Below are positions 1 to 64,000 of a stretch of DNA of 64,000 nt, one piece after another. The position numbers were made by a program, and so were the translations under genes. Where the stretch lies: contig CAVDBL010000004.1 in assembly GCA_963607345.1 (NCBI GenBank), positions 73,627 to 137,626 on the forward strand, given 5' to 3'. Under the pieces are notes generated by a model that saw only the letters and a list, made by a program, of their open reading frames with translations, made no database searches and was not told where the DNA came from. Source of the DNA: Bifidobacteriaceae bacterium (GTDB lineage Bacteria; Bacteroidota; Bacteroidia; Bacteroidales; Marinilabiliaceae). Each line of letters starts with the position of its first letter. The first letter of the stretch is position 1.

Positions 1-3000
1 TCTCCGATGCTAATGGCGGCAAGATCGAGTTCCGCGACTCCGACCTTGGCTCTCTGACCGCTGGCACCTATACTTACTCAGTAGTTTGTAGCTTCAGCGG
101 CTGCCTCCAGCCAATGGCTAACAACGTGACTGTCACCATATACGATAAGCCTACGACGTTCACCGTATCTGCTGCGAATGATGGTTACTATTGCCACGAC
201 GACGAGGACGGTGTAACCGTCACAGTTGAGGGTTCACAAAGTGGTCTCATCTACAAGCTCGTCAACAAGGTAACGGGTGGTATCGTAGCTCAGGAGCTTG
301 GTCATGCCGATGGCAGTGCTATCGAGTTCCTCAACATCCTCAAGGGTGAGTACTATGTTGAGGTCTCCATACCCAACACCGATGGCTGTGTTACCGTCCT
401 TAACGATGTAACAGTAGCTCAGCTCGCCGAGCCTGCGACAATCAATGCCACTATCAGTGAGGTCGGTACTACCGGTGCAGGTTCTAAGGATCTTACCATC
501 TGTGTCGAGAAAGAGTACCAAATCACTGTCTCTGGTGCTGACTTCGATATGTCCGGTGTCGTAATGCGCAACTACGAGCTCTACGATGCCGACGGCAACC
601 TCATCTCTACCGACATGAATGGTTGCGGTTCATACGACGTTACTAACGGCACCTTCTGCTTCCCGATAATGCAGGCGCTCACGCCTGGCACATACTCATT
701 CGACATTCTAGCTAAGTCGCTCGTCAATCTCTCCGACGGCACTACTCTCGAGTGCAGCAAGATGTTCGTCGGTGTTGTGACGCTGACTGTTAAGGATCAT
801 TCCGTAACAGGCGAGTACCTCACTCTCGACCTCAATCCTCATCCAGAGATTGATTGCTATGGTTCCGATATAACTGTCGAGAATCCTAACCTCTCTGTAA
901 CCGATTCTGTCGAATATCGTCTCTTCAAGGTCGATGATCATGGAGATTACAATGCTCTCGCTCCAATCTCTGTAATCAAGCCTTACGCTGGCGATGACCC
1001 TGTCTTCAAGAACATCAAGGATGCCCTTGGTGACTATGTCGTCCGCGCTTACAATGGCGCTTGCGATGAGCTCGTCGGCACTGTCCATATCGAGAACGAC
1101 CGCTTCGCTCAGATGCAGGAGCTCGAGTTCGACAGCTTCGTCTGCGAAGGCGATGGCGGTGTCAAGGCTCGTATGAAGGATTCCGAGAAGGATGTCACCT
1201 ACACTCTCTACTTCATCTCGCCTGAGCTTTATAAGACCATCAATCCCGAGAACACCTCAATCTCCACAACTGAACTTGCGGAGAATCTCTGGGGTCAGTT
1301 GATGGGTTCTGTGACAGCAACATATGATCACGAGCGCCTCACATTCTCACAACTCGACTATGGCGACGGCAACTTGGTTGACCTCATCACCAAGGAGGGC
1401 TACTACTACGTGACCTCCGTCAAGTCCGGTGCTGTCAACCCATGTCCTACTGCTTCTCCTCTCGTCCAGTTCGTTGTCCTCGACCTGCCTAAGTCGTTCA
1501 GTATCGAGAAGTCCAATCTCTACTGCGACCCGACAGGAACCAACGATGTCTACATCGAGAATGCCGAGTACGATCCCGAGGCTACCATTACTTACTCTCT
1601 CTGGAAGCTCGACGAGTTCGGCAACGCTTCCTACTATGATGAGGTAGTCTCCAACTCTGCAACTGATAAGCCTCTCTACTTCCCCAAGAAGGCTACCGAG
1701 GGTACCTACTACGCTATTGCCGCTAAGCAATACAGCGACAAGTTCGGTGGTAAGATCTGTACTTCAAGGATGCGCTCCGAGCTGAAACTCGTCTACGCTC
1801 CAGTTCTCGATCCTCTTGCGTTCGCCGACACAACCCTCCAGTTCTGCTCTGACGATAATGCTCAGTTTGCACTCAACACTACCGAGCTGAGCAACATGCT
1901 CACAAGTGCGAAGGCCACCCAGTCTGCCATCAAGGGCATCAAGCTCCACCTGACAGAGTACGCCATGTCCCCTGCTGATGACGAGAACAACACCATTGCC
2001 GAGGTCATCTACGACGGCTCTTCCGACGCTGTGTTCTCCGACATGCCTACTGGCAACTTCACCATCTGGGCTTCTTGGTCTTCCGATGAGCCAGAGGATT
2101 TCAATGCATGTCTCGTCGCTATCGGCAATGTCAATGTCAATAAGTACAAAGCCGTTCCTTCCAATGTTATCAACGCTGTGGCTTGCGATAATTCCTACAC
2201 GCTCGACGCTGCATACTGCGTTGAAGGTGCGACATACAAACTTCTTGATGCCGACGGCAACGTTGTCAAGTCCATTGTCTTCGATGCCACCACAACCGAC
2301 ATTACCTTCTCTGACCTCACGACTGGCAACTACACCATCATTGCAGGTCAAGGCGACGGCTCCATCTGTGAGGTCACGATGGGCAAGCTCCTCGTCCGTG
2401 GTCTCCCAACGGTTGCCCAAGGGCATGAGGTTACCTTCTGCGCCGGCGACCCTGTATCTTACACTCTCCCCGAGTCGCTCCTCTTCGACGGTGCTTACTA
2501 CTATGTAACCGACGAAACCAAGACGCCTCAAGATTACGCAGGCGAGCTCCATCGTTACCAAGAGGGTGACGCTCCTCTCGTCCTCAATAACCTCTCCGAT
2601 GGTGTCAACAACATCTGGATTGCATTCAACGGTTTCGACTGCCTCACTAAGGTCGATGTTGTGAATGTCACTCGCTACGCCGAGCTTCCTTCCAACGTTA
2701 TCGATGCCGTAGCTTGCAACGACTCTTACACGCTCGACGCAGCATACTACGTTGAAGGTGCGACATACAAACTTCTTGATGCAGACGGCAACGTTGTCAA
2801 GTCCGTTGTCTTCGATGCCACCACAACCGACATCACCTTCTCTGACCTCACGACTGGCAACTACACCATCATTGCAGGTCAAGGCGATGGCTCCATATGT
2901 GAGGTCACAATGGGCAAGCTCCTCGTCCGTGGTCTCCCAACGGTTGCCCAAGAGCATGAGGTTACCTTCTGCGCTGGTGAGCAAGTGTCTTACACTCTCC

Positions 3001-6000
3001 CCGTGTCGCTCCTCTTCGACGGTGCTTACTACTACGTGACCGACGAAACCAAGACGCCTCAAGATTACGCAGGCGAGCTCCTTCGTTACCAAGAAGTTGA
3101 CGGCTCTCTTGTCTTCAATAACCTCTCCGATGGTGTCAACAACATCTGGATTGCGTTCAACGGTTTCGACTGCCTCACTAAGGTCGATGTTGTGAATGTA
3201 ACTCGCTACGCCGAGCTTCCTTCCAACGTTATCGATGCCGTAGCTTGCAACAATTCGTACAAGCTCGACGCAACCTACTACATTGAAGGCGCGACATACA
3301 AACTTCTTGATGCAGACGGAAACGTTGTCAAGTCCATTGTCTACGATGCCACCACAACCGACATCACCTTCTCTGACCTCGCGACTGGCAACTACACCAT
3401 CATTGCAGGTCAAGGTGACGGCTCCATCTGTGAGGTCACAATGGGCAAGCTCCTCGTCCGTGGCCTCCCAACGGTTGCCCAAGAGCATGAGGTCTCCTTC
3501 TGCGCTGGCGATCCTGTATCTTACACTCTCCCTGAGTCGCTCCTCTTCGACGGTGCTTACTACTATGTGACCGACGGAACCAAGACGCCTCAAGATTACG
3601 CCGGCGAGCTCCATCGTTACCAAGAGGTTGACGGCTCTCTCGTCCTCAATAACCTCTCCGATGGTATCAACAACATCTGGATAGCGTTCAACGGTTTCGA
3701 CTGCCTCACTAAGGTCGACGTTGTGAATGTAACTCGCTACGCCGAGCTTCCCTCCAAAGTTATCAACGCTACCGTTTGTGGTCTCCAGTATGCGATTGAC
3801 AATGCATACCTTGTCAATGGCGCCACCTACGAGCTTTACAGTGCCGACGGCTCTAAGGTCGATAGCCAGACCTATTCCGACGCAAGCACTTCTCTCGCTC
3901 TGACGGCTCTAGTGCCTGGTGATTACACAATCCGCATCGCCCTTGGCACAAGCTCTTGTGAGTCTGTCCTTGGCAACGTCACTTTCCGTGGTGAGATTGA
4001 CGCTACCAACCCAATATCTGCAACAATTGTTGTCTGCGGTGCTTCTAACGCCACATTTACTCTTACTGCCGATGCCTATGTTGACAAGCTCGTCGAGGGT
4101 CTCGTCTACTATGTTGTCGAGCAAGGTCAGACGCCAAGTGGCATCCTCACGACAGGTCGCAAGTATGTCGCAGGTCAGGAGATTACGTTCCGTGGTCTCA
4201 CTGCTGGCGACTACAAGATCTGGGCTTCCTTCGACGGCTATGGCTGCGAGGTCGAGGTAGGTGATGTCCACGTTACCGATGCCGAGTTCGAGAACGTTGA
4301 GCTTATCGCTTCTCTCTCCTGCGATAATGAGTTGACCTTCTCCACCGATACTTCCTATGTAGGCGTAAGCTATCAACTCTATGGTCTCGCCAAGGATAAG
4401 AGCGTCGTCTACACCTCCGACATCATCGCAGGTACAGGTGCCGCAATAACATGGCCTGTCTTTGACTACATCGAGAACGTCAATCGTTACGAGGTTCGTG
4501 CGACGGCAGGCGATTGTCCCGAGACTGTCGTAGGCTCCATCTACAATGGCGGTATCCTCCAAGACTTTGATCCTGTAATCTCCAACTTCACCTCAAATGG
4601 TGGTCAGTGTTCTGGAAACCCGATATCTCTCGTCCTTAGCGAGTCTGTCGAGGGTCTCAATTATTACCTGACTATCGATCCTGACGATGAGCGCACACCT
4701 CTCGCAGGCACCGAGAAGGTAGGTACAGGCGGCAGCTTGACATGGGTCGGTGCTTCGCTCCCAGCATACGCTGATACGACTGTCACCTACTACCTCCACG
4801 TCTACAAAGGCAATCTCGCCACGACAACTTGTATCAACAGCTCTTGGGCTGGAATCAAGATCAACTACGATGAGACCACTTACCCTGTTGGTCATCTCGT
4901 CGCCAAGAACGATGTCCTCGACTACTGCCAAGGTGAGATAGGTATTCGTCTCGGCTACATCAACCAGCCTCGTGTGGGCGAGCTTTATCGCCTCTACAAG
5001 AAGTCAGATGACATCTGGGGCAAGGAGCTTGTAGATATCCAGGAGATTCCTTCTTACATGGATGTCCAACCCGCTGCAACAGACACCCTCTTCTTCAACG
5101 GATGGGGTTATAACGAAAGCAGCAAAGATTACGCAACCTCCGGTATCTACTGGGTCGAGGTTGAAAGTGCCCAAGGCTGCTTGCAACAGACCGACTCCAT
5201 CGAGGTCATCGAGAATCCTCTCCCAGTTCAGGCAACAGACTCCGTCTACGCCATCCTCTTCGATAAGGATGGTATCGCGGACTACTCGACTGTCAATAAG
5301 GAGTATGGTGTCATGGGCGGCAGCCTCGTCTACAGCGCAGGACGTGTAGGCTTCTCATACTACCTCCTCCTCGACGGTGAGGCTATACCTGGTGCCGTCA
5401 TCACCCCAACTGCAAATGGTGATGTGGTCTTCGGTCCTATCTACGATGTTATTACCGATACCGTGACGGTCAACGACACCATCAAGTTGGTTGAACGTCA
5501 AGATATTCTCGAAGATGGTATCCACTGGGGCGAGGGCGTCTACTCCGTCATGGCGGTAGACAATACCACCCAATGCTCCAGCGAGCTCGGCAACGTCACC
5601 TTCGTCGCTGAAGAGCTTACTGCCTACAATGTCTACATCTACCTCAACAAGGGCGAGAACGCGCGTACCATCAACCTTGTTCCTGCCTACGAGGCCGATA
5701 CCGACATCGCCCACAAGGGTAACCACATGTATATCGATTGGAGCTCTCGTTGCGATAGGGTCTACTGCCCTGCCATAACGACTGGAGACGACGGCTACTA
5801 CATCAACGATGAGCAAGTGACCGAATCCTACAACATCTCCGATAACCCCAACTACTTCCTCAAGGGTTACTCCAACATCCGTGGCTCCTACGACAGCAAG
5901 TACCAGAAGTACACAGGTAAGTCAGGTGCTGCTAACGTCTGGTTCAACATCGTACAAGACTCCGAGAAGAAAGTCGCTGGCACCTATGGCTTCATCAACG

Positions 6001-6533
6001 TCGACCATACGACCAATGACTCTTCCGCAGTCGAGATGTCTACCCAAACCGGCTACTTCTTCTACATGAAGCAACCGTCGTTCTATGGTCACGAGGAGAT
6101 TGAGTACTACGTCGAGAACCGTCAGCTGCCGAACCGTATCTCCAATATCGCTAAGATCGAGATCCTTTGCGGTAACGAGGAGACGGGAGACAACGAGTCT
6201 GTATTCCTTATCCCCAACGCCTTCTCGCCAAATGGTGATGGTTACAACGATTACTTCAAGATCATCATCCCAGATAGGTACAAGGCAAATTCCGAGTCCA
6301 AACTCCAAGTCTTCAACCGTTGGGGCACGCTCGTCTACCGCTCCTCTGGTCTCCGCTACGGCGAGGATGAGAACTGGTGGGATGGAACCTCCTCTACTTC
6401 CAATATGGTAACCCTCGGTCAAAACCTGCCTTCGGGTACCTACTACTACGTGTTCACCATAACGTTCATCGACAAGCAACACGCCACAAGGTCTGAACGT
6501 AAGATGCACGGTTACGTCGAACTCCGTAGATAA
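1..6533 (+). CDS. Giant repeat-rich cell-surface protein (SprB-like adhesin), T9SS cargo with type B C-terminal sorting domain; 5' end outside window
   Basis: The frame is open from nt 3 (SDANGGKIEF...) into the listed M at 114, so the CDS enters from upstream. It is >2139 aa of Cys-containing beta-rich modules. The C-terminus (...VFLIPNAFSPNGDGYNDYFKII...FNRWGTLVY...) matches the gliding-motility/T9SS type B CTD as I recall it. Stop is TAA. Confidence 0.85.
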   Translation, partial: SDANGGKIEFRDSDLGSLTAGTYTYSVVCSFSGCLQPMANNVTVTIYDKPTTFTVSAANDGYYCHDDEDGVTVTVEGSQSGLIYKLVNKVTGGIVAQELGHADGSAIEFLNILKGEYYVEVSIPNTDGCVTVLNDVTVAQLAEPATINATISEVGTTGAGSKDLTICVEKEYQITVSGADFDMSGVVMRNYELYDADGNLISTDMNGCGSYDVTNGTFCFPIMQALTPGTYSFDILAKSLVNLSDGTTLECSKMFVGVVTLTVKDHSVTGEYLTLDLNPHPEIDCYGSDITVENPNLSVTDSVEYRLFKVDDHGDYNALAPISVIKPYAGDDPVFKNIKDALGDYVVRAYNGACDELVGTVHIENDRFAQMQELEFDSFVCEGDGGVKARMKDSEKDVTYTLYFISPELYKTINPENTSISTTELAENLWGQLMGSVTATYDHERLTFSQLDYGDGNLVDLITKEGYYYVTSVKSGAVNPCPTASPLVQFVVLDLPKSFSIEKSNLYCDPTGTNDVYIENAEYDPEATITYSLWKLDEFGNASYYDEVVSNSATDKPLYFPKKATEGTYYAIAAKQYSDKFGGKICTSRMRSELKLVYAPVLDPLAFADTTLQFCSDDNAQFALNTTELSNMLTSAKATQSAIKGIKLHLTEYAMSPADDENNTIAEVIYDGSSDAVFSDMPTGNFTIWASWSSDEPEDFNACLVAIGNVNVNKYKAVPSNVINAVACDNSYTLDAAYCVEGATYKLLDADGNVVKSIVFDATTTDITFSDLTTGNYTIIAGQGDGSICEVTMGKLLVRGLPTVAQGHEVTFCAGDPVSYTLPESLLFDGAYYYVTDETKTPQDYAGELHRYQEGDAPLVLNNLSDGVNNIWIAFNGFDCLTKVDVVNVTRYAELPSNVIDAVACNDSYTLDAAYYVEGATYKLLDADGNVVKSVVFDATTTDITFSDLTTGNYTIIAGQGDGSICEVTMGKLLVRGLPTVAQEHEVTFCAGEQVSYTLPVSLLFDGAYYYVTDETKTPQDYAGELLRYQEVDGSLVFNNLSDGVNNIWIAFNGFDCLTKVDVVNVTRYAELPSNVIDAVACNNSYKLDATYYIEGATYKLLDADGNVVKSIVYDATTTDITFSDLATGNYTIIAGQGDGSICEVTMGKLLVRGLPTVAQEHEVSFCAGDPVSYTLPESLLFDGAYYYVTDGTKTPQDYAGELHRYQEVDGSLVLNNLSDGINNIWIAFNGFDCLTKVDVVNVTRYAELPSKVINATVCGLQYAIDNAYLVNGATYELYSADGSKVDSQTYSDASTSLALTALVPGDYTIRIALGTSSCESVLGNVTFRGEIDATNPISATIVVCGASNATFTLTADAYVDKLVEGLVYYVVEQGQTPSGILTTGRKYVAGQEITFRGLTAGDYKIWASFDGYGCEVEVGDVHVTDAEFENVELIASLSCDNELTFSTDTSYVGVSYQLYGLAKDKSVVYTSDIIAGTGAAITWPVFDYIENVNRYEVRATAGDCPETVVGSIYNGGILQDFDPVISNFTSNGGQCSGNPISLVLSESVEGLNYYLTIDPDDERTPLAGTEKVGTGGSLTWVGASLPAYADTTVTYYLHVYKGNLATTTCINSSWAGIKINYDETTYPVGHLVAKNDVLDYCQGEIGIRLGYINQPRVGELYRLYKKSDDIWGKELVDIQEIPSYMDVQPAATDTLFFNGWGYNESSKDYATSGIYWVEVESAQGCLQQTDSIEVIENPLPVQATDSVYAILFDKDGIADYSTVNKEYGVMGGSLVYSAGRVGFSYYLLLDGEAIPGAVITPTANGDVVFGPIYDVITDTVTVNDTIKLVERQDILEDGIHWGEGVYSVMAVDNTTQCSSELGNVTFVAEELTAYNVYIYLNKGENARTINLVPAYEADTDIAHKGNHMYIDWSSRCDRVYCPAITTGDDGYYINDEQVTESYNISDNPNYFLKGYSNIRGSYDSKYQKYTGKSGAANVWFNIVQDSEKKVAGTYGFINVDHTTNDSSAVEMSTQTGYFFYMKQPSFYGHEEIEYYVENRQLPNRISNIAKIEILCGNEETGDNESVFLIPNAFSPNGDGYNDYFKIIIPDRYKANSESKLQVFNRWGTLVYRSSGLRYGEDENWWDGTSSTSNMVTLGQNLPSGTYYYVFTITFIDKQHATRSERKMHGYVELRR
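2157..3749 (+). repeat. Three near-identical in-frame tandem repeats of 531 nt (177 aa) inside the adhesin gene, plus a diverged fourth unit from 3750
   Basis: The unit start CCTTCCAA(T/C)GTTATC recurs at 2157, 2688 and 3219, exactly 531 nt apart. The peptide ...PSNVI(D/N)AVAC(D/N)(N/D)SY(T/K)LDA...TYKLLDADGNVVKS...NNIWIAFNGFDCLTKVDVVNVTRYAEL appears three times with few substitutions. Confidence 0.92.
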
Positions 6534-6552
6534 CTTACTGAATCCTACTATC

Positions 6553-7506
6553 ATGAGTTACATGAGTACTGTAAGCAGATATATCTTAGCTGTGGCCGCG
6601 TTCCTGTCGCTTGCGCACGTCTCCCGTGCGCAAGACCAGGCCGTCTTCAACCACTATATCGCTAACCAGGGTATCTTGAATCCTGCATACAACGGCTCCC
6701 GCGACGTCATTAGCGCCTTGGGCGTCTTCAGGTCGCAATGGACCGGCTTTGAGGGCGCGCCTTTCACTGGCGCTCTCAATGTCCACGGGCAGGTCGACAA
6801 GATGAAAGATCTTGGCGTCGGTGTCGTCATCATGAACGACCATGCTGGTTTCACTAACAATCTCGAGTTCTTCGCCGCAGGCTCCTACAAGCTCCAGATA
6901 GACAAACGAAACGAGATCAGACTCGGTCTTCAAGCTGGCTTCAAGAACGTTATCTATAACGCCAATAAGGCCGTGACTGTCGATTATGGCGATCCCGTCT
7001 TCGATGGACGAATCAGTAAGTTCGGTTTCAACTTCGGTTTCGGTGCGCTCTTCATGGCGAGAAACGGATCCTATTTCGCAGGTCTTAGCATCCCGCGTTT
7101 CTTCGCCAATGACTATGACAGCGATAAGCAGGAGATTAAAAACGTAGTCCGTTTCAAAAACCTCCATACATACATCTATGGTGGTTACGTCTTCTCCGTC
7201 GATGACTACAAGGTCAAACCAACTGCCTTGATCCGTCTTGTCCCCGGTGCGCCTCTTGAGGTCGACATCTCCTGCTCCATGCTCTTCGCCGATAGGTTGT
7301 GGGTTGGTCTCTCTTACCGCACCGTCACGGACATTGTCCTACTCGCTGATTACCAGATAAATCAGTCATGGGCAGTTACCTATTCTTTCGACTTCCCTCT
7401 CAACGATATCAAGAAGTACACTGTCGCAGGTTCTCATGAAATTGGCATCCGCTACGACTTCCAGCTCAAGCGCCGCCCTGGCATGAGAAACATTCGTTAC
7501 TTCTAA
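6553..7506 (+). CDS. PorP/SprF family type IX secretion system membrane protein
   Basis: Signal peptide, then QDQAVFNHYIANQGILNPAYNG, the typical PorP/SprF N-terminal motif, followed by a beta-barrel-like sequence ending in F. It lies directly downstream of a type B CTD cargo gene. Confidence 0.8.
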   Translation: MSYMSTVSRYILAVAAFLSLAHVSRAQDQAVFNHYIANQGILNPAYNGSRDVISALGVFRSQWTGFEGAPFTGALNVHGQVDKMKDLGVGVVIMNDHAGFTNNLEFFAAGSYKLQIDKRNEIRLGLQAGFKNVIYNANKAVTVDYGDPVFDGRISKFGFNFGFGALFMARNGSYFAGLSIPRFFANDYDSDKQEIKNVVRFKNLHTYIYGGYVFSVDDYKVKPTALIRLVPGAPLEVDISCSMLFADRLWVGLSYRTVTDIVLLADYQINQSWAVTYSFDFPLNDIKKYTVAGSHEIGIRYDFQLKRRPGMRNIRYF

Positions 7507-7656
7507 AGCCTAATCCGTTTACTTTCAGCTCCAATCTTTTTCACAAGCTGATAATTTTTAGAAGCCTAAAATATTATCTTTGTAGTGAGTTAGATTTCTC
7601 GGATGCTATAGTCGAAGAAGTGCACTCGTTACTATTAAACTGACATAAGTTCTGAT

Positions 7657-9693
7657 ATGAGATATATTCTGCCAGCGATGATTTTGGTGGGCCTATGCCT
7701 CTCAACGGCTGCTTTCGGTCAAAAAAAGGAGATCCGTAAGGCCAAAGCCGCTTTCAATGACGAGGACTGGTACCATTGTACAGTCTATTACGATCAAGCT
7801 GTCGAGCTCGGTGCTACGCTTGGTCTCGATGACAAGAAGAAAGTTGCCCGCTCTCGTTTTGAGCTTAATCAGGTATCGCGTGCTTATGACGTTTATAGCT
7901 CCATCGAGGACGATCTGACCGATGAGGATATATTCATCTACGCCAAGACACTCCATCGTTTCGGTCTTTATGAGCTCGCCATCGAATGGTACGATAAGGC
8001 TAAGAAGGCCGGTGCCGTCAAAGGCAAGGTGATGCAAGTCAACGACATGATCGCTTCCTGCCGCTGGGCTCTGGCAAATGAGTTCAGCACTGTCAAGGGC
8101 GTTGTCGTCAACCCTGACCTCTCCATCCTCGACGTCAGCATGTCTTTCGGCATCCAGATTTACAACAATAAGATTGTCTACTCCTACGCCCCTGAGAACA
8201 GCGATAAGGTCGATAAGAACGGCTACGCTTTCTTGAATCTCTATACGCAGGACTTCATCGACGGCAAGGTTATCGAGGGCACTCCCAAAGTCTTCTCTCC
8301 CAATCTCCGTTCAGAATACCACGTTGGCGCAATCGCCTTCACGAGCGATAAGAAGCACATCTTCCTCACCAAGACTGTCTACGTCAACAAGGAGCCAAGA
8401 ATTAAGATTTTTGTCGCCGACTACGATGGAAAAGACTGGGTCAACGAGCGTGTAATCGAGTTCGATAGCGACGATTACGATTTCGCTCACCCTGCCGTCT
8501 CTCTCGATGACAAATATCTCTATTTCGTCTCCAACATGCCCGACCATACCAAGATCTATGGTAGGGACGTCAAGAACTATGGTGGCAAGGATATCTACCG
8601 AGCCGAGTTCTCTTCCGATGTCAACCACTTCAGCAAGGTCGAGAATCTTGGCACAGAGGTCAACACCTATGGTGACGAGGTCTATCCCGTAATCAACCCA
8701 GACGGAAAGTTGTATTTCAGCTCCGATACCCGAAATGGTTTCGGTGGTCTCGATATCTTCTGCTCCGAGTATGTCGACGGTAAGTGGCAGAACACGCGCA
8801 ACATGCTCAAGCAGTACAATGGTCCTGGCGACGACTTCTACTATCTCCAATTCTCTGCCGACAAGCCCGACGGCTTCCTCTCCCGCTACGACTTCGATAA
8901 CAACCGTGACATGTTCATGGATGTCAAGACTTTCGAGGTCAATGCCGACGAGATGAGCGAACTCCCTCCTGTGTTCGGTGCCGAGAATCTCACGATGCCT
9001 AACGACGAGATCACTCCAGCTGCCGAGGTCGCTAAGGTCGAGACGATGGATTTCTCCGTCAAGATCACCAGTACCTATAACAACGAGATAATCGAAGGTG
9101 CCCGTCTCACGATGTCCGAGGAGGAGAACGATTCCAAAATCGACTCCGGTCTCTCAGGCTCCGATGGCTTTGTCACAATCTCCGTACCTGTTTCTAAACT
9201 CTCCAATGGTCGCGAGGTTATCATCGAGGTAAAAAAGGACGGCTACAACGAAAAGACCATCCAAGCAACCGAGGATGAGATTGTCGACATCGCAAAGGAA
9301 GGTATCAAGCTGACCCCAATTTTCAACGACGCTGTCCTCGACGACATCTCCGGCATGGTTATCCACTACGACAACGATCTCGACGATGCTGCAAAAGCTA
9401 CGCTCGACAAGCTCGCCGGCTACCTTGTCAACGCTCCCCAAGTGACTGTCAAGCTCAACGCTCATACAGAGGCCAAAGGCAATCGCTACAACAATCTCAA
9501 TGTTTCCCAGAATATGGCCGACGCTGCAAAGGATTACCTCGTTGCCAAGGGTGTCAAGCCTTCTCAGCTTATCCCTCGCGGCTATGGTGAGCGTTACCTC
9601 ATCAACCGTTGCCATCGTGGCGTCTATTGCGATGCCTCTCAGCACAAGGTTAACCGCCGAATTGAGGTTGTCGTTTGGAATGTAGCAAAGTAG
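7657..9693 (+). CDS. OmpA-family outer-membrane/peptidoglycan-associated protein with N-terminal TPR-like and beta-propeller-like regions
   Basis: C-terminal OmpA_C-like region: ...VKLNAHTEAKGNRYNNLNVSQNMADAAKDYLVAKGV...GYGE...NRRIEVVV. It has a signal peptide and is the third gene of the cargo-PorP-OmpA cassette. Stop is TAG. Confidence 0.78.
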   Translation: MRYILPAMILVGLCLSTAAFGQKKEIRKAKAAFNDEDWYHCTVYYDQAVELGATLGLDDKKKVARSRFELNQVSRAYDVYSSIEDDLTDEDIFIYAKTLHRFGLYELAIEWYDKAKKAGAVKGKVMQVNDMIASCRWALANEFSTVKGVVVNPDLSILDVSMSFGIQIYNNKIVYSYAPENSDKVDKNGYAFLNLYTQDFIDGKVIEGTPKVFSPNLRSEYHVGAIAFTSDKKHIFLTKTVYVNKEPRIKIFVADYDGKDWVNERVIEFDSDDYDFAHPAVSLDDKYLYFVSNMPDHTKIYGRDVKNYGGKDIYRAEFSSDVNHFSKVENLGTEVNTYGDEVYPVINPDGKLYFSSDTRNGFGGLDIFCSEYVDGKWQNTRNMLKQYNGPGDDFYYLQFSADKPDGFLSRYDFDNNRDMFMDVKTFEVNADEMSELPPVFGAENLTMPNDEITPAAEVAKVETMDFSVKITSTYNNEIIEGARLTMSEEENDSKIDSGLSGSDGFVTISVPVSKLSNGREVIIEVKKDGYNEKTIQATEDEIVDIAKEGIKLTPIFNDAVLDDISGMVIHYDNDLDDAAKATLDKLAGYLVNAPQVTVKLNAHTEAKGNRYNNLNVSQNMADAAKDYLVAKGVKPSQLIPRGYGERYLINRCHRGVYCDASQHKVNRRIEVVVWNVAK

Positions 9694-9718
9694 CACCATC
9701 TCTCAAACTATCAAGTCA

Positions 9719-10375
9719 ATGAAAATCTCTATTCTGGCTCTTGCGCTCATTCCTTCACTATCTCTCGCCTCTGTCGCGTCAGCGCAAAGCAGTGTTGACG
9801 AGCTCCGTACTTCAAAGCAGATAGTATCCTGGACTGATGCCGACCTGCCAGTCTATTCCATCCAAATCTCTGCCACGCGCACTGCTCCCGCCGATGCCTC
9901 TTTCGCAAAAGGTCTCGACGTAGTCTATGAGTACACCGCTGCCGATGGTCTCATAAAGTTCTACTACGGCAAGTACGCCACCTATGCCGATGCCAACAAG
10001 GCTCTCCAAGGCGTGCGCCGTAACGGCTTCAAGGAGGCTTTCATCGTCAATCTTCGCGGAGGCGCAGCTAAGCCTTCAGCTGTAAAATCGCAAGTCGGCA
10101 AGGTTGTGACGGTCGGTGGCAAACCCATTGAGCTTGACCCAAACACTGATTATGTCATTCAAGTAGGTGCTTTCCGCTATCCTCTCTACATCTCTTTCTT
10201 CGAGAATGTCGGTGAGGTCTACGAGTACCGTCTCAACGACAAAATATTCCGCTATACGACGAAGCCCATCAAGGGCTCTGAGGTCGAGTCCGAGATGGCT
10301 CGCGTAAAGTCTCTCGGCTATGACAAAGCTTTCGTTGTTGAATATTCTCTCTATCAACCCTACAAGATTGAGTAG
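9719..10375 (+). CDS. Secreted protein with two SPOR-like repeats
   Basis: Signal peptide, then two segments of the type YSIQISATR...FYYGKYATYADANKALQGVRRNGFKEAFIV and YVIQVGAFRYP...KSLGYDKAFVV. Stop is TAG. Confidence 0.55.
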   Translation: MKISILALALIPSLSLASVASAQSSVDELRTSKQIVSWTDADLPVYSIQISATRTAPADASFAKGLDVVYEYTAADGLIKFYYGKYATYADANKALQGVRRNGFKEAFIVNLRGGAAKPSAVKSQVGKVVTVGGKPIELDPNTDYVIQVGAFRYPLYISFFENVGEVYEYRLNDKIFRYTTKPIKGSEVESEMARVKSLGYDKAFVVEYSLYQPYKIE

Positions 10376-10396
10376 GGTGGGGTAGTATCCTCAAAA

Positions 10397-10770
10397 GTAG
10401 CAGGACGGTCTATCGCTGGTCATTCATTTGACGAGAGGAAAGTCCGGGCAATATAGAGCATCGCGCTTCCTAATTAGAAGAGAGCCGCAAGGTTCTGTTT
10501 TCGTAACAGAAAATTACCGCCTCAGGGTAAGGGTGAAAAGGCGAGGTAAGAGCTCACCGCGTCGCAGGTGACTGCGGCGGCCATACGAATCCGCGAATTG
10601 TAAGGCCATGTACACTCAATTCAGCCTCGCGCTGCTGGTGCTGCTCGTGCCAGGTCTTCGGACGATTGAGGGGGTAGGCTGCTTGAGCCACACGGTGACG
10701 TGTCGGCCTAGATAAATGATAGACATCCATCTCCCGATGGACACAGAACTCGGCTTATAGACCTGCTACC
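10397..10770 (+). ncRNA. rnpB: RNase P RNA, bacterial type A
   Basis: Conserved GAGGAAAGTCCGGGC (P4 5' strand), GGTAAGGGTGAAAAGGCGAGGTAAGAGCTCACC (P10-12 region) and ACAGAACTCGGCTTA (P4 3' strand). P1 pairing GTAGCAGG (10397-10404) with CCTGCTAC (10762-10769). Confidence 0.94.
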
Positions 10771-10777
10771 ATTACAA

Positions 10778-10805
10778 CCTCCGTGTTTTCCGCGGAGGTT
10801 TTTTT
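10778..10805 (+). terminator. Intrinsic terminator after rnpB
   Basis: CCTCCG ... CGGAGG hairpin followed by TTTTTTT. Confidence 0.6.
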
Positions 10806-10851
10806 GTCCCCCCTTTTTTCAATACCTTCGCACTCCAGAAATCCACTTCCA

Positions 10852-13239
10852 ATGCAAGTCTGTATAGCCGAGAAACCCTCTGTAGCTGCCGAAATAGCAC
10901 GTGTCTTAGGCGCAAACGATAAGCGTAACGGCTATTACGAAGGCAACGGCTATTGCGTGACGTGGACTTTCGGCCACCTCTGTGAGCTGAAGGAACCACA
11001 AGATTACGACCCCACTCTCAAACGTTGGGATTTCCAACTCCTCCCCATAATGCCAAATCGCTTCAGCATCAAGCTGAAAAACGATGACGGCATAAAACGC
11101 CAATTCAAAATCATTTCCAACCTCTTTTCCAAGGCCGATGCCATCATAAACTGTGGTGATGCCGGACAGGAGGGTGAGCTCATCCAACGCTGGGTGATGC
11201 AATTGGCGCAGATTCATTGTCCAGTCTATCGTCTATGGATATCTTCCCTAACCGAGGAATCCATACGCGACGGCTTTAGCCAACTTCGTCCTGGTTCCGA
11301 GTTCGACTCCCTCTATGCCGCAGGCAGCGCACGTGCCATAGGCGATTGGCTCCTCGGCATGAACGCCACAAGAGCCTATACCCTCAGATATGGTGCAAGG
11401 GGCATGGTGCTTTCCATTGGTCGTGTCCAGACGCCAACTCTCGCCCTCATTGTCCAACGCTACAAGGAGATCGCCAATTTCAAGCCCGAGAAGTATTGGG
11501 AGCTGAAGACCAAATATCGTGACGTCGTTTTCTCTGCCACCTCAGGCCGTTTCGACAAGATCGAGGATGGGCAAAAGGCTCTCGATGCCGTTAAGGATGC
11601 CCCTTTCAAAATCGATGACATCAAGAGCAAGCAAGGCAAGGAGGCGCCACCAGCCCTCTTCGACCTCACCTCCCTGCAAGTCGAGTGCAACAATAAGCTC
11701 GGTCTTTCTGCCGACGAGACTCTCCGCATCGCCCAGTCGCTCTACGAAGGCAAGTTTACGACCTACCCGCGTGTCGACACCCGTTTCCTTACCGACGACA
11801 TCTACGCCAAGGTGCCTCAAATCTTGCGAGGCCTCACTCCCTATGCCAATTTCGTCCAGCCTCTTCTCCAACAGAAGAAACTGCCAAAGTCCAAGAAGGT
11901 CTTCAACAATCTGAAGGTTACTGACCACCACGCCATAATTCCGACCGGTGTAGCTCCACGTCCCGACATGCGACCCAATGAGAAGCGTGTCTACGACATG
12001 ATAGCCCGACGCTTTATCGCAAATTTCTATCCAGACAGCACAGTCTCCCTGACCACCGTCCTTGGCTCTGCCGACTCAGTCCAGTTTAAGGTCAATGGCA
12101 AACGGATCATCGAGCCCGGCTGGCGTGTCGTCTATGGAAACCAAAAGATCGACGACGACAAGGACGACCAGCAAGGTGCCGTACTCCCCGATTTCACTGT
12201 CGGCGAGCAAGGTCCTCACACGCCCTCTCTCCAAGAAAAGCAGACGCAGCCCCCAAAACTTTATACCGAGGCGACGCTCCTCCGCGCCATGGAGACGGCT
12301 GGCAAGCAGGTCGACGACGGTGAGCTTCGTGAGCTTATGAAGGAGAACGGCATCGGTCGCCCTTCAACACGCGCCGCCATTATCGAGACTCTCTTCCGCC
12401 GCAAGTATATCACCAAGGAGCGCAAGAATCTCCTTCCTACCGCCAACGGCATACGACTCATCGACACAATCAGCATCCCAATCCTCAAGTCCGTCGAACT
12501 GACGGGCCAATGGGAGCGCAAGCTCCGTCAAATCGAGGGGGGACAATATACCACAGGGCAGTTCATCGAAGAGATGCGCCAGATGGTAACGGAGGTTATT
12601 CACATCGTTGCGAGCGATTTCAGCTCCTCGCGCTTCCAAGCCCCCGAGGAGCGCAAGCCTGCCGCTAAGGAAAAGCCTCAACGCCCACAATCTACGTCTC
12701 CAATCTCCCTCATTTGCCCAAAGTGCAACCGCCCAATGCTGAAGGGTAAGTCCGCTTGGGGATGCTCTGGTTATAAGGATGGCTGCAATCTTACCATTCC
12801 ATTCGTAGCCTACAATAAGACTCTGACAGAGAAGCAGTTGTCTTCGCTTTTGTCCAAGGGCGAAGTCGCCGTCAAGGGCGTCGAGGTCGATGGAGAGAAG
12901 CAGGACGGCAAGTTTTCTTTCGATTCTGATTTCCATGTCATTTTCCGTCCCACTGATGCCCCTAAACCGCTCGATGTCACGTCTCTATCGTGCCCTCTTT
13001 GTCGAGGCCATATCCTTGAGGGGCGTCAGGCGTGGGGATGCACGGGCTACAAGACGGGCTGCTCTTTCAAGGTTCCCTATGTTTTCATGTGCAAGAAACT
13101 TACACCGACACATCTAAAAGTCCTTATCACAAAACGCCAAACGGGCGTTATCAAAGGCTTTGTCGACGTCGCTGGTGTCAAGCACGATGGTCGCCTCATC
13201 CTTACCGATGCTGGCGAGGTCGCTTTGTCCGAAAAGTAG
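10852..13239 (+). CDS. topB: DNA topoisomerase III with C-terminal zinc-ribbon repeats
   Basis: MQVCIAEKPSVAAEIARVLGA...GYCVTWTFGHLCEL (Toprim N-terminus) and the type IA core. The C-terminus has CPKCNRPM...WGCSGYKDGC and CPLCRGH...WGCTGYKTGC. The listed ORF start at 10783 overlaps the rnpB terminator, so I use the ATG at 10852. Confidence 0.85.
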   Translation: MQVCIAEKPSVAAEIARVLGANDKRNGYYEGNGYCVTWTFGHLCELKEPQDYDPTLKRWDFQLLPIMPNRFSIKLKNDDGIKRQFKIISNLFSKADAIINCGDAGQEGELIQRWVMQLAQIHCPVYRLWISSLTEESIRDGFSQLRPGSEFDSLYAAGSARAIGDWLLGMNATRAYTLRYGARGMVLSIGRVQTPTLALIVQRYKEIANFKPEKYWELKTKYRDVVFSATSGRFDKIEDGQKALDAVKDAPFKIDDIKSKQGKEAPPALFDLTSLQVECNNKLGLSADETLRIAQSLYEGKFTTYPRVDTRFLTDDIYAKVPQILRGLTPYANFVQPLLQQKKLPKSKKVFNNLKVTDHHAIIPTGVAPRPDMRPNEKRVYDMIARRFIANFYPDSTVSLTTVLGSADSVQFKVNGKRIIEPGWRVVYGNQKIDDDKDDQQGAVLPDFTVGEQGPHTPSLQEKQTQPPKLYTEATLLRAMETAGKQVDDGELRELMKENGIGRPSTRAAIIETLFRRKYITKERKNLLPTANGIRLIDTISIPILKSVELTGQWERKLRQIEGGQYTTGQFIEEMRQMVTEVIHIVASDFSSSRFQAPEERKPAAKEKPQRPQSTSPISLICPKCNRPMLKGKSAWGCSGYKDGCNLTIPFVAYNKTLTEKQLSSLLSKGEVAVKGVEVDGEKQDGKFSFDSDFHVIFRPTDAPKPLDVTSLSCPLCRGHILEGRQAWGCTGYKTGCSFKVPYVFMCKKLTPTHLKVLITKRQTGVIKGFVDVAGVKHDGRLILTDAGEVALSEK

Positions 13240-13434
13240 GCTCCCTGCCTACAATGCAACTTTTTATTGCCTCTTTTCCATGAGGCGATAACATTTCGCC
13301 CCCATTATTGACACATTAATAGCCTCTCAGTTAACAAATCGTCCGTCTTCCTTTTACCGCATTGTCTCCCTTTGGTGAACATAAACGTTAACTTTGCATA
13401 ACGTTTCATAGGAAAACAAGTTAAACTTTTCACC

Positions 13435-16329
13435 ATGATATTAAAGTCATTCATCAGAAAGGCCATGCGATGGCAATCGGGTGTATTCGCACTCTCTGCT
13501 CTCGCCCTCCTTGCATCATGCCAGGGTGGCTCAAATTCTAAAAATGGCGTCGTCATTCCTTTGGAGAATGGCCAGCAACTACGTCTCCAAGTCATTAACG
13601 ACAAGATCATTAGAGTTTCTGCCAATCTCGATGGTGTCTTCGACAAGGATCAAAGTCTCATGATGGTGCCTCAAGCGCCATTCTCCAACTACGAGACCTC
13701 CGAGACCGACTCGTCTCTCGTAATAACAACCAAGGAGCTGAAGGCTGTCGTCTGCAAGAAGACTGGCAACGTCGCTTTCCTCAATCTCGACGGTTCTCCT
13801 ATCCTCCGTGAGGATGGTCGCGTGATGCGCGATACCGTCATCACCCAGTCCGACGCCAAGAACACTAAGACCGACGAGGGCATCGTCTTCCGTCAAAAAT
13901 GGATTCCTGGTGCCGACGATGCGATCTACGGTCTCGGTCAGCACCAGTCCGAAGAGTTCAACTATCGTGGAAAGAATGAGGATCTCTACCAGTACAACAC
14001 CAAGGTCTCCATTCCTTTCTTCATCTCCAATAAGGGCTATGGCGTCCTTTGGGACAACAACTCACTCACTCGTTGGGGCGACCAGCGTGAGTACGCTCAG
14101 CTCAACGAGGCTTTCAAGGTCTACGATAAGAACGATGTCGAAGGCGGTCTCTCCAGCCACTGGACTCCCGCTCCAGGCTCCGACGTTAAGCCTCTTGACC
14201 GCACTGAGCCAATCCTCTACTTCGCCGACCTCCTCGCCAATAAGGAGTATCTTCCACAAGGATTCCCTCTCAACGGTGCCGATGTCGATTTCGACGGATA
14301 CCTTGAGCCACAAGAGACTGGCACCTACCGTTTCCTCATCTACTATGCTGGCTACACCCGCATCTTCGTAGACGGCAAGGAACTGTTCCCCGAGATCTGG
14401 CGTAAGGCTTGGAACCCCAACAGCCGTAAGTTCCAACTCAACCTCGAGAAAGGCAAGAAGATTAAGCTCCATATCGACTGGAAGCCCGATGGCGGCGAGA
14501 GCTACTGCGCCCTCCGCGCCCTCACTCCCGTTCCTGATGAGGAGCAAAATAAGCTCGCCATGTGGAGTGAGATCGGTAGCCAAGAGGACTACTACTTCAT
14601 CAAGGGCGACAACATGGACGATGTCATCAGTGGCTATCGCACCCTTACTGGCAAGAGCCAAGTCATGGCTAAATGGGTCATGGGCTTCTGGCAGAGCCGC
14701 GAGCGCTATGCTTCACAAGATGACATTCTCTCAACTGTCAAGTATTTCCGCGAGCATAATATCCCATTGGACAACATTGTCCAGGACTGGAACTATTGGG
14801 TAGAGGATCAGTGGGGTGCCCACGATTTCGATCCTGCTCGCTACGCAGACCCTAAGGCTATGCTCGACTCCGTCCATGCAATGCACGCGCGTTTCATGAT
14901 CTCCGTATGGCCTAAGTTCTACACCAATACTGAGCACTTCAAGGAGTTCGACGCTAACGGCTGGATGTACCAACGCGCCGTCACCGATTCTCTCCGTGAT
15001 TGGATCGCACAGGGCTACCACTACTCTTTCTACGACGCTTACTCCGCAGGTGCGCGCAAGCTCTTCTGGGACCAGATGAACGAGCATCTCTACAAGTTCG
15101 GTATCGATTCTTGGTGGATGGACGCTTCCGAACCCAATGTTCGCGACTGCACACCCACCCAATATCGTAAGGATCTCTGTGGACCTACTGAGCTTGGCAC
15201 TTCCGCGAAGTATTTCAATGCCTACTCTATCGTCAACGCCGACGCTATCTACAATGGTCAACGTTCCGTCAACGATACGAGCCGTGTGTTCCTTCTCACT
15301 CGTTCTGGCTTCGCAGGTCTCCAGCGTTACAGCACCGCCTCTTGGAGCGGCGATATCGCAAGCCGTTGGGAGGACATGAGGGCACAGATCTACGCAGGTC
15401 TTAACTATTCTGTAGCTGGCGTCCCAATGTGGGGTCAGGATATCGGTGGCTTCTGTGTCGAGTCTCGCCATGAGAAGGCATTCGCCGAGTACCTCAAGAC
15501 AGGTAAGGTCAATGAGGATCTCAAAGATTGGCGCGAGCTTCAGACACGTTGGCACCAGTGGGGTGTCTTCACTCCCCTCTACCGCACCCACGGTCAGTTC
15601 CCGACTCGTGAGATCTGGAACATCGCTCCCGAAGGCGATCCCGCCTACAACTCCATCCTCTACTGCCACAAGCTGCGCTACCGCCTGATGCCTTACATCT
15701 ACTCCCTCGCTGGCGCAGTCCACTTCAACGACTACACAATCCTCCGTCCGCTCGTCATGGACTTCACTGCCGATACCAAGGTCAACAACATTGGCGACCA
15801 GTTCCTCTTCGGCCCGTCCATTATGGTTGCGCCCGTCACCACTTATGGTCAGCGTTCCCGCGAGGTCTACCTCCCTGCCGGTGCTAAGTGGTACGACTTC
15901 TACAACGGCAAGTGCTACGACGGCGGTCAGTCCATCAATGCCGATGCTCCTTACGAGCGCACTCCTGTCTTCGTCCCCGCAGGTGCTATCGTGACGACAG
16001 GTCCCGACATTCAGTGGTCCGACGAGAAGAAGCCTGAGAACATCACCGTCTACGTCTTCGCAGGTCGCGACGGCAAGTTCACTCTCTACGAGGATGAGGG
16101 CACCAACAACAACTACGAGAAGGGTAAGTGCGCATTCATCGACTTCAACTATGACGATGCCAGCCGCACCCTCACCATCGGTCAACGCCGTGGCGAGTTC
16201 AACGGAATGCTCCAAAACCGCAACTTCAACGTTGTTCTCGTATCCTCTGAGAACCCAGCCTCTATCGATACCGAGGTAGCCGGCAAGTCTGTCGCCTACG
16301 ACGGCAACGAGGTTAAGCTCTCTCTCTAA
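13435..16329 (+). CDS. Glycoside hydrolase family 31 (alpha-xylosidase/alpha-glucosidase type) lipoprotein with inserted PA14-like domain
   Basis: Lipobox LLASC. GH31 catalytic-region motifs FGIDSWWMDASEPN and WGQDIGGF. PA14-like segment GYLEPQETGTYRFLIYYAGYTRIFVDGKELF. Confidence 0.82.
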   Translation: MILKSFIRKAMRWQSGVFALSALALLASCQGGSNSKNGVVIPLENGQQLRLQVINDKIIRVSANLDGVFDKDQSLMMVPQAPFSNYETSETDSSLVITTKELKAVVCKKTGNVAFLNLDGSPILREDGRVMRDTVITQSDAKNTKTDEGIVFRQKWIPGADDAIYGLGQHQSEEFNYRGKNEDLYQYNTKVSIPFFISNKGYGVLWDNNSLTRWGDQREYAQLNEAFKVYDKNDVEGGLSSHWTPAPGSDVKPLDRTEPILYFADLLANKEYLPQGFPLNGADVDFDGYLEPQETGTYRFLIYYAGYTRIFVDGKELFPEIWRKAWNPNSRKFQLNLEKGKKIKLHIDWKPDGGESYCALRALTPVPDEEQNKLAMWSEIGSQEDYYFIKGDNMDDVISGYRTLTGKSQVMAKWVMGFWQSRERYASQDDILSTVKYFREHNIPLDNIVQDWNYWVEDQWGAHDFDPARYADPKAMLDSVHAMHARFMISVWPKFYTNTEHFKEFDANGWMYQRAVTDSLRDWIAQGYHYSFYDAYSAGARKLFWDQMNEHLYKFGIDSWWMDASEPNVRDCTPTQYRKDLCGPTELGTSAKYFNAYSIVNADAIYNGQRSVNDTSRVFLLTRSGFAGLQRYSTASWSGDIASRWEDMRAQIYAGLNYSVAGVPMWGQDIGGFCVESRHEKAFAEYLKTGKVNEDLKDWRELQTRWHQWGVFTPLYRTHGQFPTREIWNIAPEGDPAYNSILYCHKLRYRLMPYIYSLAGAVHFNDYTILRPLVMDFTADTKVNNIGDQFLFGPSIMVAPVTTYGQRSREVYLPAGAKWYDFYNGKCYDGGQSINADAPYERTPVFVPAGAIVTTGPDIQWSDEKKPENITVYVFAGRDGKFTLYEDEGTNNNYEKGKCAFIDFNYDDASRTLTIGQRRGEFNGMLQNRNFNVVLVSSENPASIDTEVAGKSVAYDGNEVKLSL

Positions 16330-16349
16330 GCAAAGAAGTTTTCAAGATT

Positions 16350-16379
16350 GCCCCCGAAGTTCTCCCTTCGGGGGCTTTT
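16350..16379 (+). terminator. Intrinsic terminator between the GH31 and GH3 genes
   Basis: 10-bp stem GCCCCCGAAG / CTTCGGGGGC followed by TTTT. Confidence 0.7.
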
Positions 16380-16392
16380 CAAAAAAGATATT

Positions 16393-18600
16393 ATGAGGTA
16401 TTCACTTCTATCTCTTACGGCTCTCGCCGCTGTAGCATGTTGTCCGCAAAATGGCTCCGACGTGCAGAACGACCAGTGGACTGATGCCGAGATTGAGGCT
16501 AAAATAGACACCATACTCCCGAAGCTTACGCTCGAGGAGAAGGTCGCCCTCTGCCACGCCCAGTCTAAGTTCAGCACCCCGGGTGTTGCTCGTCTCGGCA
16601 TCCCTGAGTTCTGGTTCTCTGACGGTCCCCATGGTGTGCGCGCCGAGGTCAATTGGGACGATTGGGGCTATGCTGGCTGGACCAATGATTCCGTCACTGC
16701 ATTCCCCGCTCTCACCGCTCTTGCGGCTTCCTTCAACCCCGATCTCTCTGCCGCCTACGGCAAGGCAGTCGCCGAGGAGGCTCTCTACCGTGGAAAGGAT
16801 ATGATGCTCGGACCTGGTGTCGAAATCTATCGTACACCTCTTTGCGGACGCAATTTCGAGTATATGGGCGAGGATCCTTTCCTCGCGTCTAAGATGGTAG
16901 TCCCCTACATCAAGGCCATGCAGGCACAGACGGTCTCTTGCTGTGTCAAGCATTTCGCCCTCAATAACCAAGAGCAGTGGCGTACGCTCGTCGATGTCCA
17001 TGTCTCCGACCGCGCTCTCCGCGAGATCTATCTCCCCGCCTACGAGGCTGCTGTCAAGGAAGGTGGCGCATGGGCCATCATGGGCTCGTACAACCTTTAC
17101 GACGGCCAGCACTGCTGCCATAATAAGAAGCTCAACGACATCCTTCGTGGCGAATGGGGCTTCGACGGCTGCGTCGTGACCGACTGGGGCGGTGCCACAA
17201 ATACCATCGAGGCCGCTAACAATGGTCTCGACCTCGAGATGGGCACCTACACCAATGGTTTCACCGAGAGCGCCAAGTTCGCCTATGACGACTACTATCT
17301 CGCAAAACCCTATCTCAAGGCTCTGAAGGACGGCACCGTGCCAATGTCCACTATCGACCAGAAAGCGCGCAACATCCTTCGCCTCATGTTCCGCACCACC
17401 ATGGCCAAGCATCGTCCTGCTGGCTGCAAGGGCAACAAGGAGCATTTCGAGACGGCTCTCAACGTCGCTCGCGAGGGCATCACCCTCCTCAAGAATGAAG
17501 GCAACATCCTTCCTCTCGATCCCAATACCACCAAGACCATCGCTGTCATCGGTGAGAATGCCACTCGCAGCATGCTCGGTGGCGGCTCTTCCGAGCTGAA
17601 AGGTCTTTTCGAGATTTCCCCACTTGAGGGCATCCGCAAGGCGTTCCCCAAAGCCAATGTCGTTTGGTCTATGGGCTACGGCAGCGGCCCTGAGGCCTAT
17701 GGCTGCGTGGCTCCTTCCCCATATAATGCCGACAGTCTCTTTAAGGAGGCCGTCAAGGTAGCCGAGAAAGCCGACCTCGTCATCTACGTTGGCGGTCTCG
17801 TCAAGGCCCATGAGCAAGATATGGAGGGTGGCGATCGTGTCGATTTCGGTCTCCCGTTCGGTCAAGATAAGCTCATCAACAGCATCCTCGACGTAAACAA
17901 GAATTTCATCGGTGTCATGCTCAGCGGCAATGCTGCCGCCATGCCATGGATCGATCGCGTTCCTGCTCTCATCCAAGGCTGGTATCTCGGTTCCGAGGCT
18001 GGTGAGGCGCTCGCCGATGTAATCTCTGGCAAGGTCAATCCTTCTGGCAAACTCCCGTTCTCTTTCCCTGTCCGTCTTGAGGATAATGCGGCCCACAGCT
18101 TCGGCGAGGCAGTCGTGTACCCAGGTGTGGAGAGCGATTCCTACCGCGAGGAGTACAAGGAGGGCATCTTTGTCGGCTACCGTTGGCATGAGGCCAAGGG
18201 CATCAAGCCCCTCTTCCCATTCGGTTTCGGTCTCAGCTACACAACTTTCGAGATCTCCGACGCCAAGATCGCTTCCAATTCTCTCTCCGAGGATGCCGAG
18301 CTCAAAGTCTCAGCTACCGTCAAGAACACGGGTAGCCGCGACGGCAAGGAGGTTGTCGAGGTTTACGTCGGCAAGAAAGACAGCCGTGTAGAGCGCGCTC
18401 CCAAGGAGCTGAAGGGTTTCTCCAAAGTCGAGGTTCCTGTTGGCGCACAGAAGCAGGTCTCCATCTCCATCCCTGTCAAGTCTCTCGCCTTCTTCGACGA
18501 GGCTGCTCAAAAATGGGAGGTCGAGAAGGGCGATTACGTCCTCTATGTCGGCAACTCTTCCGACAACATCTCTTCCGAGATCGCATTCTCAGTCAAGTAG
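16393..18600 (+). CDS. Glycoside hydrolase family 3 beta-glucosidase/beta-xylosidase-like
   Basis: GH3 N-domain motifs (GIPEFWFSDGPHGV, KHFALNNQE, GCVVTDWGG with the nucleophile Asp) and a C-terminal Fn3-like domain. Signal peptide follows the ATG at 16393. Stop is TAG. Confidence 0.85.
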   Translation: MRYSLLSLTALAAVACCPQNGSDVQNDQWTDAEIEAKIDTILPKLTLEEKVALCHAQSKFSTPGVARLGIPEFWFSDGPHGVRAEVNWDDWGYAGWTNDSVTAFPALTALAASFNPDLSAAYGKAVAEEALYRGKDMMLGPGVEIYRTPLCGRNFEYMGEDPFLASKMVVPYIKAMQAQTVSCCVKHFALNNQEQWRTLVDVHVSDRALREIYLPAYEAAVKEGGAWAIMGSYNLYDGQHCCHNKKLNDILRGEWGFDGCVVTDWGGATNTIEAANNGLDLEMGTYTNGFTESAKFAYDDYYLAKPYLKALKDGTVPMSTIDQKARNILRLMFRTTMAKHRPAGCKGNKEHFETALNVAREGITLLKNEGNILPLDPNTTKTIAVIGENATRSMLGGGSSELKGLFEISPLEGIRKAFPKANVVWSMGYGSGPEAYGCVAPSPYNADSLFKEAVKVAEKADLVIYVGGLVKAHEQDMEGGDRVDFGLPFGQDKLINSILDVNKNFIGVMLSGNAAAMPWIDRVPALIQGWYLGSEAGEALADVISGKVNPSGKLPFSFPVRLEDNAAHSFGEAVVYPGVESDSYREEYKEGIFVGYRWHEAKGIKPLFPFGFGLSYTTFEISDAKIASNSLSEDAELKVSATVKNTGSRDGKEVVEVYVGKKDSRVERAPKELKGFSKVEVPVGAQKQVSISIPVKSLAFFDEAAQKWEVEKGDYVLYVGNSSDNISSEIAFSVK

Positions 18601-18850
18601 TCCTACTGCGTGACATCTACCTTTGAAAGTTCTCTCTTCATGTTGACGTCCATGTCAACTGGTTCATAATACTGATAGTATAAAAGGAATGGCGGCGGAT
18701 CTTCGAATTTCTCTCCCGTCGCCACTCTCGAGAACTTAGTATTAGTTTGTTTGGTTGCCGGTCCAGCGATTTCTTCCTTCGCTGGGCCGGTTTTTATTTC
18801 CCGTGTTCCATAAATTCCACCCTCTCTCTTGCATTTCAAAAAAATCTCAC

Positions 18851-18858
18851 TACCTTTG
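18851..18858 (+). promoter_or_regulatory. Bacteroidota sigma-A -7 promoter motif (TAnnTTTG) for tRNA-Glu copy 1
   Basis: TACCTTTG lies ~29 nt upstream of the tRNA 5' end. The same leader sequence recurs at the second tRNA-Glu copy. Confidence 0.5.
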
Positions 18859-18886
18859 CATCGTCAAACAACGACACAATCTTCTT

Positions 18887-18958
18887 GGCCGATTCGTCTA
18901 ACGGTTAGGACATCAGATTCTCAATCTGGCAATAAGAGTTCGATTCTCTTATCGGCTA
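18887..18958 (+). tRNA. tRNA-Glu (anticodon CUC)
   Basis: 72-nt cloverleaf: acceptor GGCCGAT/ATCGGCT, D-arm TTCGTCTAACGGTTAGGAC typical of tRNA-Glu, anticodon loop TTCTCAA with CTC at 18920-18922, T-arm AAGAGTTCGATTCTCTT. Confidence 0.9.
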
Positions 18959-19021
18959 CATCTAAGCTGCCTCTCCGAGGTGGCTTTTTTTGTAAACAAC
19001 AGCATCCCTATTTTTCCCATC

Positions 19022-20557
19022 ATGGCAGACAACAGCCGCAGAGTAAGGGTCCGTTTCGCCCCCAGCCCCACCGGCGCTCTCCACATCGGTGGTGTGCGCA
19101 CTGCCCTCTACAATTATCTCTTCGCTCGCCAGCATGGCGGCGATTTCATCCTCCGTATCGAGGACACCGATAGCCAACGTTTCGTCCCCGGCGCCGAGGC
19201 CTACATCATCGAGAGCCTCAAATGGTGCGGCATCATAACCGACGAGGGCGTCGAGCAAGGTGGGCCTCACGCTCCATACCGCCAGAGTGAGCGCAAGGAG
19301 ATTTACCTCAAATACGCTCAGCAACTCGTAGAGAGCGGCAACGCATACTATGCTTTCGACTCCGCCGAGGCGCTCGACGCTCTCCGCAAGGAGGCCGAGG
19401 CTGCTGGCAAGACTTTCGCCTACGACTCTACTGTCCGCAATTCTCTCGAGACATCTCTCGCCCTCCCCGAGGCTGAGGTCAAGGCGCGTATCGAGCGTGG
19501 CGACAAATGGGTCATCCGCTTCAAGATGCCTGAGTCCGAGGATGTCGAGATGGACGACATCATCCGCGGTCACATCGTAATAAACACCAAGACGCTCGAC
19601 GACAAGGTGCTCTATAAGAGTGCCGACCAGCTCCCAACATACCACCTCGCCAATATCGTCGACGACCACCTTATGGAGATCTCCCACGTCATCCGTGGCG
19701 AGGAGTGGTTGCCTTCCCTCCCTCTCCACTATCTCCTCTATCGCGCCTTCGGATGGCAACGTCCCGAGTTCGCCCACCTGCCTCTGCTTCTCAAGCCACA
19801 AGGTCAAGGCAAGCTCTCCAAGCGCGATGGCGATAAGTTCGGTTTCCCCGTCTTCCCTCTCCAGTGGAATGCTCCCGACGGCTCTTCCGCCATGGGCTAC
19901 CGCGAGAGTGGCTACCTCCCCGAGGCGTTCATCAATATGCTCGCCCTCCTCGGATGGAATCCTGGCACCGAGCAGGAGATTTTCTCCATGGATGAGCTTA
20001 TCAAGGCTTTCTCCCTCGACAAGGTCTCCAAGAGCGGTGCGCGTTTCAATCCCGACAAGGCAAAGTGGTTCAACGCCCAATACATCCGTATGGCCGACGA
20101 TGCCCGTCTCGCCAAGCTCGCTGCCCCCATCTACGCCCAGCGCAACATCAATGTGACGCCCGAGCGCGCAGCGCAAGCCATCGCCCTCATCAAGGAGCGT
20201 GCGACGTTCCCTGTCGATCTCGTTGACCTCACCGAGAAGCTGTTCATTCGTCCGGCTTCCTACGACGAGAAGTCCGTAGCCAAGTTCTGGAAGGCCGACA
20301 ATGTCGCACGCCTCGCCGAACTTCGCGCCATCATCGCTGCTGATCCTCTCACAGACCCTGCCGCTGCCGAGGCTCGCGTACACGATTGGATCCAGTCCAA
20401 CAACTACAGCATGGGTCAACTCATGAATACGCTCCGACTTGCGATATGGGGCGTAAGTCAAGGTCCGAGCATCTTCCACATCATCGCCTTCATCGGCAAA
20501 GATGAGGCTCTCGCACGCATCGACGCGGCGGCGGCGTCCCTTGGTCAAGGGGCGTAG
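19022..20557 (+). CDS. gltX: Glutamate--tRNA ligase
   Basis: RVRFAPSPTGALHIGGVRTALYNYLFARQHGGDFILRIEDTD (HIGH region) and KLSKRDG (KMSKS-type motif). The ATG at 19022 is chosen over the listed 18980. Stop is TAG. Confidence 0.93.
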   Translation: MADNSRRVRVRFAPSPTGALHIGGVRTALYNYLFARQHGGDFILRIEDTDSQRFVPGAEAYIIESLKWCGIITDEGVEQGGPHAPYRQSERKEIYLKYAQQLVESGNAYYAFDSAEALDALRKEAEAAGKTFAYDSTVRNSLETSLALPEAEVKARIERGDKWVIRFKMPESEDVEMDDIIRGHIVINTKTLDDKVLYKSADQLPTYHLANIVDDHLMEISHVIRGEEWLPSLPLHYLLYRAFGWQRPEFAHLPLLLKPQGQGKLSKRDGDKFGFPVFPLQWNAPDGSSAMGYRESGYLPEAFINMLALLGWNPGTEQEIFSMDELIKAFSLDKVSKSGARFNPDKAKWFNAQYIRMADDARLAKLAAPIYAQRNINVTPERAAQAIALIKERATFPVDLVDLTEKLFIRPASYDEKSVAKFWKADNVARLAELRAIIAADPLTDPAAAEARVHDWIQSNNYSMGQLMNTLRLAIWGVSQGPSIFHIIAFIGKDEALARIDAAAASLGQGA

Positions 20558-20587
20558 GTCGAGCCTTTACTCTTAGCTAAACCTCAT

Positions 20588-20625
20588 AGCCCCACGAGCC
20601 CAATGGCTCCCGTGGGGCTTTTTTA
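20588..20625 (+). terminator. Intrinsic terminator after gltX
   Basis: Long hairpin AGCCCCACGAGCC ... GGCTCCCGTGGGGCT followed by TTTTTT. Confidence 0.7.
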
Positions 20626-20626
20626 T

Positions 20627-20634
20627 TATCTTTG
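20627..20634 (+). promoter_or_regulatory. TAnnTTTG -7 promoter motif upstream of the aminotransferase gene
   Basis: TATCTTTG lies 42 nt upstream of the ATG at 20676. Confidence 0.45.
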
Positions 20635-20675
20635 TATCCACACTCTCCCAGTCTTTCTCTTCAGTATCTCCAGCC

Positions 20676-21932
20676 ATGCCATCAATATCACAACGCGGCA
20701 TCATCATGCCGTCCTCACCAATCCGCAAGCTCGTCCCCTATTCCGACGACGCTAAGGCGCGAGGTCTCCATGTCTACCACCTCAATATCGGGCAGCCGGA
20801 CATCCTCACGCCCGAGGTCGCGCTCTCCGCAATCAAGAACGCCAAGATCCCCATCGTCGAGTATACCAATTCGGCGGGCATGCCCGAGTACCGACGCAAG
20901 CTCTCCAAATATTACCAGTCCGTCGGCATCAATATCACGCCCGACCAGATGCTCGTGACCTGCGGCGGCTCCGAGGCCGTGCTCTTCGCCTTCATGAGCT
21001 GCCTCGACCCTCTCGACGAGATTATCGTCCCCGAGCCTTTCTACGCCAATTACGAGGCTTTCGCCGCTGCCGCTGGCGCGTGCGTCGTCCCCATAACTTC
21101 GACAATCGATAATGGTTTCACGCTCCCCAGCATCGAGGAGTTCGAGAAGGTCATAACCAACAAGACCAAGGCCATCATGATCTGTAACCCCAACAACCCG
21201 ACGGGTTACCTATACTCCGAGCGCGAGATGAAGCAGCTCCGCGACCTCATCATCCGACACGATCTGTTCCTCATCTGCGACGAGGTCTATCGCGAGTTCT
21301 GCTACGACGGAGCAAAATATTACTCCTCAATGTACCTCGACGGCGTCGACGATAATGTCATCATGGTCGATTCCGTCTCCAAACGTTACAGTGAGTGCGG
21401 TCTCCGCATCGGTCTCCTCGCCACGCGCAATAAGGCGGTCATAAATTCTGCTCTTAAACTCGCGCAGGCGCGCCTCTGCCCACCGACTTTCGGTCAGATT
21501 GCCGCTATGGCGTCTCTCGACGTGCCCGACGAGTATTTCATCGAGATGAACCGTGAGTACTGCAAGCGCCGCAATTTCCTTCTCGATGGTCTCAATAAGA
21601 TTCCGGGTGTCTACTCCCCCATGCCACGCGGCGCCTTCTACACCGTGGCACGTCTCCCTATCGACGATTCTGAGAAGTTCTGCAAATGGCTGCTCTCCGA
21701 TTTCAGCTACAATAACCAGACGCTCATGGTCGCCCCCGCCGCAGGTTTCTATTCCAACCGCACCCTCGGACGTAATGAGGTGCGCATAGCCTATACGCTC
21801 AACTGCGACGATCTCGCCATAGCTCTCGACCTCCTCGCCCGAGCTCTCAAGCTCTATCCCGGTCGTACACCCGAGAGTGGTTCGCCTCTTTCCGAGAACG
21901 AGAAGCGTCTCCGCGATTCCAATGCCGACTAA
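20676..21932 (+). CDS. Pyridoxal-phosphate-dependent aminotransferase, class I/II (aspartate/aromatic type)
   Basis: SPIRKL near the N-terminus, NPNNPTG, and SVSKRYSECGLRIG (PLP-lysine motif). The start could instead be the ATG at 20706. Confidence 0.85.
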   Translation: MPSISQRGIIMPSSPIRKLVPYSDDAKARGLHVYHLNIGQPDILTPEVALSAIKNAKIPIVEYTNSAGMPEYRRKLSKYYQSVGINITPDQMLVTCGGSEAVLFAFMSCLDPLDEIIVPEPFYANYEAFAAAAGACVVPITSTIDNGFTLPSIEEFEKVITNKTKAIMICNPNNPTGYLYSEREMKQLRDLIIRHDLFLICDEVYREFCYDGAKYYSSMYLDGVDDNVIMVDSVSKRYSECGLRIGLLATRNKAVINSALKLAQARLCPPTFGQIAAMASLDVPDEYFIEMNREYCKRRNFLLDGLNKIPGVYSPMPRGAFYTVARLPIDDSEKFCKWLLSDFSYNNQTLMVAPAAGFYSNRTLGRNEVRIAYTLNCDDLAIALDLLARALKLYPGRTPESGSPLSENEKRLRDSNAD

Positions 21933-21938
21933 TCTGTT

Positions 21939-23189
21939 GTGCCAAACCTTAGTCTCTATATCGCGCGCCGACTGATGTCTGGCGGCCCTCGTGGTCACCA
22001 GTTCTCAGGTCCCGCCATTCGTGTCGCTACGGCCGCCGTGGCTCTCGGCATGGTCGTTATGATAATCTCCGTGGCCGTCGGTCTGGGCTTCAAGCGCGAG
22101 ATTCGTGATAAGATTGTCGGTTTCGGTACGCACATTCAGCTTACAAGCCTTAATCTCAATAGCTCCCTTGAGACGCCTCCGCTGCCCTACGATTCCTCTC
22201 TTGTCGAGGCTGTCGCCCAGGTTCCCGGCGTCCGCTCCATTCAGCCTTTCGTCACGAAGCCCGGAATAATCAAGACCGATGACGCATTCCAAGGCATAGC
22301 CCTCAAGGGGGTCGATTCCGCTTTCAGTTGGTCGTTCATCTCCTCTTGTCTTGTCGAGGGCTGTGTCCTTTCCCTCCCCGATAGTGCCAAGTCCGATCAA
22401 ATCGTTCTATCTCACTCCCTTGCGCAACTTCTGAAGCTCAATTTGGGCGACCCGGTGCGCATGTTTTTCGTCAATTCCGAGGGTGTCCGCGCTCGCCGTT
22501 TCACCATCTGCGGCATCTTTGATTCTCATTTTGACGAGTTCGACAAGAGCCTCGCGTATGTCGATATGCGCCACCTTGTCCAACTTAATGGTTGGCAACC
22601 AGGTACCGTCTCTGGCTACGAGGTTCTCCTCTCCAATTTCGATGATATGGATGCCGTGGCGGATAGTCTCGTCTCCATTGTCTCCACGCGTTTCACGTCT
22701 GAGGATGACATGATTCGTGTTCGAGACATACGCGACCTCCAACCACAAATTTTCGGTTGGCTTGCCCTCCTCGACCAGAATATTTTGGTCATCATCGTGC
22801 TGATTATCGCCGTCGCGGGGCTCAATATGGTCTCCGGTCTCCTCATCCTCATTCTCGAGCATACCAATGCGATCGGCATCTTCAAGGCTATAGGTGCGCA
22901 AAACTCCATGTTGCGCAACATTTTCATCCTCATGGCTCTCAGGATCGTCGGTCGTGGTCTCCTTATCGGCAATGTCGTTGGCGTCGGTCTCTGTCTCTTC
23001 CAATATTTTACGGGTGCCGTAGGTCTCGACCCCGAGAATTATTACCTCGATACTGTTCCCGTGCTGCTCTCTGTCCCACATCTCTTGTTGCTGAATGTCG
23101 GCACGGCAATTCTCTCTTTCCTTCTCCTTCTCGGTCCGTCAGGAATGGTCGCTCGCATCAGCCCTGTCAAGTCCATCCGTTTCAATTAG
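21939..23189 (+). CDS. FtsX-like ABC transporter permease (LolC/E-like)
   Basis: N-terminus LYIARRLM..., a TM segment, a large periplasmic loop and three C-terminal TM segments typical of the MacB/FtsX/LolE family. Stop is TAG. Confidence 0.78.
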   Translation: MPNLSLYIARRLMSGGPRGHQFSGPAIRVATAAVALGMVVMIISVAVGLGFKREIRDKIVGFGTHIQLTSLNLNSSLETPPLPYDSSLVEAVAQVPGVRSIQPFVTKPGIIKTDDAFQGIALKGVDSAFSWSFISSCLVEGCVLSLPDSAKSDQIVLSHSLAQLLKLNLGDPVRMFFVNSEGVRARRFTICGIFDSHFDEFDKSLAYVDMRHLVQLNGWQPGTVSGYEVLLSNFDDMDAVADSLVSIVSTRFTSEDDMIRVRDIRDLQPQIFGWLALLDQNILVIIVLIIAVAGLNMVSGLLILILEHTNAIGIFKAIGAQNSMLRNIFILMALRIVGRGLLIGNVVGVGLCLFQYFTGAVGLDPENYYLDTVPVLLSVPHLLLLNVGTAILSFLLLLGPSGMVARISPVKSIRFN

Positions 23190-23194
23190 CCGAG

Positions 23195-24109
23195 GTGGAT
23201 ACTCTTGTCGTCATATCGGGTCCCACAGCCGTAGGTAAGACAGAAGTGTCTATCCGCGTCGCCGAACGTCTTGGCTGCGAAATCGTCTCTGCCGACAGCC
23301 GCCAAGTCTATTCCGAGATGCCCATCGGCACCGCCGCCCCGACAGAAGAGCAACTTGCCCGAGTCCCACACCATCTCGTCCGCTGCCGCTCTGTCCGTCA
23401 GCCTCTCAATGCTTTCGGTTTCGAGCATGAGGCATTGAACATCCTTCCGTCTGTTTTCAAAAAGGGTAGGGGATTTGCCATTCTCTCGGGCGGTTCCATG
23501 ATGTATGTCGACGCCCTATGCCGTGGCATCGATCCCATGCCCGACATCCCCGACGAGCTTCGTGACGATCTCAAAGCACAACTCGCCTCCCATGGTCTCG
23601 CCCCTCTCGTCGAGCGTCTCCAGTCTCTCGATCCCCTCTATTGCCAGTCCGCCGATCTCCGTAATCCGCGCCGCGTGCTCCATGCCCTCGAGCTCTGTAT
23701 CGTCAGCGGAGGTCCAGTCTCCGCGCTCCGCCTCGGCGAGCCTCATCCGCGCCCGTTCCGAATCCTCAAGTTCGCCATCCTGCGCCCTCGCGATGAGCTC
23801 TATGCTCGTATCGATGCCCGCGTCGACCAGATGTTTGCCGATGGTTTGGTCGACGAGGCTCGCGCTCTCTTCCCTCTCGCCGATTCTCTATCCTCCCTCA
23901 ATACTGTCGGCTATCGTGAGCTTTTCTCCTTCTTCCGTGGTGATTATCCCCTCGACGAGGCCATACGGCTCATCAAGCGCAATACGCGCCACTACGCCAA
24001 GAAGCAAATAACGTGGCTGAAGGCTGATCCCGACTATGTCTTCCTCACGCCCGACAATGCTGAAGAAAATATTCTATCAGCTATTGCAAATCTCAATCTA
24101 TTGCCATAA
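23195..24109 (+). CDS. miaA: tRNA dimethylallyltransferase
   Basis: (V/M)DTLVVISGPTAVGKTEVSIRVAERLGCEIVSADSRQVYSEMPIGTAAPT (P-loop plus the MiaA signature). GTG start at 23195. The listed ORF from 22757 is an upstream extension that overlaps the permease gene. Confidence 0.85.
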   Translation: MDTLVVISGPTAVGKTEVSIRVAERLGCEIVSADSRQVYSEMPIGTAAPTEEQLARVPHHLVRCRSVRQPLNAFGFEHEALNILPSVFKKGRGFAILSGGSMMYVDALCRGIDPMPDIPDELRDDLKAQLASHGLAPLVERLQSLDPLYCQSADLRNPRRVLHALELCIVSGGPVSALRLGEPHPRPFRILKFAILRPRDELYARIDARVDQMFADGLVDEARALFPLADSLSSLNTVGYRELFSFFRGDYPLDEAIRLIKRNTRHYAKKQITWLKADPDYVFLTPDNAEENILSAIANLNLLP

Positions 24110-24114
24110 TTTTG
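24107..24114 (+). promoter_or_regulatory. TAnnTTTG -7 promoter motif for tRNA-Glu copy 2
   Basis: TAATTTTG is followed by the same leader (GCATCGTCAAACAACGACA) as copy 1. Confidence 0.5.
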
Positions 24115-24138
24115 CATCGTCAAACAACGACACCATCT

Positions 24139-24210
24139 GGCCGATTCGTCTAACGGTTAGGACATCAGATTCTCAATCTGGCAATAAGAGTTCGATTCTC
24201 TTATCGGCTA
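24139..24210 (+). tRNA. tRNA-Glu (anticodon CUC), second identical copy
   Basis: The 72-nt sequence is identical to 18887-18958. Confidence 0.9.
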
Positions 24211-24216
24211 CCACTC

Positions 24217-24256
24217 GAAGCCCGAAGTTCCATGACTTCGGGCTTTTCTTTTTCCG
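24217..24256 (+). terminator. Intrinsic terminator after tRNA-Glu copy 2
   Basis: GAAGCCCGAAGT tccatg ACTTCGGGCTT hairpin followed by a T-rich run. Confidence 0.75.
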
Positions 24257-24382
24257 CTTCGTCCGCCCTGTTCGCCGCTAAATAGAGCCTCTCCGCCTTG
24301 GTTTAACTGCCATATTTTCATAACTTTGTGCCAGTATGTTTGCCTGTAAAATCGCAGGAGCCAATAACACATTAACCTACCT

Positions 24383-25021
24383 ATGCAGTACGACGAATTC
24401 AAAGCTCATCTCCGCCAATTACGTCAAGATTTTGAGGGTAAACTCCGCTCGACAGGTCGAGACGGCGTCGATGACTGCATCCAAGAACTCGACAACCTCG
24501 GCTTCTTCGCCGCTCCCGCTTCCACACGCTTCCACCTCAATTACGACGGCGGTCTCATGGAGCATTCCATGAATGTCTGCAACGTCGCCCTCCGTCTCCG
24601 TGAGGTCATGATCTCCATGGACGCCTCCCTCAAGCCTTTCCTCCCCGAGGATAGTGTCATCATCGCGTCTCTTCTCCACGATGTCTGCAAAGCCGACATC
24701 TATAAGCCCGTCGTCAAACGCCAAAAGGCTAAGGACGGCTCTTGGGAGGATGTCCCCGGCTTCGACTGCGATTTCTCCAATTTCCCCATGGGGCATGGCG
24801 AGAAGTCTGTCGTCGTGCTTCTCCTCTCGGGTCTCGCTCTCACCAACGATGAGATGCTCGCCATACGTTGGCACATGGCGGCATGGGAGCTGGCTTTCAA
24901 CAGCCCAGATGCCCGCGCCAATCTCAATGCGGCTCGCGACGTCTGCCCTCTCTGCAGTCTCATCCAGTCCGCCGATACCCTCGCTGCCAACCTCATCGAG
25001 CGCAACAAGGACGAGGAGTAA
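24383..25021 (+). CDS. HD-domain metal-dependent phosphohydrolase
   Basis: ...FHLNYDGGLMEHSMNV... and ...ASLLHDVCKADIY... supply the H...HD motif spacing of the HD superfamily. Confidence 0.7.
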   Translation: MQYDEFKAHLRQLRQDFEGKLRSTGRDGVDDCIQELDNLGFFAAPASTRFHLNYDGGLMEHSMNVCNVALRLREVMISMDASLKPFLPEDSVIIASLLHDVCKADIYKPVVKRQKAKDGSWEDVPGFDCDFSNFPMGHGEKSVVVLLLSGLALTNDEMLAIRWHMAAWELAFNSPDARANLNAARDVCPLCSLIQSADTLAANLIERNKDEE

Positions 25022-25088
25022 CTTTAATGTTCCTGTTACGTACAAGCCACTTGTAACAGAAAACCTACTAACACTACATTTCCAAAAT

Positions 25089-27356
25089 ATGAATAGCCTG
25101 TTCAAGATTTTCCTTTTCCTACTGTTCCTCTGCCCTCTATCCGCCACCGCCCAACTCTCAATGGAGAGCGGCAGCGATGGCCCATATCCCACTCCTGTTG
25201 AGGATGTCTGCTGCGCTAAGCCATATATCCATTTGACTTTCGATGGCACTGCTGTATATACCGATGCGGCTTGCGCCAATAAAGCTACCAACATGGCTCT
25301 TCGCAACGCTTCCACTTTCACCTACACCGTCGAAGGCTCTGATGAGGTTAAGTCTCCGAGTTTCTTTGTCAGCATCGAAAATGGCAAGCTCACATATTTC
25401 ATCAACGACATGTCTTACCTCCCCGCAGGTTCCACTGTCACCATCACCACTCCGGCTTTCTACTCCAAGACCGATGGTGAGAATGCCGATATCACGCACT
25501 TTAGCGCACACTCCTACACTTTCCCTATAACTGGCATTGTCGAGCTCAATTCTTCTTGCAACTCTTCCGATCTGAACATCACTTCGCCAGAGACCAAGAC
25601 CCTCGTCATTAAGGCTCCTAACGTCCTCACGGTGAATAGCAACCTCGACGTCGCTAATCTCGTAGTCGAGGCAGGTGACGAGTCTACCTATGCGGCTGGC
25701 GTCGTCGTCGAGACTGGCGGCTCCATCGCCATCGCCGATACCGCCTATTTCCTCTGCCACAACTATTTCCACCGCAATAACGCCTATCTCATCAACCACG
25801 GCTCCTATTCCGCCTCCGCCTCCATCTTCACCAAGTGTGTAGACAATAATCTAAACATCCCATATTCGAATAAGTACAAGGGCTCTTTTGTGTTGGAGTG
25901 CGCGAATGCTGTAAACCTTTCTTTCCCAGTTGAGTCGCCAAATAAAGTTTTTGGCTTCATGACAAAATCGAGCTCGCAATTTCTTATGGTTCTCCCTTAT
26001 GCCGATGTGAATAAGACTTATCGTTACTATTTGGCAAAGGCACCTTACCTTGACGAGTATTCGGGAGAGAATCAATACAAATATGTTTATACTACAGACA
26101 AGAATAATGCTGTAGTATTTCGAGCAAATGGCACGATAAACGATGAAGGTGGGTATTGTGTTCCCGGCAGCTCTTTGTTTGACACAGGCAACTCGACTAA
26201 TAGGGGAGGCAAAGAGCCTGTAACCCAGATGGATAACCCATATCAAGCTTGCATCGACTGGTCTGCGCTTATCGCGGATGAGGCAAATAATGCAGGTTTG
26301 GCAGATCTTCTGCGTTGCGTAAACTTCGGTTATGGTCGTGCGCATCTCTCTTGCGATTATAGTTTTGCGACTGGTCTTACGACGTATGATGGTCCAATGC
26401 AATTTGGTTACGTACAACCTGTAATGGAGCCTGCTCGCTTCTATCAGCTCGATACAGCCCAAAAAGATAACATCACGATTAACCTTGGTAAGAAATATCT
26501 TACTTCCTATGCCGAAATGGAAAAGGTTAAGCCCAATGTGACTGTTCCTTACGTCAGGTTCTATGTCGATGATGTAGATTGCCCCAAAGGTGTCGGTAAC
26601 CGTAGCATCTATGTCGCTTATTTCATTCCTCAAGATGAATACGATGCACTTAAGAAATCCGAGTATAGTACCGTTTATGGTGTAAATCTTAAGAGTGAGG
26701 TCTTTTCTCCTGTGGAGTTGGGATATCATGATGGAAAGACTGCAGGTGCTGGTTACATGTTCCCGTTTATTGGCTGTATTCGTGATGGAAACTTTGTCAG
26801 TCGAATTAAGGCGTTCCCTTTACCAGAAAAGTCAGAATATGAGGAGACAGGGACCTTCAACATGGCGTTGTATCTCGATCCAAAACAAGAGAAAGTAAAG
26901 TTCGGCATCCTTGATTATGGCAACATGGATAGCATTCAGGTTCAATGCGCAGGTCTCTTGCTAAATTCCATTGATGGCAAAAGCCCTGATGTCCTTGAGG
27001 CTGAAGTCGATTTGAGTAACTACGATGAGGAGGTTTTCAAAGTAAACACTACTGGCTATAAATATCTTGAAGTTGATGCACAAAAGGTCGATCCAAATGT
27101 CATTGAAATAACTCGTTATGCACAGAAGAAGCCAACGAGCGACAAGAAGGTTGTAACTAACGAGTTTAGAGTTTCCTCTGTCCCAGGTGGTATCGTTGTG
27201 TATTCTGAGGAGCCAACCGATATTAGTGTCGTGAATGTCTCTGGTGTCCTTGTCAATAATTCGGCTGTTGAGGGAAGTACCTTTATGTCACTTCCTAATG
27301 GTCTTTACATAGTTAAAAACAATAACGGCAAGTCCTCAAAGGTTCTTGTCAAGTAA
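25089..27356 (+). CDS. Secreted protein of unknown function with T9SS type A C-terminal sorting domain
   Basis: Signal peptide MNSLFKIFLFLLFLCPLSATAQ. The C-terminal ~80 aa end ...VVNVSGVLVNNSAVEGSTFMSLPNGLYIVKNNNGKSSKVLVK, which is Por_Secre_tail-like. The listed ORF start at 24654 overlaps the HD gene out of frame, so I use the ATG at 25089. Confidence 0.7.
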   Translation: MNSLFKIFLFLLFLCPLSATAQLSMESGSDGPYPTPVEDVCCAKPYIHLTFDGTAVYTDAACANKATNMALRNASTFTYTVEGSDEVKSPSFFVSIENGKLTYFINDMSYLPAGSTVTITTPAFYSKTDGENADITHFSAHSYTFPITGIVELNSSCNSSDLNITSPETKTLVIKAPNVLTVNSNLDVANLVVEAGDESTYAAGVVVETGGSIAIADTAYFLCHNYFHRNNAYLINHGSYSASASIFTKCVDNNLNIPYSNKYKGSFVLECANAVNLSFPVESPNKVFGFMTKSSSQFLMVLPYADVNKTYRYYLAKAPYLDEYSGENQYKYVYTTDKNNAVVFRANGTINDEGGYCVPGSSLFDTGNSTNRGGKEPVTQMDNPYQACIDWSALIADEANNAGLADLLRCVNFGYGRAHLSCDYSFATGLTTYDGPMQFGYVQPVMEPARFYQLDTAQKDNITINLGKKYLTSYAEMEKVKPNVTVPYVRFYVDDVDCPKGVGNRSIYVAYFIPQDEYDALKKSEYSTVYGVNLKSEVFSPVELGYHDGKTAGAGYMFPFIGCIRDGNFVSRIKAFPLPEKSEYEETGTFNMALYLDPKQEKVKFGILDYGNMDSIQVQCAGLLLNSIDGKSPDVLEAEVDLSNYDEEVFKVNTTGYKYLEVDAQKVDPNVIEITRYAQKKPTSDKKVVTNEFRVSSVPGGIVVYSEEPTDISVVNVSGVLVNNSAVEGSTFMSLPNGLYIVKNNNGKSSKVLVK

Positions 27357-27368
27357 AAACATAAAGAT

Positions 27369-27554
27369 ATGAATGAAAAGAAAGATGATCTCTTCATCAT
27401 CCCTGCATTCTCTCTGATGAAGAAACGTGACGATGCTGTGTGCGCAGGCAATGCGAGCACTGGCGGCAATACCGATAAGGAAGTAGACCCTTGGGAAGAC
27501 GACGAGGAGTCCGATGACACGGGTTTCAATACCTCTTTTAGAAGTATGCATTAG
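27369..27554 (+). CDS. Small acidic hypothetical protein
   Basis: ORF only (61 aa). It is followed by a strong terminator and I recognise no family. Confidence 0.3.
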   Translation: MNEKKDDLFIIPAFSLMKKRDDAVCAGNASTGGNTDKEVDPWEDDEESDDTGFNTSFRSMH

Positions 27555-27575
27555 TGCTTCATCTCTAACTAAAAA

Positions 27576-27605
27576 AGCCTGCATCCAACTGATGCAGGCT
27601 TTTTT
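27576..27605. terminator. Intrinsic terminator, potentially bidirectional (A-run and T-run on the two flanks)
   Basis: AAAAA-AGCCTGCATC caact GATGCAGGCT-TTTTT. Confidence 0.7.
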
Positions 27606-27856
27606 GCACTGTAACCATGCGGTGTCTTCGTCTGTCTTAATGAGCCAAGGTCAATCCTTCTTATTCGTGCTTGCATGTGAATTTCTCTTACTTCCGAAAC
27701 CATATACGTGACTATAAGGCTCGTTGTCGCCGGGAGCCGTGTGGTGCTCCAATATTCCCTCCCCGTTTTACCTCATCACATCCGCCCTTCCTCACCTTTC
27801 CCGCTTGCTAAAGGTGCCGCTCTGCCTGTCATGACGTTACTTCCTCCATGTGTGTG

Positions 27857-27902
27857 GCATAAAATAATCCGCCCACCAAGGTTCTATCCTCGGTGGGCGG
27901 AT
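27857..27902 (-). terminator. Intrinsic terminator for the minus-strand lipoprotein gene
   Basis: 11-bp stem ATCCGCCCACC / GGTGGGCGGAT. On the minus strand it is followed by TATTTTAT, 23 nt after the stop at 27925. Confidence 0.6.
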
Positions 27903-27924
27903 CTTAATCTTAGGTGGGTTAGTC

Positions 27925-28785
27925 CTAATCCTCGTTCACGCTCTTTGCGCGAATAACAAGGTATCTGGAGGTCTTCCAGAATGACGCCTTGTCCTTGATG
28001 ATGAGGACTTTGTTCTCCTCGTCAATGGTGTAGCTGCTCTCAGGATGGCTCGTCAACACCACAAACTTGCGTCCCGTCAATGGTATTCTCTCAACCTCTG
28101 TGACATCAATCTTGGTGAAGAGGCTGTTGTCTACGTTGCCGCTAAGCACTTTCTTGTTGAAGAGGCCGCCGCTGAGCAAGCCCTTCTCTTTAAGTGTGCT
28201 CTTTTCGGCTATGAGGTAGAAGCCCTCGTTCTTCTCAGCCACGGTCTGGTTCAGCGTCTCTTGAGTGTTTGCGCTTACTGTTGCGAGTGAGTCTACAGAG
28301 TTGGAGAGGCGGATGACGGCGTTGTTCAGGTAGCCAATCTCTACGTCCTTCTCGTTCAGCATCTTGTTGAGCTTCTCAATCTCTGCGTTCTGCTGCTCAA
28401 TCTGGGCATTCAATACGTCGATGATCTTCTTGTACTCGCTGTTCTTGCCGAGTGCCTTGTTCAGTTTAGATTGCAACTCCTTGACTTTGTTCTTGTTGTC
28501 AAGAAGCTTGGTGTATATGGCCTGGATGTCGTTGGTCAACTGGTCCTTGTCGCTCGACTCGCTGTTGGCCTGTACTGCTATGATGCCCTCTTTCTCCTTG
28601 ATGTAGTTGAGGTTGCTGTGTACGTCTGCCAAGGTCGTGGCGATGAGCGACATGCTGCTGTCTTTCAACATCACGATGTTGTTCAGCGAGTCGATTGTCT
28701 TCTGCTGCTGGTCCAGTTGCTCCTGGTTGCAGCTTGCGAGTGCCATCAATGTAGCGGCGCCGCAAGTAAGAATAATCTTCTTCAT
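27925..28785 (-). CDS. Coiled-coil lipoprotein, function unknown
   Basis: Lipobox MKKIILTCGAATLMALASC, followed by long heptad-like Q/N/K/E-rich sequence. Confidence 0.6.
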   Translation of the reverse strand: MKKIILTCGAATLMALASCNQEQLDQQQKTIDSLNNIVMLKDSSMSLIATTLADVHSNLNYIKEKEGIIAVQANSESSDKDQLTNDIQAIYTKLLDNKNKVKELQSKLNKALGKNSEYKKIIDVLNAQIEQQNAEIEKLNKMLNEKDVEIGYLNNAVIRLSNSVDSLATVSANTQETLNQTVAEKNEGFYLIAEKSTLKEKGLLSGGLFNKKVLSGNVDNSLFTKIDVTEVERIPLTGRKFVVLTSHPESSYTIDEENKVLIIKDKASFWKTSRYLVIRAKSVNED

Positions 28786-28812
28786 TGTGCTTTTATTTTT
28801 GTTTTAGTAGTG

Positions 28813-29604
28813 TTATTCAGCTGTCTCGCGAGGCTCCCTGTGCTTCTTGCTCCTGCGCAATGCTTTCAGGTCTACCTCCTGTTCTTCGCCTTCTTCGTTC
28901 TCTTCCTCTGGCGTCTCGTTGCCGTTCTTGCGCCATCCCGTGCCACCAACAATGAGCACAATCTCGCCCTTCGCCGGTGTCTCTTCGAAATGCTCGCGCA
29001 GCTCCGACAACGTTCCGCGTACCGTCTCCTCAAATACCTTGCTTATCTCGCGTGATACAGATGCCAGACGGTCACTTCCGAACGCTTCGCTCATCTGTGC
29101 CAATGTCTTGGTCAGCCTGAATGGACTTTCATAAAATATCATCGTCCTCGGTTCTTCTGCCAGCCTTGTTAATACGGATTGCCTACCCTTTTTATTGGGT
29201 AGAAATCCTTCAAAACAAAATTTGTCGGCAGGAAGTCCGCTGTTCACAAGGGCAGGAACGAAGGCTGTCGCTCCAGGTAGGCAACTGACTTTTACTCCTT
29301 TGCTTATGCAACGGCTTACTATCAAGTACCCGGGGTCTGATATGGCTGGTGTGCCGGCGTCGCTCACCAATGCGGCGTTCTCGCCGGCCGCGATGCGGTC
29401 TGCGTATCGGTCGGCAACTTCGTGCTCGTTAAATTTGTGATAGCTGATTAGCGGTGTCGTGATGCCAAAGTGCTTGAAGAGGATGCTTGTCGTCCTCGTG
29501 TCTTCTGCCATCACAAATGCTGCCTCCCTTAGTGCCGTAAGGGCGCGGGCTGTTATGTCTTCCATGTTGCCGACGGGTGTCGGCACTATCGTAAGTTGGC
29601 TCAT
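28813..29604 (-). CDS. rsmI: 16S rRNA (cytidine1402-2'-O)-methyltransferase with charged C-terminal tail
   Basis: LTIVPTPVGNMEDITARALTALREAAFVMAEDTRTTSILFKHFGI...SDAGTPAISDPG is the RsmI/tetrapyrrole-methylase fold signature. Confidence 0.88.
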   Translation of the reverse strand: MSQLTIVPTPVGNMEDITARALTALREAAFVMAEDTRTTSILFKHFGITTPLISYHKFNEHEVADRYADRIAAGENAALVSDAGTPAISDPGYLIVSRCISKGVKVSCLPGATAFVPALVNSGLPADKFCFEGFLPNKKGRQSVLTRLAEEPRTMIFYESPFRLTKTLAQMSEAFGSDRLASVSREISKVFEETVRGTLSELREHFEETPAKGEIVLIVGGTGWRKNGNETPEEENEEGEEQEVDLKALRRSKKHREPRETAE

Positions 29605-30455
29605 AAGAATCGACGATGCACGGCTTTCATGAACAACTCAACGGTGGCATCCGTCTCGTTCCATCCGTATGTCTGACGGAAGTACTCATGCGCCTGCTCA
29701 AATGAGTTGGCCATGTTGACGGTCTCGATAGCTGCGTCAAACGCCATTTTGTTGCCTCCGAAAAGCTCACGCATGAAAAGGAATCTGTCACTGATGCGGA
29801 TTGCCTTGTTCAAGTCGTCTACGGGTGTTCCATAGTTCGCTATGTCTGCCGCTTTCTTCGCTGCCGATGCGACGTCTACTTGCTTCTCTACCGTCTGCTT
29901 GATTGGGGCTGCTTCCTCTTTTATTTCTGGCTCTATGGTCTCCTCTTTTGTCTCTTCTTTCTCCTCTGTCTCAGGCTCTTCCGCTCGCTGTGGCTCTGCT
30001 TTGGGCTCTTCGTTGTCGGATGTCAGAGGGTCCTCCATTTTCTCCAATTCGTCGGCAAAGTATTCTTTCGTTTCCTCCCTCTTGACTTCCGATTTTGGTG
30101 AGGTCTGTGGCACGCTTTTTGCTTCATTGTCAGCGGCTTGCTCTAACTTGCTCGCCTTTTCTGGGGCTCTCCTCTCTTGCGAACGCCCACAGACAGCTCC
30201 GCTAAGTGTCGATGTCGGCGCGCCTGCGGCGTTGTCCGTCGCCCAGTAGTCCAAAAGTCTTATCTCTTTTCCAAGGCTGTCGTGCTTCTGGCGTAATAAT
30301 TCCAAGAATGCCGAGCCTATTCTCTCCGGCTCGCGAAACGTCTCTACCAAGGTCTCAATCTCCTTGAGGTCGTTCTCTAAGAGGTCTATGATGGCGTCTT
30401 TTTTCATCTGTTTTATGTCTCTCTGTGACGTGCCTCCTATTGCTTTATTTTGCAA
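29601..30455 (-). CDS. Hypothetical protein with a long acidic low-complexity centre
   Basis: ORF whose stop overlaps the rsmI start (ATGA). The conserved-looking C-terminus is ...DRFLFMRELFGGNKMAFDAAIETVN... The real start may be M17 (nt 30407). Confidence 0.5.
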   Translation of the reverse strand: MQNKAIGGTSQRDIKQMKKDAIIDLLENDLKEIETLVETFREPERIGSAFLELLRQKHDSLGKEIRLLDYWATDNAAGAPTSTLSGAVCGRSQERRAPEKASKLEQAADNEAKSVPQTSPKSEVKREETKEYFADELEKMEDPLTSDNEEPKAEPQRAEEPETEEKEETKEETIEPEIKEEAAPIKQTVEKQVDVASAAKKAADIANYGTPVDDLNKAIRISDRFLFMRELFGGNKMAFDAAIETVNMANSFEQAHEYFRQTYGWNETDATVELFMKAVHRRFL

Positions 30456-30560
30456 TGGTTTCGCCGTCTCGCGAATGTAGTTTTTTTCCCATTATCTTCG
30501 ATTATTGTATTACCTTTGTTAGTGGAATCGTTTCTCAAAACCTCCTTACAACCCAGCAAG

Positions 30561-31007
30561 ATGCGTCGCCTCGTGTCACTGATGTTAGCCCTCTTTCAGC
30601 TACTCGCGCTCCCTTCCCAGGATGCGTCCGCTGAGTGCGTTGGCTACTCGTCTTTTCAGTCCGACGACGACGGTTGGCCGCACAAGGTCCCCTATGCTGT
30701 GAAGCTTGCTCTTGATGGCGGCGACCATTCCGCCATCTCCCCATGCCTCGCCAACACCGTCGAGCTCCAACTCCCCGACTGCTCAGGCATCTTCAGCAAG
30801 AAACAGGCGGAAATGATTCTCTCTAAGTTCATGGCGGCACACCCCTCCATGACTTACTCCGTCAGCCGCGAAGAGAGCGTCTCGGGCGCAACCCTCACCA
30901 TCGGCAAACTTTCTGGCAATGCCGTCTCCTTCGGCGTCTACGTCCTCTCTCAACCCGCTGCCGGCTCACAACAGATAAAACAACTTAGAATAGAGGAACA
31001 AAAATGA
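30561..31007 (+). CDS. Small secreted protein (possibly DUF4783-like)
   Basis: Signal peptide MRRLVSLMLALFQLLALPSQDASA. It lies immediately upstream of nadC and overlaps it. The family assignment is a weak recollection. Confidence 0.45.
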   Translation: MRRLVSLMLALFQLLALPSQDASAECVGYSSFQSDDDGWPHKVPYAVKLALDGGDHSAISPCLANTVELQLPDCSGIFSKKQAEMILSKFMAAHPSMTYSVSREESVSGATLTIGKLSGNAVSFGVYVLSQPAAGSQQIKQLRIEEQK

Positions 31008-31852
31008 CAGATTTCGACGCTTACCTCAACGACTTTATCGACCGTTGCGTCCGCGAGGATGTCGGCGATGGTGACCACACCTCGCTCTCTTGCATCCCTG
31101 CCGACGCTGTCGGACGTGCCCAACTCATCATCAAGGAGGACGGTGTCCTCGCCGGCGTAGACGTTGCTCGTAAGATTTTTGCGCACATAGATCCCAATTT
31201 CAAGTTCGACCAGATTCTCCATGACGGTGATCGCGTCAAGAAGGGCGATATCGCTTTCCGTGTCGAGGGTCGCACCCAGTCCCTCCTCCTCGCCGAGAGG
31301 CTCGTCCTCAACGTCATGCAACACATGAGCGGCATCGCCACAACAACTTCACGTTACGTCGCCAAGCTCCAAGGTCTCCACACGCAAGTTATCGACACTC
31401 GCAAGACGACCCCTGGCATGCGCCTTCTCGACAAGATGGCTGTCAAGATCGGCGGCGGCGGCAACCACCGCATCGGTCTCTTCGACATGATCCTCCTCAA
31501 GGATAACCACATCGACTTTGCTGGTGGCATCGATAAGGCCATCTCCCGCGTCCACCAGTATCTCAAGGAGAAAGGCAAGGATCTCCGCATAGAGATCGAG
31601 GTTCGCAACTTCGACGAGCTCAATCAGGTTCTCGCCATCGGCGGTGTCGACCGCATCATGCTCGACAATTTCACGCCCGCCCAAACTCGTGAGGCTGTCA
31701 AGTTGATCGACGGCAAGTATGAGACCGAGTCTTCTGGCGGCATCACCATGGATACTCTCCGCGACTATGCGGAGTGCGGTGTCGACTTCATCTCCGTCGG
31801 TGCCCTTACGCACCATGTCGGCAGTCTCGACATGAGCCTCAAAGCCTACTAA
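31004..31852 (+). CDS. nadC: Nicotinate-nucleotide diphosphorylase (carboxylating), quinolinate phosphoribosyltransferase
   Basis: ...DTRKTTPGMRLLDKMAVKIGGGGNHRIGLFDMILLKDNHI... is the QPRTase core. Confidence 0.92.
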   Translation: MTDFDAYLNDFIDRCVREDVGDGDHTSLSCIPADAVGRAQLIIKEDGVLAGVDVARKIFAHIDPNFKFDQILHDGDRVKKGDIAFRVEGRTQSLLLAERLVLNVMQHMSGIATTTSRYVAKLQGLHTQVIDTRKTTPGMRLLDKMAVKIGGGGNHRIGLFDMILLKDNHIDFAGGIDKAISRVHQYLKEKGKDLRIEIEVRNFDELNQVLAIGGVDRIMLDNFTPAQTREAVKLIDGKYETESSGGITMDTLRDYAECGVDFISVGALTHHVGSLDMSLKAY

Positions 31853-31853
31853 G

Positions 31854-32285
31854 TTGAGCCGTATCCTCGCCATAGATTACGGAAAGAAGAGGTGCGGCCT
31901 CGCTGTTAGCGACCCCGACCGCATCATCGCAGGTCCACTCGCCACGGTCGCCGCCCACGAGCTGCTCAAGTTCCTCCAAGACTATACCTCGCATGAGGAC
32001 GTGGGCGTCATCGTCATGGGAGAGCCACACCGACTCGACGGTACAGACTCCGAGACTATGAGCTACATCCGCCCCTTCCTCCGTCAACTCAAAAAGGCTA
32101 TGCCCGACATGCCAGTCGAGATGGTCGATGAACGTTTCACGACGCGCATCGCCCAACGTGCCATGATCGATGGCGGCGTCTCCAAGAAGGATCGCAACAA
32201 CAAGAACGGTCTCGTCGACAGGGTGTCGGCAACCCTCATCCTCGAGACGTATATGGAAAAACTGAGGTTCCAATCCTCATTATAA
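31854..32285 (+). CDS. ruvX: Holliday junction resolvase-like pre-16S rRNA nuclease YqgF
   Basis: (TTG start) SRILAIDYGKKRCGLAVSDP...VIVMGEP...DERFTT. Confidence 0.85.
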   Translation: MSRILAIDYGKKRCGLAVSDPDRIIAGPLATVAAHELLKFLQDYTSHEDVGVIVMGEPHRLDGTDSETMSYIRPFLRQLKKAMPDMPVEMVDERFTTRIAQRAMIDGGVSKKDRNNKNGLVDRVSATLILETYMEKLRFQSSL

Positions 32286-32348
32286 CCATGCCTTGGGCAA
32301 ACCTTTTGCCCCGTCAAACGTAAAATATATAAACACAATATACCACCG

Positions 32349-32900
32349 ATGCTACTGCCAGTCTATCTCTACGGTCATCCCGTGCTTCGCAAGATGGCAA
32401 CCGACATACCCTCTGACTACCAAGGTCTCGACGATCTTATCGCCAATATGTACGAGACAATGTACAAGTCCGACGGTATCGGCATCGCCGCTCCACAGGT
32501 AGGTCTCCCAATCCGTCTCTTCGTCATCGATGCCTCGCCTCTCGCCTCCGACTACCCCGAGGTCAAAGGTTTCAAACGTATCTTCATCAACGCTCACATT
32601 ACACGTATGTCCGACGAGCAGATGGAGACCGTCGAGGGCTGTCTTAGCCTCCCCGGCATAAGCGAATACGTCAAGCGCAGCACAGAGATTGAGATTGAGT
32701 ACGATGACGAGAAGTTCGTCCACCATAAGGAGGTCATCAAGGGCTATGCCGCTGTCGTCGTGCAGCATGAGTACGACCACCTCGATGGCAAACTCTTCAT
32801 CGACCATCTCGGCGCGCTCCGCAAGCGTCTCATAAAGTCAAAACTCACCAACATTGCAAAGGGCAAGATCCGTGTCGGATACCGCACCGTGACCGCCTAA
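32349..32900 (+). CDS. def: Peptide deformylase
   Basis: All three motifs are present: [27 protein letters not shown]. Confidence 0.94.
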
Positions 32901-32936
32901 TTCACTAAAATCTCTAACGTAAATCACCATACACAC

Positions 32937-34055
32937 ATGAAGTTCAGTGTCCAAAGTGGCGAGCTCCTTTCACGCCTCCAGACTATGGGTAAGGTTGTCG
33001 ATGACAAGGCTGCGCTCCCTGTCCTCGCCAATTTCCTCTTCACCATAAAGGGCAATCTCCTCATCCTTACGGCCGCCAATGCCGAGATGCGAATGACCTC
33101 TTCCCTCGAAATCAACAATATGGAGGGCGATGGCAAAATCTGTATCCCTGGCGTCAAGCTTACTGAATATATCAAGTATCTCCCCGAGCAACCAGTAACT
33201 TTCTCTATCCCAGACGGTTCGCTCGCTCTCGAAATATCCTCCCTCTCCGGCAAATCCGACCAGGTATGCGTCGCTGCCGATGACTATCCAGAGGAGAAGA
33301 TCGACGAGCAGGATATCCGCAGCGTCAAGATCTCCGAGGATGCGCTCCTCTCTGGCATCTCCTCCACGCTCTTCGCTACCGCCAATGACGATCTCCACCC
33401 TGTCATGAACGGCATCTATTTCGACATCGAGCCGGGCAAGGTCTCTTTTGTCGCAACCGACAGCCACAAGATGGCGCGCTACATCCGCACAGACGTCGAG
33501 ACCGGTGACCAGACTGCAAGTTTCGTTCTCAACAAGAAGCCTGCGAATGTCCTCAAGGGCATCCTCGGTCGCTCTGAGGATATGGTAAGCGTCTCTTTCG
33601 GTTCTCGCAACGTCATCTTCGAGACCCCGACATATCGCTACATCTGCCGCCTCACCGAAGGTCAGTATCCCCAATACCGTAGCGTCATCCCCGCCAACAA
33701 TGAGTCTAAGATTCTCGTCAATCGTGCTGATCTCATCAAGGCTATGGCGCGCGTCTCCGTCTTCGTCGATGCTTCCCGACTCATCAAGTGCGAGCTTTTC
33801 TCCAACTCCATGAACATCAGCACGCAGGACCTTGACTTCTCTTGCTCCGCCAACGAGTCGCTCCCTTGCGAGTATGAGGGTAAGGAGATGGTTGTTGGCT
33901 TCGGCGGTCAGCACCTCGGCGACGCTCTCAACAACATCGCCTCCCAAGATGTTGAGATCCGACTCTCCGACCCTTCCAAACCAGGTCTCATAAGCCCCGT
34001 GGGCGCCGATGACAAGAGCGATATGCTCATCGTCATCATGCCCATGCGCATCTAA
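32937..34055 (+). CDS. dnaN: DNA polymerase III subunit beta (sliding clamp)
   Basis: MKFSVQSGELLSRLQTMGKVV..., about 370 aa with three-domain clamp organisation, ending ...IVIMPMRI. Confidence 0.9.
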   Translation: MKFSVQSGELLSRLQTMGKVVDDKAALPVLANFLFTIKGNLLILTAANAEMRMTSSLEINNMEGDGKICIPGVKLTEYIKYLPEQPVTFSIPDGSLALEISSLSGKSDQVCVAADDYPEEKIDEQDIRSVKISEDALLSGISSTLFATANDDLHPVMNGIYFDIEPGKVSFVATDSHKMARYIRTDVETGDQTASFVLNKKPANVLKGILGRSEDMVSVSFGSRNVIFETPTYRYICRLTEGQYPQYRSVIPANNESKILVNRADLIKAMARVSVFVDASRLIKCELFSNSMNISTQDLDFSCSANESLPCEYEGKEMVVGFGGQHLGDALNNIASQDVEIRLSDPSKPGLISPVGADDKSDMLIVIMPMRI

Positions 34056-34061
34056 TTAAGC

Positions 34062-34901
34062 ATGATAGTTTTTCCCCACGCTAAAATCAACCTCGGCCTC
34101 AATATCGTGGGTGTCCGTCCCGACGGATACCACGATATTGAGACCGTTTTTGTCCCTATCGGCTACTCCGACGCTCTTGAGGTCATCCTTCCTCCCGAGC
34201 AAGTGGAGGGTGGTGTCATATGGCGTTCTGCGGGGCGTGAGATTAATGTCCCTTTAGAGAAAAACCTCTGCGTCCGTGCCCTTCGTGCCTTACAAGCCGA
34301 AATCTCACTTCCTACCGTCGGGCTGATGCTCAATAAGATAATCCCCGACGGAGCCGGTCTCGGTGGAGGTTCTTCCGATGCGGCTTTTGTCCTCACGACG
34401 CTCAATAGCCTCCTCAATCTCAACATCTCTTCCGACCGCCTACGCCAAATAGCCGCACGCATAGGTGCCGATTGCCCGTTTTTTATCGATGGGCGTCCTG
34501 TAATGGCGTCTGGCATCGGCGACGTCTTCACTCCTGTTGATGTGTCGCAGCTGAAAGGTCTAAGCGTTGTCGTTGTAGTTCCTCAAGGTAGCGTTTCAAC
34601 TGCCGAGGCTTACAGCAACATTCCTTGCCGCAAGCCCGATCGTCATCTAAACGAGATAGTTAGCGAACCTATATCTTCTTGGCGATATTCCATACGTAAC
34701 GATTTTGAGGATTTCGTAGCGTCTCGTTTGCCCGATGTCGCCGCCTTCAAGCAAAAGTTCTACGATATGGGTGCGCTCTATGCGCAAATGTCGGGTAGCG
34801 GTTCTTCCGTCTTCGCCTTCTTCCCTCATGGCGACGATCTCCCCAAGCCCGATGATTTCCCTAACGCTCGCGGGTTCTGGTCTGGTGAGTTAAAGCTCTA
34901 A
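34062..34901 (+). CDS. ispE: 4-(cytidine 5'-diphospho)-2-C-methyl-D-erythritol kinase
   Basis: AKINLGLNIVGVRPDGYHDIETVF and the GHMP motif IPDGAGLGGGSSDAA. Confidence 0.9.
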   Translation: MIVFPHAKINLGLNIVGVRPDGYHDIETVFVPIGYSDALEVILPPEQVEGGVIWRSAGREINVPLEKNLCVRALRALQAEISLPTVGLMLNKIIPDGAGLGGGSSDAAFVLTTLNSLLNLNISSDRLRQIAARIGADCPFFIDGRPVMASGIGDVFTPVDVSQLKGLSVVVVVPQGSVSTAEAYSNIPCRKPDRHLNEIVSEPISSWRYSIRNDFEDFVASRLPDVAAFKQKFYDMGALYAQMSGSGSSVFAFFPHGDDLPKPDDFPNARGFWSGELKL

Positions 34902-34923
34902 CAGCCTATCAAGCATACTGCCA

Positions 34924-37161
34924 ATGAAAAAAGTTCCATCCCTCTCCATCCGTGCGATTGTCGCGATATTCGTGGTTATGCTGACCACGGACGCGGTCGC
35001 ATTGGTGCGGAGGGTGGGGCTTCTTGAGGCTGTCGACTCCGCCGCGACCGCCATAATCGAGGAACGTACTCGCGACGCTGCAAGGTGGATATACTACACT
35101 GCCGAAATATCCGACAGCCCACATGCGCCGACCATGGCTTCCTGCCTCCGCGCCAGTGCCGATGTCTACAAAGGGCACTATGACGAGGCTCGCGCCACCA
35201 TAAATGCCATCCTCAACCGCTACGCCACGGCTTCCGACACCATGTCGATAAACTGTCTCGCCCTTGCTTATTGCGCAAAGGGGCGACTCGAAGTCGAAAC
35301 ATCCAATGAGCCAAGCGACAGCTACTACATGAAGGCGGAGAGGCTTGCGCGAAGCATCGGCAACACGCGTCTCGAATTGCTCAGCCTGCGCAACAGGGCT
35401 CAACTCTACGTCGGTTCTCAACGTTTCGTCGAGGCTGCGCATTGTGCACGCCTGCTCCTCGCCCGATGTGCCGATGGCACTATGCCAGACATGCGCTTCT
35501 GGGCGCGCATCATCCTCATCCGTGTATATCTCGCAATCCATGTCGATGCTGTTATCGAGGATTGCGCCCATGACATTGAGCGAGAGGGTTATTTCCGCAC
35601 TAACCCTGCCCTCCTCAAAGCCTATCTCGTCACAATGTCCGTCGTCCGCCTGTGCCAAGGTAAGACGGAGGCTGCGCTCACGTTCATTGAGAAAGCCGAT
35701 GCCGTGGCCGACCAGACTTTCGTCTCCGATGTCGACAAGTGGCGTCTAACTGCCATCAAAGCCGAGACCTATCTCCGCTTGGGACGCATAAACGAGGCTA
35801 AAAAGCTCGCCGCCTATTGTCGTAACAATCTCGGTGTTGTCTCTCCGTCGCAGGTTAATCCCTATTTCTCCCGATACAGCTTCATCGTTATAGAAGCTGA
35901 TATTGCTCTTTTTGACGGCAAACCAAGCGAGGCTCTAAGGCTATTGACCGAAACGGAGATTCCAAAGGTGATGTTCACCAAAAGTTCTTTCTCCAAGAGA
36001 TACTACTCCAGTCTCGAGAGAGCCTATGTTGCACTGGGCGATTTCGCTTCCGCTCGCAATACGCTCAATGCCGCCAATGTCTCAAATCGTTACATCCTCT
36101 CACTCAACGCCCGTACCCGTGCCAAGGATATGGAGGTCGCTTTCCGAGAGGACACGACAATCCTTCGCCAGAGAACCGACATCAATATGCGCAAGGAGGT
36201 CGTCGGCAGCGTCAAACGTCAAGTCTTTGGGGCTACTGTCGTAATTCTGGTCGTCTTCATCGTTGTCGCCATCGTATGGATGCGAAACGTGTGGGGACGA
36301 AACGCCCGCAAGATGAAAGATGATGAGGCAATCAACCGCAAGATGGAAGAGGAGATGGATCGCCAGACAGCTGCATACTCCGTACGCAATAGGCTCATCA
36401 TGGCTCGCAATGCCGATATGGCTGCCAGCCAGAGCTATGCCAAGCGTCTCCAGCGAGGCATCTTGCCCGACATGTCACACCTCATCAATCTTGGCTACAA
36501 GAACTCCTACGTCTTGCGTGGCCCTGCCGATGTGACGTCCAGTTGCTTCTTTTGGTACAGGAATGTCGGAGACTGTCTGCTTCTCTGCACCGCCAATGCA
36601 GATTGGGACGGTGTGCCGGGCGCCATGCTTTCCATGGTCGGCCTGACGCTCGTCGAGGAGGTCGCTTCCCGATATGAGGGACGTGAGACGGCTTCCGAGA
36701 TCCTCTCCGATGTCGAGCACGGCTTCACTCGTCGCCTCCCCGATAAGAGATGGCGCAGCAATCTTTCAATGTCAGTTGCGCTCATCGATAGGGCGTCACA
36801 CAGCATCCGTATATCCTCCGCTGGCGTAGATGTCATGCTCCGCCGTGGCGGCAATGTTGAGGTTATCCATGGCTCCGAACATAAGATCGGAGATGTCAAG
36901 GATATTCGCCGCCAAGAAGACGAGGTTCGCTCTTTCTCTTCTGGCGATGCCGTATATCTCTACTCAAGCACAATGACCAAGGTCTACGGCGGTAATGATG
37001 GCAGACAGCTTGGCGTGGTCGGGCTTCATGACATGCTTGTGCGATCCTCGCGCCTTCCTGCCGACCTCCAATACGATACGATGCTCAACGAGGTCATTCT
37101 GTGGAAGTCGGGCCGAACGATGGGCGATGATATTCTTCTCTTAGCTGTTTCAATGCCATGA
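34924..37161 (+). CDS. Membrane protein: TPR-like sensor region, one TM segment, and a degenerate PP2C/SpoIIE-like domain (probable pseudophosphatase)
   Basis: Same architecture as the next gene, with TM segment VFGATVVILVVFIVVAIVWM. The PP2C motifs are eroded: SCFFW replaces GDFYW, ANADWDG replaces ADATGHG, and YSSTM replaces STDG. Confidence 0.6.
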   Translation: MKKVPSLSIRAIVAIFVVMLTTDAVALVRRVGLLEAVDSAATAIIEERTRDAARWIYYTAEISDSPHAPTMASCLRASADVYKGHYDEARATINAILNRYATASDTMSINCLALAYCAKGRLEVETSNEPSDSYYMKAERLARSIGNTRLELLSLRNRAQLYVGSQRFVEAAHCARLLLARCADGTMPDMRFWARIILIRVYLAIHVDAVIEDCAHDIEREGYFRTNPALLKAYLVTMSVVRLCQGKTEAALTFIEKADAVADQTFVSDVDKWRLTAIKAETYLRLGRINEAKKLAAYCRNNLGVVSPSQVNPYFSRYSFIVIEADIALFDGKPSEALRLLTETEIPKVMFTKSSFSKRYYSSLERAYVALGDFASARNTLNAANVSNRYILSLNARTRAKDMEVAFREDTTILRQRTDINMRKEVVGSVKRQVFGATVVILVVFIVVAIVWMRNVWGRNARKMKDDEAINRKMEEEMDRQTAAYSVRNRLIMARNADMAASQSYAKRLQRGILPDMSHLINLGYKNSYVLRGPADVTSSCFFWYRNVGDCLLLCTANADWDGVPGAMLSMVGLTLVEEVASRYEGRETASEILSDVEHGFTRRLPDKRWRSNLSMSVALIDRASHSIRISSAGVDVMLRRGGNVEVIHGSEHKIGDVKDIRRQEDEVRSFSSGDAVYLYSSTMTKVYGGNDGRQLGVVGLHDMLVRSSRLPADLQYDTMLNEVILWKSGRTMGDDILLLAVSMP

Positions 37162-39833
37162 GGTCCATAGTCTACATATTGGTCTTCACGGCTTTAGTCA
37201 TAAGCATAGCCTGCCCTTCTTGCAGTCACGATAAGGCTGTAATGGAGAAGATTGGCGGCTATGACCGCAACATAGATCTTGCCAATCATGCTCTCGACGT
37301 CAACGACACGACCTTGGCTCGCTTCGCCATCGATAGTGCCGAACTCTTCGCTTTCGGCTTTGCGCGTCGCAATGAGTTGCTTGCATACAACATCTTGCTT
37401 GATCCGCATATTGCCCAGATAAATCTGCATGGTATTCTGACTGCGCTCGACTCCCTCTCCGACCATGACGAGATCGACGAGCGCATCTATATGCGACTAC
37501 TTGAGCAATATGCCGTTCAGCTCTCCCGACGACACAGTCCTGCCGAGGCCGACAATGCGCTTGAGACGGCAGCCGCCCTCGCATACCGCCTCAACGAGAG
37601 CTTATCATATGTGCGCATAAAGGTAAATAGGCTGAAGAAGCAAGAGGTGCAAGGCAACTATATCGATGCTGTTAAAGGCTACCGACAGCTCCTCGACTAT
37701 ACTCGCAAGCGTGGTCTCCGTTCTTCAGAGGTTCTCGTCCTCTACCGACTACTCTGCTCTTTCGTCTCAATGGGCGACATCCCTTCCGCCCAGATTTACT
37801 TGAGCGAGATGGCTACAGCTGCCGATACTACCGCATACTCGCAAAGCCTTTTTCATCTTGCCTCCGCCAACATTAGCGTAAATGTCGGTGATTCTGTTGA
37901 ATACGCACGCTCACTCCATGCCGTGGCTGAAGAGTTTGAGCGTGATTCTGTCGTAAAGAGTCAGCTCGACCTCACCTACTCGTCCATGTTGGCATACTAT
38001 TATATCTCCAAAGATGAGCCCGATTCCGCACGTGAGGTTCTTGATAGCCTCAAGAGGCATTGGGATAATACCAACATCCTCGCATACAGGTATATAGATC
38101 TCCTCGAAAGCGAGATTCTCTTAGAGGAGCGACGCTACGATGAGGCTAAGATGATGCTCGACGCCATAGACGCTGCGCACCTTAGGGCAACGAGTGTCAC
38201 GCTCTATGAGACCTACGCCGATGTGGTGACAGACTACTACACTCTCGTTGGCGATGATCGCATGGCGTATCTCTTCTTGCGTTCCAAGACATCACTCGCC
38301 GATTCCGTCAAGGACAAGTCCGCTTACCACGACCTCGCCTACCGAAGCATGGAGCACAAGCGCGACACGACGATTGTCTCACAAGGGTTCGAGCTCGACC
38401 AAATGGGTGACCAGCAACATCGTCTCGAGGTGGTGCGCACAGTCTGGATTTTCGTCGCAGCGGTCATCGTGATAGAGGCTTTGGGCCTCTACCTTATAAT
38501 CTCTGTCCGACGAATCAAGAAGCGTAGGCGCGAAATTGAGTCTGCGTTCGCCAGCATGTCTCAGGAGATTAAGCGCAAGAAGGAACAGCTTCTTGCGCAA
38601 AAGGAGCAACTCGACGAGCAGAATGAGGCTCTCGCCTCCGAGCTCATGTTTGCAAACCATATCCAGTCCAATATTCTCCAGTCCGAGGATGCTCTCGACG
38701 TCCGAGGTATCGATGACCACTTCATCATTTTCAGCCCATGCAACATGGTGAGTGGCGACTTCTATTGGTTCTTTGACTGTGGCGACAAGCTCTTTGTCTG
38801 CGTGGCCGATGCTACTGGTCATGGTGTCCCGGGAGCCTTCATCTCAATGGTCGCCTCTACGCTTCTTAGCGACATAGCTACCGACCCCACCATGCGCGAG
38901 CCTTCACGTATGGTCGAGCGTCTAAGCGATGAGATTGTTCGTGTCATATGCAGTAATACGGATGTCGTGAACAAGGATAGTCTCGACATCTCGCTCTTCT
39001 GTCTGGACCGTGTCGTTGGTAAGGCTTCCATCTGCCTCGCAAGGCAAATAGCCTACATCGTTCATCAGAATGGTTCCGTCGAGATTGTGCAAGGAGTCCA
39101 TCGCAGTGTCGGTGAAAGCGCAGACATCGGTGGAGGAAGACCTTTTGTCACGCAAGAGCTCAACATCAAACGAGGTGACATCATCTACATGTCGACCGAC
39201 GGTTTCGCTTCTCAGTTCGGTGGGCCTCACAACCAAAAGTTCAAACGCCGACGCTTTGCCGATATGCTCCGCGAGAACTATCAGCAGCGAATGTCCATCC
39301 AGCGTGATGCCATAGTCCGACGTTTTGACGATTGGAGGGGAGACAACGATCAGACCGACGACGTCCTCATGGTGGGTCTGAAGATTGGCGACATGAAGTC
39401 GTCCCGCTTCTCCCGCTTCAATAACTATCCATACCACAAGCATCATGACGGCGAGACCGATGAGCAGGATAATGAAGTTCCGCCACAACTCGCAGCCGAT
39501 GTCGCCATGTTACTCAATGGCGTAAAGTCAAAAATGGAGAGCAAGTATGGAGCCATGAACATACTTGACTTGCTCCCTCTTCTCGGCGACTGCTATATGG
39601 AGTGGATCGATGGTTGCGTCCGCATCTCCCCAGCTGAACGAGACGCCCCCGCTTTCATCCTCATCGAGGTGACTACAATCGGCAACTTCTCCGACTTCAC
39701 CGAGCCTGTTGTCAAAGTCGTAGTGACAGTCCCCTATTGGGCCAAAGATTCTCAGCAATCGTCTTCTTCTGTTAAGGTATCTGTTGAGACCGAGAAAGAG
39801 ACGGCCCGCATAACTTTCATGACAAAGAATTAA
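37158..39833 (+). CDS. Membrane-bound SpoIIE/PP2C-family serine phosphatase with TPR-like sensor region and ~170-aa C-terminal extension
   Basis: Intact motifs VSGDFYWFF, VCVADATGHGVPGAFISM, IYMSTDGF and QTDDVLMVG. TM segment VWIFVAAVIVIEALGLYLIISV followed by a coiled coil. Its start overlaps the upstream stop (ATGA). Confidence 0.75.
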   Translation: MRSIVYILVFTALVISIACPSCSHDKAVMEKIGGYDRNIDLANHALDVNDTTLARFAIDSAELFAFGFARRNELLAYNILLDPHIAQINLHGILTALDSLSDHDEIDERIYMRLLEQYAVQLSRRHSPAEADNALETAAALAYRLNESLSYVRIKVNRLKKQEVQGNYIDAVKGYRQLLDYTRKRGLRSSEVLVLYRLLCSFVSMGDIPSAQIYLSEMATAADTTAYSQSLFHLASANISVNVGDSVEYARSLHAVAEEFERDSVVKSQLDLTYSSMLAYYYISKDEPDSAREVLDSLKRHWDNTNILAYRYIDLLESEILLEERRYDEAKMMLDAIDAAHLRATSVTLYETYADVVTDYYTLVGDDRMAYLFLRSKTSLADSVKDKSAYHDLAYRSMEHKRDTTIVSQGFELDQMGDQQHRLEVVRTVWIFVAAVIVIEALGLYLIISVRRIKKRRREIESAFASMSQEIKRKKEQLLAQKEQLDEQNEALASELMFANHIQSNILQSEDALDVRGIDDHFIIFSPCNMVSGDFYWFFDCGDKLFVCVADATGHGVPGAFISMVASTLLSDIATDPTMREPSRMVERLSDEIVRVICSNTDVVNKDSLDISLFCLDRVVGKASICLARQIAYIVHQNGSVEIVQGVHRSVGESADIGGGRPFVTQELNIKRGDIIYMSTDGFASQFGGPHNQKFKRRRFADMLRENYQQRMSIQRDAIVRRFDDWRGDNDQTDDVLMVGLKIGDMKSSRFSRFNNYPYHKHHDGETDEQDNEVPPQLAADVAMLLNGVKSKMESKYGAMNILDLLPLLGDCYMEWIDGCVRISPAERDAPAFILIEVTTIGNFSDFTEPVVKVVVTVPYWAKDSQQSSSSVKVSVETEKETARITFMTKN

Positions 39834-39863
39834 TAAACACACACATACGCGTCGCTCAATAAC

Positions 39864-40475
39864 ATGAACATTACTTCCGCGCAGTTCCTTGTAAGCAGTG
39901 CCAAAGTCGGGCAATGCCCAAATTCCTCACAACCCGAGTTCGCTTTCATTGGTCGCTCCAATGTTGGCAAGTCCTCGCTGATCAACATGCTGTGCAACCA
40001 GAAAGGTCTCGCCAAAGTGTCCGCCACTCCCGGTAAGACCCAGCTTATCAACCATTTCAATATCAATAACGGAGAGTGGTATCTTGTCGACCTCCCAGGC
40101 TATGGTTACGCCAAAGTTCCTCTCGGCGAGAAAGCCAAGTTCCAATCTATCATAACGGACTACGCTCTCAAGCGCGAGCAGCTTACCTCCCTCTTTGTGC
40201 TCGTCGATGTTCGTCACCCGATGCAAACAATCGACCGCAACTTCATGGAGTTCCTTGGCATAAATGGTGTGCCTTTTGCCATCATCTTCACTAAGGCCGA
40301 TAAGCTGTCCGAGACCCAAATAGACAAGCAGGTTGAGGCATATCGGCAAGAAATGCTCAAGACGTGGCAGTCCCTTCCCCCAATGTTTGTAACTTCGTCC
40401 GCCAAATTCAAGGGGCGAGAGCTTATCCTTGATTATATAGGCAGTGTTATAAAAAATTTGGCTGCAAATAAATGA
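39864..40475 (+). CDS. engB: Ribosome biogenesis GTPase YihA/YsxC
   Basis: FIGRSNVGKSSLINML (G1), ATPGKTQ, DLPGYGY (G3), TKADK (G4). Confidence 0.9.
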   Translation: MNITSAQFLVSSAKVGQCPNSSQPEFAFIGRSNVGKSSLINMLCNQKGLAKVSATPGKTQLINHFNINNGEWYLVDLPGYGYAKVPLGEKAKFQSIITDYALKREQLTSLFVLVDVRHPMQTIDRNFMEFLGINGVPFAIIFTKADKLSETQIDKQVEAYRQEMLKTWQSLPPMFVTSSAKFKGRELILDYIGSVIKNLAANK

Positions 40476-41992
40476 TTCGTCTCTTTCTGACGCTATTGTC
40501 GCTTTTGGCGTCAGCCATCCTTTGGGCGCAGAAGATGCCAGAGGAACTGATGGAGCGCGAGATGCGAGGCATCTGGGTCGCGTCGGTCGCCAATATCGAC
40601 TGGCCTTCCGCTCCTGGGCTGTCTGAGGAAGCTCTGTGCCGTGAAGCCGATGCTATCCTCGACCGTTCAGTCGCCATGGGGCTTAATGTCGTCTTCCTTC
40701 AGGTTCGCCCTTCCAGCGACGCACTCTATCGCTCGTCCATCGAGCCGCCCTCTTACTATCTCGTGGGGACTAATTTCGATGCCCCCCTCTCTTTCGACCC
40801 CCTGACTTATTGGATAGAGGGCGCTCATCGTCGCGGGCTCGAGCTGCATGCTTGGATAAACCCCTTCCGTGTCACGCCAAAGGCCGATTTCCCCACAGCT
40901 CCAAGCCACATAGCGTCGCGCCATCCCGAGTGGATTATAAAGTACAATAATAAGCTCTATCTCGACCCCGGAATCCCCGAGGCGCGCCAATACGTCACCA
41001 AGGTCGTCATGGACATCGTATCCCGATATGACATCGACGGCATTCACTTCGACGACTATTTCTACCCATACCCAGCCAAAGGCGAGGTTTTCGATGACAG
41101 CAAGTCATTTGCTAAATTCAACCCTCTGCACTTGACGCAAGCTAATTGGCGACGCTCTAATGTCACTGCGGTAATAGCCTCAGTGTCAGAGGAAATCCGA
41201 AAAGAGAAGCCATGGGTTCAGTTCGGAATAAGCCCATTCGGCGTATGGCGCAATAAGCGTGATGATGCCAAAGGCTCAGATACGAAGGCTGGCGTCTCAG
41301 ACTACGACGTCCTCTATGCCGACATTCTTAACTGGATTGACGATAGCCTCATAGACTATGTCGTCCCGCAAGTCTATTGGGAGCATGGAAACAAATGGTG
41401 CGATTTCGACGTGCTCCAACGATGGTGGGGTGAGCGAAGCACCGATGCTACCAAGGTCTTTATCGGTCATGCGGTATTCAAGATTAATGATGGCAAGGTT
41501 CCTAACGCAGGTTGGAATGCTAAGTCCGAGATGCCTGACCAAATTTCTAAGGTACGCAAGAATAGTAAGCTCGATGGAAGTGTCTATTTCAGCTTCCGAC
41601 AGTTCAACCGCGATATCTTAGGTTTTGAAGATTACCTTTCCTCCGATTTCTATCGTGATAAGGCACTCCAAGTCCCTGTGACAAAAGGCCATGCCGACGA
41701 GATAACTATTACGCATCTTGAGCGCGATGGCCGCACCCTTACATGGGACGTTGAAGGCGACACTTCGCAAGTCCGCTTTTTCGTAGTCTACCGCACGCCG
41801 CGTGCCGAGTCCGAAAAGATAGGTGTCAATGAGACGATCTTATGTATCGTAGACCGCCCAAGTGTCAACCTCACTGTCTGCCAAGGCAAGCGTCAACGTT
41901 ATGTCTATCGTGTGGCTGCCGTTGACAAGTATCGTGTCGTCCATGGTCTCTCGCGTCGTATCACAGTCCGAGAGGGAGGGGGAGAGTATTAA
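40472..41992 (+). CDS. Glycoside-hydrolase-like family 10 (GHL10/DUF187, YngK-like) secreted protein
   Basis: Signal peptide, then RGIWVASVANIDWPS...GLNVVFLQVRP...LELHAWINPFRV...IDGIHFDDYFYP, typical of that family as I recall it. Confidence 0.68.
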   Translation: MIRLFLTLLSLLASAILWAQKMPEELMEREMRGIWVASVANIDWPSAPGLSEEALCREADAILDRSVAMGLNVVFLQVRPSSDALYRSSIEPPSYYLVGTNFDAPLSFDPLTYWIEGAHRRGLELHAWINPFRVTPKADFPTAPSHIASRHPEWIIKYNNKLYLDPGIPEARQYVTKVVMDIVSRYDIDGIHFDDYFYPYPAKGEVFDDSKSFAKFNPLHLTQANWRRSNVTAVIASVSEEIRKEKPWVQFGISPFGVWRNKRDDAKGSDTKAGVSDYDVLYADILNWIDDSLIDYVVPQVYWEHGNKWCDFDVLQRWWGERSTDATKVFIGHAVFKINDGKVPNAGWNAKSEMPDQISKVRKNSKLDGSVYFSFRQFNRDILGFEDYLSSDFYRDKALQVPVTKGHADEITITHLERDGRTLTWDVEGDTSQVRFFVVYRTPRAESEKIGVNETILCIVDRPSVNLTVCQGKRQRYVYRVAAVDKYRVVHGLSRRITVREGGGEY

Positions 41993-42003
41993 TAGTTGAT
42001 CCC

Positions 42004-42444
42004 ATGCTGCGTCGCGACTACATTTTAAAGCTCATACAAGATCTTTTCGCCGCCATATCCAATCTTCTTGAGCGGGATGGCGATGAAGCCGTGCGCCAGA
42101 AAGAGGTAGAGGCTCTCTATGCAACGTTCGGAGGAGACAAGGATTTCTTCCGTAAGGCAGAGGATGACGAGATGATTTCCACCGTCGCAAAGGTGGCAGC
42201 CTCCGCACAAGGTGTGGATCCCGATCAACTATCAGCCGACGAGATGCTCCAGCGCATAGAGCTTCTTGCAGCACTTATGTATGCGGACTTCAAAGTGTCC
42301 AACATTTCTGATAACCTCCGTAGAGATGTCGCGGTCCGTGCGCTCTCGCTATACAATAGGGTTATAGATTCTTCCGACACTTATTCTCAAGAACGTTTCG
42401 ACCGAGTGGACGAGTTGGAGCGTTTCTTGTCCAAGGGTAAATAA
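42004..42444 (+). CDS. Hypothetical helical protein
   Basis: ORF with host-like codon usage. No family recognised. Confidence 0.4.
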   Translation: MLRRDYILKLIQDLFAAISNLLERDGDEAVRQKEVEALYATFGGDKDFFRKAEDDEMISTVAKVAASAQGVDPDQLSADEMLQRIELLAALMYADFKVSNISDNLRRDVAVRALSLYNRVIDSSDTYSQERFDRVDELERFLSKGK

Positions 42445-42483
42445 TTTCTTTCAACAGTTCCTAAGTTGATTAAGCAGATTACT

Positions 42484-44025
42484 ATGAATCTCGCTCCGGC
42501 TGACGCTGCCGACGAGACTTTCTGCCGTCGCAAGGCGGCGAATGATATTGATGTCAATGAGGCTTCCATTGTAGCAATGCGCCTTGTTAGACGTTCCATT
42601 GATGCTCGCCATAAGAGCGTTACAGTGACTCTGACCTTTGATGTCTTTGTCGATGAGGAACCGCAGCCAGAGAGACTGGAACTTCCTGGGTACAAGGATG
42701 TTCGCTCTGCTGACCCGGTCGTTGTCGTGGGTGCGGGTCCTGGAGGTCTCTTTGCCGCCCTACGTCTTATAGAGCTCGGTCTCCGTCCCATCGTCTTGGA
42801 GCGAGGCAAGGATGTGAGTGAGCGCAAGAAGGATCTTGCCCAGTTGAATCGTAATGTCACTCTCGATCCCGAGTCGAACTATGCTTTTGGCGAGGGTGGT
42901 GCAGGCACTTTCTCTGATGGCAAGCTGTTCACTCGCAGCACCAAGCGCGGCTCGGTCCGCAAGATTCTCGAAGTCTTCTGCCACCATGGCGCGCAGCACG
43001 ATATCCTTATCGATGCGCACCCTCATATCGGTACCGACAAGCTCCCATACGTCATAAAGGCAATGCGCGAGACCATCATTGAGAATGGCGGCGATGTGCG
43101 TTTCGGAGCCAAGGTGACCGACCTCCTTACAGATGGAAAGAAGGCTACGGGTGTGCGCCTGTCTGATGGTACTACTGTCGAGGGGCGTGCGGTGATATTG
43201 GCGACAGGTCACTCTGCTCGCGATGTCTATGAGATGCTACTCCGTCAAGGCGTGGCTCTTGAGGCTAAGACGTGGGCCATGGGTGTACGTGTTGAGCATC
43301 CTCAAGATCTCATTGATGAAATCCAATACCATAGTCCAGATGGGCGTGGCGAGTATCTCCCACCAGCATCATATTCAATGGTTACGCAGGTCGAGGGACG
43401 TGGTGTTTACTCCTTCTGCATGTGCCCTGGTGGCTTCATCGTTCCAGCCATGACGGGCCCTAACCAACAGGTTGTCAATGGTATGTCACCATCTCATCGT
43501 GGTTCCCCATTTGCAAATAGTGGCATTGTCGTCGAGGTACGCCCAGAGGATATTGGTCAGTTTGCCGATGATGGCGTATTAGGCGGTCTCCATTACCAAG
43601 CGGAGTTGGAGCGTCTCGCCTACATCAATGGCGGTCACGGAGTTGTCGCTCCAGCTCAAGGTCTTGCAGATTTTGTTGATGGGCGACTTTCATACGAGCT
43701 GCCAGAGTGTTCTTATGTCCCTGGACTTGTGTCCTCGCCTTTGCATTTTTGGTTGCCAGACAATATAGGCATGCGCCTGCGCAAGGGTTTTGAGGATTTC
43801 GACCGTCATGCACGAGGTTTCGTGACCAACGAGGCTCTTGTTGTCGGAGTCGAGAGCCGCACCTCATCTCCTGTCCGCATTTCACGAAATACCGAGACTC
43901 TTGAGAGTTTGAGCCTCAGTGGTCTCTATCCGTGTGGTGAGGGGGCAGGCTATGCCGGAGGCATCGTCTCTTCCGCAATAGATGGAGAGCTTTGTGCCGA
44001 GATGGTTGCTCAATCGCTGCGTTAA
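42484..44025 (+). CDS. FAD-dependent oxidoreductase (COG2509-like)
   Basis: Rossmann motif VVVGAGPGGLFAALRL, followed by ...GEGGAGTFSDGKL... and the C-terminal YPCGEGAGYAGGI. The ATG at 42484 is used; the listed ORF starts at TTG 42466. Confidence 0.75.
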   Translation: MNLAPADAADETFCRRKAANDIDVNEASIVAMRLVRRSIDARHKSVTVTLTFDVFVDEEPQPERLELPGYKDVRSADPVVVVGAGPGGLFAALRLIELGLRPIVLERGKDVSERKKDLAQLNRNVTLDPESNYAFGEGGAGTFSDGKLFTRSTKRGSVRKILEVFCHHGAQHDILIDAHPHIGTDKLPYVIKAMRETIIENGGDVRFGAKVTDLLTDGKKATGVRLSDGTTVEGRAVILATGHSARDVYEMLLRQGVALEAKTWAMGVRVEHPQDLIDEIQYHSPDGRGEYLPPASYSMVTQVEGRGVYSFCMCPGGFIVPAMTGPNQQVVNGMSPSHRGSPFANSGIVVEVRPEDIGQFADDGVLGGLHYQAELERLAYINGGHGVVAPAQGLADFVDGRLSYELPECSYVPGLVSSPLHFWLPDNIGMRLRKGFEDFDRHARGFVTNEALVVGVESRTSSPVRISRNTETLESLSLSGLYPCGEGAGYAGGIVSSAIDGELCAEMVAQSLR

Positions 44026-44036
44026 GATATTGCGCT

Positions 44037-45956
44037 ATGGCTGTGGATGATAAGGAATATCTCGCAATTCTCAAGAAGTATTGGGGGTACGACTCATTCC
44101 GATCCATCCAGTTAGATATTATACGTTCCATAGGCGAAGGTCGCGACACGTTAGGGCTTATGCCCACAGGTGGCGGAAAGTCGATAACCTTTCAAGTCCC
44201 TGCACTTGCGCAAGATGGGGTGTGCATAGTCGTCACGCCTCTTCTCGCACTGATGAAAGACCAGGTCTCATCGCTTCGGCGCAAAGGCATATTGGCTCAT
44301 GCGGTGAACTCCATGATGAGCCATGAGCAGATGCTTGCAGCATATGACAACTGCATATTCCACGCTTGCAAGTTTCTGTACCTCTCGCCCGAGCGTCTAT
44401 CTACGGACCTTTTTCAATTAAAGGTGGCGCAGATGGATGTCTCGATGCTCGTTGTTGATGAGGCGCACTGCATTTCTCAATGGGGGTATGACTTCCGTCC
44501 CTCGTATCTTAACATAGCAGAAGCCCGTCAGTTGTTGCCCGACGTTCCCGTGTTGGCATTGACTGCAACGGCAACGCCGAGAGTGGCAGACGACATTATG
44601 CTCCGCCTCAAATTCCGTCAGCCGAACCTCTTCTCAATGAGTTTCGCACGCACGAACCTGGCCTATGTGGTCAGGCAGGCGGAGGATAAGGAGCAGCAGA
44701 TGGTACGCATATTACGCTCTGTTGAGGGCTCTGCCATTGTCTATGTCCGAAGCCGCAAGAGAACTCGTGACTATGCAGACCTATTGAAGGCGCAGGGTTT
44801 TTCTGCCGACTACTTTCATGCAGGTCTTGACGCCAAGGAGAAGGACAGACGGCAAGACGATTGGACAAAGGGTAAGACTCGTATCATTGTGTGTACCAAT
44901 GCTTTCGGAATGGGCATTGACAAACCAGACGTTCGTGTAGTCATCCACATTGATTCACCAGAGTCGATAGAGGCGTACTTTCAAGAGGCGGGACGTGCTG
45001 GGCGAGATGGTCAAAAATCGTATGCCGTCCTGTTGTGGTCGAATGCCGATGCGACAAATCTGCGTCGGCACGTGACGTCAGCTTTCCCTCCGATGGATTT
45101 TGTAAAGGGCGTGTACAATAGCATCTGCAACCGGTATGAGATAGGGGTAGGAAGTGGGGACGGATACGTTGCAGAATTTAATATAGACAGATTTTGCCAC
45201 GAGACGCATCGTCAGGTGGCGATGACGCTTGGAGCTTTGGCGATATTGGAGCGTGCAGGCTATATGGAGTACCAGCCCAATGTCGATTTGATGTCGCGTC
45301 TCATGTTTCTTGTTGAGCGCAACCGCCTATACCGAGTCGAAGAGGCATTCCCTCATTTAGCCCCCTTGATAAAGGCTGTTTTGCGAAGCTATACGGGGCT
45401 TTTCATGGAGTTTGCTACAATAAGCGAGGAGAAGATAGGCAAGATGTGCGGACTGGTTCAACAAGAGGTGTACGAGCGGCTGTTGGAATTGGACCGTTTG
45501 GGCATCGTGACATATAACCCACAGAAGCACACAGAGCTGATAACGTGGCTGCAAGAGCGTGAAGATGAGCGTCACATGGTATTTCCCAAGAGTGTCTATG
45601 AGGATAGGCAAGCTGACGCTACACGGCGAATTGAGAGCATGATAGCTTACGGGACGAGGAATGACGTGTGTCGGAGTAGGCTGTTGTTGGAGTACTTTGG
45701 TGATAAGGAGGCTGAAGATTGTGGGCAGTGCGACGTGTGCATTGAGCGTAAAAAAGACTCGCGCACAGCAAAGGCGATGCGCGAGAATATAGAGAAAATA
45801 GTCACAAGCAAATTGTCAGAGGGTCCGTTGCCATTCGACGTGGTCCGGTGTATTGACGGCTATGACCCACGCATTGTGACGGAGGTTATCCGCATGCTTA
45901 TTGACGAGGAGGTCTTGAGCGTCGATGTCAAGAACACCTTGTCGCTCAACGATTAA
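44037..45956 (+). CDS. recQ: ATP-dependent DNA helicase RecQ
   Basis: FRSIQLDIIRSIGEGRDTLGLMPTGGGKS (motifs 0/I), VVDEAHCISQWGYDFRPSY (DEAH), TNAFGMGIDKPDVR, QEAGRAGRDG, and the zinc-binding CGQCDVC. Confidence 0.9.
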   Translation: MAVDDKEYLAILKKYWGYDSFRSIQLDIIRSIGEGRDTLGLMPTGGGKSITFQVPALAQDGVCIVVTPLLALMKDQVSSLRRKGILAHAVNSMMSHEQMLAAYDNCIFHACKFLYLSPERLSTDLFQLKVAQMDVSMLVVDEAHCISQWGYDFRPSYLNIAEARQLLPDVPVLALTATATPRVADDIMLRLKFRQPNLFSMSFARTNLAYVVRQAEDKEQQMVRILRSVEGSAIVYVRSRKRTRDYADLLKAQGFSADYFHAGLDAKEKDRRQDDWTKGKTRIIVCTNAFGMGIDKPDVRVVIHIDSPESIEAYFQEAGRAGRDGQKSYAVLLWSNADATNLRRHVTSAFPPMDFVKGVYNSICNRYEIGVGSGDGYVAEFNIDRFCHETHRQVAMTLGALAILERAGYMEYQPNVDLMSRLMFLVERNRLYRVEEAFPHLAPLIKAVLRSYTGLFMEFATISEEKIGKMCGLVQQEVYERLLELDRLGIVTYNPQKHTELITWLQEREDERHMVFPKSVYEDRQADATRRIESMIAYGTRNDVCRSRLLLEYFGDKEAEDCGQCDVCIERKKDSRTAKAMRENIEKIVTSKLSEGPLPFDVVRCIDGYDPRIVTEVIRMLIDEEVLSVDVKNTLSLND

Positions 45957-45966
45957 GTAAGGTAAC

Positions 45967-46998
45967 TTATTTATAGAGTGTCTTTTGGAAGGCGACTGTG
46001 TCTCGTCTTCTCATGATGATGCGCTCCCATGCATTATAAAGGAAACCTTGTCCATAACCGCAAATCTGGATGCAGCTTGCCCATACGCTGAGCAGAGCCA
46101 CCTTGAGGCTATGGAACTTCTTCCAAGAGTCAAGCATTATAAGCGCCCCATACGCAACTATCGGCAGAAGGAATAGAGGGGTGACTGCAAGGCTCAGTAT
46201 CAGCAGAGAGATAAGAGCCAATACGGCTACAGAGGGCAGCAGATGCACCATCTTCAACGCCCCCTTGTGGCGCATTGCCAAGTCGACACGAGCCGTGCCG
46301 GAGCAGAACGTCTGCTTGAAGAAAGAACGGAATGTGGAGCGTCGCTTGTGGTATACGAAAGTGTCGTCGACGAGGCAAAGTTTATAGCCTGCCTCTTTTA
46401 CTCTCATGCAGAGGTCTATATCCTCACCATAGCGCATGGCGGAAAAGCCTCCGACAGCGTCGAACACGTCATGTCGGATTCCCATGCTGTAGCTGCGAGG
46501 GTAGAAAGAGTCCATCTTGCTTTTGCTGCCACCGCGTATGCCGCCAGTGGTGAAGAAAGAAGTCATGGAGTAGGATATGGCCTTTTGGATGGGGGAGAAG
46601 AAACGGTGAGCTTGGTCGCGCGTGCCGAAGCAGTCCATGACCTCGGTCTTTATGTGTTGCCCTATCTTGTCGAAGAAATCGGAAGGCAGGGTGCAGTCGG
46701 AATCGAAGAAAAAGAGATATTTGCCGGAAGCGTCTTGCGCCCCTCGGTTACGTGCCGCAGCCGGTCCAGCGTTGGGCTGGGTTATATACTTGATGTTGAG
46801 CTGGTTTCGGAATTGGTCAACAGCTTCCTCGCTTGTTATCGAAGAGCCGTCCTCGACCACTATGACCTCCGTCGCCTCCTTGAAGTGTTGGATTGTCAGA
46901 GAGTCTAAAAGTTCTTTGAGCTCTTCTGGTCGGTTATAGACCGGTACTATGACAGAAATGTTGATCATCTTGGGGTTTGTGTTCCCAAATATAGTCAA
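45967..46998 (-). CDS. Family 2 glycosyltransferase with C-terminal TM segments
   Basis: ISVIVPVYNRPEELKELLDSLTIQ...VVEDGS...FFDSDC (GT-A DxD-type) with a hydrophobic C-terminal third. Confidence 0.8.
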   Translation of the reverse strand: MTIFGNTNPKMINISVIVPVYNRPEELKELLDSLTIQHFKEATEVIVVEDGSSITSEEAVDQFRNQLNIKYITQPNAGPAAARNRGAQDASGKYLFFFDSDCTLPSDFFDKIGQHIKTEVMDCFGTRDQAHRFFSPIQKAISYSMTSFFTTGGIRGGSKSKMDSFYPRSYSMGIRHDVFDAVGGFSAMRYGEDIDLCMRVKEAGYKLCLVDDTFVYHKRRSTFRSFFKQTFCSGTARVDLAMRHKGALKMVHLLPSVAVLALISLLILSLAVTPLFLLPIVAYGALIMLDSWKKFHSLKVALLSVWASCIQICGYGQGFLYNAWERIIMRRRDTVAFQKTLYK

Positions 46999-47136
46999 TG
47001 TTAGCCTATATATGTAAGGTTTGTCCCTATTTAGTGACTCTTAACAAGTTGGCTTTGCTGGATATGGGGCATGAAAAAGCCGCGTCTCATAGGCCAAAGT
47101 GGCGAATGAGGCGCGGTGTCTTGTATGTTTATTGGC

Positions 47137-47550
47137 TTAAGCCTCTTTATTCTCTTTTTCGTCTTCCTCGTTCTCGCTTACGAGACCATGGGCGAGAAGA
47201 ATGTTGTACCAAGAGACGAGCTTCTTGATGTCGGAGACGTAGATGCGCTCAGAGTCCCACTCGGGGAGGGCCTTGCCCATGAACTCTTTGAGCTCTTCGT
47301 TGGATGCTTTGGCGCTAATGCACTCTTTGCCGCCCGTGAGCTTGAAGATGTTTGCCATGACGTGAGCGAGTGTGACGTCTTCGCCAGTGGTGTACATGGA
47401 GATCTCGTGGAGAGAGCTTACGCGGGAAGTGCCGCTAACGGGGGTGCGCTTGCCGTCGGTGAGAGACTCGACGATGATGGCGTTTTTGCCTTGGGAGACG
47501 AGCTTGAAAAGCCCGCTTTTGCCTGATATTGAAAGAATACCTTCTAACAT
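47137..47550 (-). CDS. Small conserved cytoplasmic protein (possibly DUF5606-like)
   Basis: MLEGILSISGKSGLFKLVSQGKNAIIVESL... from the ATG at 47550, with host codon usage. It is the last host-like gene before the composition break. The family name is a weak recollection. Confidence 0.5.
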   Translation of the reverse strand: MLEGILSISGKSGLFKLVSQGKNAIIVESLTDGKRTPVSGTSRVSSLHEISMYTTGEDVTLAHVMANIFKLTGGKECISAKASNEELKEFMGKALPEWDSERIYVSDIKKLVSWYNILLAHGLVSENEEDEKENKEA

Positions 47551-47847
47551 CTTTTTTGTTAGTTCGTTTATCTTGGTAGTTGTCGCCCATGGGGTGGAGG
47601 GGTGAGCCTCACAGCCACGTGGGCATGATTTTTTATTACGTCGCAAAGATAAATTCTTCGAGCCATACTCTGAAATTTTTTATTGGAAGCCCTCTTGCGA
47701 GTGACGTAAAAATATCTAATTTAGCGTCTATAAAATAAGCCCCAGTAAATAGCTGAATTACAGTAAGTTGCAAAATTTGCTTTTGAGCTTTATTGGCGTT
47801 TTTTGTTCTGATTTTCGGTATAAAATCCCCGATTTCATACCCCGAAA

Positions 47848-49071
47848 ATGCAGACCTTTTCTACAGAAATCAAGTTGAGTTTCCTCTTGAGGAACACCAA
47901 GTCAACAAGTCCAACAGTTATTTATGCTTATTTAAGATTCAGAGGCAAGTTTAAAAAGTTTCCGACTGGAGTTAAGGTGTTACCTAAACACTGGAACAGG
48001 GACGCTCAATTTGCGGTCACAGGGGGTAAAATAACGGCTTTAGACAAGAGCGCCAATGTAAAGTGCAATGAAGTTTTAGAGTTGATTAGAAGGCGTTTCA
48101 AGGAGGTCGTAGAGGAGGTTGAGGGTAACGATATTCTTGACAAGGTTTACGGTCTCTTGACTGGTAAAGAAGACTGTAGCCTGCTTGACGCTTTAAACGA
48201 GGTTGTCAAGGATAAAGGCGCAATGTATCGTTTAGCTGTTGAGTGGTTAAGCAGGTACTTAAAGGAGAATCCTATTAACGTAAAAGAGCTTAATAAGATT
48301 TATCTTGAAGGTTTTAAGGAGTGGTTTTTGAGGAGCGGCAAACAGGCTATTTACATGAAGACTTTATGCTCCTGTTTAAAAACCTCATTCAAGGAGGCTA
48401 ATCTAAAAGGGCTTATAGACGACGATACATACAGCAGAATAGCCTTTTATAAATTCAACATACAGGACAAGGCGAACAGGGTTAAACCGTTCCTTTACGA
48501 CAATGAAGTAATACAGCTGTACAACGTAACAACAGAAACGGAGGACGAACGTACTGTTGTAGACCTCTTTATTCTTGAATGTACATTAGGTCAACGTGTT
48601 GGCGATACAGGGCGAATAGACGAATGTGTCAAGAAGGTAGGCGACAAGTGGATTCTGGAGCTTGTTCAGCAGAAGACGAAGAAAAGGGTCGTTTGTGATG
48701 TTCTTTTCAAGCTGCCAATAGAGATACTGGAGCGCAACAGGTTTAACATTCCCGAAATAGACATAAGCCGCTACAATAGGCTTATTAAGAAATTAGCTCA
48801 ACGAGCTGGACTGAACAGGCTTTTTGAGGTTGAGAAGCACAGCGCCACGACAACGGTAGAGAAGAAACCTTTATACTCAATAATATCAAGTCATGTAGGC
48901 AGGCATACGTTTGACGCTTTATTAAGGATGCGAGGTTACACCCCAGCTCAAATAACTAAATACAGCGGTCATTCAGAAAAAGAGGTGTTAAGCTATACGG
49001 CTGCTTTTTACGAGGACCGTGATATAGCGTATTATGAGGCTTTAAAAGTCAAGCTTGAAATGATAAAATAA
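47848..49071 (+). CDS. Tyrosine-type site-specific integrase (phage integrase family)
   Basis: Catalytic-domain residues LGQRVGD (Arg), HVGRHTFDALL (H-x-x-R) and YSGHSEKEVLSYT (His/Tyr). 407 aa with no in-frame TAG. Stop is TAA. Confidence 0.9.
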   Translation: MQTFSTEIKLSFLLRNTKSTSPTVIYAYLRFRGKFKKFPTGVKVLPKHWNRDAQFAVTGGKITALDKSANVKCNEVLELIRRRFKEVVEEVEGNDILDKVYGLLTGKEDCSLLDALNEVVKDKGAMYRLAVEWLSRYLKENPINVKELNKIYLEGFKEWFLRSGKQAIYMKTLCSCLKTSFKEANLKGLIDDDTYSRIAFYKFNIQDKANRVKPFLYDNEVIQLYNVTTETEDERTVVDLFILECTLGQRVGDTGRIDECVKKVGDKWILELVQQKTKKRVVCDVLFKLPIEILERNRFNIPEIDISRYNRLIKKLAQRAGLNRLFEVEKHSATTTVEKKPLYSIISSHVGRHTFDALLRMRGYTPAQITKYSGHSEKEVLSYTAAFYEDRDIAYYEALKVKLEMIK

Positions 49072-49077
49072 GGGATT

Positions 49078-49173
49078 AAAAAATCCACTGAGGCATTACT
49101 ATTAAGTATTCAGTAAACTGAATACTATATAAAGGTTCGCCGCCTTGCAGGCTGCTTTACCAGGACGTTTAAC
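49078..49173 (+). repeat. Imperfect direct repeat, copy 1, upstream of the suppressor tRNA
   Basis: Shares AAAAAATCCACTGA, CAT(T/A)ACTA, TATATAAAGGT and GACGTT(T/C)AAC in the same order as 49339-49420. Contains the hairpin GTATTCAG taaa CTGAATAC. Confidence 0.6.
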
Positions 49174-49221
49174 ATTTATTACTTTATAAAGAATAATACA
49201 ACAGGTAGTATTACTAAAGAA

Positions 49222-49293
49222 TCTCCCATGGTGTAAAGGCAAGCACACCGCTCTCTAAAAGCGAAGGTTTCAGTTCGAATCTGAATAGGAGGA
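49222..49293 (+). tRNA. Suppressor tRNA, anticodon CUA (reads UAG); amino-acid identity probably Gln
   Basis: 72-nt cloverleaf. Acceptor TCTCCCA/TAGGAGG (U1.G72 wobble and one C6.A67 mismatch). U8. D-arm GTGT-AAAGGCAA-GCAC. Anticodon stem CCGCT/AGCGA (4 bp plus a terminal mismatch). Loop CTCTAAA with CTA at 49255-49257. 4-nt variable loop. T-arm TTCAG-TTCGAAT-CTGAA. Discriminator A. Confidence 0.8.
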
Positions 49294-49338
49294 CTATTAA
49301 TATGTAAAGTGTTGATTTATAATAGAATATAATGCAAG

Positions 49339-49420
49339 AAAAAATCCACTGATACATAACTACTAAATATAATACTACGTATTATATATATAAAGGTAGA
49401 CCGTCCTACAGACGTTCAAC
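49339..49420 (+). repeat. Imperfect direct repeat, copy 2, downstream of the suppressor tRNA
   Basis: See 49078-49173; same ordered sequence blocks. Confidence 0.6.
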
Positions 49421-49526
49421 CAAGAATCAAAAATTTTCTGTATATATAGTGAAAGGGAATTGTGAAGAGACAAATAATAAAGAACTGAATATATTAACGC
49501 AAACGTATTTTTTCATATTTAAGTGG

Positions 49527-49552
49527 GGTGTTACGAAACACCTTGCTTTTTT
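49527..49552 (+). terminator. Candidate intrinsic terminator closing the tRNA/repeat region
   Basis: GGTGTT acga AACACC followed by TTGCTTTTTT. Confidence 0.5.
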
Positions 49553-49591
49553 ATGAAAATTCTTTATTATTTTTCTGCATTTTCTTTTGGA

Positions 49592-49611
49592 ATATTCTTG
49601 AAAAAGAATAT
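49592..49611. promoter_or_regulatory. Perfect 8-bp inverted repeat (operator-like) upstream of the HTH gene
   Basis: ATATTCTT gaaa AAGAATAT, 34 nt upstream of the ATG at 49645. Confidence 0.4.
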
Positions 49612-49644
49612 ATTTATAATATAATAATTAAACAACATAACGTT

Positions 49645-50463
49645 ATGAAAAAATACGTTTGTATAAACAAGAACATATTAGGGTTAAACCTTAACCAAGT
49701 ACGAATCTACTTCACAATGAAGAAGTGGACGAATAAGCACGGTATTTGTGATTTAACCCAGCATCAAATAGCAGAAAGAAGTGGTGTGCCTTATGATACT
49801 GTAATTGACAATATGACTAAAGAGTTTTACGCAGCCGCCAATTGCAGGGTTAAGAAGGTACACGTTGATTCTTATATATTCCGTAACATTTATCATTTTA
49901 CCGAGAAGAAGTTTGTGTTAATTAAAGAGGACTTCTTAAAGGTGAACGCTGACAAAAAGCTTAAAGCACTTGTTATTCTGCTCAAGCTCCTTTGTTTTAA
50001 AAATTCCAACAAGTTGGCTTATAATAAGGCTCAACTTTGCGAATTGCTTAATATGTCAAGACCTACTCTTAACAAGTACCTTAAAGCAGCTATTGAGGCT
50101 GGACTTATTAAGTATAATAAGAACTGTATTGAAATTACTTGTGCTGGCGTAACTGTCAGTGCAGTAAATTTCAACAAGTTAAGCGACGGTGATAAGGCTT
50201 ATGCTGTTATTAGTAATTATTGTGAGGCACGTGGCGTTAAGGCTCCACGTTACAACAAAAGACTGGTCAACGAGCTTAACCTTGCTTGGAATGAAGGTAA
50301 AGACAATAATGTAAATTATGCTGTTGTCAATATTATTAAGAGGCTCAACCGCTGCAACATTAAAGTTGGCAAATCATATAGTCTTGCTTATTTTCTCAAG
50401 GTTCTGCTTAACACTAAACTTGACATTAGGCGCAACGCAACTGTTTATATGACAATGAATTAA
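49645..50463 (+). CDS. Putative DNA-binding protein with two HTH/winged-helix segments (replication initiator or regulator)
   Basis: LTQHQIAERSGVPYDTVIDNM and NKAQLCELLNMSRPTLNKYLKAAIEAGLI look like HTH units. No in-frame TAG. Stop is TAA. The ATG at 49645 is used rather than the listed 49528. Confidence 0.55.
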   Translation: MKKYVCINKNILGLNLNQVRIYFTMKKWTNKHGICDLTQHQIAERSGVPYDTVIDNMTKEFYAAANCRVKKVHVDSYIFRNIYHFTEKKFVLIKEDFLKVNADKKLKALVILLKLLCFKNSNKLAYNKAQLCELLNMSRPTLNKYLKAAIEAGLIKYNKNCIEITCAGVTVSAVNFNKLSDGDKAYAVISNYCEARGVKAPRYNKRLVNELNLAWNEGKDNNVNYAVVNIIKRLNRCNIKVGKSYSLAYFLKVLLNTKLDIRRNATVYMTMN

Positions 50464-50473
50464 TATTACAAGT

Positions 50474-50719
50474 ATGAACGAAGAGGAATTATTAAAGCAA
50501 GCAATGAGCGTCCCTGAAGAAAAAGCGAATAAATTAACGACGATACTTAATAATACACGTCGTAGCAGAAGGGATTCAGAATCTCTTATTGAGGAGTTAA
50601 TAGAGAAAAGAAAACGAGTAGCCGAAAACAGGATTAACTTCAGCAGCTTAACGGAGGAGTGCAGACGTATAAATAAAATACTTGATAAAAATAAAAAATA
50701 TGATATAGAATTTTCTTGA
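50474..50719 (+). CDS. Small charged hypothetical protein
   Basis: 81-aa ORF with no in-frame TAG. Stop is TGA. Confidence 0.45.
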   Translation: MNEEELLKQAMSVPEEKANKLTTILNNTRRSRRDSESLIEELIEKRKRVAENRINFSSLTEECRRINKILDKNKKYDIEFS

Positions 50720-50816
50720 TAAGCTTGAAAAATATTTAGAAAAAGCTTATTATTATAGAGCGGAAATAGCGACAACATTTTTAACAGCTGTAATACTGTA
50801 CATGATATTCGGATAA
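50700..50816 (+). CDS. Possible 38-aa membrane peptide (needs TAG read-through at 50706)
   Basis: MI[TAG]NFLDKLEKYLEKAYYYRAEIATTFLTAVILYMIFG, stop TAA. Short, so uncertain. Confidence 0.3.
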
Positions 50817-50833
50817 GAATAAAAAAAACAATT

Positions 50834-51079
50834 ATGACAACACAAGAACAAATTAATAAAATAACTGAAGAGCAAAATAAAATATAGAATGCTATATTAA
50901 AGCTGCAAAAAAATACTGAAAAGCTTCAGAATAATACGTAGAAATTAGAGAAGAGTATTCAAGAGACCAAACTTCAACAAGAACAGTTAATGAAAAACAC
51001 TTACAGGTTAAGTTAGCGTTTAGAGGAATTGTTTTTTGAAATAGAGAAATTTAAATAGCAGGTAGGCTACACTTCATAA
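50834..51079 (+). CDS. Gln-rich coiled-coil protein, 81 codons with 4 in-frame TAG
   Basis: MTTQEQINKITEEQNKI*NAILKLQKNTEKLQNNT*KLEKSIQETKLQQEQLMKNTYRLS*RLEELFFEIEKFK*QVGYTS. TAGs at 50885, 50939, 51014 and 51056. Stop is TAA. Confidence 0.55.
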
Positions 51080-51135
51080 TTCATGTCTATATTCAGCTTT
51101 AATTAGCTGGGTATAGACTTTATATGTTTATTTAT

Positions 51136-51324
51136 ATGCAATAGAAAACACAATTATTTTGCGCTATATTTTTAATAGTAGTTGGCGCAATATTACTTAT
51201 CAGCGGCTTTATAGTTCCACCTGTAGGCATTATAGATTCAAGCGTCCTTGTAGCATTTGGCGAGATATTGACTTTTGTAGGTTCGCTTTTTGGAATAGAT
51301 TATCATTATAGATATAAAAAATAA
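51136..51324 (+). CDS. Small two-TM membrane protein (1 in-frame TAG)
   Basis: MQ*KTQLFCAIFLIVVGAILLISGFIVPPVGIIDSSVLVAFGEILTFVGSLFGIDYHYRYKK. TAG at 51142. An alternative in-frame ATG is at 51124. Stop is TAA. Confidence 0.45.
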
Positions 51325-51401
51325 TGTTATTTATTTTGTTTTATTAATTAGAATATTTATATTTATAATGTAAGAGAACAAAAGCTCTTGTATTATTAAT
51401 T

Positions 51402-51833
51402 ATGAAGTGCAATTTAATAGCAGAAAAGGCTTCACGCAACAGACTTGATTAGATGTTGGGATATGAAGCAGGCAAAGGTCCTATAGTCTGGGACGAAATA
51501 AAAACAGAAGAAGACATATATAATCATTACGACGGAGTTTACGGCGATTACCTTGTAGAGCTTAAACAGTTGAGTTATAAAGGTAAAGGCTTAATGGTAG
51601 ACAAATAGAAGATAAATTGGTTACAGGAGGCTGTAAAAGAGTTGAAGAAAAACGATGCTTTAGTTATTTGGACTATAGAAGGGACTAAAGATATTTATGC
51701 AGTATCAGTTAAATAGCTTGATAAGTATATGAAGAACGGTACAGCTTGGATTCAATATTTGTCAACGGACAACGGTTATAAACCTGTAGTCTTTATTAAT
51801 TTTGAAAAAGCTTGTTATAGGGAGGGAATATAA
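51402..51833 (+). CDS. Putative VRR-NUC / PD-(D/E)xK-like nuclease (3 in-frame TAG)
   Basis: ...DGVYGDYLVELKQLSYKGKGLMVDK*KINWLQEAV... has the D...ExK motif and then a Q..W-type motif whose Q is the TAG at 51606. The other TAGs are at 51450 and 51714. Stop is TAA. Family is from memory. Confidence 0.5.
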
Positions 51834-51835
51834 TT

Positions 51836-52051
51836 ATGAGACTGGACGCAAGGTATTACACATATACTGAACAATAGAGGCTGGAGCTTACAGATTTTTG
51901 TAAAGCCCACGGAATTAAGACGATTAACCACCTAACAGAATACCTGTTAGATTCAATATTAAACGGACATTATGTTATTAAACATGGAAAAGAGCTGTTA
52001 CGACCAGATAAAAAGAGAATAGGGAATAGTGGAGAAGGCTGTAAGGAATGA
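51836..52051 (+). CDS. Hypothetical protein (1 in-frame TAG)
   Basis: MRLDARYYTYTEQ*RLELTDFCKAHGIKTINHLTEYLLDSILNGHYVIKHGKELL... TAG at 51875. Stop is TGA. Confidence 0.4.
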
Positions 52052-52391
52052 CGCTGTATTTACGCTGTATGAGCGTTTTAAAAGACTTCTTCCAAACTCA
52101 AATCATGAACTATTGAGCGATACGTTATTGAAGTTGACTGTTACTTATGATCCCAACAGGGATTTTATAGAGCAGTTCAAGGAGACTTGGGATTAGTTGG
52201 CTCAATGTTTTTAGAGGTCTAATTATTACTCGAAAGGTTATCACGTCTCATTGGAGGATATACCGAATCCTGAAGAGGAGGAGCGGAACGCGTATGATAT
52301 TATTAATGATAAGGAGTTAATAAAAGATGCCGTGGTTGAAACAGCTGCAAAGGCGACCAAAAGCCGAAAGCGAAGAGAGAAAAAAGCGTAA
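51972..52391 (+). CDS. Hypothetical protein with basic C-terminus (3 in-frame TAG)
   Basis: Open only if the TAGs at 52020, 52194 and 52212 are decoded: ...FTLYERFKRLLPNSNHELLSDTLLKLTVTYDPNRDFIEQFKETWD*LAQCF*RSNYY...KSRKRREKKA. Stop is TAA. The start is uncertain (ATG 51972/51984 or GTG 52029). Confidence 0.42.
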
Positions 52392-52719
52392 AGAGATTTA
52401 TAATACAGAACGTTGGCGCAAATTGAGGGGCGGCTATTTCATGTAGCACCCTTTATGCGAACTCTGTTATTAGAAGGGTATTATTAGAGAAGCGACGGAC
52501 GTGCATCATGTCATTTCACCGTTCAGCAGTGAACAAGGGAAACAAAACCCTTTACTTTATGCTTATGACGCTGACAACTTGATAAGCTTATGTAAAGAAT
52601 GTCATTCAGAATTGCACGGAAACAAACAAGAAGAATCATTATACGATATTTATTATGAACGAAAAATTAAGCAAACAACAATTACTGAAGAAGATACAGG
52701 ACGTGACGAAATGCAGTGA
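52327..52719 (+). CDS. HNH endonuclease (terminase-associated type), 2 in-frame TAG
   Basis: ...YNTERWRKLRGGYFM*HPLCELCY*KGIIREATDVHHVISP...NLISLCKECHSELHG has the classic phage HNH layout. TAGs at 52444 and 52471. Stop is TGA. Confidence 0.85.
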
Positions 52720-53053
52720 TACGACAACAGAATATGTATCACTTGTTATAGACGGTTTGGAGCAGCAGGGAAAACTTGACGCTGTAGATTAGGGGGCTTT
52801 AATACTATTGGCTAATTCTTATAATTTACAGCTTAAAGCAGTAGAGGAGCTTAACAAGTCAACCTTGCTGGTAATGAACGGAAACACGCCAATGAAGAAT
52901 CCGCTTGTGCAGATAATAGTATCTTGTCAAGGTTTATGCGTAAGAATAATGCAGGATTTTGGTTTAACTGCACGTAGTCGAAAATACCTTAACAAGGGAG
53001 AAGAGAAAAAGGAAGTTGAAGAGAGCGCACTTGATTCATTTTTAAAGAGTTAA
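52655..53053 (+). CDS. terS: Terminase small subunit (P27-family-like), 1 in-frame TAG
   Basis: MNEKLSKQQLLKKIQ...LDAVD*GALILLANSYNLQLKAVEELNK...NPLVQIIVSCQGLCVRIMQDFGLTARSRKYL. TAG at 52790. Stop is TAA. Confidence 0.78.
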
Positions 53054-53057
53054 CATT

Positions 53058-53642
53058 ATGAAAGAGTATCTTAAATACGCTTAGGATACTGTTAGTAGTG
53101 AAAAAGCAGGCAACCTTATAAAGTTATCATGCAGCAGGTTTCTTAATGATTTAAGAAGAGAGGATTTAGAGTTTAGGGAAAATGAAGTAGACCGCTGCAT
53201 AAACTTTATAGGGTTGTTCAAGCATTATACTGGTTCACATTCTGGAAAACAGTTCAAGCTTGAACCTTGGCAATAGTTTATAGCAGCCAACATTGTAGGG
53301 TTCTATTGGAAAGGGACAAACAGGAGGAGGTTTACTAATAGCTATATAGAGGTTGCTAGAAAAGCTGGCAAGAGCTAGCTGGCAGCAGCCTTATGCTTAT
53401 ACTTCTTAATTGCGGACAAGGAGGACGGTGCTGAAGTCCTTTTGGCGGCAAACAGTAAAGATTAGGCTAAAATAGCTTTTGAGATGTGCAGCGTTTTCGC
53501 CAAACAGCTTGACAAGACAGGTAAAAAGCTGATTTGTTACAGGGCTGATATACTTTTCAACACTACTAACAGCAAGCTTAAATGTTTAGCTGCTGACGAT
53601 TCTAAACTTGACGGCTTTAACGCTTCATTTGGTCTTATTGAT
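53058..53642 (+). CDS. terL: Terminase large subunit, exon 1 (195 codons, 4 in-frame TAG)
   Basis: MKEYLKYA*DTV...FKLEPWQ*FIAANIVGFYW...VARKAGKS*LAAALCLYFLIADKEDGAEVLLAANSKD*AKIAFEMC...FNASFGLID carries the Walker A motif and the start of Walker B. TAGs at 53082, 53274, 53376 and 53463. Confidence 0.88.
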
Positions 53643-54591
53643 AAATATTTGTCAATGTAAAAGTACTTTAATTACGGGAAACTCCTAAAGTTCGCAATAC
53701 CAACTTAATAAAGTGATTTATTAAGGGCTAAACTAATCATTTAGAGAAGGTAACAAGTTGCGAAATTGGAAAATCCGTAACCAAGCAACTTTTTTAAAAG
53801 TTGAAGGTTCAACGACTACCGAAAGCACATCTTTTAGGTGGAAGCAAGTAGGGTACAATGTAAGCTAATGACATTGGAAATGGGTGCAGTCTACATACGT
53901 GTATTTCATAATACTTTAATAATAAGCGAGATGAAAATATATGTATTAAAAGATCCTCGGAATGATTAGATTAGGTATGTAGGGGTGACAACGCAAGCTT
54001 TAAATCAAAGATTATCACAACATATAAACGCCGCTAAAAAGAACGAAATGAGACACGTTTGTAAGTGGATAAAAGTTTTGTTAAAGCTTGAATTACGACC
54101 TATTATTGAGCAAATAGATGAAGTTGATAATGAGCAGTGGTAGGAATGGGAGGTTTATTATATCTCATATTATCGGAAAATTGGGTGTGAACTTACAAAC
54201 ATTGATAAAGGAGGAAACGGTGTAGTTTCTGCTGAAAAGAGGTCAAAGGATTCAATGTTAAGAAGCTCCGAAAAACACAAGAAACCTGTTTATCAACTTA
54301 ATAGGAACCTTGAAATAATAAAAGAGTGGAAATCTGTAACAGATGCCTGTAATGAGTTGGGGTATAAGCAAGCCAATATCGCCAACGCCTTACATAAAAA
54401 AATAGGAGCTTATGGGTATTTATGGTGCAGGGTTTCTGAATTTGCGAACTATAAACCTAAAAGTAATTATCTAAATCCAAGAGGATGTAAGTAGATTAAG
54501 ATATAGTCTTAACTCTTGAGAAATCAAGAGCAGTTTGTGGGAAAATACCCACCGCTGTACTATATTTTGCGAATATAGTAAAAAATAATTG
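53643..54591 (+). mobile_element. Group I self-splicing intron (phage IA-like core) interrupting terL and carrying a homing endonuclease gene
   Basis: P1: exon end ATTGAT (53637-53642) pairs with the intron sequence GTCAAT (53651-53656), with a U.G pair at the splice site. The last intron nucleotide is G (54591). Joining the exons restores GAT|GAA TTT CAC = LIDEFH. Core-like elements are AACGACTA (53811), AAGTAGGGT (53846) and the hairpin CAATGT...ACATTG (53856/53871). Confidence 0.82.
53931..54512 (+). CDS. Intron-encoded GIY-YIG homing endonuclease with C-terminal HTH-like DNA-binding module (4 TAG read as sense)
   Basis: MKIYVLKDPRND*IRYVGVTTQALNQRLSQHI...EQW*EWEVYYISYYRKIGCELTNIDKGGNG, then ...VYQLNRNLEIIKEWKSVTDACNELGYKQANIANALHKKIGAYGYLW. 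TAGs at 53967, 54141, 54492 and 54504. Stop is TAA at 54510. Confidence 0.82.
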
Positions 54592-55626
54592 GAATTTCAC
54601 TCGGCTAAAAACAGTAAAGTACGTGATGTTATCAAGAGTTCAATGGGTATGAGGTCAAGACCACATTTATGTACGATAACTACAGCAGGATTTAATAAGA
54701 ACAGTCCTTGTTACGAGTTAAGGACAACTTGTTGTGAAGTGCTTAAAGGTATAAAGCAGGACGATTCTACTTTTGCCGCTATATATTCACTTGACGAGGG
54801 TGACGACTGGAAGAATCCTGAAGTTTGGGCAAAATCGAACCCTAATTTAGGTGTTACAGTATTTCCAGAATACTTAAAAGAGCAGGTTAATTTAGCTATT
54901 AATAATCCAAGCGAGGAGGTTGGGGTAAAGACTAAAAACCTTAATATGTGGTGTGATGTTTCCGACGTTTGGATTAATGATATATCACTGGTTCAAAACT
55001 CAAAACAACTTGATTTAAGCGTATTTAAAAACCGACAAGTTTATGTGGGCGTGGATTTAGCCGCAACAGGAGATTTGACCGCCGTATCATATATGACTGA
55101 AATTGACAATGTAAAATACTTTTATGTAAAGTACTATTTGCCAAGCTCTTGTCTGGACGGTAAAAAGAACTCTTATAATTACAGAAATTGGAAGAATAGC
55201 GGCTACTTGACAGTTACGGAGGGTAATGTTACAGACTACGACTACATTACTAAAGATATGCTGGAGGTTGCCCAAAATGCTCAAATATGCAATGTTGCTT
55301 ATGACAATTGGAACAGTACGCAATGGGCTATAGACGCTGTTTCAAAAGGTCTGCCGCTAAATCCTTATAGTCAGTCTATTGGCAATTTTAACAGACCTAC
55401 AAAAGAATTTGAGCGGCTTCTATACGGTGGAGGAATAGTAATAGATTCAAATCCGATTAACAGGTTCTGCTTTAAAAACGTCGTGTTAAAAACAGACCAT
55501 AACGGAAACAGCAAACCGAGTAAAGAGAGTTATAATAATAAAATAGACGGTGTTATAGCGATGCTTATGAGTTTAGGAGGTTATCTGCAAACACCAAAAT
55601 ATAATAATCAAATTTTTTCTGTATAA
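54592..55626 (+). CDS. terL: Terminase large subunit, exon 2 (nuclease half)
   Basis: EFHSAKNSKVRDVIKSSMGMRSRPHLCTITTAGFNKNSPCYE...VGVDLAATGDLTAV...IDGVIAML, Terminase_1-like. No TAG. Stop is TAA. Confidence 0.88.
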   Translation, partial: EFHSAKNSKVRDVIKSSMGMRSRPHLCTITTAGFNKNSPCYELRTTCCEVLKGIKQDDSTFAAIYSLDEGDDWKNPEVWAKSNPNLGVTVFPEYLKEQVNLAINNPSEEVGVKTKNLNMWCDVSDVWINDISLVQNSKQLDLSVFKNRQVYVGVDLAATGDLTAVSYMTEIDNVKYFYVKYYLPSSCLDGKKNSYNYRNWKNSGYLTVTEGNVTDYDYITKDMLEVAQNAQICNVAYDNWNSTQWAIDAVSKGLPLNPYSQSIGNFNRPTKEFERLLYGGGIVIDSNPINRFCFKNVVLKTDHNGNSKPSKESYNNKIDGVIAMLMSLGGYLQTPKYNNQIFSV

Positions 55627-55639
55627 TAGAAAAGAAGAT

Positions 55640-56866
55640 ATGAAATTTATCGATTTTTTTAAACGAAATAGAAGTCCTTAGGAAACTGAAAAACGTTCAT
55701 TGTTTGGTGACGCATTGACTTATGCGGGTTCACCAAACACTATTAGTGAGTATAAGTCGATGCTGTTGAGTACAGTTTACCGTTGTGTAGACTTGATAAG
55801 CAACAGTGTTGCCTCGCTGCCTTTTGAGCCTTATGAGGTTTCTTGTGACGGCTATAGAAAGAAGCTGCACGACCACCCTATATATCATGTACTTAATTAT
55901 GAGCCAAATGAGCGAATGACAAGGTTTATATTCATGAAAGCACTTGTTACGAGCATGATATTGAGGGGTAACGGTTATGCTTATATAGAGCGTGATAAAC
56001 TTGGTAATGTCATAAAGCTTGATTACCTTGATTCTGACAGGGTTAGCCCTATTATAGACTACACGAGCAACACTATTAAGTATTATGTAGTATCTGGTTA
56101 CAAGGTACCACGAGTGGAGCCTATAAACATGATACACTTGATAAACTTTACTTATGACGGCATAACTGGAGTATCAACATTAAAGAGCGCAAGAGGTTGT
56201 CTTTCAGCTGCTTATAATGCAGAACAGACTGCTGCTGGATTCTTTACAGGAGGTTGTAATGTTGGCGGCATACTTAAAGTTCAAGGAATGCTTAATGAAG
56301 TGCAGAAACAACAGCTAAAGTCAAGTTGGCAACAGGCGTTCAGTCCTGCTACAGGTCAACCAAATGGTGTAGCTGTTTTGGAGGGAAATATGGACTTCAG
56401 TCCTATAACGGTGAATCCTGCTGACGCTCAACTGCTTGAGAGCAGGCAATATAACGTTATAGATATTTGCCGTTTTTTTGGAGTTAACCCTACAAAAGTA
56501 TTTGACTTGACAAAAGCCTCTTATTCAACGGTGGAGGCTGAAAACCTGCAATTCTTGAACGATACGCTTCAACCGATAATAGAGAAAATAGAGCAGGAGT
56601 TTCAACGGAAACTATTTAAACCAAGTGAAAAAGCGCATACAATAGTACGATTCGATACCAGCTCAATGTTGAGGACTGATAAGAACAGTCAAGCTTCATA
56701 TTACTCAACTTTATTCAATATGGGTGCAATGAGCATCAACGAAATACGAAAAGCACTTGATTTAGAGCCTATTGAAGGTGGTGATACTCATTATGTGCAG
56801 GTTAACATGGGTGCTACAAACAATAACGAAATAAATGAAGAAGGAAATAAGGAATTACAGGAGTGA
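55640..56866 (+). CDS. Portal protein, HK97 family (1 in-frame TAG)
   Basis: MKFIDFFKRNRSP*ETEKRSLFGDALTY...STVYRCVDLISNSVASLPFEPY...NGYAYIERD... TAG at 55679. Stop is TGA. Confidence 0.9.
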
Positions 56867-57374
56867 AACCACCTTTAACGAAAGGCGTGTAACTGGTTAC
56901 GCTGTTGTGTTTAATAGTTACTCGCATGATTTAGGCGGTTTTAAGGAGATAATAGAGCCTACTGCCTTGGACGGGATAATAGAGATTTCAGACGTGCTAT
57001 GCTTAATGAACCACGACGAGGACAGGGGTGTTTTAGCACGCTCAAAATACGGAAAAGGGACGTTGGAGTTGACAATAGACGAACACGGCTTAAAATACAG
57101 TTTTGAGGCTCCACATACAGCTTTAGGAGACGAGCTTTTAGAGGGGCTTAACAGGGGCGATATTACGACCAGCTCTTTTGCCTTTACCGTCGCTGAAGAG
57201 CAGTGGGATAAAGACGAGACTGGAGTTGATATTAGAATCATAAAGAAAATAGACAGACTTTACGACGTTTCGCCAGTATATCAGGAGGCTTATCCTGATA
57301 CGGACGTTGCGCAACGGAATCACAAGCAACATTTGGACAATTACTTTTTAAAACTCAGAAAATCAATAATTTAA
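56835..57374 (+). CDS. Prohead maturation protease, HK97 family
   Basis: ...RVTGYAVVFNSYSHDLGGFKEIIEPTALDG...CLMNHDEDRGVLARS...TSSFAF... No TAG. Stop is TAA. Confidence 0.87.
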   Translation: MKKEIRNYRSETTFNERRVTGYAVVFNSYSHDLGGFKEIIEPTALDGIIEISDVLCLMNHDEDRGVLARSKYGKGTLELTIDEHGLKYSFEAPHTALGDELLEGLNRGDITTSSFAFTVAEEQWDKDETGVDIRIIKKIDRLYDVSPVYQEAYPDTDVAQRNHKQHLDNYFLKLRKSII

Positions 57375-57378
57375 CATT

Positions 57379-58656
57379 ATGAAGAACATAAATTCACTTC
57401 AAATTTTGGACAAGAAATTAAATTTACAGAAGAGGGCTACGGCTCTTTTCGATAAGGCTGAAGAGGAAGGACGTATGCTTACTGAAGACGAGCAAAAGCT
57501 TTACGAGGAAATTAAGGCTCAAATCGCTGAACTTGAAAAGCAGAAGAGTGAACTTGAGGCAAAACTGAACGAAGAAGCTTCCGACGAGGAAGAAGATAAA
57601 GAAGAGGCTTCCGACGACGAGGAAGACGACGAGGATAAAATTGAACAAAACAAACGAAACAAAAGGAATATGAAATTTAGTCTTTTAAAAGCTATTAATA
57701 GCGTAGTAAACAACCGTTCTCTTGATGAGGACGCTCAAAAAGTCATTACCCGTGGCGTAAACCAGATGCGTAATTCTGGACTTTCTTATGGTGGTCAAAT
57801 ATAGATCCCTATTGAGAACCGCGCGACGGACGGCACCTTGACTGGAGGCAATTTAAAGTCCACGACAACAAACGGAGGCAAGGAAGCTGTACCTACTGAT
57901 ACTCTTGATATTTTGACCGCCCTTCGCAACAAGCTTGTTTTAGTTCAAGCTGGTGCTACTTGCATGAACGGACTTGTAGGCAATGTTGAGATACCTGTTT
58001 ATTCTGGTTCCACTGTAGGTTGGGAAGGTGAAGTAGACGCTGCTACAAACGGCACTGGTACAATGAGTTCTGTAGAGCTTTCTCCAAAACGCATCACCGC
58101 TTATGTTGACGTTTCCAAGCAGTTCCTTATCCAGACTTCCGACGCTGCTGAAGCAATGTTGAAGAATGATATTGTTGAGGCTATATCCAATAAGCTTGAG
58201 GAAACTATTTTAGGTACTGAAGCTGGTTCTAACAAGAAACCTGCTGGTATACTCAACGGTGTAACTGCTGATACTACTGCTGTTAAATATGCTGATATTG
58301 TCTCTATGGAGGCAAGTCTTGAGGCTGCAAACATTGACGGTGATTACAAGGTAATCGTCTCCCCTACAGCAAAGGCTAAACTCAAGACCACTTCTGTTGA
58401 CGCTGGCTCTGGACGTTTCATTATGGAATCCAACGAGGTTGACGGCTATGAGGCTTTAACCACTAATGCAGTTCCTGCAAACGGTGTTATTTTCGGCAAT
58501 TTCAACGAGCTTGTCATTGGTCAGTGGGGTGCTTTTGACGTAACTGTTGACCCTTATACTCAAGCTGCGAACGGAAAGGTTAGACTTGTCGTAAATGCTT
58601 ATTTTGACGCTAAGCTTCGTCGTTCTGGAGCAGTTGTCGGTAAAATACTTGCTTAA
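57379..58656 (+). CDS. Major capsid protein, HK97 family, with N-terminal coiled-coil/acidic delta domain (1 in-frame TAG)
   Basis: Two listed ORFs (57379-57804 and 57838-58656) share a frame and are joined by the TAG at 57802 (GGQI*IPIENRA). The C-terminal part (...LRNKLVLVQAGATCMNGLVGNVEIPVYS...YFDAKLRR) is typical of HK97 MCPs. Stop is TAA. Confidence 0.9.
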
Positions 58657-58709
58657 TTAATCTGGAGGGGCTGGAGTAGGCTTCAGCCCTTCTTTTTATA
58701 CTTAATATC

Positions 58710-59006
58710 ATGGTGACTTTAGAAGAGGTAAAAACACATTTAAATATTGATTCCGACTATACAGCGGACGATACTTATTTAAATTGGCTTATAGAAGTTG
58801 CCAGCGAATCTATACTAAATCAGCTTGACTGGAGTGAAACTGAAGACGCTGAAGTAGAATACCCTAAAGCGGTGAATCACGCAATATTGATGCGAATAGC
58901 AGAACTTTATAACAACAGGGAGGAGACTACTTCAAACAGTGTCAATTAGAGGACTAAAGCGGCTGATTTCCTTGTGAGCCAGCATAGACGTTATACAATA
59001 GCATAA
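58710..59006 (+). CDS. Head-tail connector (gp6-like) protein (1 in-frame TAG)
   Basis: MVTLEEVKTHLNIDSDYTADDTYLNWLIEVASESI...AILMRIAELYNNRE...VN*RTKAADFLVSQHRRYTIA. TAG at 58947. Stop is TAA. Confidence 0.68.
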
Positions 59007-59008
59007 TT

Positions 59009-59392
59009 ATGGAAGCAGGGCGTTTAGACAGTCTTATAAAGCTTTACAGGCTTGATAAGGACACGGTTGACAAATACGGGCGTAAAGACAGGGTGTATAG
59101 GCTTGTTGGAGAAAAAAGATGCAACATGAGAATTGAGAGCGGCAACCCTGTTGTCATACAGGACGCTTTAACATATTCATATACGGCTTCATTCTGGTTT
59201 AGGCGTTTTGTTGAAATTGGGGTTTATGATTTAATAGTTTACAGCCCTAATAAAGAGAATGACACCAAAAGCCTTTAGGAGGTTTTTCTGGTTGATACTG
59301 TTATCTACAACAGACAGGAGGACCGAAAAGAGGTGAAGGCGCACAGAATAGACTGGGAGGCTGTTAAATTCAAAATAGACAATGGGCAATAA
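59009..59392 (+). CDS. Head closure / head-tail adaptor protein (1 in-frame TAG)
   Basis: MEAGRLDSLIKLYRL...KRCNMRIESGNP...TKSL*EVFLVDTVIYNRQEDRKEVKAHRI... TAG at 59276. Assigned from position and size. Stop is TAA. Confidence 0.6.
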
Positions 59393-59789
59393 ATTTGAGT
59401 ATAAAAAGCTCAAGCGTAAACTCCAAAAACTCTCAAGGGACTACTTTAAACCTGTTAGAAAATACCTTAATCAAGCAGGAAAGACAATATCAAGCGCAGC
59501 AAAAGCGAACTTTAAAGGAACAGGAATAAGCAAAGAACTTGCAAAAGGGATTTCGCACAAGGTTTGGAAAACAGGTACTGGTGTTTATATAGGCTTAAAA
59601 AAAGACTTTAGGTTGACATTTTTTGAAAAAGGAACCAAGGAGCGTTATCATAAGGATAAGCACTATACAGGTCAAATCCAGCCTTATTTCTTCTTTAAGA
59701 GTGCAGTGGACAATAACCTTGAGGCTGCTCAAAAAATCATACAGGACGGAGTAAACGAACAAATCAATGAGCTTAATAAAGACAATTAA
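59382..59789 (+). CDS. HK97 gp10-like tail-attachment/neck protein
   Basis: 135 aa; ...AAKANFKGTGISKELAKGISHKVWKTG...YFFFKSAVDNN... Assigned from position in the module. No TAG. Confidence 0.55.
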   Translation: MGNKFEYKKLKRKLQKLSRDYFKPVRKYLNQAGKTISSAAKANFKGTGISKELAKGISHKVWKTGTGVYIGLKKDFRLTFFEKGTKERYHKDKHYTGQIQPYFFFKSAVDNNLEAAQKIIQDGVNEQINELNKDN

Positions 59790-60198
59790 ACTGACACCAG
59801 AAATCTCTATATACTTGAAGAAGGTATGTGAAAATGCAAATTTAACATATTACCCTTTAATAGGCGATGCTGACGCTGAAGCCCCTTATGTTGTATATTA
59901 GAGACTTTCACAAGAATTAGATAACTCCAAGGACGGAGAATTTGGCATGAACGCTTCATTTATAGTGAAGTTTGTCGCTGCCACTTATTCGGAATCCCTT
60001 GAAATGTTGAAGAAGTTCGCTGAAAACCTTTTCATTGAGGACGGAATAGAGACGACAGAAGAGGACGGCACGACCACTGAAGCTCCTTTTGAGGAGTTCA
60101 CTGTTGTTGACGTATCTATTACGGATAACGGTGAAGAGTGGTCCGAGAACTACTTTATCAATACAATAACAGTAAACATAACTTATAATTTAAAATAA
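59767..60198 (+). CDS. Tail completion / neck protein candidate (1 in-frame TAG)
   Basis: MSLIKTIKLTPEISIYLK...YYPLIGDADAEAPYVVY*RLSQELD...; the PYVVY motif recalls DUF3168-type proteins. TAG at 59899. Stop is TAA. Confidence 0.5.
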
Positions 60199-60199
60199 A

Positions 60200-60661
60200 A
60201 TGAACAGCACTTATAAAGGCAAAAACCTTCAAGTCCTTTTAAATAATAAATCTATTGCATTGGCAACCAGTCACAGTCTTGATATCAGCATATCTACTGT
60301 TGATATTACAACTAAAGACGATAACGGAATGTTCACCAATAGCGCAGCGTAGAGCGTTTCGTGGACAATGAGTTCTGATAACCTTGTCAGCTACGGAACC
60401 GACGGCGCAAGCACTGTAGACGTTATTGACATGGCACTTGTAGGAACCAAGGTTACACTTATTTTTGGACTGGTAACACCACTTGACGCTTCAGTACCAA
60501 CTGGAGGGTTCACGAAGAACAGCACTGCTGAAGATGCTTTTGCTTATACTGGCGATGCTATTATCACAAGTGTTTCTGTTTCAGCTGCTAACGGTGAACG
60601 TGCTACCTACAGCATATCGTTCCAAGGTTGCGGAGAACTCAAAAAGGTTTCAAATAGCTGA
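60200..60661 (+). CDS. Major tail protein (TP901-1 / Phage_tail_2-like), 1 in-frame TAG
   Basis: MNSTYKGKNLQVLLNNKSIALATSHSLDISISTVDITTKDDNGMFTNSAA*SVSWTMSSDNLV...ANGERATYSISFQGCGEL. TAG at 60350. Stop is TGA. Confidence 0.75.
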
Positions 60662-60683
60662 TAATTAATTATTTAGACATGAA

Positions 60684-60719
60684 GAGTGGTTGGTGGTCTT
60701 CACCACCACTCTATTTTTA
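60684..60719 (+). terminator. Intrinsic terminator after the major tail gene
   Basis: GAGTGGT(T)GG ... CCACCACTC hairpin followed by TATTTTTAT. Confidence 0.55.
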
Positions 60720-60768
60720 TTTGTATTTGTCAAGTCTTATCGTTATATTAGAAGAAAACAATAAGACT

Positions 60769-61026
60769 ATGAATATCATATCAAAACTCATAAAGTATAT
60801 AAAGGACAGAAAAGCAGCCAAGAAAGAGGCTGAATTTCAAAGAATGTTTAAAGCGGAACTTGAACGCCAAAAAGAAACAGAAGAGATTAGGAAGTACCTA
60901 AAAGACAATAACATAGATATAACTATAAATTATGTTAGTGAGAAACCTGTTAAAGAAGAGAAATCTATTTATGAGGAGTGCTGGGAATATCTTGGCATAT
61001 ATGGAATGAAAAACCCATTTGATTAA
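60769..61026 (+). CDS. Small charged hypothetical protein
   Basis: MNIISKLIKYIKDRKAAKKEAEF... The ATG at 60769 is used because the listed start (60679) lies inside the terminator hairpin. Confidence 0.4.
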   Translation: MNIISKLIKYIKDRKAAKKEAEFQRMFKAELERQKETEEIRKYLKDNNIDITINYVSEKPVKEEKSIYEECWEYLGIYGMKNPFD

Positions 61027-61032
61027 GCAATT

Positions 61033-61338
61033 ATGAAAATATCGATTAAAAATTAGGAATTAGCTGTAAAGCATACTATTAGAACGACAATGACTTGGGA
61101 GGAGCTTAAAGGAGGAACTTTTAAGCTTGAGAATACTTCTGATGCTATTAAGTATATGTGGATATGTACAAAGTCTTATAATGATACAGATATTACGTTT
61201 GAGGATTTTTTGGACGGAATAACAAAACGAAATTTGGAGGACTTTTTGGAAGAGATAACGAATAAGGAGCAGCCAAAAAAAAAGAGCTTTCTGAGTAGAC
61301 TGTTTCAACGGCTGAAGTGTTTGCTTGGTTCACGTTGA
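61033..61338 (+). CDS. Tail assembly chaperone (gpG-like), 1 in-frame TAG
   Basis: MKISIKN*ELAVKHTIRTTMTWEELKGGTFKLENTSDAIKYMW... It lies immediately upstream of the tape measure gene. TAG at 61054. An A9 run lies near the 3' end. Stop is TGA. Confidence 0.65.
61275..61283 (+). promoter_or_regulatory. Slippery A9 run: candidate programmed -1 ribosomal frameshift site (G to G-T)
   Basis: CC AAA AAA AAG in the zero frame contains the A_AAA_AAA heptamer. The -1 frame is open from 61266 to 61619 if TAG is decoded. Confidence 0.6.
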
Positions 61339-61619
61339 GTTTAGGGCTTGAACCAGAATATGTGTTAGACCGAATGACAAGACAAGAGGCGGCTGCTTTA
61401 ATGAAGTATTCTTATTATAAGAATAAAGTAGACTGGGAGCGTACACGGTTTAACGCTTATTGTACAGTTCAGATTCAAAGTAAAAAGAGAATAAAACCTG
61501 AAGACTTAATAAAGTTCAACTGGGAAAAAGAATCAGAAGTGCATATACCAACAGACGAGGAAATTAAGCAAGTAGCAGAATGGGCTAAACAAATTCGTAA
61601 AAAATAGGAAAATGAGTGA
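61281..61619 (+). CDS. gpT-like extension of the tail assembly chaperone, reached by -1 frameshift (2 TAG in this frame)
   Basis: The -1 frame reads KKKELSE*TVSTAEVFAWFTLSLGLEPEYVLDRMTRQEAAALMKY...AKQIRKK*ENE. TAGs at 61296 and 61605. Stop is TGA at 61617. Confidence 0.55.
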
Positions 61620-63768
61620 TATAAAAATAAATCTTGAACTTGATTCAAGTAAGTTCTCTAAATAGTTTGAATCTTTTGGAAAAACGTTTGAAAATGAGTT
61701 TTCCGCTTGTCAAAAGTCTATTACGGCTACAGAGGACGAGATTAAACAGTTGACAGAAGAATTAAGCAACTATACAAAAGAGAGCGAGAATTATAAGGAA
61801 ATAGCCAAGTGGATTCAAGACGATAACAAGAAGCTTGAGGAGTAGAAAAAGTAGTTCACATCACTACAAAATTCAATAGGTGCTTACGCTCAAAAAATTG
61901 AGGAGGCATCAAAAAAACAGACAGCTTTAACTAACAAGCTTAGCAAGCTTGACGTAAATTCTGACGAGTACAAAAAAGTTGTCAAGGAAATAAAGAATTG
62001 TCAGGAGGAGCAGGAAAAGTTTAGGGGTAAAATAACAAAAGCTACAAAATCTTTAGGTGAACAAGTACCAGTCGTAAAGAGGGTTGGAAAGGCTATTACC
62101 AGTGCAGCTGGAATATTCAACCAAATATCGTGGGCTATACAGCAATTACAAGATTTATTTGAGGAGCTGTATGAGAGTTGTGAGCCTTTTGCTGAAATTG
62201 TAGACTATATTTCTGGAGCTGTTGCTGCTTGGTTTGCAATGGTAAAGAAATATATTGGAGCGTTAGTTAAGCTGTTTACAGGGGATTTTTCTGGGGCTAT
62301 TAACGACTTCAAGGAAATTGTTACAGGCGTAGTTGATACTGTAGTGCGAGTAGCAAAAGCTACAGCATTATTAAAGAAACAAATACGTGAATTGGATAAG
62401 GCTTTACTTGACTTTTCAAATCAAACTTCCGTCTTGACCACTAATATTGAGGCTTATAAGAAAATCATAGAAGACAGCACGACGAGTGTTCAACAGAAAA
62501 AAGACGCTTTAACGGCTTTAAAGAACACATATGAGTAGCTTAATTCAGTTTTAAAGGATCAGAGAAAACAACAACAGGATATAATAAAGTCCACTATTAA
62601 TGCGAAGTTAGCGACGACGAAATTAAACGACGTTACTGCTGAGCAAACACAGTCGTTTGTTGACCTCATGAGGACAGGGCAAACCTTATCCGAATCAATG
62701 AAGGAGGCTTTTGGTGAAGATGTGTACAAACAGCTCAGTCAGTCTGAACTAAAGGATATTAATGAACAATTCAATAAAATAAAAGAAACCGATAAACAAA
62801 TCATTGATTCCAACAAGCAGATAAGAGAAAGTGAAAAATCAGTACAAAAAGCTATTAAAGAGGCTGCTGATAACAGTTACAAGCTTAAAGACAGTTATAA
62901 AGAATCCAGTGAATACCTTGAGGCTCAAAAGACTAAACTTGAAGAAGCGAAGAAGCGAGTTGAACTTTATTCTGAAGAGTGGAAACAAATTGACAAACAG
63001 ATAAAAGACATAGACAACATTCTTAAATACGGCAAAAACACAATAGAGTTTAAAGTCAAGTTGAATATGTCTGATTAGGAGTTTACTGATTTTGAGAAGT
63101 ATGTAAAAGACAACCTAAACAACACTCTTGAGGGGCTTAATACGGAGCAGATACAGGAGTTTTATGCTTAGTGGCTTGAAAGTCTTAGAATTGTCAATGA
63201 TACAAATAACGACTTGAACGAATCTTTAATAACAGGAACTTCTTTAATTTAGAGAGAATCTAAAGGAACTGAAGATATAGCTCAAAACAAACAACAGGAG
63301 CAGGAGGCGCAACAGAATTTAGTATCAGCTTATAATGATACCGCTTCAGCTATTGGTGATGTTACAGGCGAAACGGAATTAGCGGCTCAAGCGCAACAGG
63401 CAATGAACCTTGCTTTACAGATCCAGGCAATGGCGCAAGCTATTTCAACAGCCGCTGAAGGAGATCCTTATACAGTGGCTTTACGTATAGCCGCCGCTTC
63501 CGCTGCTGTTGTTGCTGGCATGGCAAAATTCACCAAATTCGCTACAGGTGGTATTGTTGAGGGTCAATATCAGACTGGTGATATGAACCTTGTCGCAGTC
63601 AACGGAGGTGAAATGATACTTAACAAGAATCAGCAGGGCAATTTGTTCAGACTTATCCAAAACGGTACAATAGGCGGTCAAGGTGGAGATGTTCAGTTTA
63701 GAATTTCTGGTAAAGACCTTGTCGGTACACTTAACAACTACAATAAATACAACTCATTAACAAAATGA
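61612..63768 (+). CDS. Tail tape measure protein (718 aa, 7 in-frame TAG)
   Basis: Four listed ORF fragments (62239-, 62668-, 63403- and the unlisted N-terminus) share one frame and are separated only by TAG (61663, 61843, 61852, 62536, 63076, 63169, 63250). Long coiled-coil sequence, a hydrophobic AAASAAVVAGMAKF segment and a C-terminal GGEMILNKNQ motif. Stop is TGA. Confidence 0.85.
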
Positions 63769-64000
63769 CAACATACACAGGTTCATTCACGAACAGGAGC
63801 AATGATAAGTTTAGGCTGCAAATAAATTCCAGTTCTGGTAACGGTTCTAAAGAAATAACTATTACAGGGGTGACGATAAACAGCAACAGTGAAGCTACGA
63901 ACATTTACGCTCCTATTAGATATACCTCATTGGATTTCAGTATATTAACCGACGATATAGATATTTATAAAGGAGCTTTTCTTAACGCTACTGTAATACT
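63765..64000 (+). CDS. Next tail gene (distal tail protein position), 3' end outside the window
   Basis: The ATG overlaps the tape-measure stop (ATGA). MTTYTGSFTNRSNDKFRLQINSSSGNGSKEITITGV... stays open to the window edge. Confidence 0.45.
   Translation, partial: MTTYTGSFTNRSNDKFRLQINSSSGNGSKEITITGVTINSNSEATNIYAPIRYTSLDFSILTDDIDIYKGAFLNATVI

Follow-up and report, generated by a model that had tools for sequence, protein, structure and literature searches.

The right-hand part of the 64,000-nucleotide stretch of DNA analyzed here (the window), from position 47746 to its end, is probably the left portion, at least 16 kb long, of a small, siphovirus-like temperate prophage whose host, a gut-type member of the Bacteroidales, uses the standard code. 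The prophage itself uses genetic code 15, and a standard-code starter module would gate the genes downstream of it via a suppressor tRNA. Sequence comparison shows the gene map, the reading of TAG as Gln, the standard code of the host, and the order and TAG-free state of the module in relatives. The locus is a new example of a published layout, not a new phenomenon: TAG-free integrases in recoded prophages of ~24 kb, together with a lysis-lysogeny gating model, were described by Borges et al. 2021/2022 (10.1101/2021.08.26.457843; Nature Microbiology 2022).

The left host-prophage junction (attL) was placed at 47745..47746 from similarity breakpoints and a drop in GC content. As observed, similarity to L012, a related genome without a prophage at the same site, stops at 47745, and similarity to the related prophage L006, which sits in another host context, starts at 47747; GC content is ~52% in the host DNA and ~35% in the prophage. 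The visible prophage thus runs from 47746 to 64000, at least 16.3 kb, with the window end falling within tail genes, and all of its credible genes lie on the + strand. A minus-strand ORF at 50374-50778 was rejected as a gene; its translation is of low complexity, it overlaps the conserved orf81, and it looks like an antisense artefact. The host belongs to the Bacteroidales and uses TAG as a stop, which terminates 6 of the 24 long host ORFs in 1-47745. No host tRNA is located at the left junction; the right end of the prophage, with the lysis genes, is outside the window.

Downstream of the module, 36 in-frame TAG codons were found in 16 of 20 genes, including those for TerL, the portal, the major capsid protein (MCP), TerS, and the HNH endonuclease; over the 4031 codons counted there, this is a rate of 0.89 per 100. 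The earlier note had claimed that everything downstream needs suppression; this holds for these 16 genes but not for the protease, orf135, and orf85, which are free of TAG. Readthrough of TAG gives full-length homologues, and the joined TerL of 539 aa is 96% identical to P0001. Among 120 TerL homologues, the alignment columns under two of the window TerL TAGs contained Gln in 119 and 90 sequences, and the columns under the other two were variable. Between the window and L002, which are 89-93% identical, TAG is exchanged mainly for CAG or CAA. These comparisons indicate that TAG is read as Gln in the prophage. TAG density was 2.1 per 100 codons in the small post-boundary genes and the packaging genes vs 0.5 in the late structural genes. 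Because TAG is densest directly after the boundary and in packaging, and not in the late structural genes, the divide lies between recombinase, DNA-binding protein, and tRNA on one side and the rest on the other; the split into early and late genes that had been read into the layout is not borne out. TAG occurred within the first 20 codons in 8 of 16 window genes (P = 0.01-0.03, post hoc test), but the independent lineage L004 did not reproduce this clustering (P = 0.26-0.39).

The starter module comprises three protein genes on the + strand, which contain no in-frame TAG, as first noted, and end with TAA, TAA, and TGA, respectively. The gene for a probable tyrosine integrase (int, 47848..49071) has 407 codons, of which 10 encode Gln. 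Its product matched Pfam Phage_int_SAM_5 at 29.5 bits (cutoff 22.3) and PHROG integrase families at E ~8e-9 over residues 125-393. Pfam PF00589 was not reported for int, and its sequence shows an HxxR motif (HVGRHTF). The second gene (49645..50463) encodes a winged-helix DNA-binding protein of 272 codons with 4 Gln codons, counted from the ATG at 49645; the mechanical ORF begins at a GTG at 49528. Matches to Pfam HTH_Crp_2, HTH_24, and HTH_36 were obtained for this protein, as well as PDB profile matches to DeoR and TubR wHTH domains (E 5e-4 to 3e-2) and weak PHROG matches to PHROG 186 (DnaD-like loader, 1.6e-7) and PHROG 270 (replication initiation, 9e-5). The homologue search returned a single cluster only, 97% identical to it, and a single-sequence AlphaFold model was unusable (mean pLDDT 35). 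It looks like a candidate replication initiator or regulator, the former being at least as good a fit to the profile matches. The last gene of the module, orf81 (50474..50719, 81 codons), is conserved in L006 and L010, and the L010 homologue has a TAG seven codons before its end.

We found no CI/Cro-type repressor in the module and no HTH_3 family member above threshold in 47746-64000; a lambda-type, divergently transcribed repressor beside the early genes is likewise absent from this interval. The label of a lysogeny or early module, which the earlier note had attached to this stretch, is therefore not established: since no repressor or lysogeny-maintenance gene was seen in the module, the integrase is the one basis for the word lysogeny, and the best, weak matches of the winged-helix protein are to the replication-initiator and DnaD-like PHROGs.

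The suppressor tRNA, of Gln type with a CTA anticodon, is encoded at 49222..49294 on the + strand, between int and the winged-helix gene and so inside the TAG-free stretch, as had been noticed. It was detected by ARAGORN and Rfam (tRNA, 49.4 bits vs a gathering score of 29); CCA is not encoded. Compensatory changes occur in the acceptor, anticodon, and T stems among the window, L010, and L004, and the gene is 78% identical to the CTA-anticodon tRNA of the crAss-like phage cr125_1, annotated as tRNA-Gln in RefSeq. Two copies of an imperfect direct repeat of ~100 nt on the + strand bracket the tRNA, copy A upstream (49078..49175) and copy B downstream (49339..49430), and both carry the 14-nt box AAAAAATCCACTGA, with which copy A opens. 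The same arrangement was observed in L010 with its own box, AAATATCACAAATA; the boxes are identical within a genome and different between genomes. RNAalifold on four copies of the repeat gave a weak consensus of 7 pairs only (-5.9 kcal/mol), and we therefore regard the repeat as an element at the DNA level rather than a structured RNA.

An insulator-like region (49500..49661, +) lies upstream of the winged-helix gene. It contains an 18-nt perfect inverted repeat (49500-49517 and 49644-49661), the second arm of which spans the winged-helix ATG, an intrinsic-terminator hairpin (49521-49548) between the tRNA and the winged-helix gene, and a candidate sigma-70-like promoter (49598-49625). Its predicted RNA fold has an MFE of -43.1 kcal/mol (z = -6.7) with the long-range helix closed, and analogous layouts are found in L010 and L004. 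Conserved sequence blocks thus flank the tRNA gene and a conserved terminator parts it from the winged-helix gene; the tRNA gene looks to be under separate control. No terminator-like site was detected in the interval between int and the tRNA, so the two may be co-transcribed, in which case tRNA and integrase expression would be coupled rather than opposed. The Bacteroidetes promoter consensus TTTG-N-TAnnTTTG had 0 matches in the window. Because sigma-70-like matches are numerous in AT-rich DNA, they were not used for promoter assignment.

Beyond the module, TAG first occurs in frame at 50706, as the third codon of a 39-codon ORF (50700..50816, +), whose start agrees with the position of about 50,700 given before. 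This ORF is possibly a small membrane protein, and its reality as a gene is uncertain. The first well-supported TAG gene is orf81b (50834..51079, +), which encodes a coiled-coil protein with 4 TAG in 81 codons and is followed by a strong hairpin (51085-51118). TAG-dense genes then occupy 51402..53053 (+), namely orf143 and orf139 (3 TAG each), the HNH endonuclease gene (52327-52719, +, 2 TAG), and that for the terminase small subunit, TerS (52655-53053, +, 1 TAG). For orf143, orf139, orf81b, and the 39-codon ORF, no informative match came from Pfam or PHROG, even with E values of up to 1 admitted; by eye, orf143 and orf139 have motifs in common with the ORFs at the same position in L004, where the TAGs are elsewhere. 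The terL gene (53058..55626, +) is split by a group I intron (53643-54591, +; partial matches to Rfam Intron_gpI), which carries a GIY-YIG homing endonuclease gene (53931-54512, +, 4 TAG; Pfam GIY-YIG). Exon 1 (53058-53642, +) contains 4 TAG, and exon 2 (54592-55626, +, 344 codons) contains none, as the earlier note had pointed out. TerL was identified by Pfam TerL_ATPase, and the intron-less relatives L001-L003 set the junction. Structural genes from portal to tape measure fill 55640..63768 (+), with Pfam assignments taken from the near-identical loci L001-L003. The TAG counts were 1 for the portal, 0 for the S78 protease, 1 each for the HK97-type capsid, the connector, and the tail tube, 2 in all for four small head-tail ORFs, 2 in all for three further small ORFs, and 7 for the tape measure (61612-63768, +).

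Relatives were then compared for conservation of the partition. In L004, a non-homologous serine recombinase replaces the tyrosine integrase, and the order of recombinase, tRNA-CTA, small ORF, and winged-helix gene is kept. TAG occupies 1 of 25 Gln positions in the L004 module vs 89 of 161 (55%) downstream (Fisher P = 3.7e-7). The lone module TAG lies six codons before the downstream TGA of the recombinase and may be its standard-code stop. The same order was found in L006, L007, L010, and L011, with int, tRNA, and the winged-helix gene free of TAG. A third recoded lineage, L094, has a large TAG-free block of non-structural genes. The relative L093, with a TerL 62% identical, uses the standard code: TAG serves as a stop and does not occur in frame, and there is no suppressor tRNA. 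L093 resembles the window prophage in its HK97-type head and tail gene order and in the tyrosine integrase at its left end; however, it has a divergently transcribed HTH_3 repressor and an HTH_17 excisionase-like gene, neither of which occurs in the visible recoded prophage. No relatives turned up in IMG/VR when it was scanned with two tRNA patterns and the sequences of the integrase and the winged-helix protein, and a degenerate tRNA pattern had no match in GTDB species genomes or JGI metagenomes. The comparison with relatives, which keep both the order and the TAG-free module, suggests that the partition is not an accident, and the proposed fit to the published partition model stands.

We propose that the module proteins would be fully translatable by unmodified host ribosomes with RF1. 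The downstream genes (the small post-boundary genes and those for HNH, TerS, TerL, portal, capsid, tail tube, and tape measure) would need the tRNA to compete with RF1. The tRNA would be made from its own regulated unit and presumably charged with Gln by host enzymes, such that packaging and virion proteins could be completed only after it is made. When the tRNA is scarce, the in-frame TAGs would hold lytic functions back at translation, as a fail-safe. It is from the sequence that we infer the timing of tRNA expression, the charging enzyme, and any role in the lysis-lysogeny decision.

Alternatively, the module may be a temporal bootstrap without any role in lysogeny. Its proteins would simply be those needed directly after DNA entry or induction, ahead of any build-up of the suppressor; the tRNA could be constitutive in lysogens, and the prophage would be kept silent by ordinary transcriptional repression encoded elsewhere. 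The resemblance of the winged-helix protein to replication initiators and helicase loaders, the lack of a repressor in the module, and the TAG peak directly after the boundary all agree with this, as does the fact that bacterial amber suppressor strains are viable. However, the integrase is a lysogeny function, and constitutive suppression should be costly because a quarter of the long host ORFs end in TAG. The conserved repeats that bracket the tRNA also suggest regulation, and overall we consider a pure bootstrap unlikely.

Another explanation is ancestry, in which the recombinase module is a swappable cassette newly acquired from standard-code elements, so that TAGs have not yet accumulated. 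The non-homologous recombinases at one position (tyrosine in the window, serine in L004) and the presence of standard-code L093 within the same TerL family are consistent with such exchange. Moreover, no prophage gene exceeds int in GC3 (0.458); this value is, however, equalled by the protease, orf127, and orf139. Among 5.8 billion proteins, int has just four close homologues; each was called at full length under the standard code, and they belong to this recoded group only. The winged-helix gene has diverged along with the phage lineages (48% identity in L010, 25% in L004), staying TAG-free throughout, and its GC content (0.357) is the same as that of the rest of the prophage. A recent origin of the cassette thus seems quite improbable.

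A stronger form of the gating proposal makes the suppressor tRNA gene the master lysis-lysogeny switch that replaces a classical repressor. This reading arises because the visible prophage lacks the divergent CI-like repressor found in L093. The winged-helix protein would bind the 14-nt boxes and toggle the tRNA, silence would be mainly translational, and the terminator and the start-codon helix would insulate this circuit. We hold this version to be very doubtful.

The last alternative concerns the statistics of TAG absence. Per codon, the expectation of about 7 TAGs in the module that had been put forward is arithmetically correct (6.8 at 0.89 per 100), but it overstates the significance. 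TAG stands for Gln, an amino acid in which the module is poor (15 of 760 codons, 2.0%, vs 5.0% downstream); at the downstream TAG fraction of Gln positions (17.8%), 2.7 TAGs are expected and 0 were observed. This gives P(0) = 0.053 (Fisher P = 0.059), or P = 0.18 with the structural-gene fraction (10.8%). Permutation of TAGs among Gln positions left the first 760 codons without a TAG in 6% of trials and produced a TAG-free run of this length or more somewhere in 19%. A 714-codon TAG-free run is also present within the structural genes, from portal codon 15 to MCP codon 141. Tested for TAG depletion, as the earlier note had proposed, the window alone is compatible with chance (P = 0.05-0.19), which nearly places the stretch within expectation, and it is the L004 value that rescues the partition. 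The window and L004 combined gave P = 4e-7, for lineages that are few and related. Such TAG tests need normalization to Gln codons and correction for a stretch chosen after inspection. A compositional cause was considered separately and rejected, out-of-frame TAG amounting to 28 per 760 codons in the module vs 138 per 4031 downstream. That three genes are TAG-free merely from few Gln codons and sparse TAG, with no selected partition, is highly improbable given the nearly TAG-free L004 module despite 55% TAG downstream, the TAG-free modules of L006 and L010, and the published family-level integrase tests (Garnet p = 5e-3, Topaz p = 1e-16; 10.1101/2021.08.26.457843).

Nowhere in nature is the coexistence of two genetic codes in one cell clearer than in recoded prophages of standard-code hosts, and a code switch that divides lysogeny from lysis is the published hypothesis of Borges et al. 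The locus leaves existing knowledge unchanged. Here the candidate switch is compact, with recombinase, tRNA, and one DNA-binding protein plus control elements within 3 kb beside a mapped attL. As the module is compact and its layout is kept after the recombinase swap, it would be a convenient template for reporters and knock-outs if the host can be cultured.

Among known systems, the 'Garnet' prophage of a Prevotella sp. is similar in being small and temperate in a standard-code Bacteroidetes host, with a suppressor tRNA, a boundary marked by a GC change, and genes in one direction. The Garnet clade is defined by a TerL tree with at least 95% bootstrap and has a mean genome size of 34 +/- 5 kb, the example prophage being 24.4 kb (10.1101/2021.08.26.457843). 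TAG occurs in a mean of 71% of Garnet genes, compared with 16 of 20 in the window prophage, and each has its integrase gene at the prophage edge, as one of the few without TAG. In contrast to the window, where the left junction has no tRNA, Garnet is bounded by the integrase and a host tRNA-Met. The text of Borges et al. makes no statement of the tRNA position or of a second conserved TAG-free gene such as that for the winged-helix protein. The 'Topaz' prophage of an Oscillospiraceae is likewise recoded, ~24 kb, with a TAG-avoiding integrase (p = 1e-16) and the same partition hypothesis, but it has a Firmicute host and belongs to an unrelated phage clade. In the 'code change operon' of Jade phages (Borges et al., Fig. 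S6), the code-changing machinery is also in standard code and upstream of the dependent genes, although it reassigns TGA to Trp with TrpRS and RF1, stands beside the lysis cassette, and occurs in large lytic phages. Metaproteomic validation of code-15 crAss-like phages is reported by Peters et al. 2022 (PMC9523058). The crAss-like code-15 phages (cr125_1, NC_055900) are large (~100 kb) and have no integrase module, unlike the window prophage. They similarly use TAG as Gln and have a suppressor tRNA of the same type; the cr125_1 and window tRNAs have in common U1 with a mismatched or wobble position 72, A73, the D arm UGGUGUAAAGG..AGCAC, and the anticodon loop CUCUAAA.

The prophage uses TAG as a sense codon, for Gln, and its host uses the standard code. 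When 120 TerL homologues were aligned, two of the four columns in which the window carries TAG were Gln in 119/120 and 90/120 sequences, and the other two were variable. When the window was compared with L002, a relative of 89–93% identity, the aligned window TAGs were mostly TAG and the mismatches were mainly CAG or CAA; the reverse comparison gave a similar result. The tRNA with anticodon CTA scored 49.4 bits with the Rfam tRNA model. Among the tRNAs of the window and two recoded relatives, L010 and L004, compensatory changes were observed in acceptor pair 7:66, the anticodon stem and the T stem, and the anticodon loop CUCUAAA was invariant. In the annotated phage collection, just one tRNA was similar, that of the crAss-like phage cr125_1; it has a CTA anticodon as well and is annotated as tRNA-Gln in RefSeq. 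As for the host, 6 of 24 long ORFs end in TAG.

Next, the genes were mapped with TAG read through, and functions were assigned with Pfam and PHROGs, plus the Pfam labels of the near-identical loci L001–L003. All credible genes from 47746 onward lie on the + strand; the window ends within the tail genes, and the lysis genes and attR lie beyond it. The map agreed, coordinates included, with the earlier note that the tyrosine integrase (47848–49071, 407 codons), the winged-helix gene (49645–50463, 272 codons) and orf81 (50474–50719, 81 codons) contain no in-frame TAG, that the suppressor tRNA (49222–49294) lies within this module, and that the first TAG-bearing ORF starts at about 50,700. The tRNA is located between integrase and winged-helix gene. 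The first TAG-bearing ORF has 39 codons (50700–50816) and one TAG, at codon 3. It is followed by orf81b (50834–51079, 81 codons, 4 TAGs), orf143 (51402–51833, 143 codons, 3 TAGs), orf139 (51972–52391, 139 codons, 3 TAGs), an HNH endonuclease (52327–52719, 130 codons, 2 TAGs), TerS (52655–53053, 132 codons, 1 TAG) and TerL exon 1 (53058–53642, 195 codons, 4 TAGs). TerL exon 2 (54592–55626, 344 codons) lacks TAG, as had also been remarked. Further downstream are the portal (55640–56866, 408 codons, 1 TAG), an S78 protease (56835–57374, 179 codons, no TAG), the HK97-type capsid protein (MCP; 57379–58656, 425 codons, 1 TAG), a connector (58710–59006, 98 codons, 1 TAG), the head-tail ORFs orf127, orf135 and orf143b (59009–60198; 127, 135 and 143 codons; 1, 0 and 1 TAG), the tail tube (60200–60661, 153 codons, 1 TAG), orf85, orf101 and orf100 (60769–61619; 85, 101 and 100 codons; 0, 1 and 1 TAG) and the tape measure protein (TMP; 61612–63768, 718 codons, 7 TAGs). 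The terL exons are separated by a group I intron (53643–54591), in which U precedes the 5′ splice site and the last base is G. It is missing from terL of the close relatives L001–L003, and terL of L006 and L007 carries other insertions. The GIY-YIG homing endonuclease in the intron (53931–54512, about 193 codons) has 4 in-frame TAGs, so the mobile element itself is adapted to recoding.

We then asked how far chance accounts for the TAG-free module. The earlier expectation of about 7 TAGs in 760 codons was arithmetically right (0.89 per 100 codons gives 6.8; Poisson P = 0.001), but its normalisation was not, because TAG is possible at Gln positions only. The module contains 15 Gln codons (2.0%), compared with 5.0% downstream. 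TAG occupies 17.8% of the downstream Gln positions, so that 2.7 would be expected in the module (P(0) = 0.053; Fisher P = 0.059). This share was uneven, being 33% in the genes at 50.8–54.5 kb and 10.8% from TerL exon 2 on; at the latter rate, a module without TAG had P = 0.18. When the TAGs were permuted over all Gln positions, the first TAG fell beyond codon 760 in 6% of trials, and a stretch of 760 or more codons without TAG appeared anywhere in 19%. The second-longest actual run is 714 codons, comprising the portal, the protease and the start of MCP. Depletion statistics for the window alone thus placed the stretch nearly within expectation; the coordinates of the observation are right, and its statistics were overstated. 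Base composition was ruled out as the cause, because out-of-frame TAG trinucleotides occurred as often within the module as beyond it.

TAG density peaked just past the boundary and in the packaging genes, and TAG was sparse in the abundant virion proteins. In 8 of the 16 TAG-bearing genes at 50834–63768, the first TAG fell within codons 1–20 (for example, TerL codon 9, portal codon 14 and TMP codon 18), against 3.7–4.7 genes under the null (P = 0.01–0.03). This enrichment came from a post hoc test and did not recur in L004, an independent lineage; that TAGs are placed so as to abort translation early is therefore only suggested.

Relatives of the prophage were then compared. The integrase is rare, with 4 close homologues among 5.8 billion proteins, which led to the loci L005, L006–L009 and L010/L011. 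Leaving out the short contigs L008 and L009, tRNA-CTA lies directly downstream of the integrase in all of these, and in those with enough sequence (L006, L007, L010 and L011) a winged-helix homologue follows, which lacks TAG in L006, L007 and L010. The most informative locus is L004, found via its TerL (69% identical). Here, a serine recombinase replaces the tyrosine integrase and is followed by tRNA-CTA, an 87-codon ORF and a winged-helix homologue of 267 codons, which has the motif SRPTLNKYLK in common with the window protein. The L004 module contains 24 CAA/CAG and one TAG, compared with TAG at 89 of 161 Gln positions in 17 downstream genes (Fisher P = 3.7e-7). The sole module TAG, six codons ahead of the recombinase's downstream TGA, may be its standard-code stop. 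In L094, a third recoded lineage, non-structural genes, methylase and nuclease among them, form a large block free of TAG that adjoins TAG-rich structural genes. The standard-code relative L093, whose TerL is 62% identical, uses TAG as a stop, and no suppressor tRNA was found in it. These layouts and counts indicate that the partition is a conserved property of the phage group and not an accident of one genome. Its retention across a swap to a non-homologous recombinase favours, on comparative grounds, a functional reason over shared ancestry. In the L006 integrase (9838–11062; also in L007–L009), the N-terminal ~60 codons are off-frame relative to the remaining 353; this was present in five contigs and reflects either a frameshifted gene or a recurrent assembly error.

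The earlier label of a lysogeny/early module went beyond the evidence, lysogeny function being confined to the integrase. The 272-aa protein is a predicted winged-helix DNA binder. Its best matches were weak: PHROG 186 (DnaD-like helicase loader, 1.6e-7), PHROG 270 (replication initiation protein, 9e-5), generic HTH families, and DeoR and TubR wHTH domains in PDB. No divergent CI-like repressor was found in the visible 16 kb of the prophage. A classical lysogeny module is present in L093 (329–4651), consisting of a tyrosine integrase, an HTH_17 excisionase-like gene and a divergent HTH_3 repressor.

Putative control elements surround both the tRNA and the winged-helix gene. The tRNA lies between the two copies of an imperfect direct repeat of ~100 nt (49078–49175 and 49339–49430), with counterparts in L010 (1341–1440 and 1620–1720). 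The 14-nt 5′ box of the repeat, which reads AAAAAATCCACTGA in the window as well as in L006 and AAATATCACAAATA in L010, is the same in both copies of one genome and different between genomes. This pattern would reflect concerted evolution and suggests putative protein-binding sites, operator-like or iteron-like. No convincing common RNA fold was found among the repeat copies. L004 has no clear counterpart of this repeat; upstream of its winged-helix gene, a perfect 18-nt direct repeat, AAAACGTAAAAAAAGGAA, occurs twice, at 3054 and at 3078. A conserved, predicted intrinsic terminator (49521–49548) separates the winged-helix gene from the tRNA region and shows a compensatory change in L010 relative to the window. 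It is enclosed by an 18-nt perfect inverted repeat (49500–49517 / 49644–49661, 18/18 complementary), whose distal arm covers the winged-helix ATG; folding of 49500–49661 predicted that the long helix is closed (z = −6.7). L004 (2985–3184) and L010 (1808–1955) have an analogous layout with different sequences, so three lineages share the order of arm 1, intrinsic terminator, AT-rich promoter-like stretch and arm 2 over the RBS/ATG, and a compensatory T>G / A>C change occurs in this region of L010. The layout may block translation of read-through transcripts, or may form an autoregulatory operator pair. No promoter was assignable. Because no terminator-like site was detected between integrase and tRNA, their co-transcription is possible, and it would complicate a plain picture of integrase on, tRNA off.

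TAG-recoded Garnet and Topaz prophages of ~24 kb have been described in standard-code Prevotella and Oscillospiraceae (Borges et al., 10.1101/2021.08.26.457843; Nature Microbiology 2022). The same study reported family-level TAG avoidance in integrases (Garnet 5e-3, Topaz 1e-16), apparent integrase TAGs that fall in terminal extensions, which the near-terminal TAG of the L004 recombinase resembles, and 'code change' operons that are written in the standard code and precede recoded lysis genes (10.1101/2021.08.26.457843). The gating model invoked in the earlier note, in which suppressor tRNA expression separates lysogeny from lytic or late gene expression, is also their proposal (10.1101/2021.08.26.457843). 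The locus thus adds one more example of a published pattern, and the gating interpretation is plausible. In a later survey, recoded temperate phages of small size, about 29 kb, were reported. We found no experimental test of the gating model in a prophage in the literature. Modestly new may be the conserved position of the tRNA between a recombinase and a second TAG-free conserved gene, a layout that outlasts a recombinase swap, and the control elements at the tRNA and the winged-helix gene.

Finally, the prophage edge and host were analyzed. GC content falls from ~52% to ~35% near 47.7 kb. Similarity to L012, a related genome without the prophage at this site, stops at 47745, and similarity to L006, a related prophage in another host context, begins at 47747, which places attL at 47745/47746. 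The prophage lies in an uncultured Bacteroidales host, whose RecQ shares 94% identity with that of the L012 MAG; the next-best matches (50–58%) are from Marinilabiliaceae, Prevotella and other Bacteroidales. L012 (CAVHUG010000007.1) is the genome nearest to the host part (9.7 kb at 90% DNA identity); its record title, 'Pseudobutyrivibrio sp.', is probably a mislabel, because the remaining RecQ matches are all Bacteroidota. Contig L005 (GCA_963654305.1) shares 98% identity with the window and breaks off directly behind the tRNA. In the host part, two tRNA-Glu(CTC) genes (18887–18959 and 24139–24213) are identical across their common 73 nt, and GC content dips to about 44–46% at 25000–28000.

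Follow-up and report, generated by a model that had tools for sequence, protein, structure and literature searches.

A prophage at the right-hand end of the analysed DNA (64,000 nucleotides, hereafter the window) carries a tRNA gene with a CUA anticodon, and we consider it likely that this gene encodes a functional, phage-encoded amber suppressor derived from tRNA-Gln. The genes to its right contain many in-frame TAG codons, and the tRNA lies between two genes that contain none. The features concerned, all on the + strand, are the following.

47848..49071, + strand, tyrosine integrase gene without TAG, forming the left prophage end (Pfam Phage_int_SAM_5 and Arm-DNA-bind_5).
49076..49170, + strand, upstream copy of a direct repeat of ~95 nt with two hairpins (sequence comparison).
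49222..49293, + strand, predicted amber-suppressor tRNA (CUA) with a glutamine-type body, marked by U1.G72, C2-G71, A73, a 4-nt variable loop and no encoded CCA (ARAGORN, RF00005, D-arm pattern, identity in a second strain, L201).
49337..49430, + strand, downstream copy of the ~95-nt direct repeat (sequence comparison).
49521..49548, + strand, terminator-like hairpin followed by a T-run (consensus scan; putative function).
49645..50463, + strand, gene for a winged-helix HTH protein without TAG (Pfam HTH_Crp_2, HTH_24 and HTH_36).
50834..63768, + strand, gene block that depends on read-through of UAG (ORF coverage, TAG counts, Pfam).
53643..54591, + strand, probable group I intron in the TerL gene, with approximate boundaries (sub-threshold RF00028 matches, GIY-YIG domain, exon junction).

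ARAGORN, run on the whole window, called the tRNA at 49222..49294 (+) with anticodon CTA. The Rfam model RF00005 matched it from end to end (49222..49293, +; model positions 1-71 of 71) with 49.4 bits against a gathering score of 29 (E=1.5e-7). A preliminary description of this DNA had claimed a canonical cloverleaf with a CUA anticodon as the only tRNA of the phage segment, and both parts of that claim hold: the two programs accept the fold, and no second tRNA-like sequence was found in the phage segment by ARAGORN or by Rfam in E-value mode (47600-55000 and 55000-64000). ARAGORN called three tRNAs in the window, the other two being host tRNA-Glu(CUC) genes of one and the same sequence (at 18887 and 24139), which score 61.1 bits each with RF00005.

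The CUA tRNA is 72 nt long. Its acceptor stem is UCUCCCA/UAGGAGG, with U1.G72 and C6.A67, and is joined by the linker U8 G9 to a D arm with the stem GUGU/GCAC and the loop AAAGGCAA (8 nt, with G18 G19). A26 is followed by an anticodon stem of five positions, CCGCU/AGCGA, with a C.A apposition at 27:43. The 7-nt anticodon loop reads C-U-CUA-A-A, with U33 on the 5' side of the anticodon and a purine at 37. The variable loop is AGGU (4 nt), the T arm consists of the stem UUCAG/CUGAA and the loop UUCGAAU, and the gene ends with the discriminator A73, CCA not being encoded. On direct reading, the residues for tertiary contacts (U8, A14, G18, G19, A21, U33, G53, T54, T55, C56, A58 and C61) are complete. 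The unusual details listed earlier, U1.G72, C6.A67 and A73, are all present; that list was incomplete, as the C.A at 27:43 had been overlooked. The two C.A appositions (6:67 and 27:43) reduce the Rfam score of the CUA tRNA, which is below that of the host tRNAs. Its folding energy was not better than that of shuffled sequences (z=-0.16); a weak single-sequence folding z-score is common for tRNAs.

Reading of the phage segment changed markedly with the genetic code used. We measured coverage by ORFs of at least 100 aa over 49300-64000, which was 61% with the standard code, 94% with TAG as a sense codon and 67% with TGA as a sense codon, while the host part of the window reached 97% under the standard code. 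The model with TAG read through comprises 24 genes, 17 of which (71%) contain a total of 38 in-frame TAGs, the first at 50885 and seven in the tape measure gene alone. TAG makes up 18.5% of the glutamine-type codons of the modelled genes. These genes stop with TAA (16) or TGA (8) and never with TAG, whereas 9 of 34 long host ORFs terminate in TAG. The genes containing TAG have no in-frame TAA or TGA, and their ORFs are intact under code 15. The base 3' of TAG did not differ from that 3' of CAA and CAG (P=0.96), so no +4 base bias was detected. The TAG recoding of the phage segment, as put forward in the preliminary description, is thus real.

TAG was absent from the genes that adjoin the tRNA. 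The integrase gene has no TAG among 10 glutamine codons, which in a single genome is not significant (P=0.13); across the integrase gene, the HTH gene and one small ORF adjoining the tRNA, the absence of TAG was weakly significant (P=0.046). Since they lack TAG, these three can be translated in the unmodified code of the host. Phages related through their terminase fell into three groups: some loci use the standard code, others are TAG-recoded, with 8-36 in-frame TAGs in their aligned portions, and others again are TGA-recoded, with 4-13 in-frame TGAs. In this set, CUA tRNAs were present in 7 of 16 TAG-recoded loci compared to 1 of 64 others (Fisher P=2.6e-5), which makes the link between this kind of tRNA and recoding statistical as well as positional. 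The CUA tRNA presumably enables the recoding, a role that had been called obvious.

The GC content is ~52% up to roughly 47.7 kb and ~36% from the integrase gene onward, and all genes from 47848 on lie on the + strand. Pfam places the integrase on one side of the tRNA and the winged-helix HTH protein on the other, in agreement with the location reported earlier. The gene order is integrase, tRNA, winged-helix protein, small ORFs, HNH, TerS, split TerL, portal, S78 prohead protease, HK97-type capsid, gp6-like connector, tail tube and tape measure. Several of the small ORFs have no Pfam match. The TerL gene is probably interrupted by a group I intron with a GIY-YIG ORF: sub-threshold RF00028 matches lie at 53667-53826 and 54496-54528, a GIY-YIG homing endonuclease ORF with four in-frame TAGs occupies 53928-54512 (Pfam), and the TerL exon junction agrees with the homologue consensus. 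The window ends within the tail genes, so the phage survey covers the left part of the prophage, from 47848 to the window end; contigs that share a TAG-free tail gene are short, and none reaches beyond the window. The host part encodes a type IX secretion (T9SS) sorting-domain protein, a PorP/SprF protein above the curated cut-off and a PorE-like protein, and these secretion genes identify the host as a member of the Bacteroidota. The 16-kb phage segment had no match among GenBank phages by megablast, and no near-identical phage was present in GenBank phages or IMG/VR, where the top TerL identity was 73%, to standard-code relatives. The integrase had no exact-match record.

Seven UAGs in the tape measure gene imply either that suppression would be very efficient or that release factor 1 (RF1) may be restrained by something unseen. 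The tRNA may therefore be necessary for the recoding and yet not sufficient, an additional factor being contributed by an RF1 antagonist, a phage RF2, a tRNA-modifying activity or a second suppressor; we regard this as a realistic, if minority, possibility, and one compatible with the main explanation. Its gene would lie either beyond the window, in the right part of the prophage, or among the small ORFs, and the ORFs that Pfam leaves without a match offer room for it. The load of UAGs also favors it: all 38, seven of them in one essential gene, have to be read against a presumably active host RF1, to judge from the host ORFs that end in TAG. On the other hand, no synthetase or release-factor domain was found by Pfam in 20 phage ORFs, in line with the earlier remark that no such gene is visible, and A36-A37-A38 in the anticodon loop is a favorable context for an amber suppressor. 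Known phages point in both directions, as RF2 occurs in some TAG-recoded phages and suppressor tRNAs were detected in only 40% of TAG-recoded genomes, while small Garnet-type phages were reported without synthetase or release-factor genes (bioRxiv 10.1101/2021.08.26.457843).

The amino acid assigned to TAG was estimated with a column decoder, in which DNA-level tblastn alignments to 80 related IMG/VR loci gave column profiles of aligned sense residues that were scored per codon. As a control, the decoder assigned 60 of 60 sense codons correctly in the window genes. TAG at 11 alignable window sites was decoded as Gln (+3.9), with Ser next (-8.3). Gln was the majority residue in 4 of the 11 TAG columns, with a mean column frequency of 0.26, compared to 30% Gln-majority columns and 0.24 for true CAA and 32% and 0.31 for true CAG. 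In a clade-wide version, all columns with TAG in any TAG-recoded relative were used and the profiles were taken from standard-code relatives only. Here, 103 columns gave Gln +58.8 against Glu -75.4, and 61 of 61 sense codons were correct. These alignments give good support to TAG being read as glutamine across the clade, and for the present phage glutamine is the best reading.

Two protein-level observations were left out of this assignment. Q stands at 3 of 3 TAG sites of a 143-aa ORF in 92%-identical homologues; this was discarded, as the underlying DNA is TAG. Q at 2 of 4 TAG sites in TerL protein homologues was set aside with the same caveat. The gene caller had already translated such homologues with code 15, and protein databases hold these translations, so that 'Q at TAG' is circular unless the codons are checked. 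At the DNA level, the 92%-identical relative L324 has 22 TAGs in common with the present phage. The two differ at six further sites, too few events to be informative, where TAG is opposite TTG, AAG, TGG, CAG, GCT and CGT, i.e. one Gln codon.

The body of the CUA tRNA resembles that of tRNA-Gln. We searched with a pattern of the D-arm plus U33 that left the anticodon free, taking one genome per species and at least 120 loci. Among the matches listed, 101 were in tRNAs, of which 90 (89%) were tRNA-Gln (CUG or UUG); the listed matches outside tRNAs were chance occurrences in coding DNA. The Bacteroidota sample consisted of 16 tRNA-Gln genes, from those listed loci that named Bacteroidota in the title. 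U1-A72, G2-C71 and the D stem GUGU/GCAC each occurred in 15 of these 16, whereas A73 and a 4-nt variable loop were present without exception; CCA was not encoded. The sampled Firmicutes and Proteobacteria tRNAs among the matches listed had G73 and an encoded CCA. The CUA tRNA has in common with the Bacteroidota tRNA-Gln the linker U8-G9, GUGU/GCAC, G10-C25, the 4-nt variable loop, the T loop UUCGAAU, U1, A73 and the absence of CCA, which suggests that its body is of the glutamine type. The discriminator A73 had been raised as a problem for glutamine identity on the strength of G73 in E. coli; the sampled Bacteroidota tRNA-Gln show that G73 is the E. coli state and A73 that of the host phylum, so A73 is no obstacle. 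The CUA tRNA differs from the Bacteroidota tRNA-Gln by C2-G71, by G72 in place of A72, and in the anticodon loop by A36, A37 and A38 as well as at position 32. Positions 2:71, 72 and 36 to 38 matter for E. coli GlnRS. With CUA in place of YUG as the anticodon, the molecule does not decode as a tRNA-Gln and would be classed as a suppressor derived from one. Global pairwise identity was also tried as an isotype test and dropped because it did not discriminate (0.76 for the top tRNA-Gln, 0.68 for the top tRNA-Glu).

Phage CUA tRNAs were collected by searching IMG/VR with the D-arm plus UCUAA (at least 120 loci), giving 62 unique CUA tRNAs in all fetched viral loci. Among those listed, the 1:72 pair was U-A in 28, U.U in 12, U.G in 11 and A.C in 4, position 73 was A in 49 and 2:71 was C-G in 14. 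U1.G72, which had been singled out as an oddity, therefore recurs in 11 of 62 phage CUA tRNAs of the glutamine type, and a weak or open 1:72 pair appears to be a trait of this family. A weak 1:72 pair is also typical of GlnRS substrates in E. coli. In an alignment of 29 phage CUA tRNAs, covariation supported the cloverleaf of the family, with compensatory double changes at 16 of 20 pairs, and 1:72 was unpaired in the RNAalifold consensus. The 6:67 pair was mostly U.G and the 27:43 pair mostly G.U; C.A at each of these was seen only in the window tRNA. The closest of the sampled phage CUA tRNAs among the matches listed was 78% identical. Three terminase-related recoded phages (L050, L055 and L057) have a sister tRNA with the acceptor end UCUCC.../...GGAGG-A and U1.G72, whose T loop is aberrant and which ARAGORN missed.

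These comparisons bear on whether an amino acid other than glutamine is inserted at UAG, for which Glu, Lys, Trp, Tyr, Leu and Ser, the single-step neighbours of UAG, would be the candidates. At several TAG sites the relatives carry something other than Gln (Ala for TerL 107, Val for MCP 142, and Lys and Arg for two tail/connector sites), only one of the six differences from L324 involves a Gln codon, and C2-G71 departs from the tRNA-Gln of the host phylum. Even so, we find such a reading very unlikely. In the decoder, Gln ranked first, with the runner-up 12 log units behind at the window sites and 134 clade-wide, and the share of Gln-majority columns at TAG equals that at true CAA and CAG. 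The short variable loop rules out the class II types Leu, Ser and bacterial Tyr, and the D-arm points to tRNA-Gln in 89% of the listed anticodon-blind matches. Furthermore, for phages of this kind, TAG->Gln alone has been reported (PMC9523058; bioRxiv 10.1101/2021.08.26.457843). Insertion of glutamine thus remains our preferred reading.

A second strain, L201 (NCBI MAG GCA_963654305.1), has the same host flank and integrase, with the tRNA at the same site, on a contig that shows 98.2% identity along 15.7 kb. The two strains do not differ in the tRNA itself (100% identity), and 12 differences lie in the intergenic DNA around it. This conservation argues against a decaying relic tRNA in a defunct prophage whose in-frame TAGs would be nonsense mutations, an idea for which the C.A appositions at 6:67 and 27:43, the Rfam score of 49 versus 61 bits for the host tRNAs and the folding z-score could be cited. 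Against it, the 38 in-frame TAGs occur with no in-frame TAA or TGA in the same genes, in ORFs that code 15 leaves intact. In addition, 22 of the TAGs are shared with L324, and the tRNA keeps every tertiary-contact residue and is invariant where its flanks vary. Decay is therefore highly improbable, and a working suppressor is the preferred account. That the gene is a host tRNA gene used as the integration site, or a pyrrolysine tRNA, is hardly conceivable: the adjoining integrase and the ARAGORN label 'tRNA-Pyl' might suggest as much, but position and anatomy rule out both, as the tRNA belongs to the low-GC DNA of the phage and is separated by the integrase gene from the host junction, which is upstream of 47848, a standard-code host would not keep a CUA tRNA, and both the D loop (with G18 G19) and the T loop of the molecule are normal, its anticodon stem is of 5 bp and its acceptor-D linker of two bases, with no pyl genes seen.

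As we picture it, the suppressor gene, located in the left, TAG-free arm of a temperate siphovirus that is integrated in a Bacteroidota chromosome, would be transcribed, possibly together with the integrase gene. A sigma-70-like promoter match, TTAACA-17-AATAAT, is located at 49169-49197, although the sigma-70 consensus is uninformative for a Bacteroidota host; no TAnnTTTG motif was seen by eye, and the scan gave no convincing Bacteroidota promoter. The transcript would be matured by host RNase P, 3' processing and CCA addition. Host GlnRS would then presumably charge the tRNA with Gln, as the tRNA body is of the glutamine type and Gln occupies the homologous sites in relatives. The acceptor end also points to charging by host GlnRS: as in the tRNA-Gln of the host phylum, U1 is part of a weak or open 1:72 pair, the discriminator is A73 and CCA is not encoded. 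In a survey of Bacteroidetes, GlnRS was present and GatCAB missing in nearly all, which makes GlnRS the route to Gln-tRNA in this phylum (PMC3927822). On the ribosome, the CUA anticodon would pair with UAG, presumably in competition with RF1. The outcome would be code 15, with Gln inserted at each of the 38 in-frame UAGs, which are spread over at least 17 early, packaging and structural genes; at the sequence level, the recoding and its Gln meaning are borne out by the results above. For glutamine-type phage suppressors as a group, host GlnRS is the charging enzyme that we propose.

The tRNA gene is bracketed by the two copies of the ~95-nt repeat, which have sequence blocks in common. One hairpin is in the same place in both copies with a different sequence, and the second hairpin is maintained by two compensatory pairs between the copies. 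The motif common to both copies occurs twice in the window against 0.09 expected. The repeat belongs to no Rfam family and has no exact match in IMG/VR. With nhmmer, no third copy turned up either in the window or among ~320 fetched loci, the one exception being L201, which has the same prophage. Exactly one terminator-like hairpin with a T-run is present in 48900-49700, on the 3' side of the tRNA and of the second repeat copy. If the repeats act in cis, as operators, processing sites or attenuators, the output of the tRNA could be tied to transcription of the integrase gene. It would go further to propose that the suppressor gene, the repeats and the terminator-like site form a dedicated, regulated cassette for switching the code, and we consider this rather improbable. 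If it were true, nearly all prophage genes would be untranslatable in lysogeny and would be unlocked on induction, by a mechanism undescribed so far.

The prophage offers a well-delimited case of code 15 inside a standard-code Bacteroidota chromosome, in which the suppressor, genes free of TAG and genes dependent on TAG all lie within 3 kb. It also illustrates three annotation traps, as prophages of this sort are broken up by gene calling with the standard code, the tRNA receives the label 'Pyl' from ARAGORN, and protein databases contain code-15 translations.

In the TAG-recoded Garnet-clade prophages of Prevotella, the integrases are free of TAG while 71% of genes contain in-frame stops, and it was proposed that recoding keeps the lysogenic programme apart from the lytic one (Borges et al., bioRxiv 10.1101/2021.08.26.457843). 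The present phage resembles them as a small HK97-type temperate phage of low GC in a standard-code Bacteroidota host, with a TAG-free integrase gene at the boundary, ~71% of genes with TAG, TAG best read as Gln, a phage CUA tRNA and no synthetase; the likeness is one of lifestyle, host phylum, size class and TAG usage only. In its terminase relatives the CUA tRNA is found 0.6-2.6 kb upstream of TerL, whereas in the window it is beside the integrase and between the repeats. In crAss-like phages, TAG->Gln has been confirmed by mass spectrometry and metaproteomics (PMC9523058). The sole match to the window tRNA among GenBank phages, with 77.8% identity over 63 nt, was the CUA tRNA of the crAss-like phage cr125_1 (NC_055900.1 75225-75298, annotated as tRNA-Gln). 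Both tRNAs have CUA, a glutamine-type D-arm, a 4-nt variable loop, a mismatched 1:72 (U.U in cr125_1) and A73. They differ in that cr125_1 is a virulent, podovirus-like phage of ~98 kb whose tRNA encodes CCA, has G2-C71 and has no integrase context.

Two further systems share the anticodon. E. coli supE (glnV44) is a tRNA-Gln with a CUA anticodon that is charged by GlnRS, for which the weak 1:72 pair is part of recognition. This suppressor arose by point mutation of a chromosomal gene, has G73, G2-C71 and G3-C70, and is only moderately efficient and not part of any recoded genome, whereas the window tRNA is also altered at 32, 37 and 38 relative to the tRNA-Gln of its host phylum. The hallmarks of tRNA-Pyl are a short D loop without G18 G19, one acceptor-D linker base, a 6-bp anticodon stem, a 3-nt variable loop and an atypical T loop; the window tRNA has none of them, no pyl genes lie nearby, and the CUA anticodon alone is common to the two. 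Taken together, these comparisons indicate that the window tRNA is most probably one more glutamine-type amber suppressor of a code-15 temperate phage, a kind already described, to which the present analysis adds an explanation of A73 from the host phylum, a weak 1:72 pair across the family, and the position of the gene in a TAG-free lysogeny arm.

The suppressor tRNA is bracketed by two copies of an element of about 95 nt, which are approximately 70% identical to each other, start 261 nt apart and have the blocks AAAAAATCCACTGA and TATATAAAGGT in common:

49076-49170, forward strand: copy 1, on the 5' side of the suppressor tRNA
49337-49430, forward strand: copy 2, on the 3' side of the suppressor tRNA

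Each copy contains a perfect 7-9-bp hairpin, equal in position and different in sequence, and a second hairpin is maintained across the copies through two compensatory pairs. No third copy was detected by nhmmer in the window and about 320 fetched loci, and the element has no Rfam family. It had no exact match in IMG/VR; among the fetched loci, it occurred only in the same prophage in L201, a contig of a second assembly (GCA_963654305.1). There, the prophage occupies the identical chromosomal site (98.2% identity, 15.7 kb; region left of the integrase, window positions 47137-47847), and the contig stops 94 nt past the suppressor tRNA (window position 49387). An empty integration site was not found; thus, attL could not be mapped. 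The host part of the window carries the following RNA genes, of which the two tRNA-Glu(CUC) genes are identical and separated by 5.25 kb:

10397-10773, forward strand: class A RNase P RNA (218 bits)
18887-18959, forward strand: first tRNA-Glu(CUC)
24139-24213, forward strand: second tRNA-Glu(CUC)

The large terminase gene of the prophage is split by an insert of about 950 nt:

53058-55626, forward strand: split TerL gene, exon 1 to near 53642 and exon 2 from near 54592
53928-54512, forward strand: GIY-YIG homing endonuclease ORF within the insert

The exon-joined protein (...FGLID|EFHSAKN...) agrees with the homologue consensus. The insert gave sub-threshold matches to the group I intron family (RF00028, 37.1 bits), and its endonuclease ORF contains four in-frame TAGs. 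Whereas the window TerL is split, that of L324, a 92%-identical relative, is unbroken (881 aa), with a weak LAGLIDADG match.

Code-15 translations of phage proteins were already present in the protein collection (P0061-P0063, homologues of a 143-aa window ORF with three TAG sites, and L324:605-1036); glutamines aligned at TAG sites are therefore circular evidence unless the DNA is checked. For L324:605-1036, the DNA was checked: code 11 fails to give the query protein, and its Q residues are TAG codons.

Among the TAG-recoded relatives, the following tRNAs were found:

L050:6365-6435: CUA tRNA
L055:5185-5255: CUA tRNA
L057:9331-9401: CUA tRNA
L048:1945-2016 and L049:5723-5795 (-): tRNA labelled Ala(GGC) by ARAGORN, with an unusual T arm, CAGTCCGATTCTG

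The three CUA tRNAs share the acceptor end of the window tRNA (UCUCC/GGAGG-A) but have the T loop GGCGGAA instead of UUCGAAU. They were absent from the ARAGORN output, and suppressor tRNAs are thus under-counted in such phages. In L048 and L049, no CUA tRNA was detected.

The single terminase family of the IMG/VR loci L001-L080 (52-73% identity to the window TerL) includes standard-code, TAG-recoded and TGA-recoded phages, and within each locus the in-frame stops of the aligned regions are nearly all of one kind. One relative, L059, carries a CUA tRNA (L059:3739-3810) and has zero in-frame TAG over 922 aligned codons. L059 is a case of a suppressor present without detectable recoding, a state that resembles the proposed evolutionary route to recoding.

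Follow-up and report, generated by a model that had tools for sequence, protein, structure and literature searches.

We found that the right end of the window, a stretch of 64,000 nucleotides on a 225-kb NCBI contig, very probably holds a temperate HK97-like phage that resides in a standard-code host, reads TAG as glutamine (Gln), and carries its own tRNA(CUA). Features are listed in Table 1.

Location and gene order of the prophage

The GC content falls from ~52% to ~36% at ~47.7 kb. Homology to two 95%-identical copies (L141 and L142) begins exactly at 47747, and the host genes upstream differ. This start of homology sets the left boundary at ~47747 instead of 50700, where the initial annotation had placed it. 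Since a 95%-identical copy is present at a second host locus, the phage was mobile recently.

When only TAA and TGA were taken as stops, plus-strand ORFs tiled 50.7-64 kb. Pfam assignments followed the HK97 order of HNH, TerS, TerL, portal, S78 protease, capsid protein, connector, head completion protein, gp10-like protein, tail tube, and tail chaperone. At the position of the putative tape measure protein, relatives encode one of 750-753 aa. The capsid and tape measure proteins of 425 and 718 aa that had been anticipated from reading through TAG were recovered in HK97 order. The head-tail joining set (58710..60198) was also supported by PHROG 5, and neither Pfam nor PHROGs supported an earlier 'VRR-NUC-like' label. 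No Pfam or PHROGs family was found for the four small genes at 50834..52391, except for a weak coiled-coil match; their TAG positions are kept in L001, L002, and L010-12. The region is best explained as the left portion of a temperate, HK97-like siphovirus genome in the chromosome of an uncultured, gut-type Bacteroidales, whose topoisomerase III has as its closest named relative one from 'Bacteroidales bacterium' (63% identity). The unseen right part may contain lysis genes or other code-change factors.

Table 1. Features of the prophage region, with in-frame TAG counts and the basis of each assignment
Feature	Position	Strand	TAG	Basis
Prophage, left 16.25 kb; integrated, temperate, siphovirus-like; right end past window edge	47747..64000	+		
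Tyrosine-type integrase, 407 aa, stop TAA	47848..49071	+	0	Pfam Phage_int_SAM_5; weak Arm-DNA-bind_5
Direct repeat, ~105 nt, two copies flanking the tRNA	49045-49150, 49306-49411	+		Repeat families D1, D4; spacing 261 nt
Amber suppressor tRNA, anticodon CUA, tRNA-Gln-like body	49222-49294	+		ARAGORN; Rfam tRNA model, 49.4 bits
HTH / DnaD-like replication-initiator-like protein, 272 aa	49645..50463	+	0	Pfam HTH families; PHROG 186 (DnaD-like helicase loader), E = 1.6e-7
Small ORF, 81 aa, final gene of TAG-free block (g50474)	50474..50719	+	0	
Small gene, Q-rich coiled coil	50834-51079	+	4	
Small gene	51402-51833	+	3	
Small gene	51836-52051	+	1	
Small gene	51984-52391	+	3	
HNH endonuclease	52327..52719	+	2	Pfam HNH
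Small terminase subunit (TerS)	52655..53053	+	1	Pfam Terminase_4
TerL exon 1, ATPase domain to Walker B '..GLID'	53058..53642	+	4	Pfam TerL_ATPase
Group I intron, 949 nt, within TerL Walker B motif	53643..54591	+		Rfam Intron_gpI, partial
GIY-YIG homing endonuclease ORF, intronic	53931..54512	+		Pfam GIY-YIG; weak I-HmuI NUMOD-like match
TerL exon 2, ATPase end and nuclease domain	54592..55626	+	0	Pfam TerL_nuclease, E = 2.5e-39
Portal protein, 408 aa	55640..56866	+	1	Pfam Phage_portal, E = 3.9e-97
Prohead serine protease	56835..57374	+	0	Pfam Peptidase_S78
HK97-type major capsid protein, 425 aa	57379..58656	+	1	Pfam Phage_capsid
Connector	58710-59006	+	1	Pfam Phage_connect_1
Head completion protein	59009-59392	+	1	Pfam Phage_HCP
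gp10-like/neck protein	59382-59789	+	0	Pfam HK97-gp10_like
Gene without assigned function	59767-60198	+	1	
Tail tube protein	60200..60661	+	1	Pfam Phage_tail_2
Putative tail assembly chaperone pair, overlapping frames	61033-61338, 61335-61619	+	1 each	Weak Pfam Phage_TAC_19 match; ORF layout
Tape measure protein, 718 aa	61612..63768	+	7	Position and length

TAG is read as a sense codon

Translation with table 11 left the genes fragmented. On the plus strand between 50.8 and 63.8 kb, 17 of 24 gene models contained a total of 37 in-frame TAG codons (start-corrected, with the TerL exons counted separately), and none contained TAA or TGA. The initial annotation had recognized the TAG interruptions and the lack of the other two stops, with slightly higher figures of ~40 TAGs in ~19 genes. 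It had also proposed that the genes never terminate with TAG, and, with TerL taken as one gene, all 23 complete phage genes indeed end with TAA (15) or TGA (8). In the host, table 11 gives 25 intact long ORFs, six of which stop at TAG (6/25 vs 0/23, Fisher p = 0.02), in agreement with the standard code assumed for it.

The zero count of TAA and TGA is partly circular, because these two codons defined the ORFs. Three independent checks, namely tblastn loci, dN/dS, and shared TAG positions, removed this circularity. A tblastn comparison with 13 related loci revealed, at 10-58 per locus, TAG as the sole in-frame stop type in this lineage; eight of the related loci are TAG-recoded, and TAG alone interrupts their genes. 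Four standard-code cousins (L005, L007, L013, and L015) had no in-frame stops, and their alignments ran across the TAG columns. The dN/dS ratio was 0.09-0.11 past the first TAG, compared with 0.07-0.14 before it, in three pairwise comparisons. Most TAG positions were kept in relatives at 95-99% identity. Judged by selection and homology, these results demonstrate that TAG is translated in the prophage genes, as had been proposed.

Fragmentation under table 11, together with the additional interruption of TerL, is what a decaying, non-functional prophage would display if its TAGs were ordinary nonsense mutations truncating the proteins. Against such decay, all 37 of 37 interruptions are TAG, an outcome with a probability below ~2e-18 even at p = 1/3 per stop type, whereas the commonest nonsense product at 36% GC would be TAA. 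Nor does decay fit a dN/dS of ~0.1 after TAGs, TAG positions common to independent contigs, a dedicated and conserved tRNA(CUA), a second integration site, or an interruption of TerL by a group I intron whose splice boundaries are clean. By these comparisons decay appears effectively refuted, with a negligible probability.

TAG might instead act mainly as a stop, with leaky partial read-through giving a low, tunable yield of full-length late proteins and no full code switch. Host release factor 1 (RF1) is presumably still there, and the 16 kb available showed no gene for a release factor or a synthetase. TAGs are also unevenly spread: their density peaks in the small early/middle genes and TerL exon 1, and is down to 0-1 per gene for abundant structural proteins (portal, protease, and capsid). 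Purifying selection, however, is just as strong past multiple TAGs, and low-efficiency read-through would leave almost no full-length product, because the tape measure gene has seven TAGs and TerL has four. We regard leaky suppression without a code switch as very unlikely.

The phage carries a conserved suppressor tRNA

ARAGORN and Rfam both detected a tRNA(CUA) within the TAG-free early block. The initial annotation had missed it. L141 and L142 carry the tRNA at 100% identity, whereas its flanks are 95% identical. The cousin phage L006 encodes a tRNA(CUA) of its own, with compensatory stem changes, directly 3' of a serine recombinase; the class of recombinase differs from that in the window, yet the placement of the tRNA right after the recombinase gene is shared. 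The same suppressor family was present on 26 further gut-phage contigs. Thus the tRNA(CUA) exists and is conserved. The ~105-nt repeat pair around it is possibly regulatory.

Relative to Bacteroidales tRNA-Gln, the cloverleaf has compensatory changes in 14 of 21 pairs. Its D-arm, U1, and A73 are those of Bacteroidales tRNA-Gln, and the D-arm motif equals that of tRNA-Gln in all 13 Bacteroidales genomes that were sampled. Peculiarities are a C6-A67 mismatch, a U1-G72 pair, and a 2:71 pair unlike that of host-order tRNA-Gln. When overall similarity was scored against tRNAs selected by motif across all phyla, Gln did not stand out.

TAG most likely specifies glutamine

In TerL, the TAG column 'SKD-X-AKI', predicted earlier to be a conserved Gln, was Q in 119 of 119 homologs, and the column 'EPWQ-X-FI' was Q in 90 of 119. 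Close relatives exchanged TAG with CAG at five columns and with CAA at two. The two HNH TAG columns both carry CAA or CAG in L006, with CAG in L005 (column 49) and CAA in L015 (column 40); the TerS TAG is CAG in L010-12, and at the capsid TAG column L006 has CAA and L017 has CAG. The TAGs of distant recoded cousins stood opposite a Q of the window in 23 of 70 cases, 9-fold over expected, and other residues reached 1.6-fold at most. Comparison of homologs at the TAG columns, suggested at the outset, thus gave enrichment of Q and alignments that continue past TAG.

Could TAG encode another residue, such as Lys, Glu, Trp, or pyrrolysine? A 'Pyl' label was given to the tRNA by ARAGORN, from the anticodon alone, and acceptor stem pairs 2:71 and 4:69 differ from those of host-order tRNA-Gln. 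At some TAG columns, distant homologs hold Lys, Ala, or Glu, with Lys at connector 80, tube 51, and g59767 45, and close relatives show some TAG/AAG exchanges. In contrast, only Q was enriched opposite TAG (K 1.1-fold, E 1.2-fold), one TerL column is invariantly Q, and the two-step TAG/CAA exchanges are best read as synonymous. The short variable loop rules out a tRNA body of the bacterial Leu, Ser, or Tyr type, the window showed no pyl genes, and the D-arm, U1, and A73 point to tRNA-Gln. A residue other than Gln is therefore improbable, and from codon exchange and homology Gln is the most likely assignment. For crAss-like phages, metaproteomic evidence for TAG = Gln has been reported (PMC9523058).

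A group I intron splits TerL

The initial annotation reported no frame breaks, which proved wrong: the two TerL exons lie in different frames, split by a group I intron. The intron is missing from L002, L004, L010, and L141, and the junction is precise, as seen in the intron-less GLID/EFH of L002. The last base of exon 1 is U and that of the intron is G. The GIY-YIG ORF has two TAGs in the domain and two near its end inside the intron core.

As in introns of the T4 td / I-TevI type, a self-splicing-type intron interrupts an essential gene within a highly conserved catalytic motif, a free-standing GIY-YIG ORF lies in a loop, and sister phages have intron-less alleles. Unlike that type, the intron here is in TerL (Walker B), its endonuclease ORF bears in-frame TAGs, and it is recognized by partial Rfam Intron_gpI matches at 53667-53826 (E = 1.4e-7) and 54496-54528 (E = 0.003), neither of which reaches the gathering score.

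Relation to recoded and standard-code phages

The crAss-like and Lak phages, which use genetic code 15, are either virulent or do not integrate, and are podovirus-like or mega-phages ~100-540 kb in size. The prophage resembles crAss-like (Crassvirales) and Lak phages in TAG = Gln in late genes, phage suppressor tRNAs, and Bacteroidota hosts, and differs from them as a small HK97-type temperate siphovirus with unrelated structural modules. Its suppressor-tRNA family also occurs on gut-phage contigs of 113-181 kb; none of the window proteins matched the contigs bearing this family.

A prophage of Phocaeicola paurosaccharolyticus (P0009/L007) has a ~62% identical TerL and the same gene order (HNH, TerS, TerL, portal, S78 protease, HK97 capsid, connector, tube, and tape measure), and uses the standard code. 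Such standard-code Bacteroidales prophages differ from the one in the window by having neither in-frame stops nor, in the region seen, a suppressor tRNA. Another cousin (L019) has 10 in-frame TGA codons instead.

The novelty implied by the initial annotation was not supported, because this kind of prophage was already described in 2021-22: Borges et al. reported compact, integrated, temperate TAG-recoded 'Garnet' prophages of Prevotella with TAG-free integrases, suppressor tRNAs, and in-frame stops in 71% of genes (bioRxiv 10.1101/2021.08.26.457843; Nat Microbiol 2022). Both are compact temperate phages in standard-code Bacteroidales-type hosts with TAG as sense, a TAG-free integrase, a suppressor tRNA(CUA), one recoded block of structural and late genes, a similar share of genes with in-frame stops (17/24 here), and a GC step at the boundary. 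The published Garnet contig (SRR1747048_scaffold_47, 94 kb) is different from ours, a host tRNA-Met borders its prophage whereas our left junction has no tRNA, and our host is not an identified Prevotella.

Proposed mechanism of the code change

The prophage has two coding blocks. The first (47.8-50.7 kb), with the integrase, the tRNA, and the replication-initiator-like HTH protein, is predicted to be translatable by the unmodified host, since it is free of TAG, with a count of zero in each of integrase, HTH protein, and g50474. The avoidance (0/15 Gln-type codons vs 37/204; p = 0.08) is not significant alone. Nearly all later genes, from the small early/middle genes and HNH through terminase, portal, capsid, and neck to tail and tape measure, most likely use TAG as Gln. 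The phage tRNA(CUA), probably derived from a tRNA-Gln-type body, would decode it; host GlnRS presumably charges this tRNA, which would compete with RF1. Following Borges et al., the tRNA may be silent or insufficient in the lysogen, so that TAG would block leaky synthesis of lytic and structural proteins. Upon induction or infection, its expression would bring the cell to 'code 15' and license translation of the late genes.

Boundary, gene order and host of the prophage

The GC content of the window is about 52% up to roughly 47.7 kb and about 36% beyond it. We placed the left end of the prophage there, at the position from which two metagenome contigs, L141 and L142, become 95% identical to the window. 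Upstream of the junction these contigs carry different host genes, encoding LGT and an ion channel (L141 1-3108, compared with window 44000-47747), and therefore the same phage is integrated there at another locus. Since a 95%-identical phage lies beside other host genes in another metagenome, its integrase evidently uses more than one chromosomal site. No tRNA gene was found at the left junction. The window holds the left 16.25 kb of the prophage, and its right end lies beyond the window; the 95%-identical copy is on a contig of 27.8 kb, of which 3.1 kb is host DNA. Exact-protein look-ups with the integrase and with the host gene adjoining the junction gave no match, for which reason neither an empty attB site nor the right prophage end was recovered.

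From 50.7 kb on, the plus strand is fragmented under translation table 11, and forms a continuous series of ORFs with TAA and TGA as the only stops. Pfam searches identified these in the order integrase, HTH protein, HNH, small terminase (TerS), TerL ATPase domain, GIY-YIG protein, TerL nuclease domain, portal, S78 protease, HK97-type capsid protein (425 aa), gp6-like connector, head-completion protein, gp10-like protein, tail tube, and tail chaperone. Matches above curated cut-offs were Terminase_4, TerL_ATPase, TerL_nuclease, Phage_portal, Peptidase_S78, Phage_capsid, Phage_connect_1, and Phage_tail_2. The 718-aa tape measure protein, which had no Pfam match, was named from its position and length. 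TerS, TerL, portal, S78 protease, HK97-fold capsid, gp6-like connector, tail tube, chaperone, and tape measure, in this order, make up an HK97-like head-tail module (Caudoviricetes, siphovirus type); the initial annotation had already described correctly ordered HK97-type proteins. Neither Pfam nor PHROGs supported the label 'VRR-NUC-like' given there to an early gene. The two ORFs of the tail chaperone lie in different frames and overlap, the usual programmed-frameshift layout upstream of a tape measure gene.

The host part of the window contains RNase P RNA, topoisomerase III, RecQ, and a PorE/T9SS-like protein. Matches of the PorE/T9SS-like protein and topoisomerase III assign the host to the Bacteroidales, and the closest named homolog of the host part is a 'Bacteroidales bacterium' MAG at 63% identity. 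Two identical tRNA-Glu(CUC) genes, 5.25 kb apart, suggest a local duplication in the host region.

Coordinates of features in the window (nt)
Feature	Position	Remark
RNase P RNA	10397-10773	host
tRNA-Glu(CUC), first copy	18887-18959	host
tRNA-Glu(CUC), second copy	24139-24213	host
Left end of prophage	~47747	prophage on + strand
Integrase	47848-49071	407 codons, 0 TAG
Direct repeat (~105 nt), first copy	49045-49150
Suppressor tRNA(CUA)	49222-49294	ARAGORN, Rfam
Direct repeat (~105 nt), second copy	49306-49411
Inverted repeat (18 nt), left arm	49500-49517
Terminator-like hairpin	49521-49548	between arms of inverted repeat
Inverted repeat (18 nt), right arm	49644-49661	spans HTH/DnaD-like start codon
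HTH/DnaD-like gene	49645-50463
Gene formerly labelled 'VRR-NUC-like'	51402-51833
TerL exon 1, last nucleotide	53642	ends ..GLID
Probable group I intron	53643-54591	949 nt
GIY-YIG homing-endonuclease ORF	53931-54512	inside intron
TerL exon 2, first nucleotide	54592	EFH.., other frame
Tail-chaperone ORF, first	61033-61338
Tail-chaperone ORF, second	61266-61619

In-frame TAG codons in the phage genes

After start-codon choice, we counted 37 in-frame TAG codons in 17 of the 24 phage gene models (each TerL exon taken as one model), and no in-frame TAA or TGA. The 23 complete phage genes end in TAA (15) or TGA (8), never in TAG, as had been claimed. Host ORFs are intact under table 11, and 6 of 25 host genes end in TAG, versus 0 of 23 phage genes (p = 0.02); the standard code assigned earlier to the host therefore stands.

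Since the ORFs had been defined by TAA and TGA, the zero count of these codons is circular, and independent tests were used. Total ORF length under alternative stop sets did not discriminate between codes, as it is the removal of TAA that opens the largest number of ORFs in AT-rich DNA. Of the proposed comparison of ORFs between tables, the difference between fragmented and continuous frames held and the length totals proved uninformative; frame-specific counts, homolog alignments, and dN/dS were therefore used instead. Related loci were obtained from exact-protein look-ups, and comprised metagenome contigs 95-100% identical to the window prophage (L001-L004, L010-L012, L141) and less closely related cousins that share its TerL family (L005-L007, L013, L015, L017, L019). 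A contig with 100% identity comes from SRR13434677. When window proteins were aligned by tblastn, TAG was the sole in-frame stop in eight TAG-recoded relatives, at 10-58 per locus. Four cousins that use the standard code, including a prophage of Phocaeicola paurosaccharolyticus, showed no in-frame stop at all and aligned through the TAG columns of the window.

Codons past the first TAG of each gene gave dN/dS of 0.09-0.11 in three comparisons, and upstream codons gave 0.07-0.14. The alternative that these genes are decaying is effectively ruled out by these values, as purifying selection would not persist after a real stop; nor would decay give 37 TAG and no other stop in a genome of 36% GC. 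The original observation is thus confirmed, and its interpretation supported: on this sequence evidence, TAG is decoded as a sense codon in the phage genes.

The amino acid encoded by TAG

Homologs were searched with the spliced TerL, carrying X at the TAG positions, which returned 120 full-length proteins. Opposite the TAG of 'SKD-X-AKI', previously proposed to occupy a conserved Gln, Q was present in 119 of 119 homologs, and opposite that of 'EPWQ-X-FI' in 90 of 119. Of the remaining TerL TAG columns, the third is Ala in homologs and the fourth variable. Among close relatives, TAG of the window is replaced by CAG at five columns and by CAA at two; TAG/CAA exchanges need two nucleotide changes. 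Conversely, relatives have TAG at CAG positions of the window. When the 70 TAGs of distant recoded cousins were examined, 23 lay opposite Q of the window (33% versus a background of 3.7%, a 9-fold enrichment), and no other residue exceeded 1.6-fold. Lys was found at a few TAG columns, without enrichment. These comparative results agree with the earlier suggestion of 'probably Gln': TAG almost certainly encodes Gln in the phage genes, and they support the use of code 15 by the phage, in which TAG is Gln and TAA and TGA stay stops. For crAss-like phages, there is proteomic proof that TAG encodes Gln (PMC9523058).

A suppressor tRNA in the TAG-free block

A tRNA with anticodon CUA, which the initial annotation had not reported, lies between the integrase and HTH genes, and thus within the TAG-free block. 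L141 and L142 carry exactly the same tRNA (100% identity) in surroundings that are 95% identical. The recoded cousin L006 has a serine recombinase in place of the tyrosine integrase; directly after the recombinase gene it has its own tRNA(CUA), whose anticodon and T stems differ by compensatory changes. ARAGORN labelled the tRNA of the window as pyrrolysine, a reading that we rejected since the label is derived from the anticodon only.

The D-arm motif ATGGTGTAANGG..AGCAC of tRNA(CUA) marked tRNA-Gln in 13 of 13 Bacteroidales genomes sampled, and occurs in His, Arg, Gly, and Glu tRNAs of other phyla. U1, A73, and a short variable loop are common to tRNA(CUA) and Bacteroidales tRNA-Gln, and the best-scoring tRNAs were those for Gln when the comparison was restricted to Bacteroidales. 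Only this restricted comparison was informative on isotype; global similarity scoring against motif-selected tRNAs of all phyla singled out no isotype. The suppressor family, UCUCCUA-UGGUGUAAUGGUUAGCAC...CUCUAAA, was also present on another 26 contigs from gut viral or metagenome collections, some of 113-181 kb. Aligned with Bacteroidales tRNA-Gln, the family folds as a cloverleaf in which 14 of the 21 base pairs show compensatory changes. Because the tRNA(CUA) of the window has a C6-A67 mismatch and a U1-G72 pair, we grade its Gln identity as probable, not proven. In the Prevotella genomes L021 and L109, a tRNA with a tRNA-Gln-like body and anticodon CCG, called Arg by ARAGORN, lies close to genuine tRNA-Gln genes.

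Two copies of a direct repeat flank tRNA(CUA) on both sides, each containing AAAAAATCCACTGA, a short hairpin, and TATATAAAGGT; these may be regulatory. The arms of the inverted repeat further downstream match perfectly, and in the left arm a short ORF would start in the divergent direction, opening with MKKYV as the HTH/DnaD-like gene does. Sigma-70 promoter and terminator scans, and a search for the Bacteroides-type -33/-7 pattern, gave nothing usable on regulation of the tRNA.

No TAG occurs in the integrase or in the replication-initiator-like gene, an avoidance that is not significant in this genome alone (p = 0.08). With such an arrangement, only the lysogeny and early block would be expressed under the standard host code, and expression of the suppressor tRNA would license the late genes.

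A probable group I intron and an intein in TerL

The initial annotation reported no frame breaks. TerL is, however, split within its Walker B motif, with the two exons in different frames. The insert between them is missing in L002, L004, L010, and L141, and the junction is precise: without the insert the protein reads ..FGLID|EFHSAK.., exactly as in the uninterrupted allele of L002. The insert is preceded by U and its last base is G. Two partial matches to Rfam RF00028, of 37.1 and 22.7 bits against a gathering score of 50, flank the GIY-YIG ORF, which itself contains in-frame TAGs. Judged by these features, the insert is probably a group I intron with a homing endonuclease. The TerL of L001 (2261-4906; about 97% nucleotide identity) lacks the intron, and carries in its P-loop a LAGLIDADG intein of about 342 aa, ..RKQGK|ALSL...VTHN|TALAG.., with three in-frame TAG.

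Mixed codes in the TerL family and relation to Garnet phages

L019, a logan:SRR9017931 contig with TerL 62% identical to that of the window, has the same structural module with 10 in-frame TGA and no in-frame TAG, which suggests that TGA, too, is recoded in this TerL family. Cousins at 62-69% TerL identity show TAG recoding (window, L006, L017), probable recoding of TGA (L019), or no departure from the standard code (L005, L007, L013, L015).

Borges et al. (bioRxiv 10.1101/2021.08.26.457843) described TAG-recoded Garnet phages of 34 +/- 5 kb, including a curated 24.4-kb prophage within a Prevotella contig. Their hosts are Bacteroidetes (Prevotella) with the standard code, 71% of Garnet genes have in-frame stops, their clades mix codes 11, 15, and 4, and a lysogeny-switch hypothesis was put forward (bioRxiv 10.1101/2021.08.26.457843). 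The window prophage shares with Garnet genes that appear broken when read with the standard code, an integrase free of TAG, a suppressor tRNA, in-frame TAG in most genes (17/24 against the Garnet value of 71%), and mixed-code relatives. Every testable feature of the window prophage matches the Garnet description. The length of the contig with the 95%-identical copy is compatible with the Garnet genome size. INPHARED contained only two unannotated human-gut contigs with TerL identity of 62-71%, and no identifiable Garnet sequences were present in the collections searched. GenBank phages gave no annotated close relative, IMG/VR a single portal relative at 50% identity, and a search of genome contigs with the HTH protein nothing.

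We tentatively consider a joint reading, although we hold it to be rather unlikely as a whole, in which the family would flip its code repeatedly and recently and the TerL intron and intein would have adopted TAG. Given the TAG-coded intron endonuclease and the L001 intein, a mature TerL would then depend on the code switch as well as on splicing. The tRNA(CUA), placed beside unrelated recombinase genes, would be a portable 'code-switch plus integration' cassette acting as a lysogeny lock.

The phenomenon itself is not new; what this case adds is the tRNA(CUA), a precisely placed boundary, the intron and intein of TerL, and cousins with different codes. Conceptually little is gained, because elements of this kind, their occurrence in Bacteroidales, and the idea of a lysogeny lock were already in print in 2021-22. 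Annotation with table 11 wrongly turns TAG-recoded prophages into pseudogene debris, and since the window prophage lies within a 225-kb NCBI genome contig, flagging it improves annotation and host-phage linkage. It provides a clean, well-delimited case of two genetic codes co-resident in one chromosome, with a component of the code switch, tRNA(CUA), visible within the standard-code block. The recoded intron endonuclease, the intein, the TGA-recoded and standard-code cousins, and the second integration site could help in choosing a tractable system in which to test the code-switch model.

Follow-up and report, generated by a model that had tools for sequence, protein, structure and literature searches.

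The question raised by this locus is how the gene for the large subunit of the terminase (TerL), which is read in 2 pieces separated by 949 nucleotides, can encode a complete protein. The gene is located in a prophage within the window, by which we mean the whole 64,000-nucleotide stretch of DNA analyzed here. Very probably, the segment at positions 53643 to 54591 is a genuine, mobile and self-splicing group I intron of phage IA type, which interrupts terL in an HK97-like prophage with TAG recoding.

The window consisted of bacterial chromosome with a G+C content of about 52% up to about 47.6 kb, and thereafter of prophage sequence with a G+C content of 32% to 41%. Three landmarks were identified in these 2 parts:

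10397-10773, class A RNase P RNA, in the chromosomal part of the window
47848-49071, prophage integrase, at the start of the prophage
49222-49294, + strand, prophage-borne suppressor tRNA with anticodon CUA, after the integrase

From about 50.8 kb onward, long reading frames were obtained only with TAG as a sense codon; between 52 and 54 kb, stop-to-stop frames of at least 100 amino acids covered a fraction of 0.93 of the sequence when TAG was read as sense versus 0.00 otherwise. The tRNA with anticodon CUA is needed because the TAG codons in the first exon of terL and in the endonuclease gene described below must be read as sense. The TAG codon at TerL position 136 was aligned with Gln in 42/43 homologs and the one at position 107 with Ala, and TAG most likely specifies Gln in the prophage, as judged from this comparison. 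The order of the prophage genes, HNH, TerS, TerL, portal, prohead protease, and major capsid protein, is that of an HK97-like head module. It was also noted that the prophage extends past the end of the window at position 64000.

The terL locus was divided into the following segments:

53058-53642, + strand, TerL exon 1: 195 codons, 4 in-frame sense TAG codons, Walker A motif GKS
53643-54591, + strand, group I intron: 949 nucleotides, supported by an exact empty site, covariation, and partial Rfam hits
54592-55626, + strand, TerL exon 2: 344 codons plus stop, starting with EFHSAKN

The first exon ended with ...FGLID, which includes the Asp of the Walker B motif, and the second exon started with the Walker B Glu, followed by the remainder of the ATPase domain and the nuclease domain. 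A preliminary description of this DNA had placed the split at exactly these positions and had stated that the ATPase of the unspliced RNA is truncated after KYLSM, and indeed a TAA codon at 53661-63 followed immediately after these 5 residues. Ligation of the exons in silico yielded LIDEFH at the junction and a TerL protein of 539 amino acids, as had also been predicted. In this protein, the Pfam domain TerL_ATPase (PF03354) matched residues 70 to 240 and phrog_9 matched residues 7 to 531 (E 2e-146), both in one stretch across residues 195/196, and TerL_nuclease (PF20441) matched residues 251 to 524. By its sequence, the ligated product is thus one polypeptide with an ATPase domain (Walker A, and Walker B of the form hhhhDE) and an RNase H-like nuclease domain.

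For comparison, we collected homologous TerL loci from GTDB genomes and IMG/VR with 27% to 63% identity and a match spanning the junction. The protein was unbroken at the junction in all 96 of these loci (96/96), which speaks against TerL being naturally made as 2 polypeptides, and the motif (L/I/V/F)DE(F/Y) was invariant. Since the homologs are contiguous across this invariant motif, the split falls between the Asp and the Glu of Walker B, the motif named in the preliminary description. The best TerL match in a scan of genome contigs was 61% identical and derived from a Sodaliphilus MAG.

A look-up of the prohead protease of the window identified 4 contigs from near-identical phages (L240, L241, L242, and L243). 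Contig L242 was 100% identical to positions 52835 to 58000 of the window with the insertion present, and thus represented an identical copy from an independent sample. By contrast, contig L241, with 96.9% identity to the window across the 1.6 kb preceding the site and 99.0% across the 3.4 kb following it, was without exactly positions 53643 to 54591 and read CTTATTGAC/GAATTCCAC across the junction (slash), corresponding to LIDEFH; the sequence of the empty site includes ...GGTCTTATTGACGAATTCCACTCGGC.... Contigs L240 and L243 were also empty at exactly 53643-54591. Two of the 3 empty alleles (...ATTGAC/GAATT...) were near-identical with 97% to 99% identity in the flanks, and the third is known around the junction only. 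The Asp codon was GAC in 3/3 empty alleles versus GAU in the 11/11 intron-bearing alleles, and this difference in the last exon base fits the requirement for a U.G pair in P1 of the intron. Furthermore, an intein was observed at the Walker A motif of terL in near-identical phages.

The intron-bearing alleles include 10 loci that were found through the protein encoded within the insertion. In a collection of 5.8 billion proteins, this protein had 13 homologs of 191 to 214 amino acids, which were 49% to 82% identical to it and aligned over 96% or more of its length. Every full-length homolog for which the contig was read was flanked by TerL_ATPase and TerL_nuclease fragments, with the genes for TerS and portal adjoining. 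Ten distinct loci contained insertions of 846 to 963 nucleotides between ...GAU and GA(A/G)..., at the same D/E site, in TerL proteins that were 50% to 97% identical to that of the window. TAG recoding was detected in 8/9 distinct relatives, with 2 to 9 TAG codons within their endonuclease genes. For 5/10 of the intron-bearing TerL proteins, the nearest TerL in the set was intron-less, and such a patchy distribution is the pattern that would be expected of a mobile element.

In IMG/VR, neither the endonuclease protein nor a core 20-mer gave a match, and a degenerate core pattern retrieved 120 other phage introns, none of which was similar beyond P7. No other introns were found within 47 to 64 kb of the window with Rfam in E-value mode. 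A blastn search showed that the 5' half of the intron was 70% to 76% identical in nucleotide sequence to 3 phage introns, located in the lysin gene of a Twort-like Staphylococcus phage, the nrdD gene of an Enterococcus phage, and the tape-measure gene of a faecal phage. The latter intron (L100), which is without an ORF, scored 75.1 bits with Rfam, and another ORF-less relative with a homologous P4-P6 domain (L152) scored 69.3 bits, both above the cut-off.

On the window intron itself, hits to Rfam RF00028 (Intron_gpI) all stayed below the gathering score, which is 50 bits. In E-value mode, 2 partial hits were obtained, one at 53667-53826 (37.1 bits, E 1.5e-7, model positions 54 to 153, from P3 to P7) and the other at 54496-54528 (22.7 bits, J8/7, P7, and P9), with the ORF and the P7.1/P7.2 insertion between them. 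We attribute the scores below the cut-off to the application of a single contiguous model to an ORF-bearing intron. A covariance-model search had been suggested beforehand as a check; hits were present, but they were split in two and each was below the cut-off.

The secondary structure was written from the window sequence and its pairs were then counted on an alignment (A2) of the 11 family members with the P8 loop removed in silico (6 nucleotides kept on each side; 408 columns). The structural elements were assigned as follows:

53637-53642, + strand, 5' strand of P1, the last 6 exon bases AUUGAU, with U53642 as the splice-site U
53647-53656, + strand, internal guide sequence, AUUU 53647-50 (P10) and GUCAAU 53651-56 (P1)
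53663-53668, + strand, 5' strand of P3, GUACUU, partner 53882-87
53673-53807, + strand, P4-P6 domain (Rfam hit, pair counts, blastn similarity to Twort-like phage introns)
53673-78/53774-79, + strand, P4, 100% paired, 3/6 compensatory
53683-85/53768-70, + strand, P5, 100% paired, 2/3 compensatory
53691-97/53758-64, 53704-12/53717-25, and 53728-32/53740-44, + strand, P5 extension (P5a, P5b, and P5c)
53781-82 and 53786-92 with 53797-803 and 53806-07, + strand, P6, 82% paired, 7/7 compensatory
53811-53818, + strand, 5' strand of P7, AA(C)GACUA, with bulged C53813 beside G53814-C54508, invariant in 11/11
53828-53840, + strand, P7.1 hairpin CAUCU-UUU-AGGUG, directly after P7
53856-53876, + strand, P7.2 hairpin CAAUGU...ACAUUG, 95.5% paired, 6/6 compensatory
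53882-53887, + strand, 3' strand of P3, GGGUGC, from family covariation
53888-53894, + strand, 5' strand of P8, AGUCUAC, partner 54491-97
53931-54512, + strand, ORF of the GIY-YIG homing endonuclease, within the P8 loop, 193 codons and a TAA stop, 4 in-frame sense TAG codons
54491-54497, + strand, 3' strand of P8, GUAGAUU, partner 53888-94
54498-54510, + strand, J8/7 AAGAUA and 3' strand of P7 UAGUCUU (Rfam hit, invariant)
54513-54580, + strand, P9 at 54513-30 (GAAA loop), P9.1 at 54531-57, and P9.2 at 54558-80
54591, + strand, terminal guanosine (omega G) at the 3' splice site, G in 11/11

Overall, 94.1% of the 956 cells in A2 were paired compared to 35.6% to 42.3% when the 3' partners were slid by 1 to 3 columns, a measure that is somewhat favored by the derivation of the structure from the window, whereas the counts of compensatory changes are independent of it. 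Both sides changed in a compensatory manner in 63/104 pairs. The covariation score was 0.414 versus about 0.06, and none of the observed measures was reached in the shuffles (0/500). Covariation supported each of P1, P3, P4, P7.2, P8, P9, and P9.2.

P1 (53637-42/53651-56), which had been proposed from the pairing of AUUGAU with GUCAAU, was 98.5% paired with 3/6 compensatory pairs, and a pair of the U53642.G53651 type was observed in 11/11 members. P10, which we propose here between AUUU 53647-50 and GAAU 54592-95, was 97.7% paired with 1/4 compensatory. P3 was 100% paired (4/6 compensatory) and consistent with P7 (AA(C)GACUA/UAGUCUU), with which it forms a pseudoknot. P7 was 93.5% paired with 0/7 compensatory and 6/7 invariant pairs; it is backed by conservation rather than covariation because it does not vary. 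By analogy, the G53814-C54508 pair is the putative guanosine-binding site. J8/7 agreed with the Rfam consensus. P8, the long-range helix that closes the ORF, was 100% paired (6/7 compensatory) and P9 94.8% (6/7 compensatory). P9.2, counted as 2 helices, was 85.5% paired in its inner part (4/5 compensatory) and 97.7% in its outer part (4/4). The outer helix of P9.1 was paired in only 64% of the cells. P7.1 was missing from some relatives, and of the cells in its columns, in which only about 5 to 7 of the 11 sequences were aligned, 92.6% were paired. The sequence AAGTAGGGT is the conserved joiner from P7.1 to P7.2.

P7.1 and P7.2 lie after P7 and before the 3' strand of P3, P5 is extended, P9.1 and P9.2 are present, and P2 is absent; this architecture is that of the phage IA type. 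The identification of the 949 nucleotides as a group I intron with a phage IA core that ends in G was thereby borne out by the empty sites, the 10 homologous introns, the covariation, and the 2 partial Rfam hits, whereas the hairpin at 53856-76 that had been described as P8-like corresponds to P7.2.

Several other pairings were considered and rejected. For the 3' strand of P3, AAAGCAC at 53822-28, which was thermodynamically best and implied by the Rfam local alignment, was discarded in favor of GGGUGC at 53882-87, as given by the covariation, and AAGUA at 53846-50 was ruled out by the family covariation for the same segment. The helix at 53888-94/54491-97 also displaced 2 candidates for P8, namely AUCUUUU/AGAGGAU (53829-35/54480-86) and a hairpin formed locally and closed at the start codon of the endonuclease. 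A second AGUC at 53889, an alternative for the 3' strand of P7, is the 5' strand of P8.

The ORF in the P8 loop matched the Pfam domain GIY-YIG (PF01541) with 30.9 bits (E 3.4e-7), above the cut-off of 22.6, in agreement with the earlier suggestion of an intron-encoded endonuclease, and residues Y4, R15, Y16, G18, R27, H31, E74, and N90, among them the catalytic residues, were invariant over 16 sequences. As to a C-terminal DNA-binding module (NUMOD or helix-turn-helix), a match to I-HmuI_NUMOD-like reached 17.1 bits, below the cut-off of 27, and more distant endonuclease homologs carried PF07453/PF22083. In the PDB, no sequence significantly matched the endonuclease. The last codons of the ORF, AAG UAG AUU AAG AUA UAG UCU (UAA), constitute the 3' strand of P8, J8/7, and the 3' strand of P7, so that 2 of the 4 sense TAG codons are located inside the P8 and P7 strands of the ribozyme. 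Nine of the 10 retrieved homologs ended with ...(I/V)KI(QS), and because the last codons double as core strands, their C-terminus ...KQ(I/V)KIQS is dictated by the ribozyme core. In the only relative with the standard code (L231), the ORF terminated at the UAG of the invariant P7 sequence UAGUC, and in the TAG-recoded relatives the ORF passed this UAG and continued to the next TAA or TGA.

It could be argued that the insertion is a decaying intron relic that no longer splices, in a defective prophage with a terL gene that is effectively a pseudogene and a dead endonuclease. In favor of this reading, the prophage is cut off by the end of the window and the Rfam scores were below the cut-off. 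However, both exons are open and all conserved TerL motifs are kept, the window contains all invariant core columns of the 10 relatives, and each of the helices proposed here pairs over its full length in the window, albeit by construction since the structure was written from its own sequence. The endonuclease ORF is likewise intact under TAG read-through with all catalytic residues kept, and an identical copy was found in an independent sample (L242). We therefore regard decay as improbable.

A free-standing endonuclease gene might instead have split TerL into 2 polypeptides that are reassembled without splicing of the RNA, as in the nrdA gene of Aeromonas phage Aeh1, which is split by mobE. 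A TTG codon at 54589 could start an ORF encoding MEFHSAKN..., and gene callers annotate 2 TerL fragments in all of the relatives. Such a division would nevertheless run through Walker B and separate its Mg-binding Asp from the catalytic Glu, and about 370 nucleotides of noncoding flank, for which a free-standing gene has no need, are kept as a covarying group I fold. Moreover, every intron allele (11/11) had U as the last exon base, as opposed to C in the 3 empty ones, and we consider a protein made in 2 pieces very improbable. That the insertion is instead an intein or a group II intron has negligible probability. While near-identical phages do have an intein in terL, at Walker A, the segment 53643-53930 contains TAA and TGA stops in all 3 frames and so cannot be an in-frame protein insertion. 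In addition, neither a reverse transcriptase nor a group II RNA hit was found, and both types of element are excluded by the sequence.

Taking the insertion to be a group I intron, the guide sequence AUUUGUCAAU would pair with the last 6 bases of exon 1 (P1) and the first 4 bases of exon 2 (P10). A free guanosine bound at the P7 pair G53814-C54508 would attack after U53642, whereafter G54591 would occupy the guanosine site and the exons would be joined as ...CUU AUU GAU/GAA UUU CAC..., giving the predicted spliced sequence ...CTTATTGAT/GAATTTCAC.... This ligation would restore Walker B and the 539-residue TerL, whereas unspliced RNA would yield only an ATPase fragment of 200 amino acids that stops after 5 intron codons. 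In analogy to enzymes of the I-TevI type, the endonuclease may cut intron-less terL near the conserved site, presumably during co-infection. We propose that cleavage of the empty allele would lead to the intron being copied in by repair; the use of one site in 11 diverged TerL genes and the patchy distribution lend indirect support to such homing.

The td intron of phage T4 belongs to subgroup IA2 and encodes the GIY-YIG homing endonuclease I-TevI. Both introns have an IA-type core with P7.1/P7.2 and interrupt the gene of an essential nucleotide-handling enzyme at a conserved catalytic motif, and the 2 endonucleases agree in their catalytic residues, the positions of which nearly coincide (Y, Y, R27, H31, E at about 75, and N90). 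However, the ORF is located in the P6 region of td but in the P8 loop of the window intron, and the host genes code for thymidylate synthase and TerL, respectively. Unlike td, the window intron has no P2 and its ORF contains recoded TAG codons. The introns in the lysin gene of Twort-like (Twortvirinae) Staphylococcus phages and in nrdD of Enterococcus phages showed 70% to 76% nucleotide similarity to the window intron over P3 to P7, including the extended P5, and P7.1 directly follows P7 in these and related introns from phages of Gram-positive bacteria, as it does here. They differ from the window intron in host gene, endonuclease type, and host phylum, and similarity to other phage introns was not found downstream of P7.

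In 1995, Mikkonen and Alatossava reportedly described an intron in terL of the Lactobacillus delbrueckii phage LL-H. The statement in the preliminary description that terminase introns are known in phages is in line with the literature, in which terminases are listed as typical intron targets (PMC3984707). In the Bastillevirinae, terL is likewise interrupted by group I introns, and splicing of some of them has been demonstrated in vitro and in vivo (PMC11878797). These introns occur with the standard code and with HNH/VSR endonucleases, whereas the window intron combines TAG recoding with a GIY-YIG enzyme, and insertion between the D and E of Walker B is not reported in the text consulted.

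The further remark that such an intron had not been seen described in a stop-codon-recoded phage overstates the novelty, in view of 2 studies. Yutin et al. 2021 (PMC7886860) reported introns in crAss-like phages whose ORFs contain reassigned stop codons, as well as TerL inteins containing TAG. The preprint by Borges et al. (10.1101/2021.08.26.457843) described a recoded intron endonuclease in the "Agate" phages and terminase genes broken up by mobile introns in alternatively coded phages, and proposed that in-frame stops delay the production of the endonuclease. These group I introns resemble the window intron in having reassigned stop codons in their endonuclease ORFs, and TerL carries mobile insertions in both cases. 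The phages in the 2 studies are crAss-like podoviruses or jumbo phages, whereas the window contains a small temperate HK97-like prophage; the intron ORFs include TGA-recoded examples, whereas the window intron is TAG-recoded with the RNA structure worked out; and TerL of the crAss-like phages typically contains inteins. Because terminase introns and recoded intron endonucleases have already been published, the window intron does not represent a new phenomenon, and the knowledge of how group I introns work is unchanged.

For annotation, the result means that what appears as 2 fragments and a "hypothetical protein" is a single terL gene, both in this prophage and in at least 10 related phages from public assemblies; the intact gene is missed by standard pipelines because of the TAG recoding and the intron. 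It also adds an intron family that is defined in structure and backed by covariation, and that targets the codons for Walker B of TerL in TAG-recoded siphoviruses of the gut type associated with Bacteroidales. In this recoded setting, UAG codons, read as sense or as stop, overlap with the ribozyme core. The intron-plus, intron-minus, and intein-bearing alleles with 97% to 100% identity in the flanks provide a ready test system for homing, and the same series of alleles can serve to study the interplay between recoding and selfish elements.

With 4 TAG sense codons, the endonuclease would be completed only when the CUA suppressor tRNA of the phage is available. We tentatively suggest, as a possibility that we regard as rather doubtful, that the intron and its endonuclease represent a lineage adapted to TAG-recoded phages, the mobility of which is gated by the genetic code. 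The dependence of the ORF on the suppressor tRNA would then restrict production of the endonuclease to late infection and, after a move to a standard-code phage, prevent its expression unless it were re-adapted. If so, the reassignment of the code would be a timer for a selfish element as well as a barrier to its transfer.

The terminase large subunit gene of relatives of the window phage contained an additional element, located in the Walker A loop. In L240, a phage that is near-identical to the one in the window and lacks its intron, an in-frame insertion of 1,044 nt (L240:453-1496) was identified in this loop, with the boundaries GK|ALSLS...VTHN|T. The TerL protein of L243, a second near-identical and intron-less phage, contained the same 1,044-nt in-frame insertion in the Walker A loop. 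The site and the other features of the window referred to here are as follows.

10397-10773, RNase P RNA (bacterial class A, complete; 218 bits)
47848-49071, integrase, at the left end of the prophage
49222-49294, tRNA-CUA, after the integrase
52327-52719, HNH-type ORF with 2 sense TAG codons, immediately 5' of TerS and TerL
53363/53382, position corresponding to the Walker A insertion site in TerL, from L240 and L243

Since the insertion is in frame, shows a weak match to LAGLIDADG_3 and has sense TAG codons of its own, we consider it an intein with Ala as the first residue. The element in terL thus differs between isolates, with an intein located at Walker A in some and an intron at Walker B in others. 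It was also noted that a single terL gene, in relative L230, contained both an insertion at the Walker A site (L230:524-1534) and the Walker B intron.

Within the intron, the 3' strand of P8, J8/7, and the 3' strand of P7 coincide with the final seven codons of the endonuclease gene (54491-54512). The TAG-recoded relatives read the invariant UAG in P7 as sense, and in the standard-code relative L231 it is the stop codon. The TerL proteins of the window and of relative L223 were 97% to 98% identical, and DNA sequence identities were 91% to 94% for the exons and 92% for the 5' part of the intron, whereas the endonuclease gene and the 3' part of the intron were only 81% identical. The low 3' identity reflects either a faster evolution of the ORF or replacement of the intron by a different variant.

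An HNH-type ORF beside the terminase genes, as in the window, is the arrangement commonly seen in HK97-like phages, and PF01844 was present at the matching position in related contigs. One relative, L235, contained an additional ORF of 199 amino acids with an I-HmuI NUMOD-like domain in the terL/portal interval (L235:3689-4288), which is a further endonuclease in the same module, free-standing or intron-borne.

The complete RNase P RNA shows that the window consists of host chromosome in its left 47 kb. This part also contained two 100% identical 74-nt copies including tRNA-Glu(CUC), at 18886-18959 and 24138-24211, spaced by 5,252 nt, which may represent a duplicated tRNA on either side of an integrated element. 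At the left end of the prophage (47848-50800), the G+C content falls from about 52% to 32-41%. The ORFs downstream of tRNA-CUA (49528-50719) contained no TAG codons, and the first TAG-containing genes were located at about 50834, a gene order that agrees with the published early-standard, late-recoded layout.

In-frame TAG codons were identified in the window phage and in L001, a prophage in a Sodaliphilus MAG, whereas the nearest intron-less TerL relatives from IMG/VR, with about 62% identity (L020-L028, L055, and L059), contained in-frame TGA at positions of conserved Trp, such that TGA is read as Trp. Stop-codon reassignments therefore differ among related phages.
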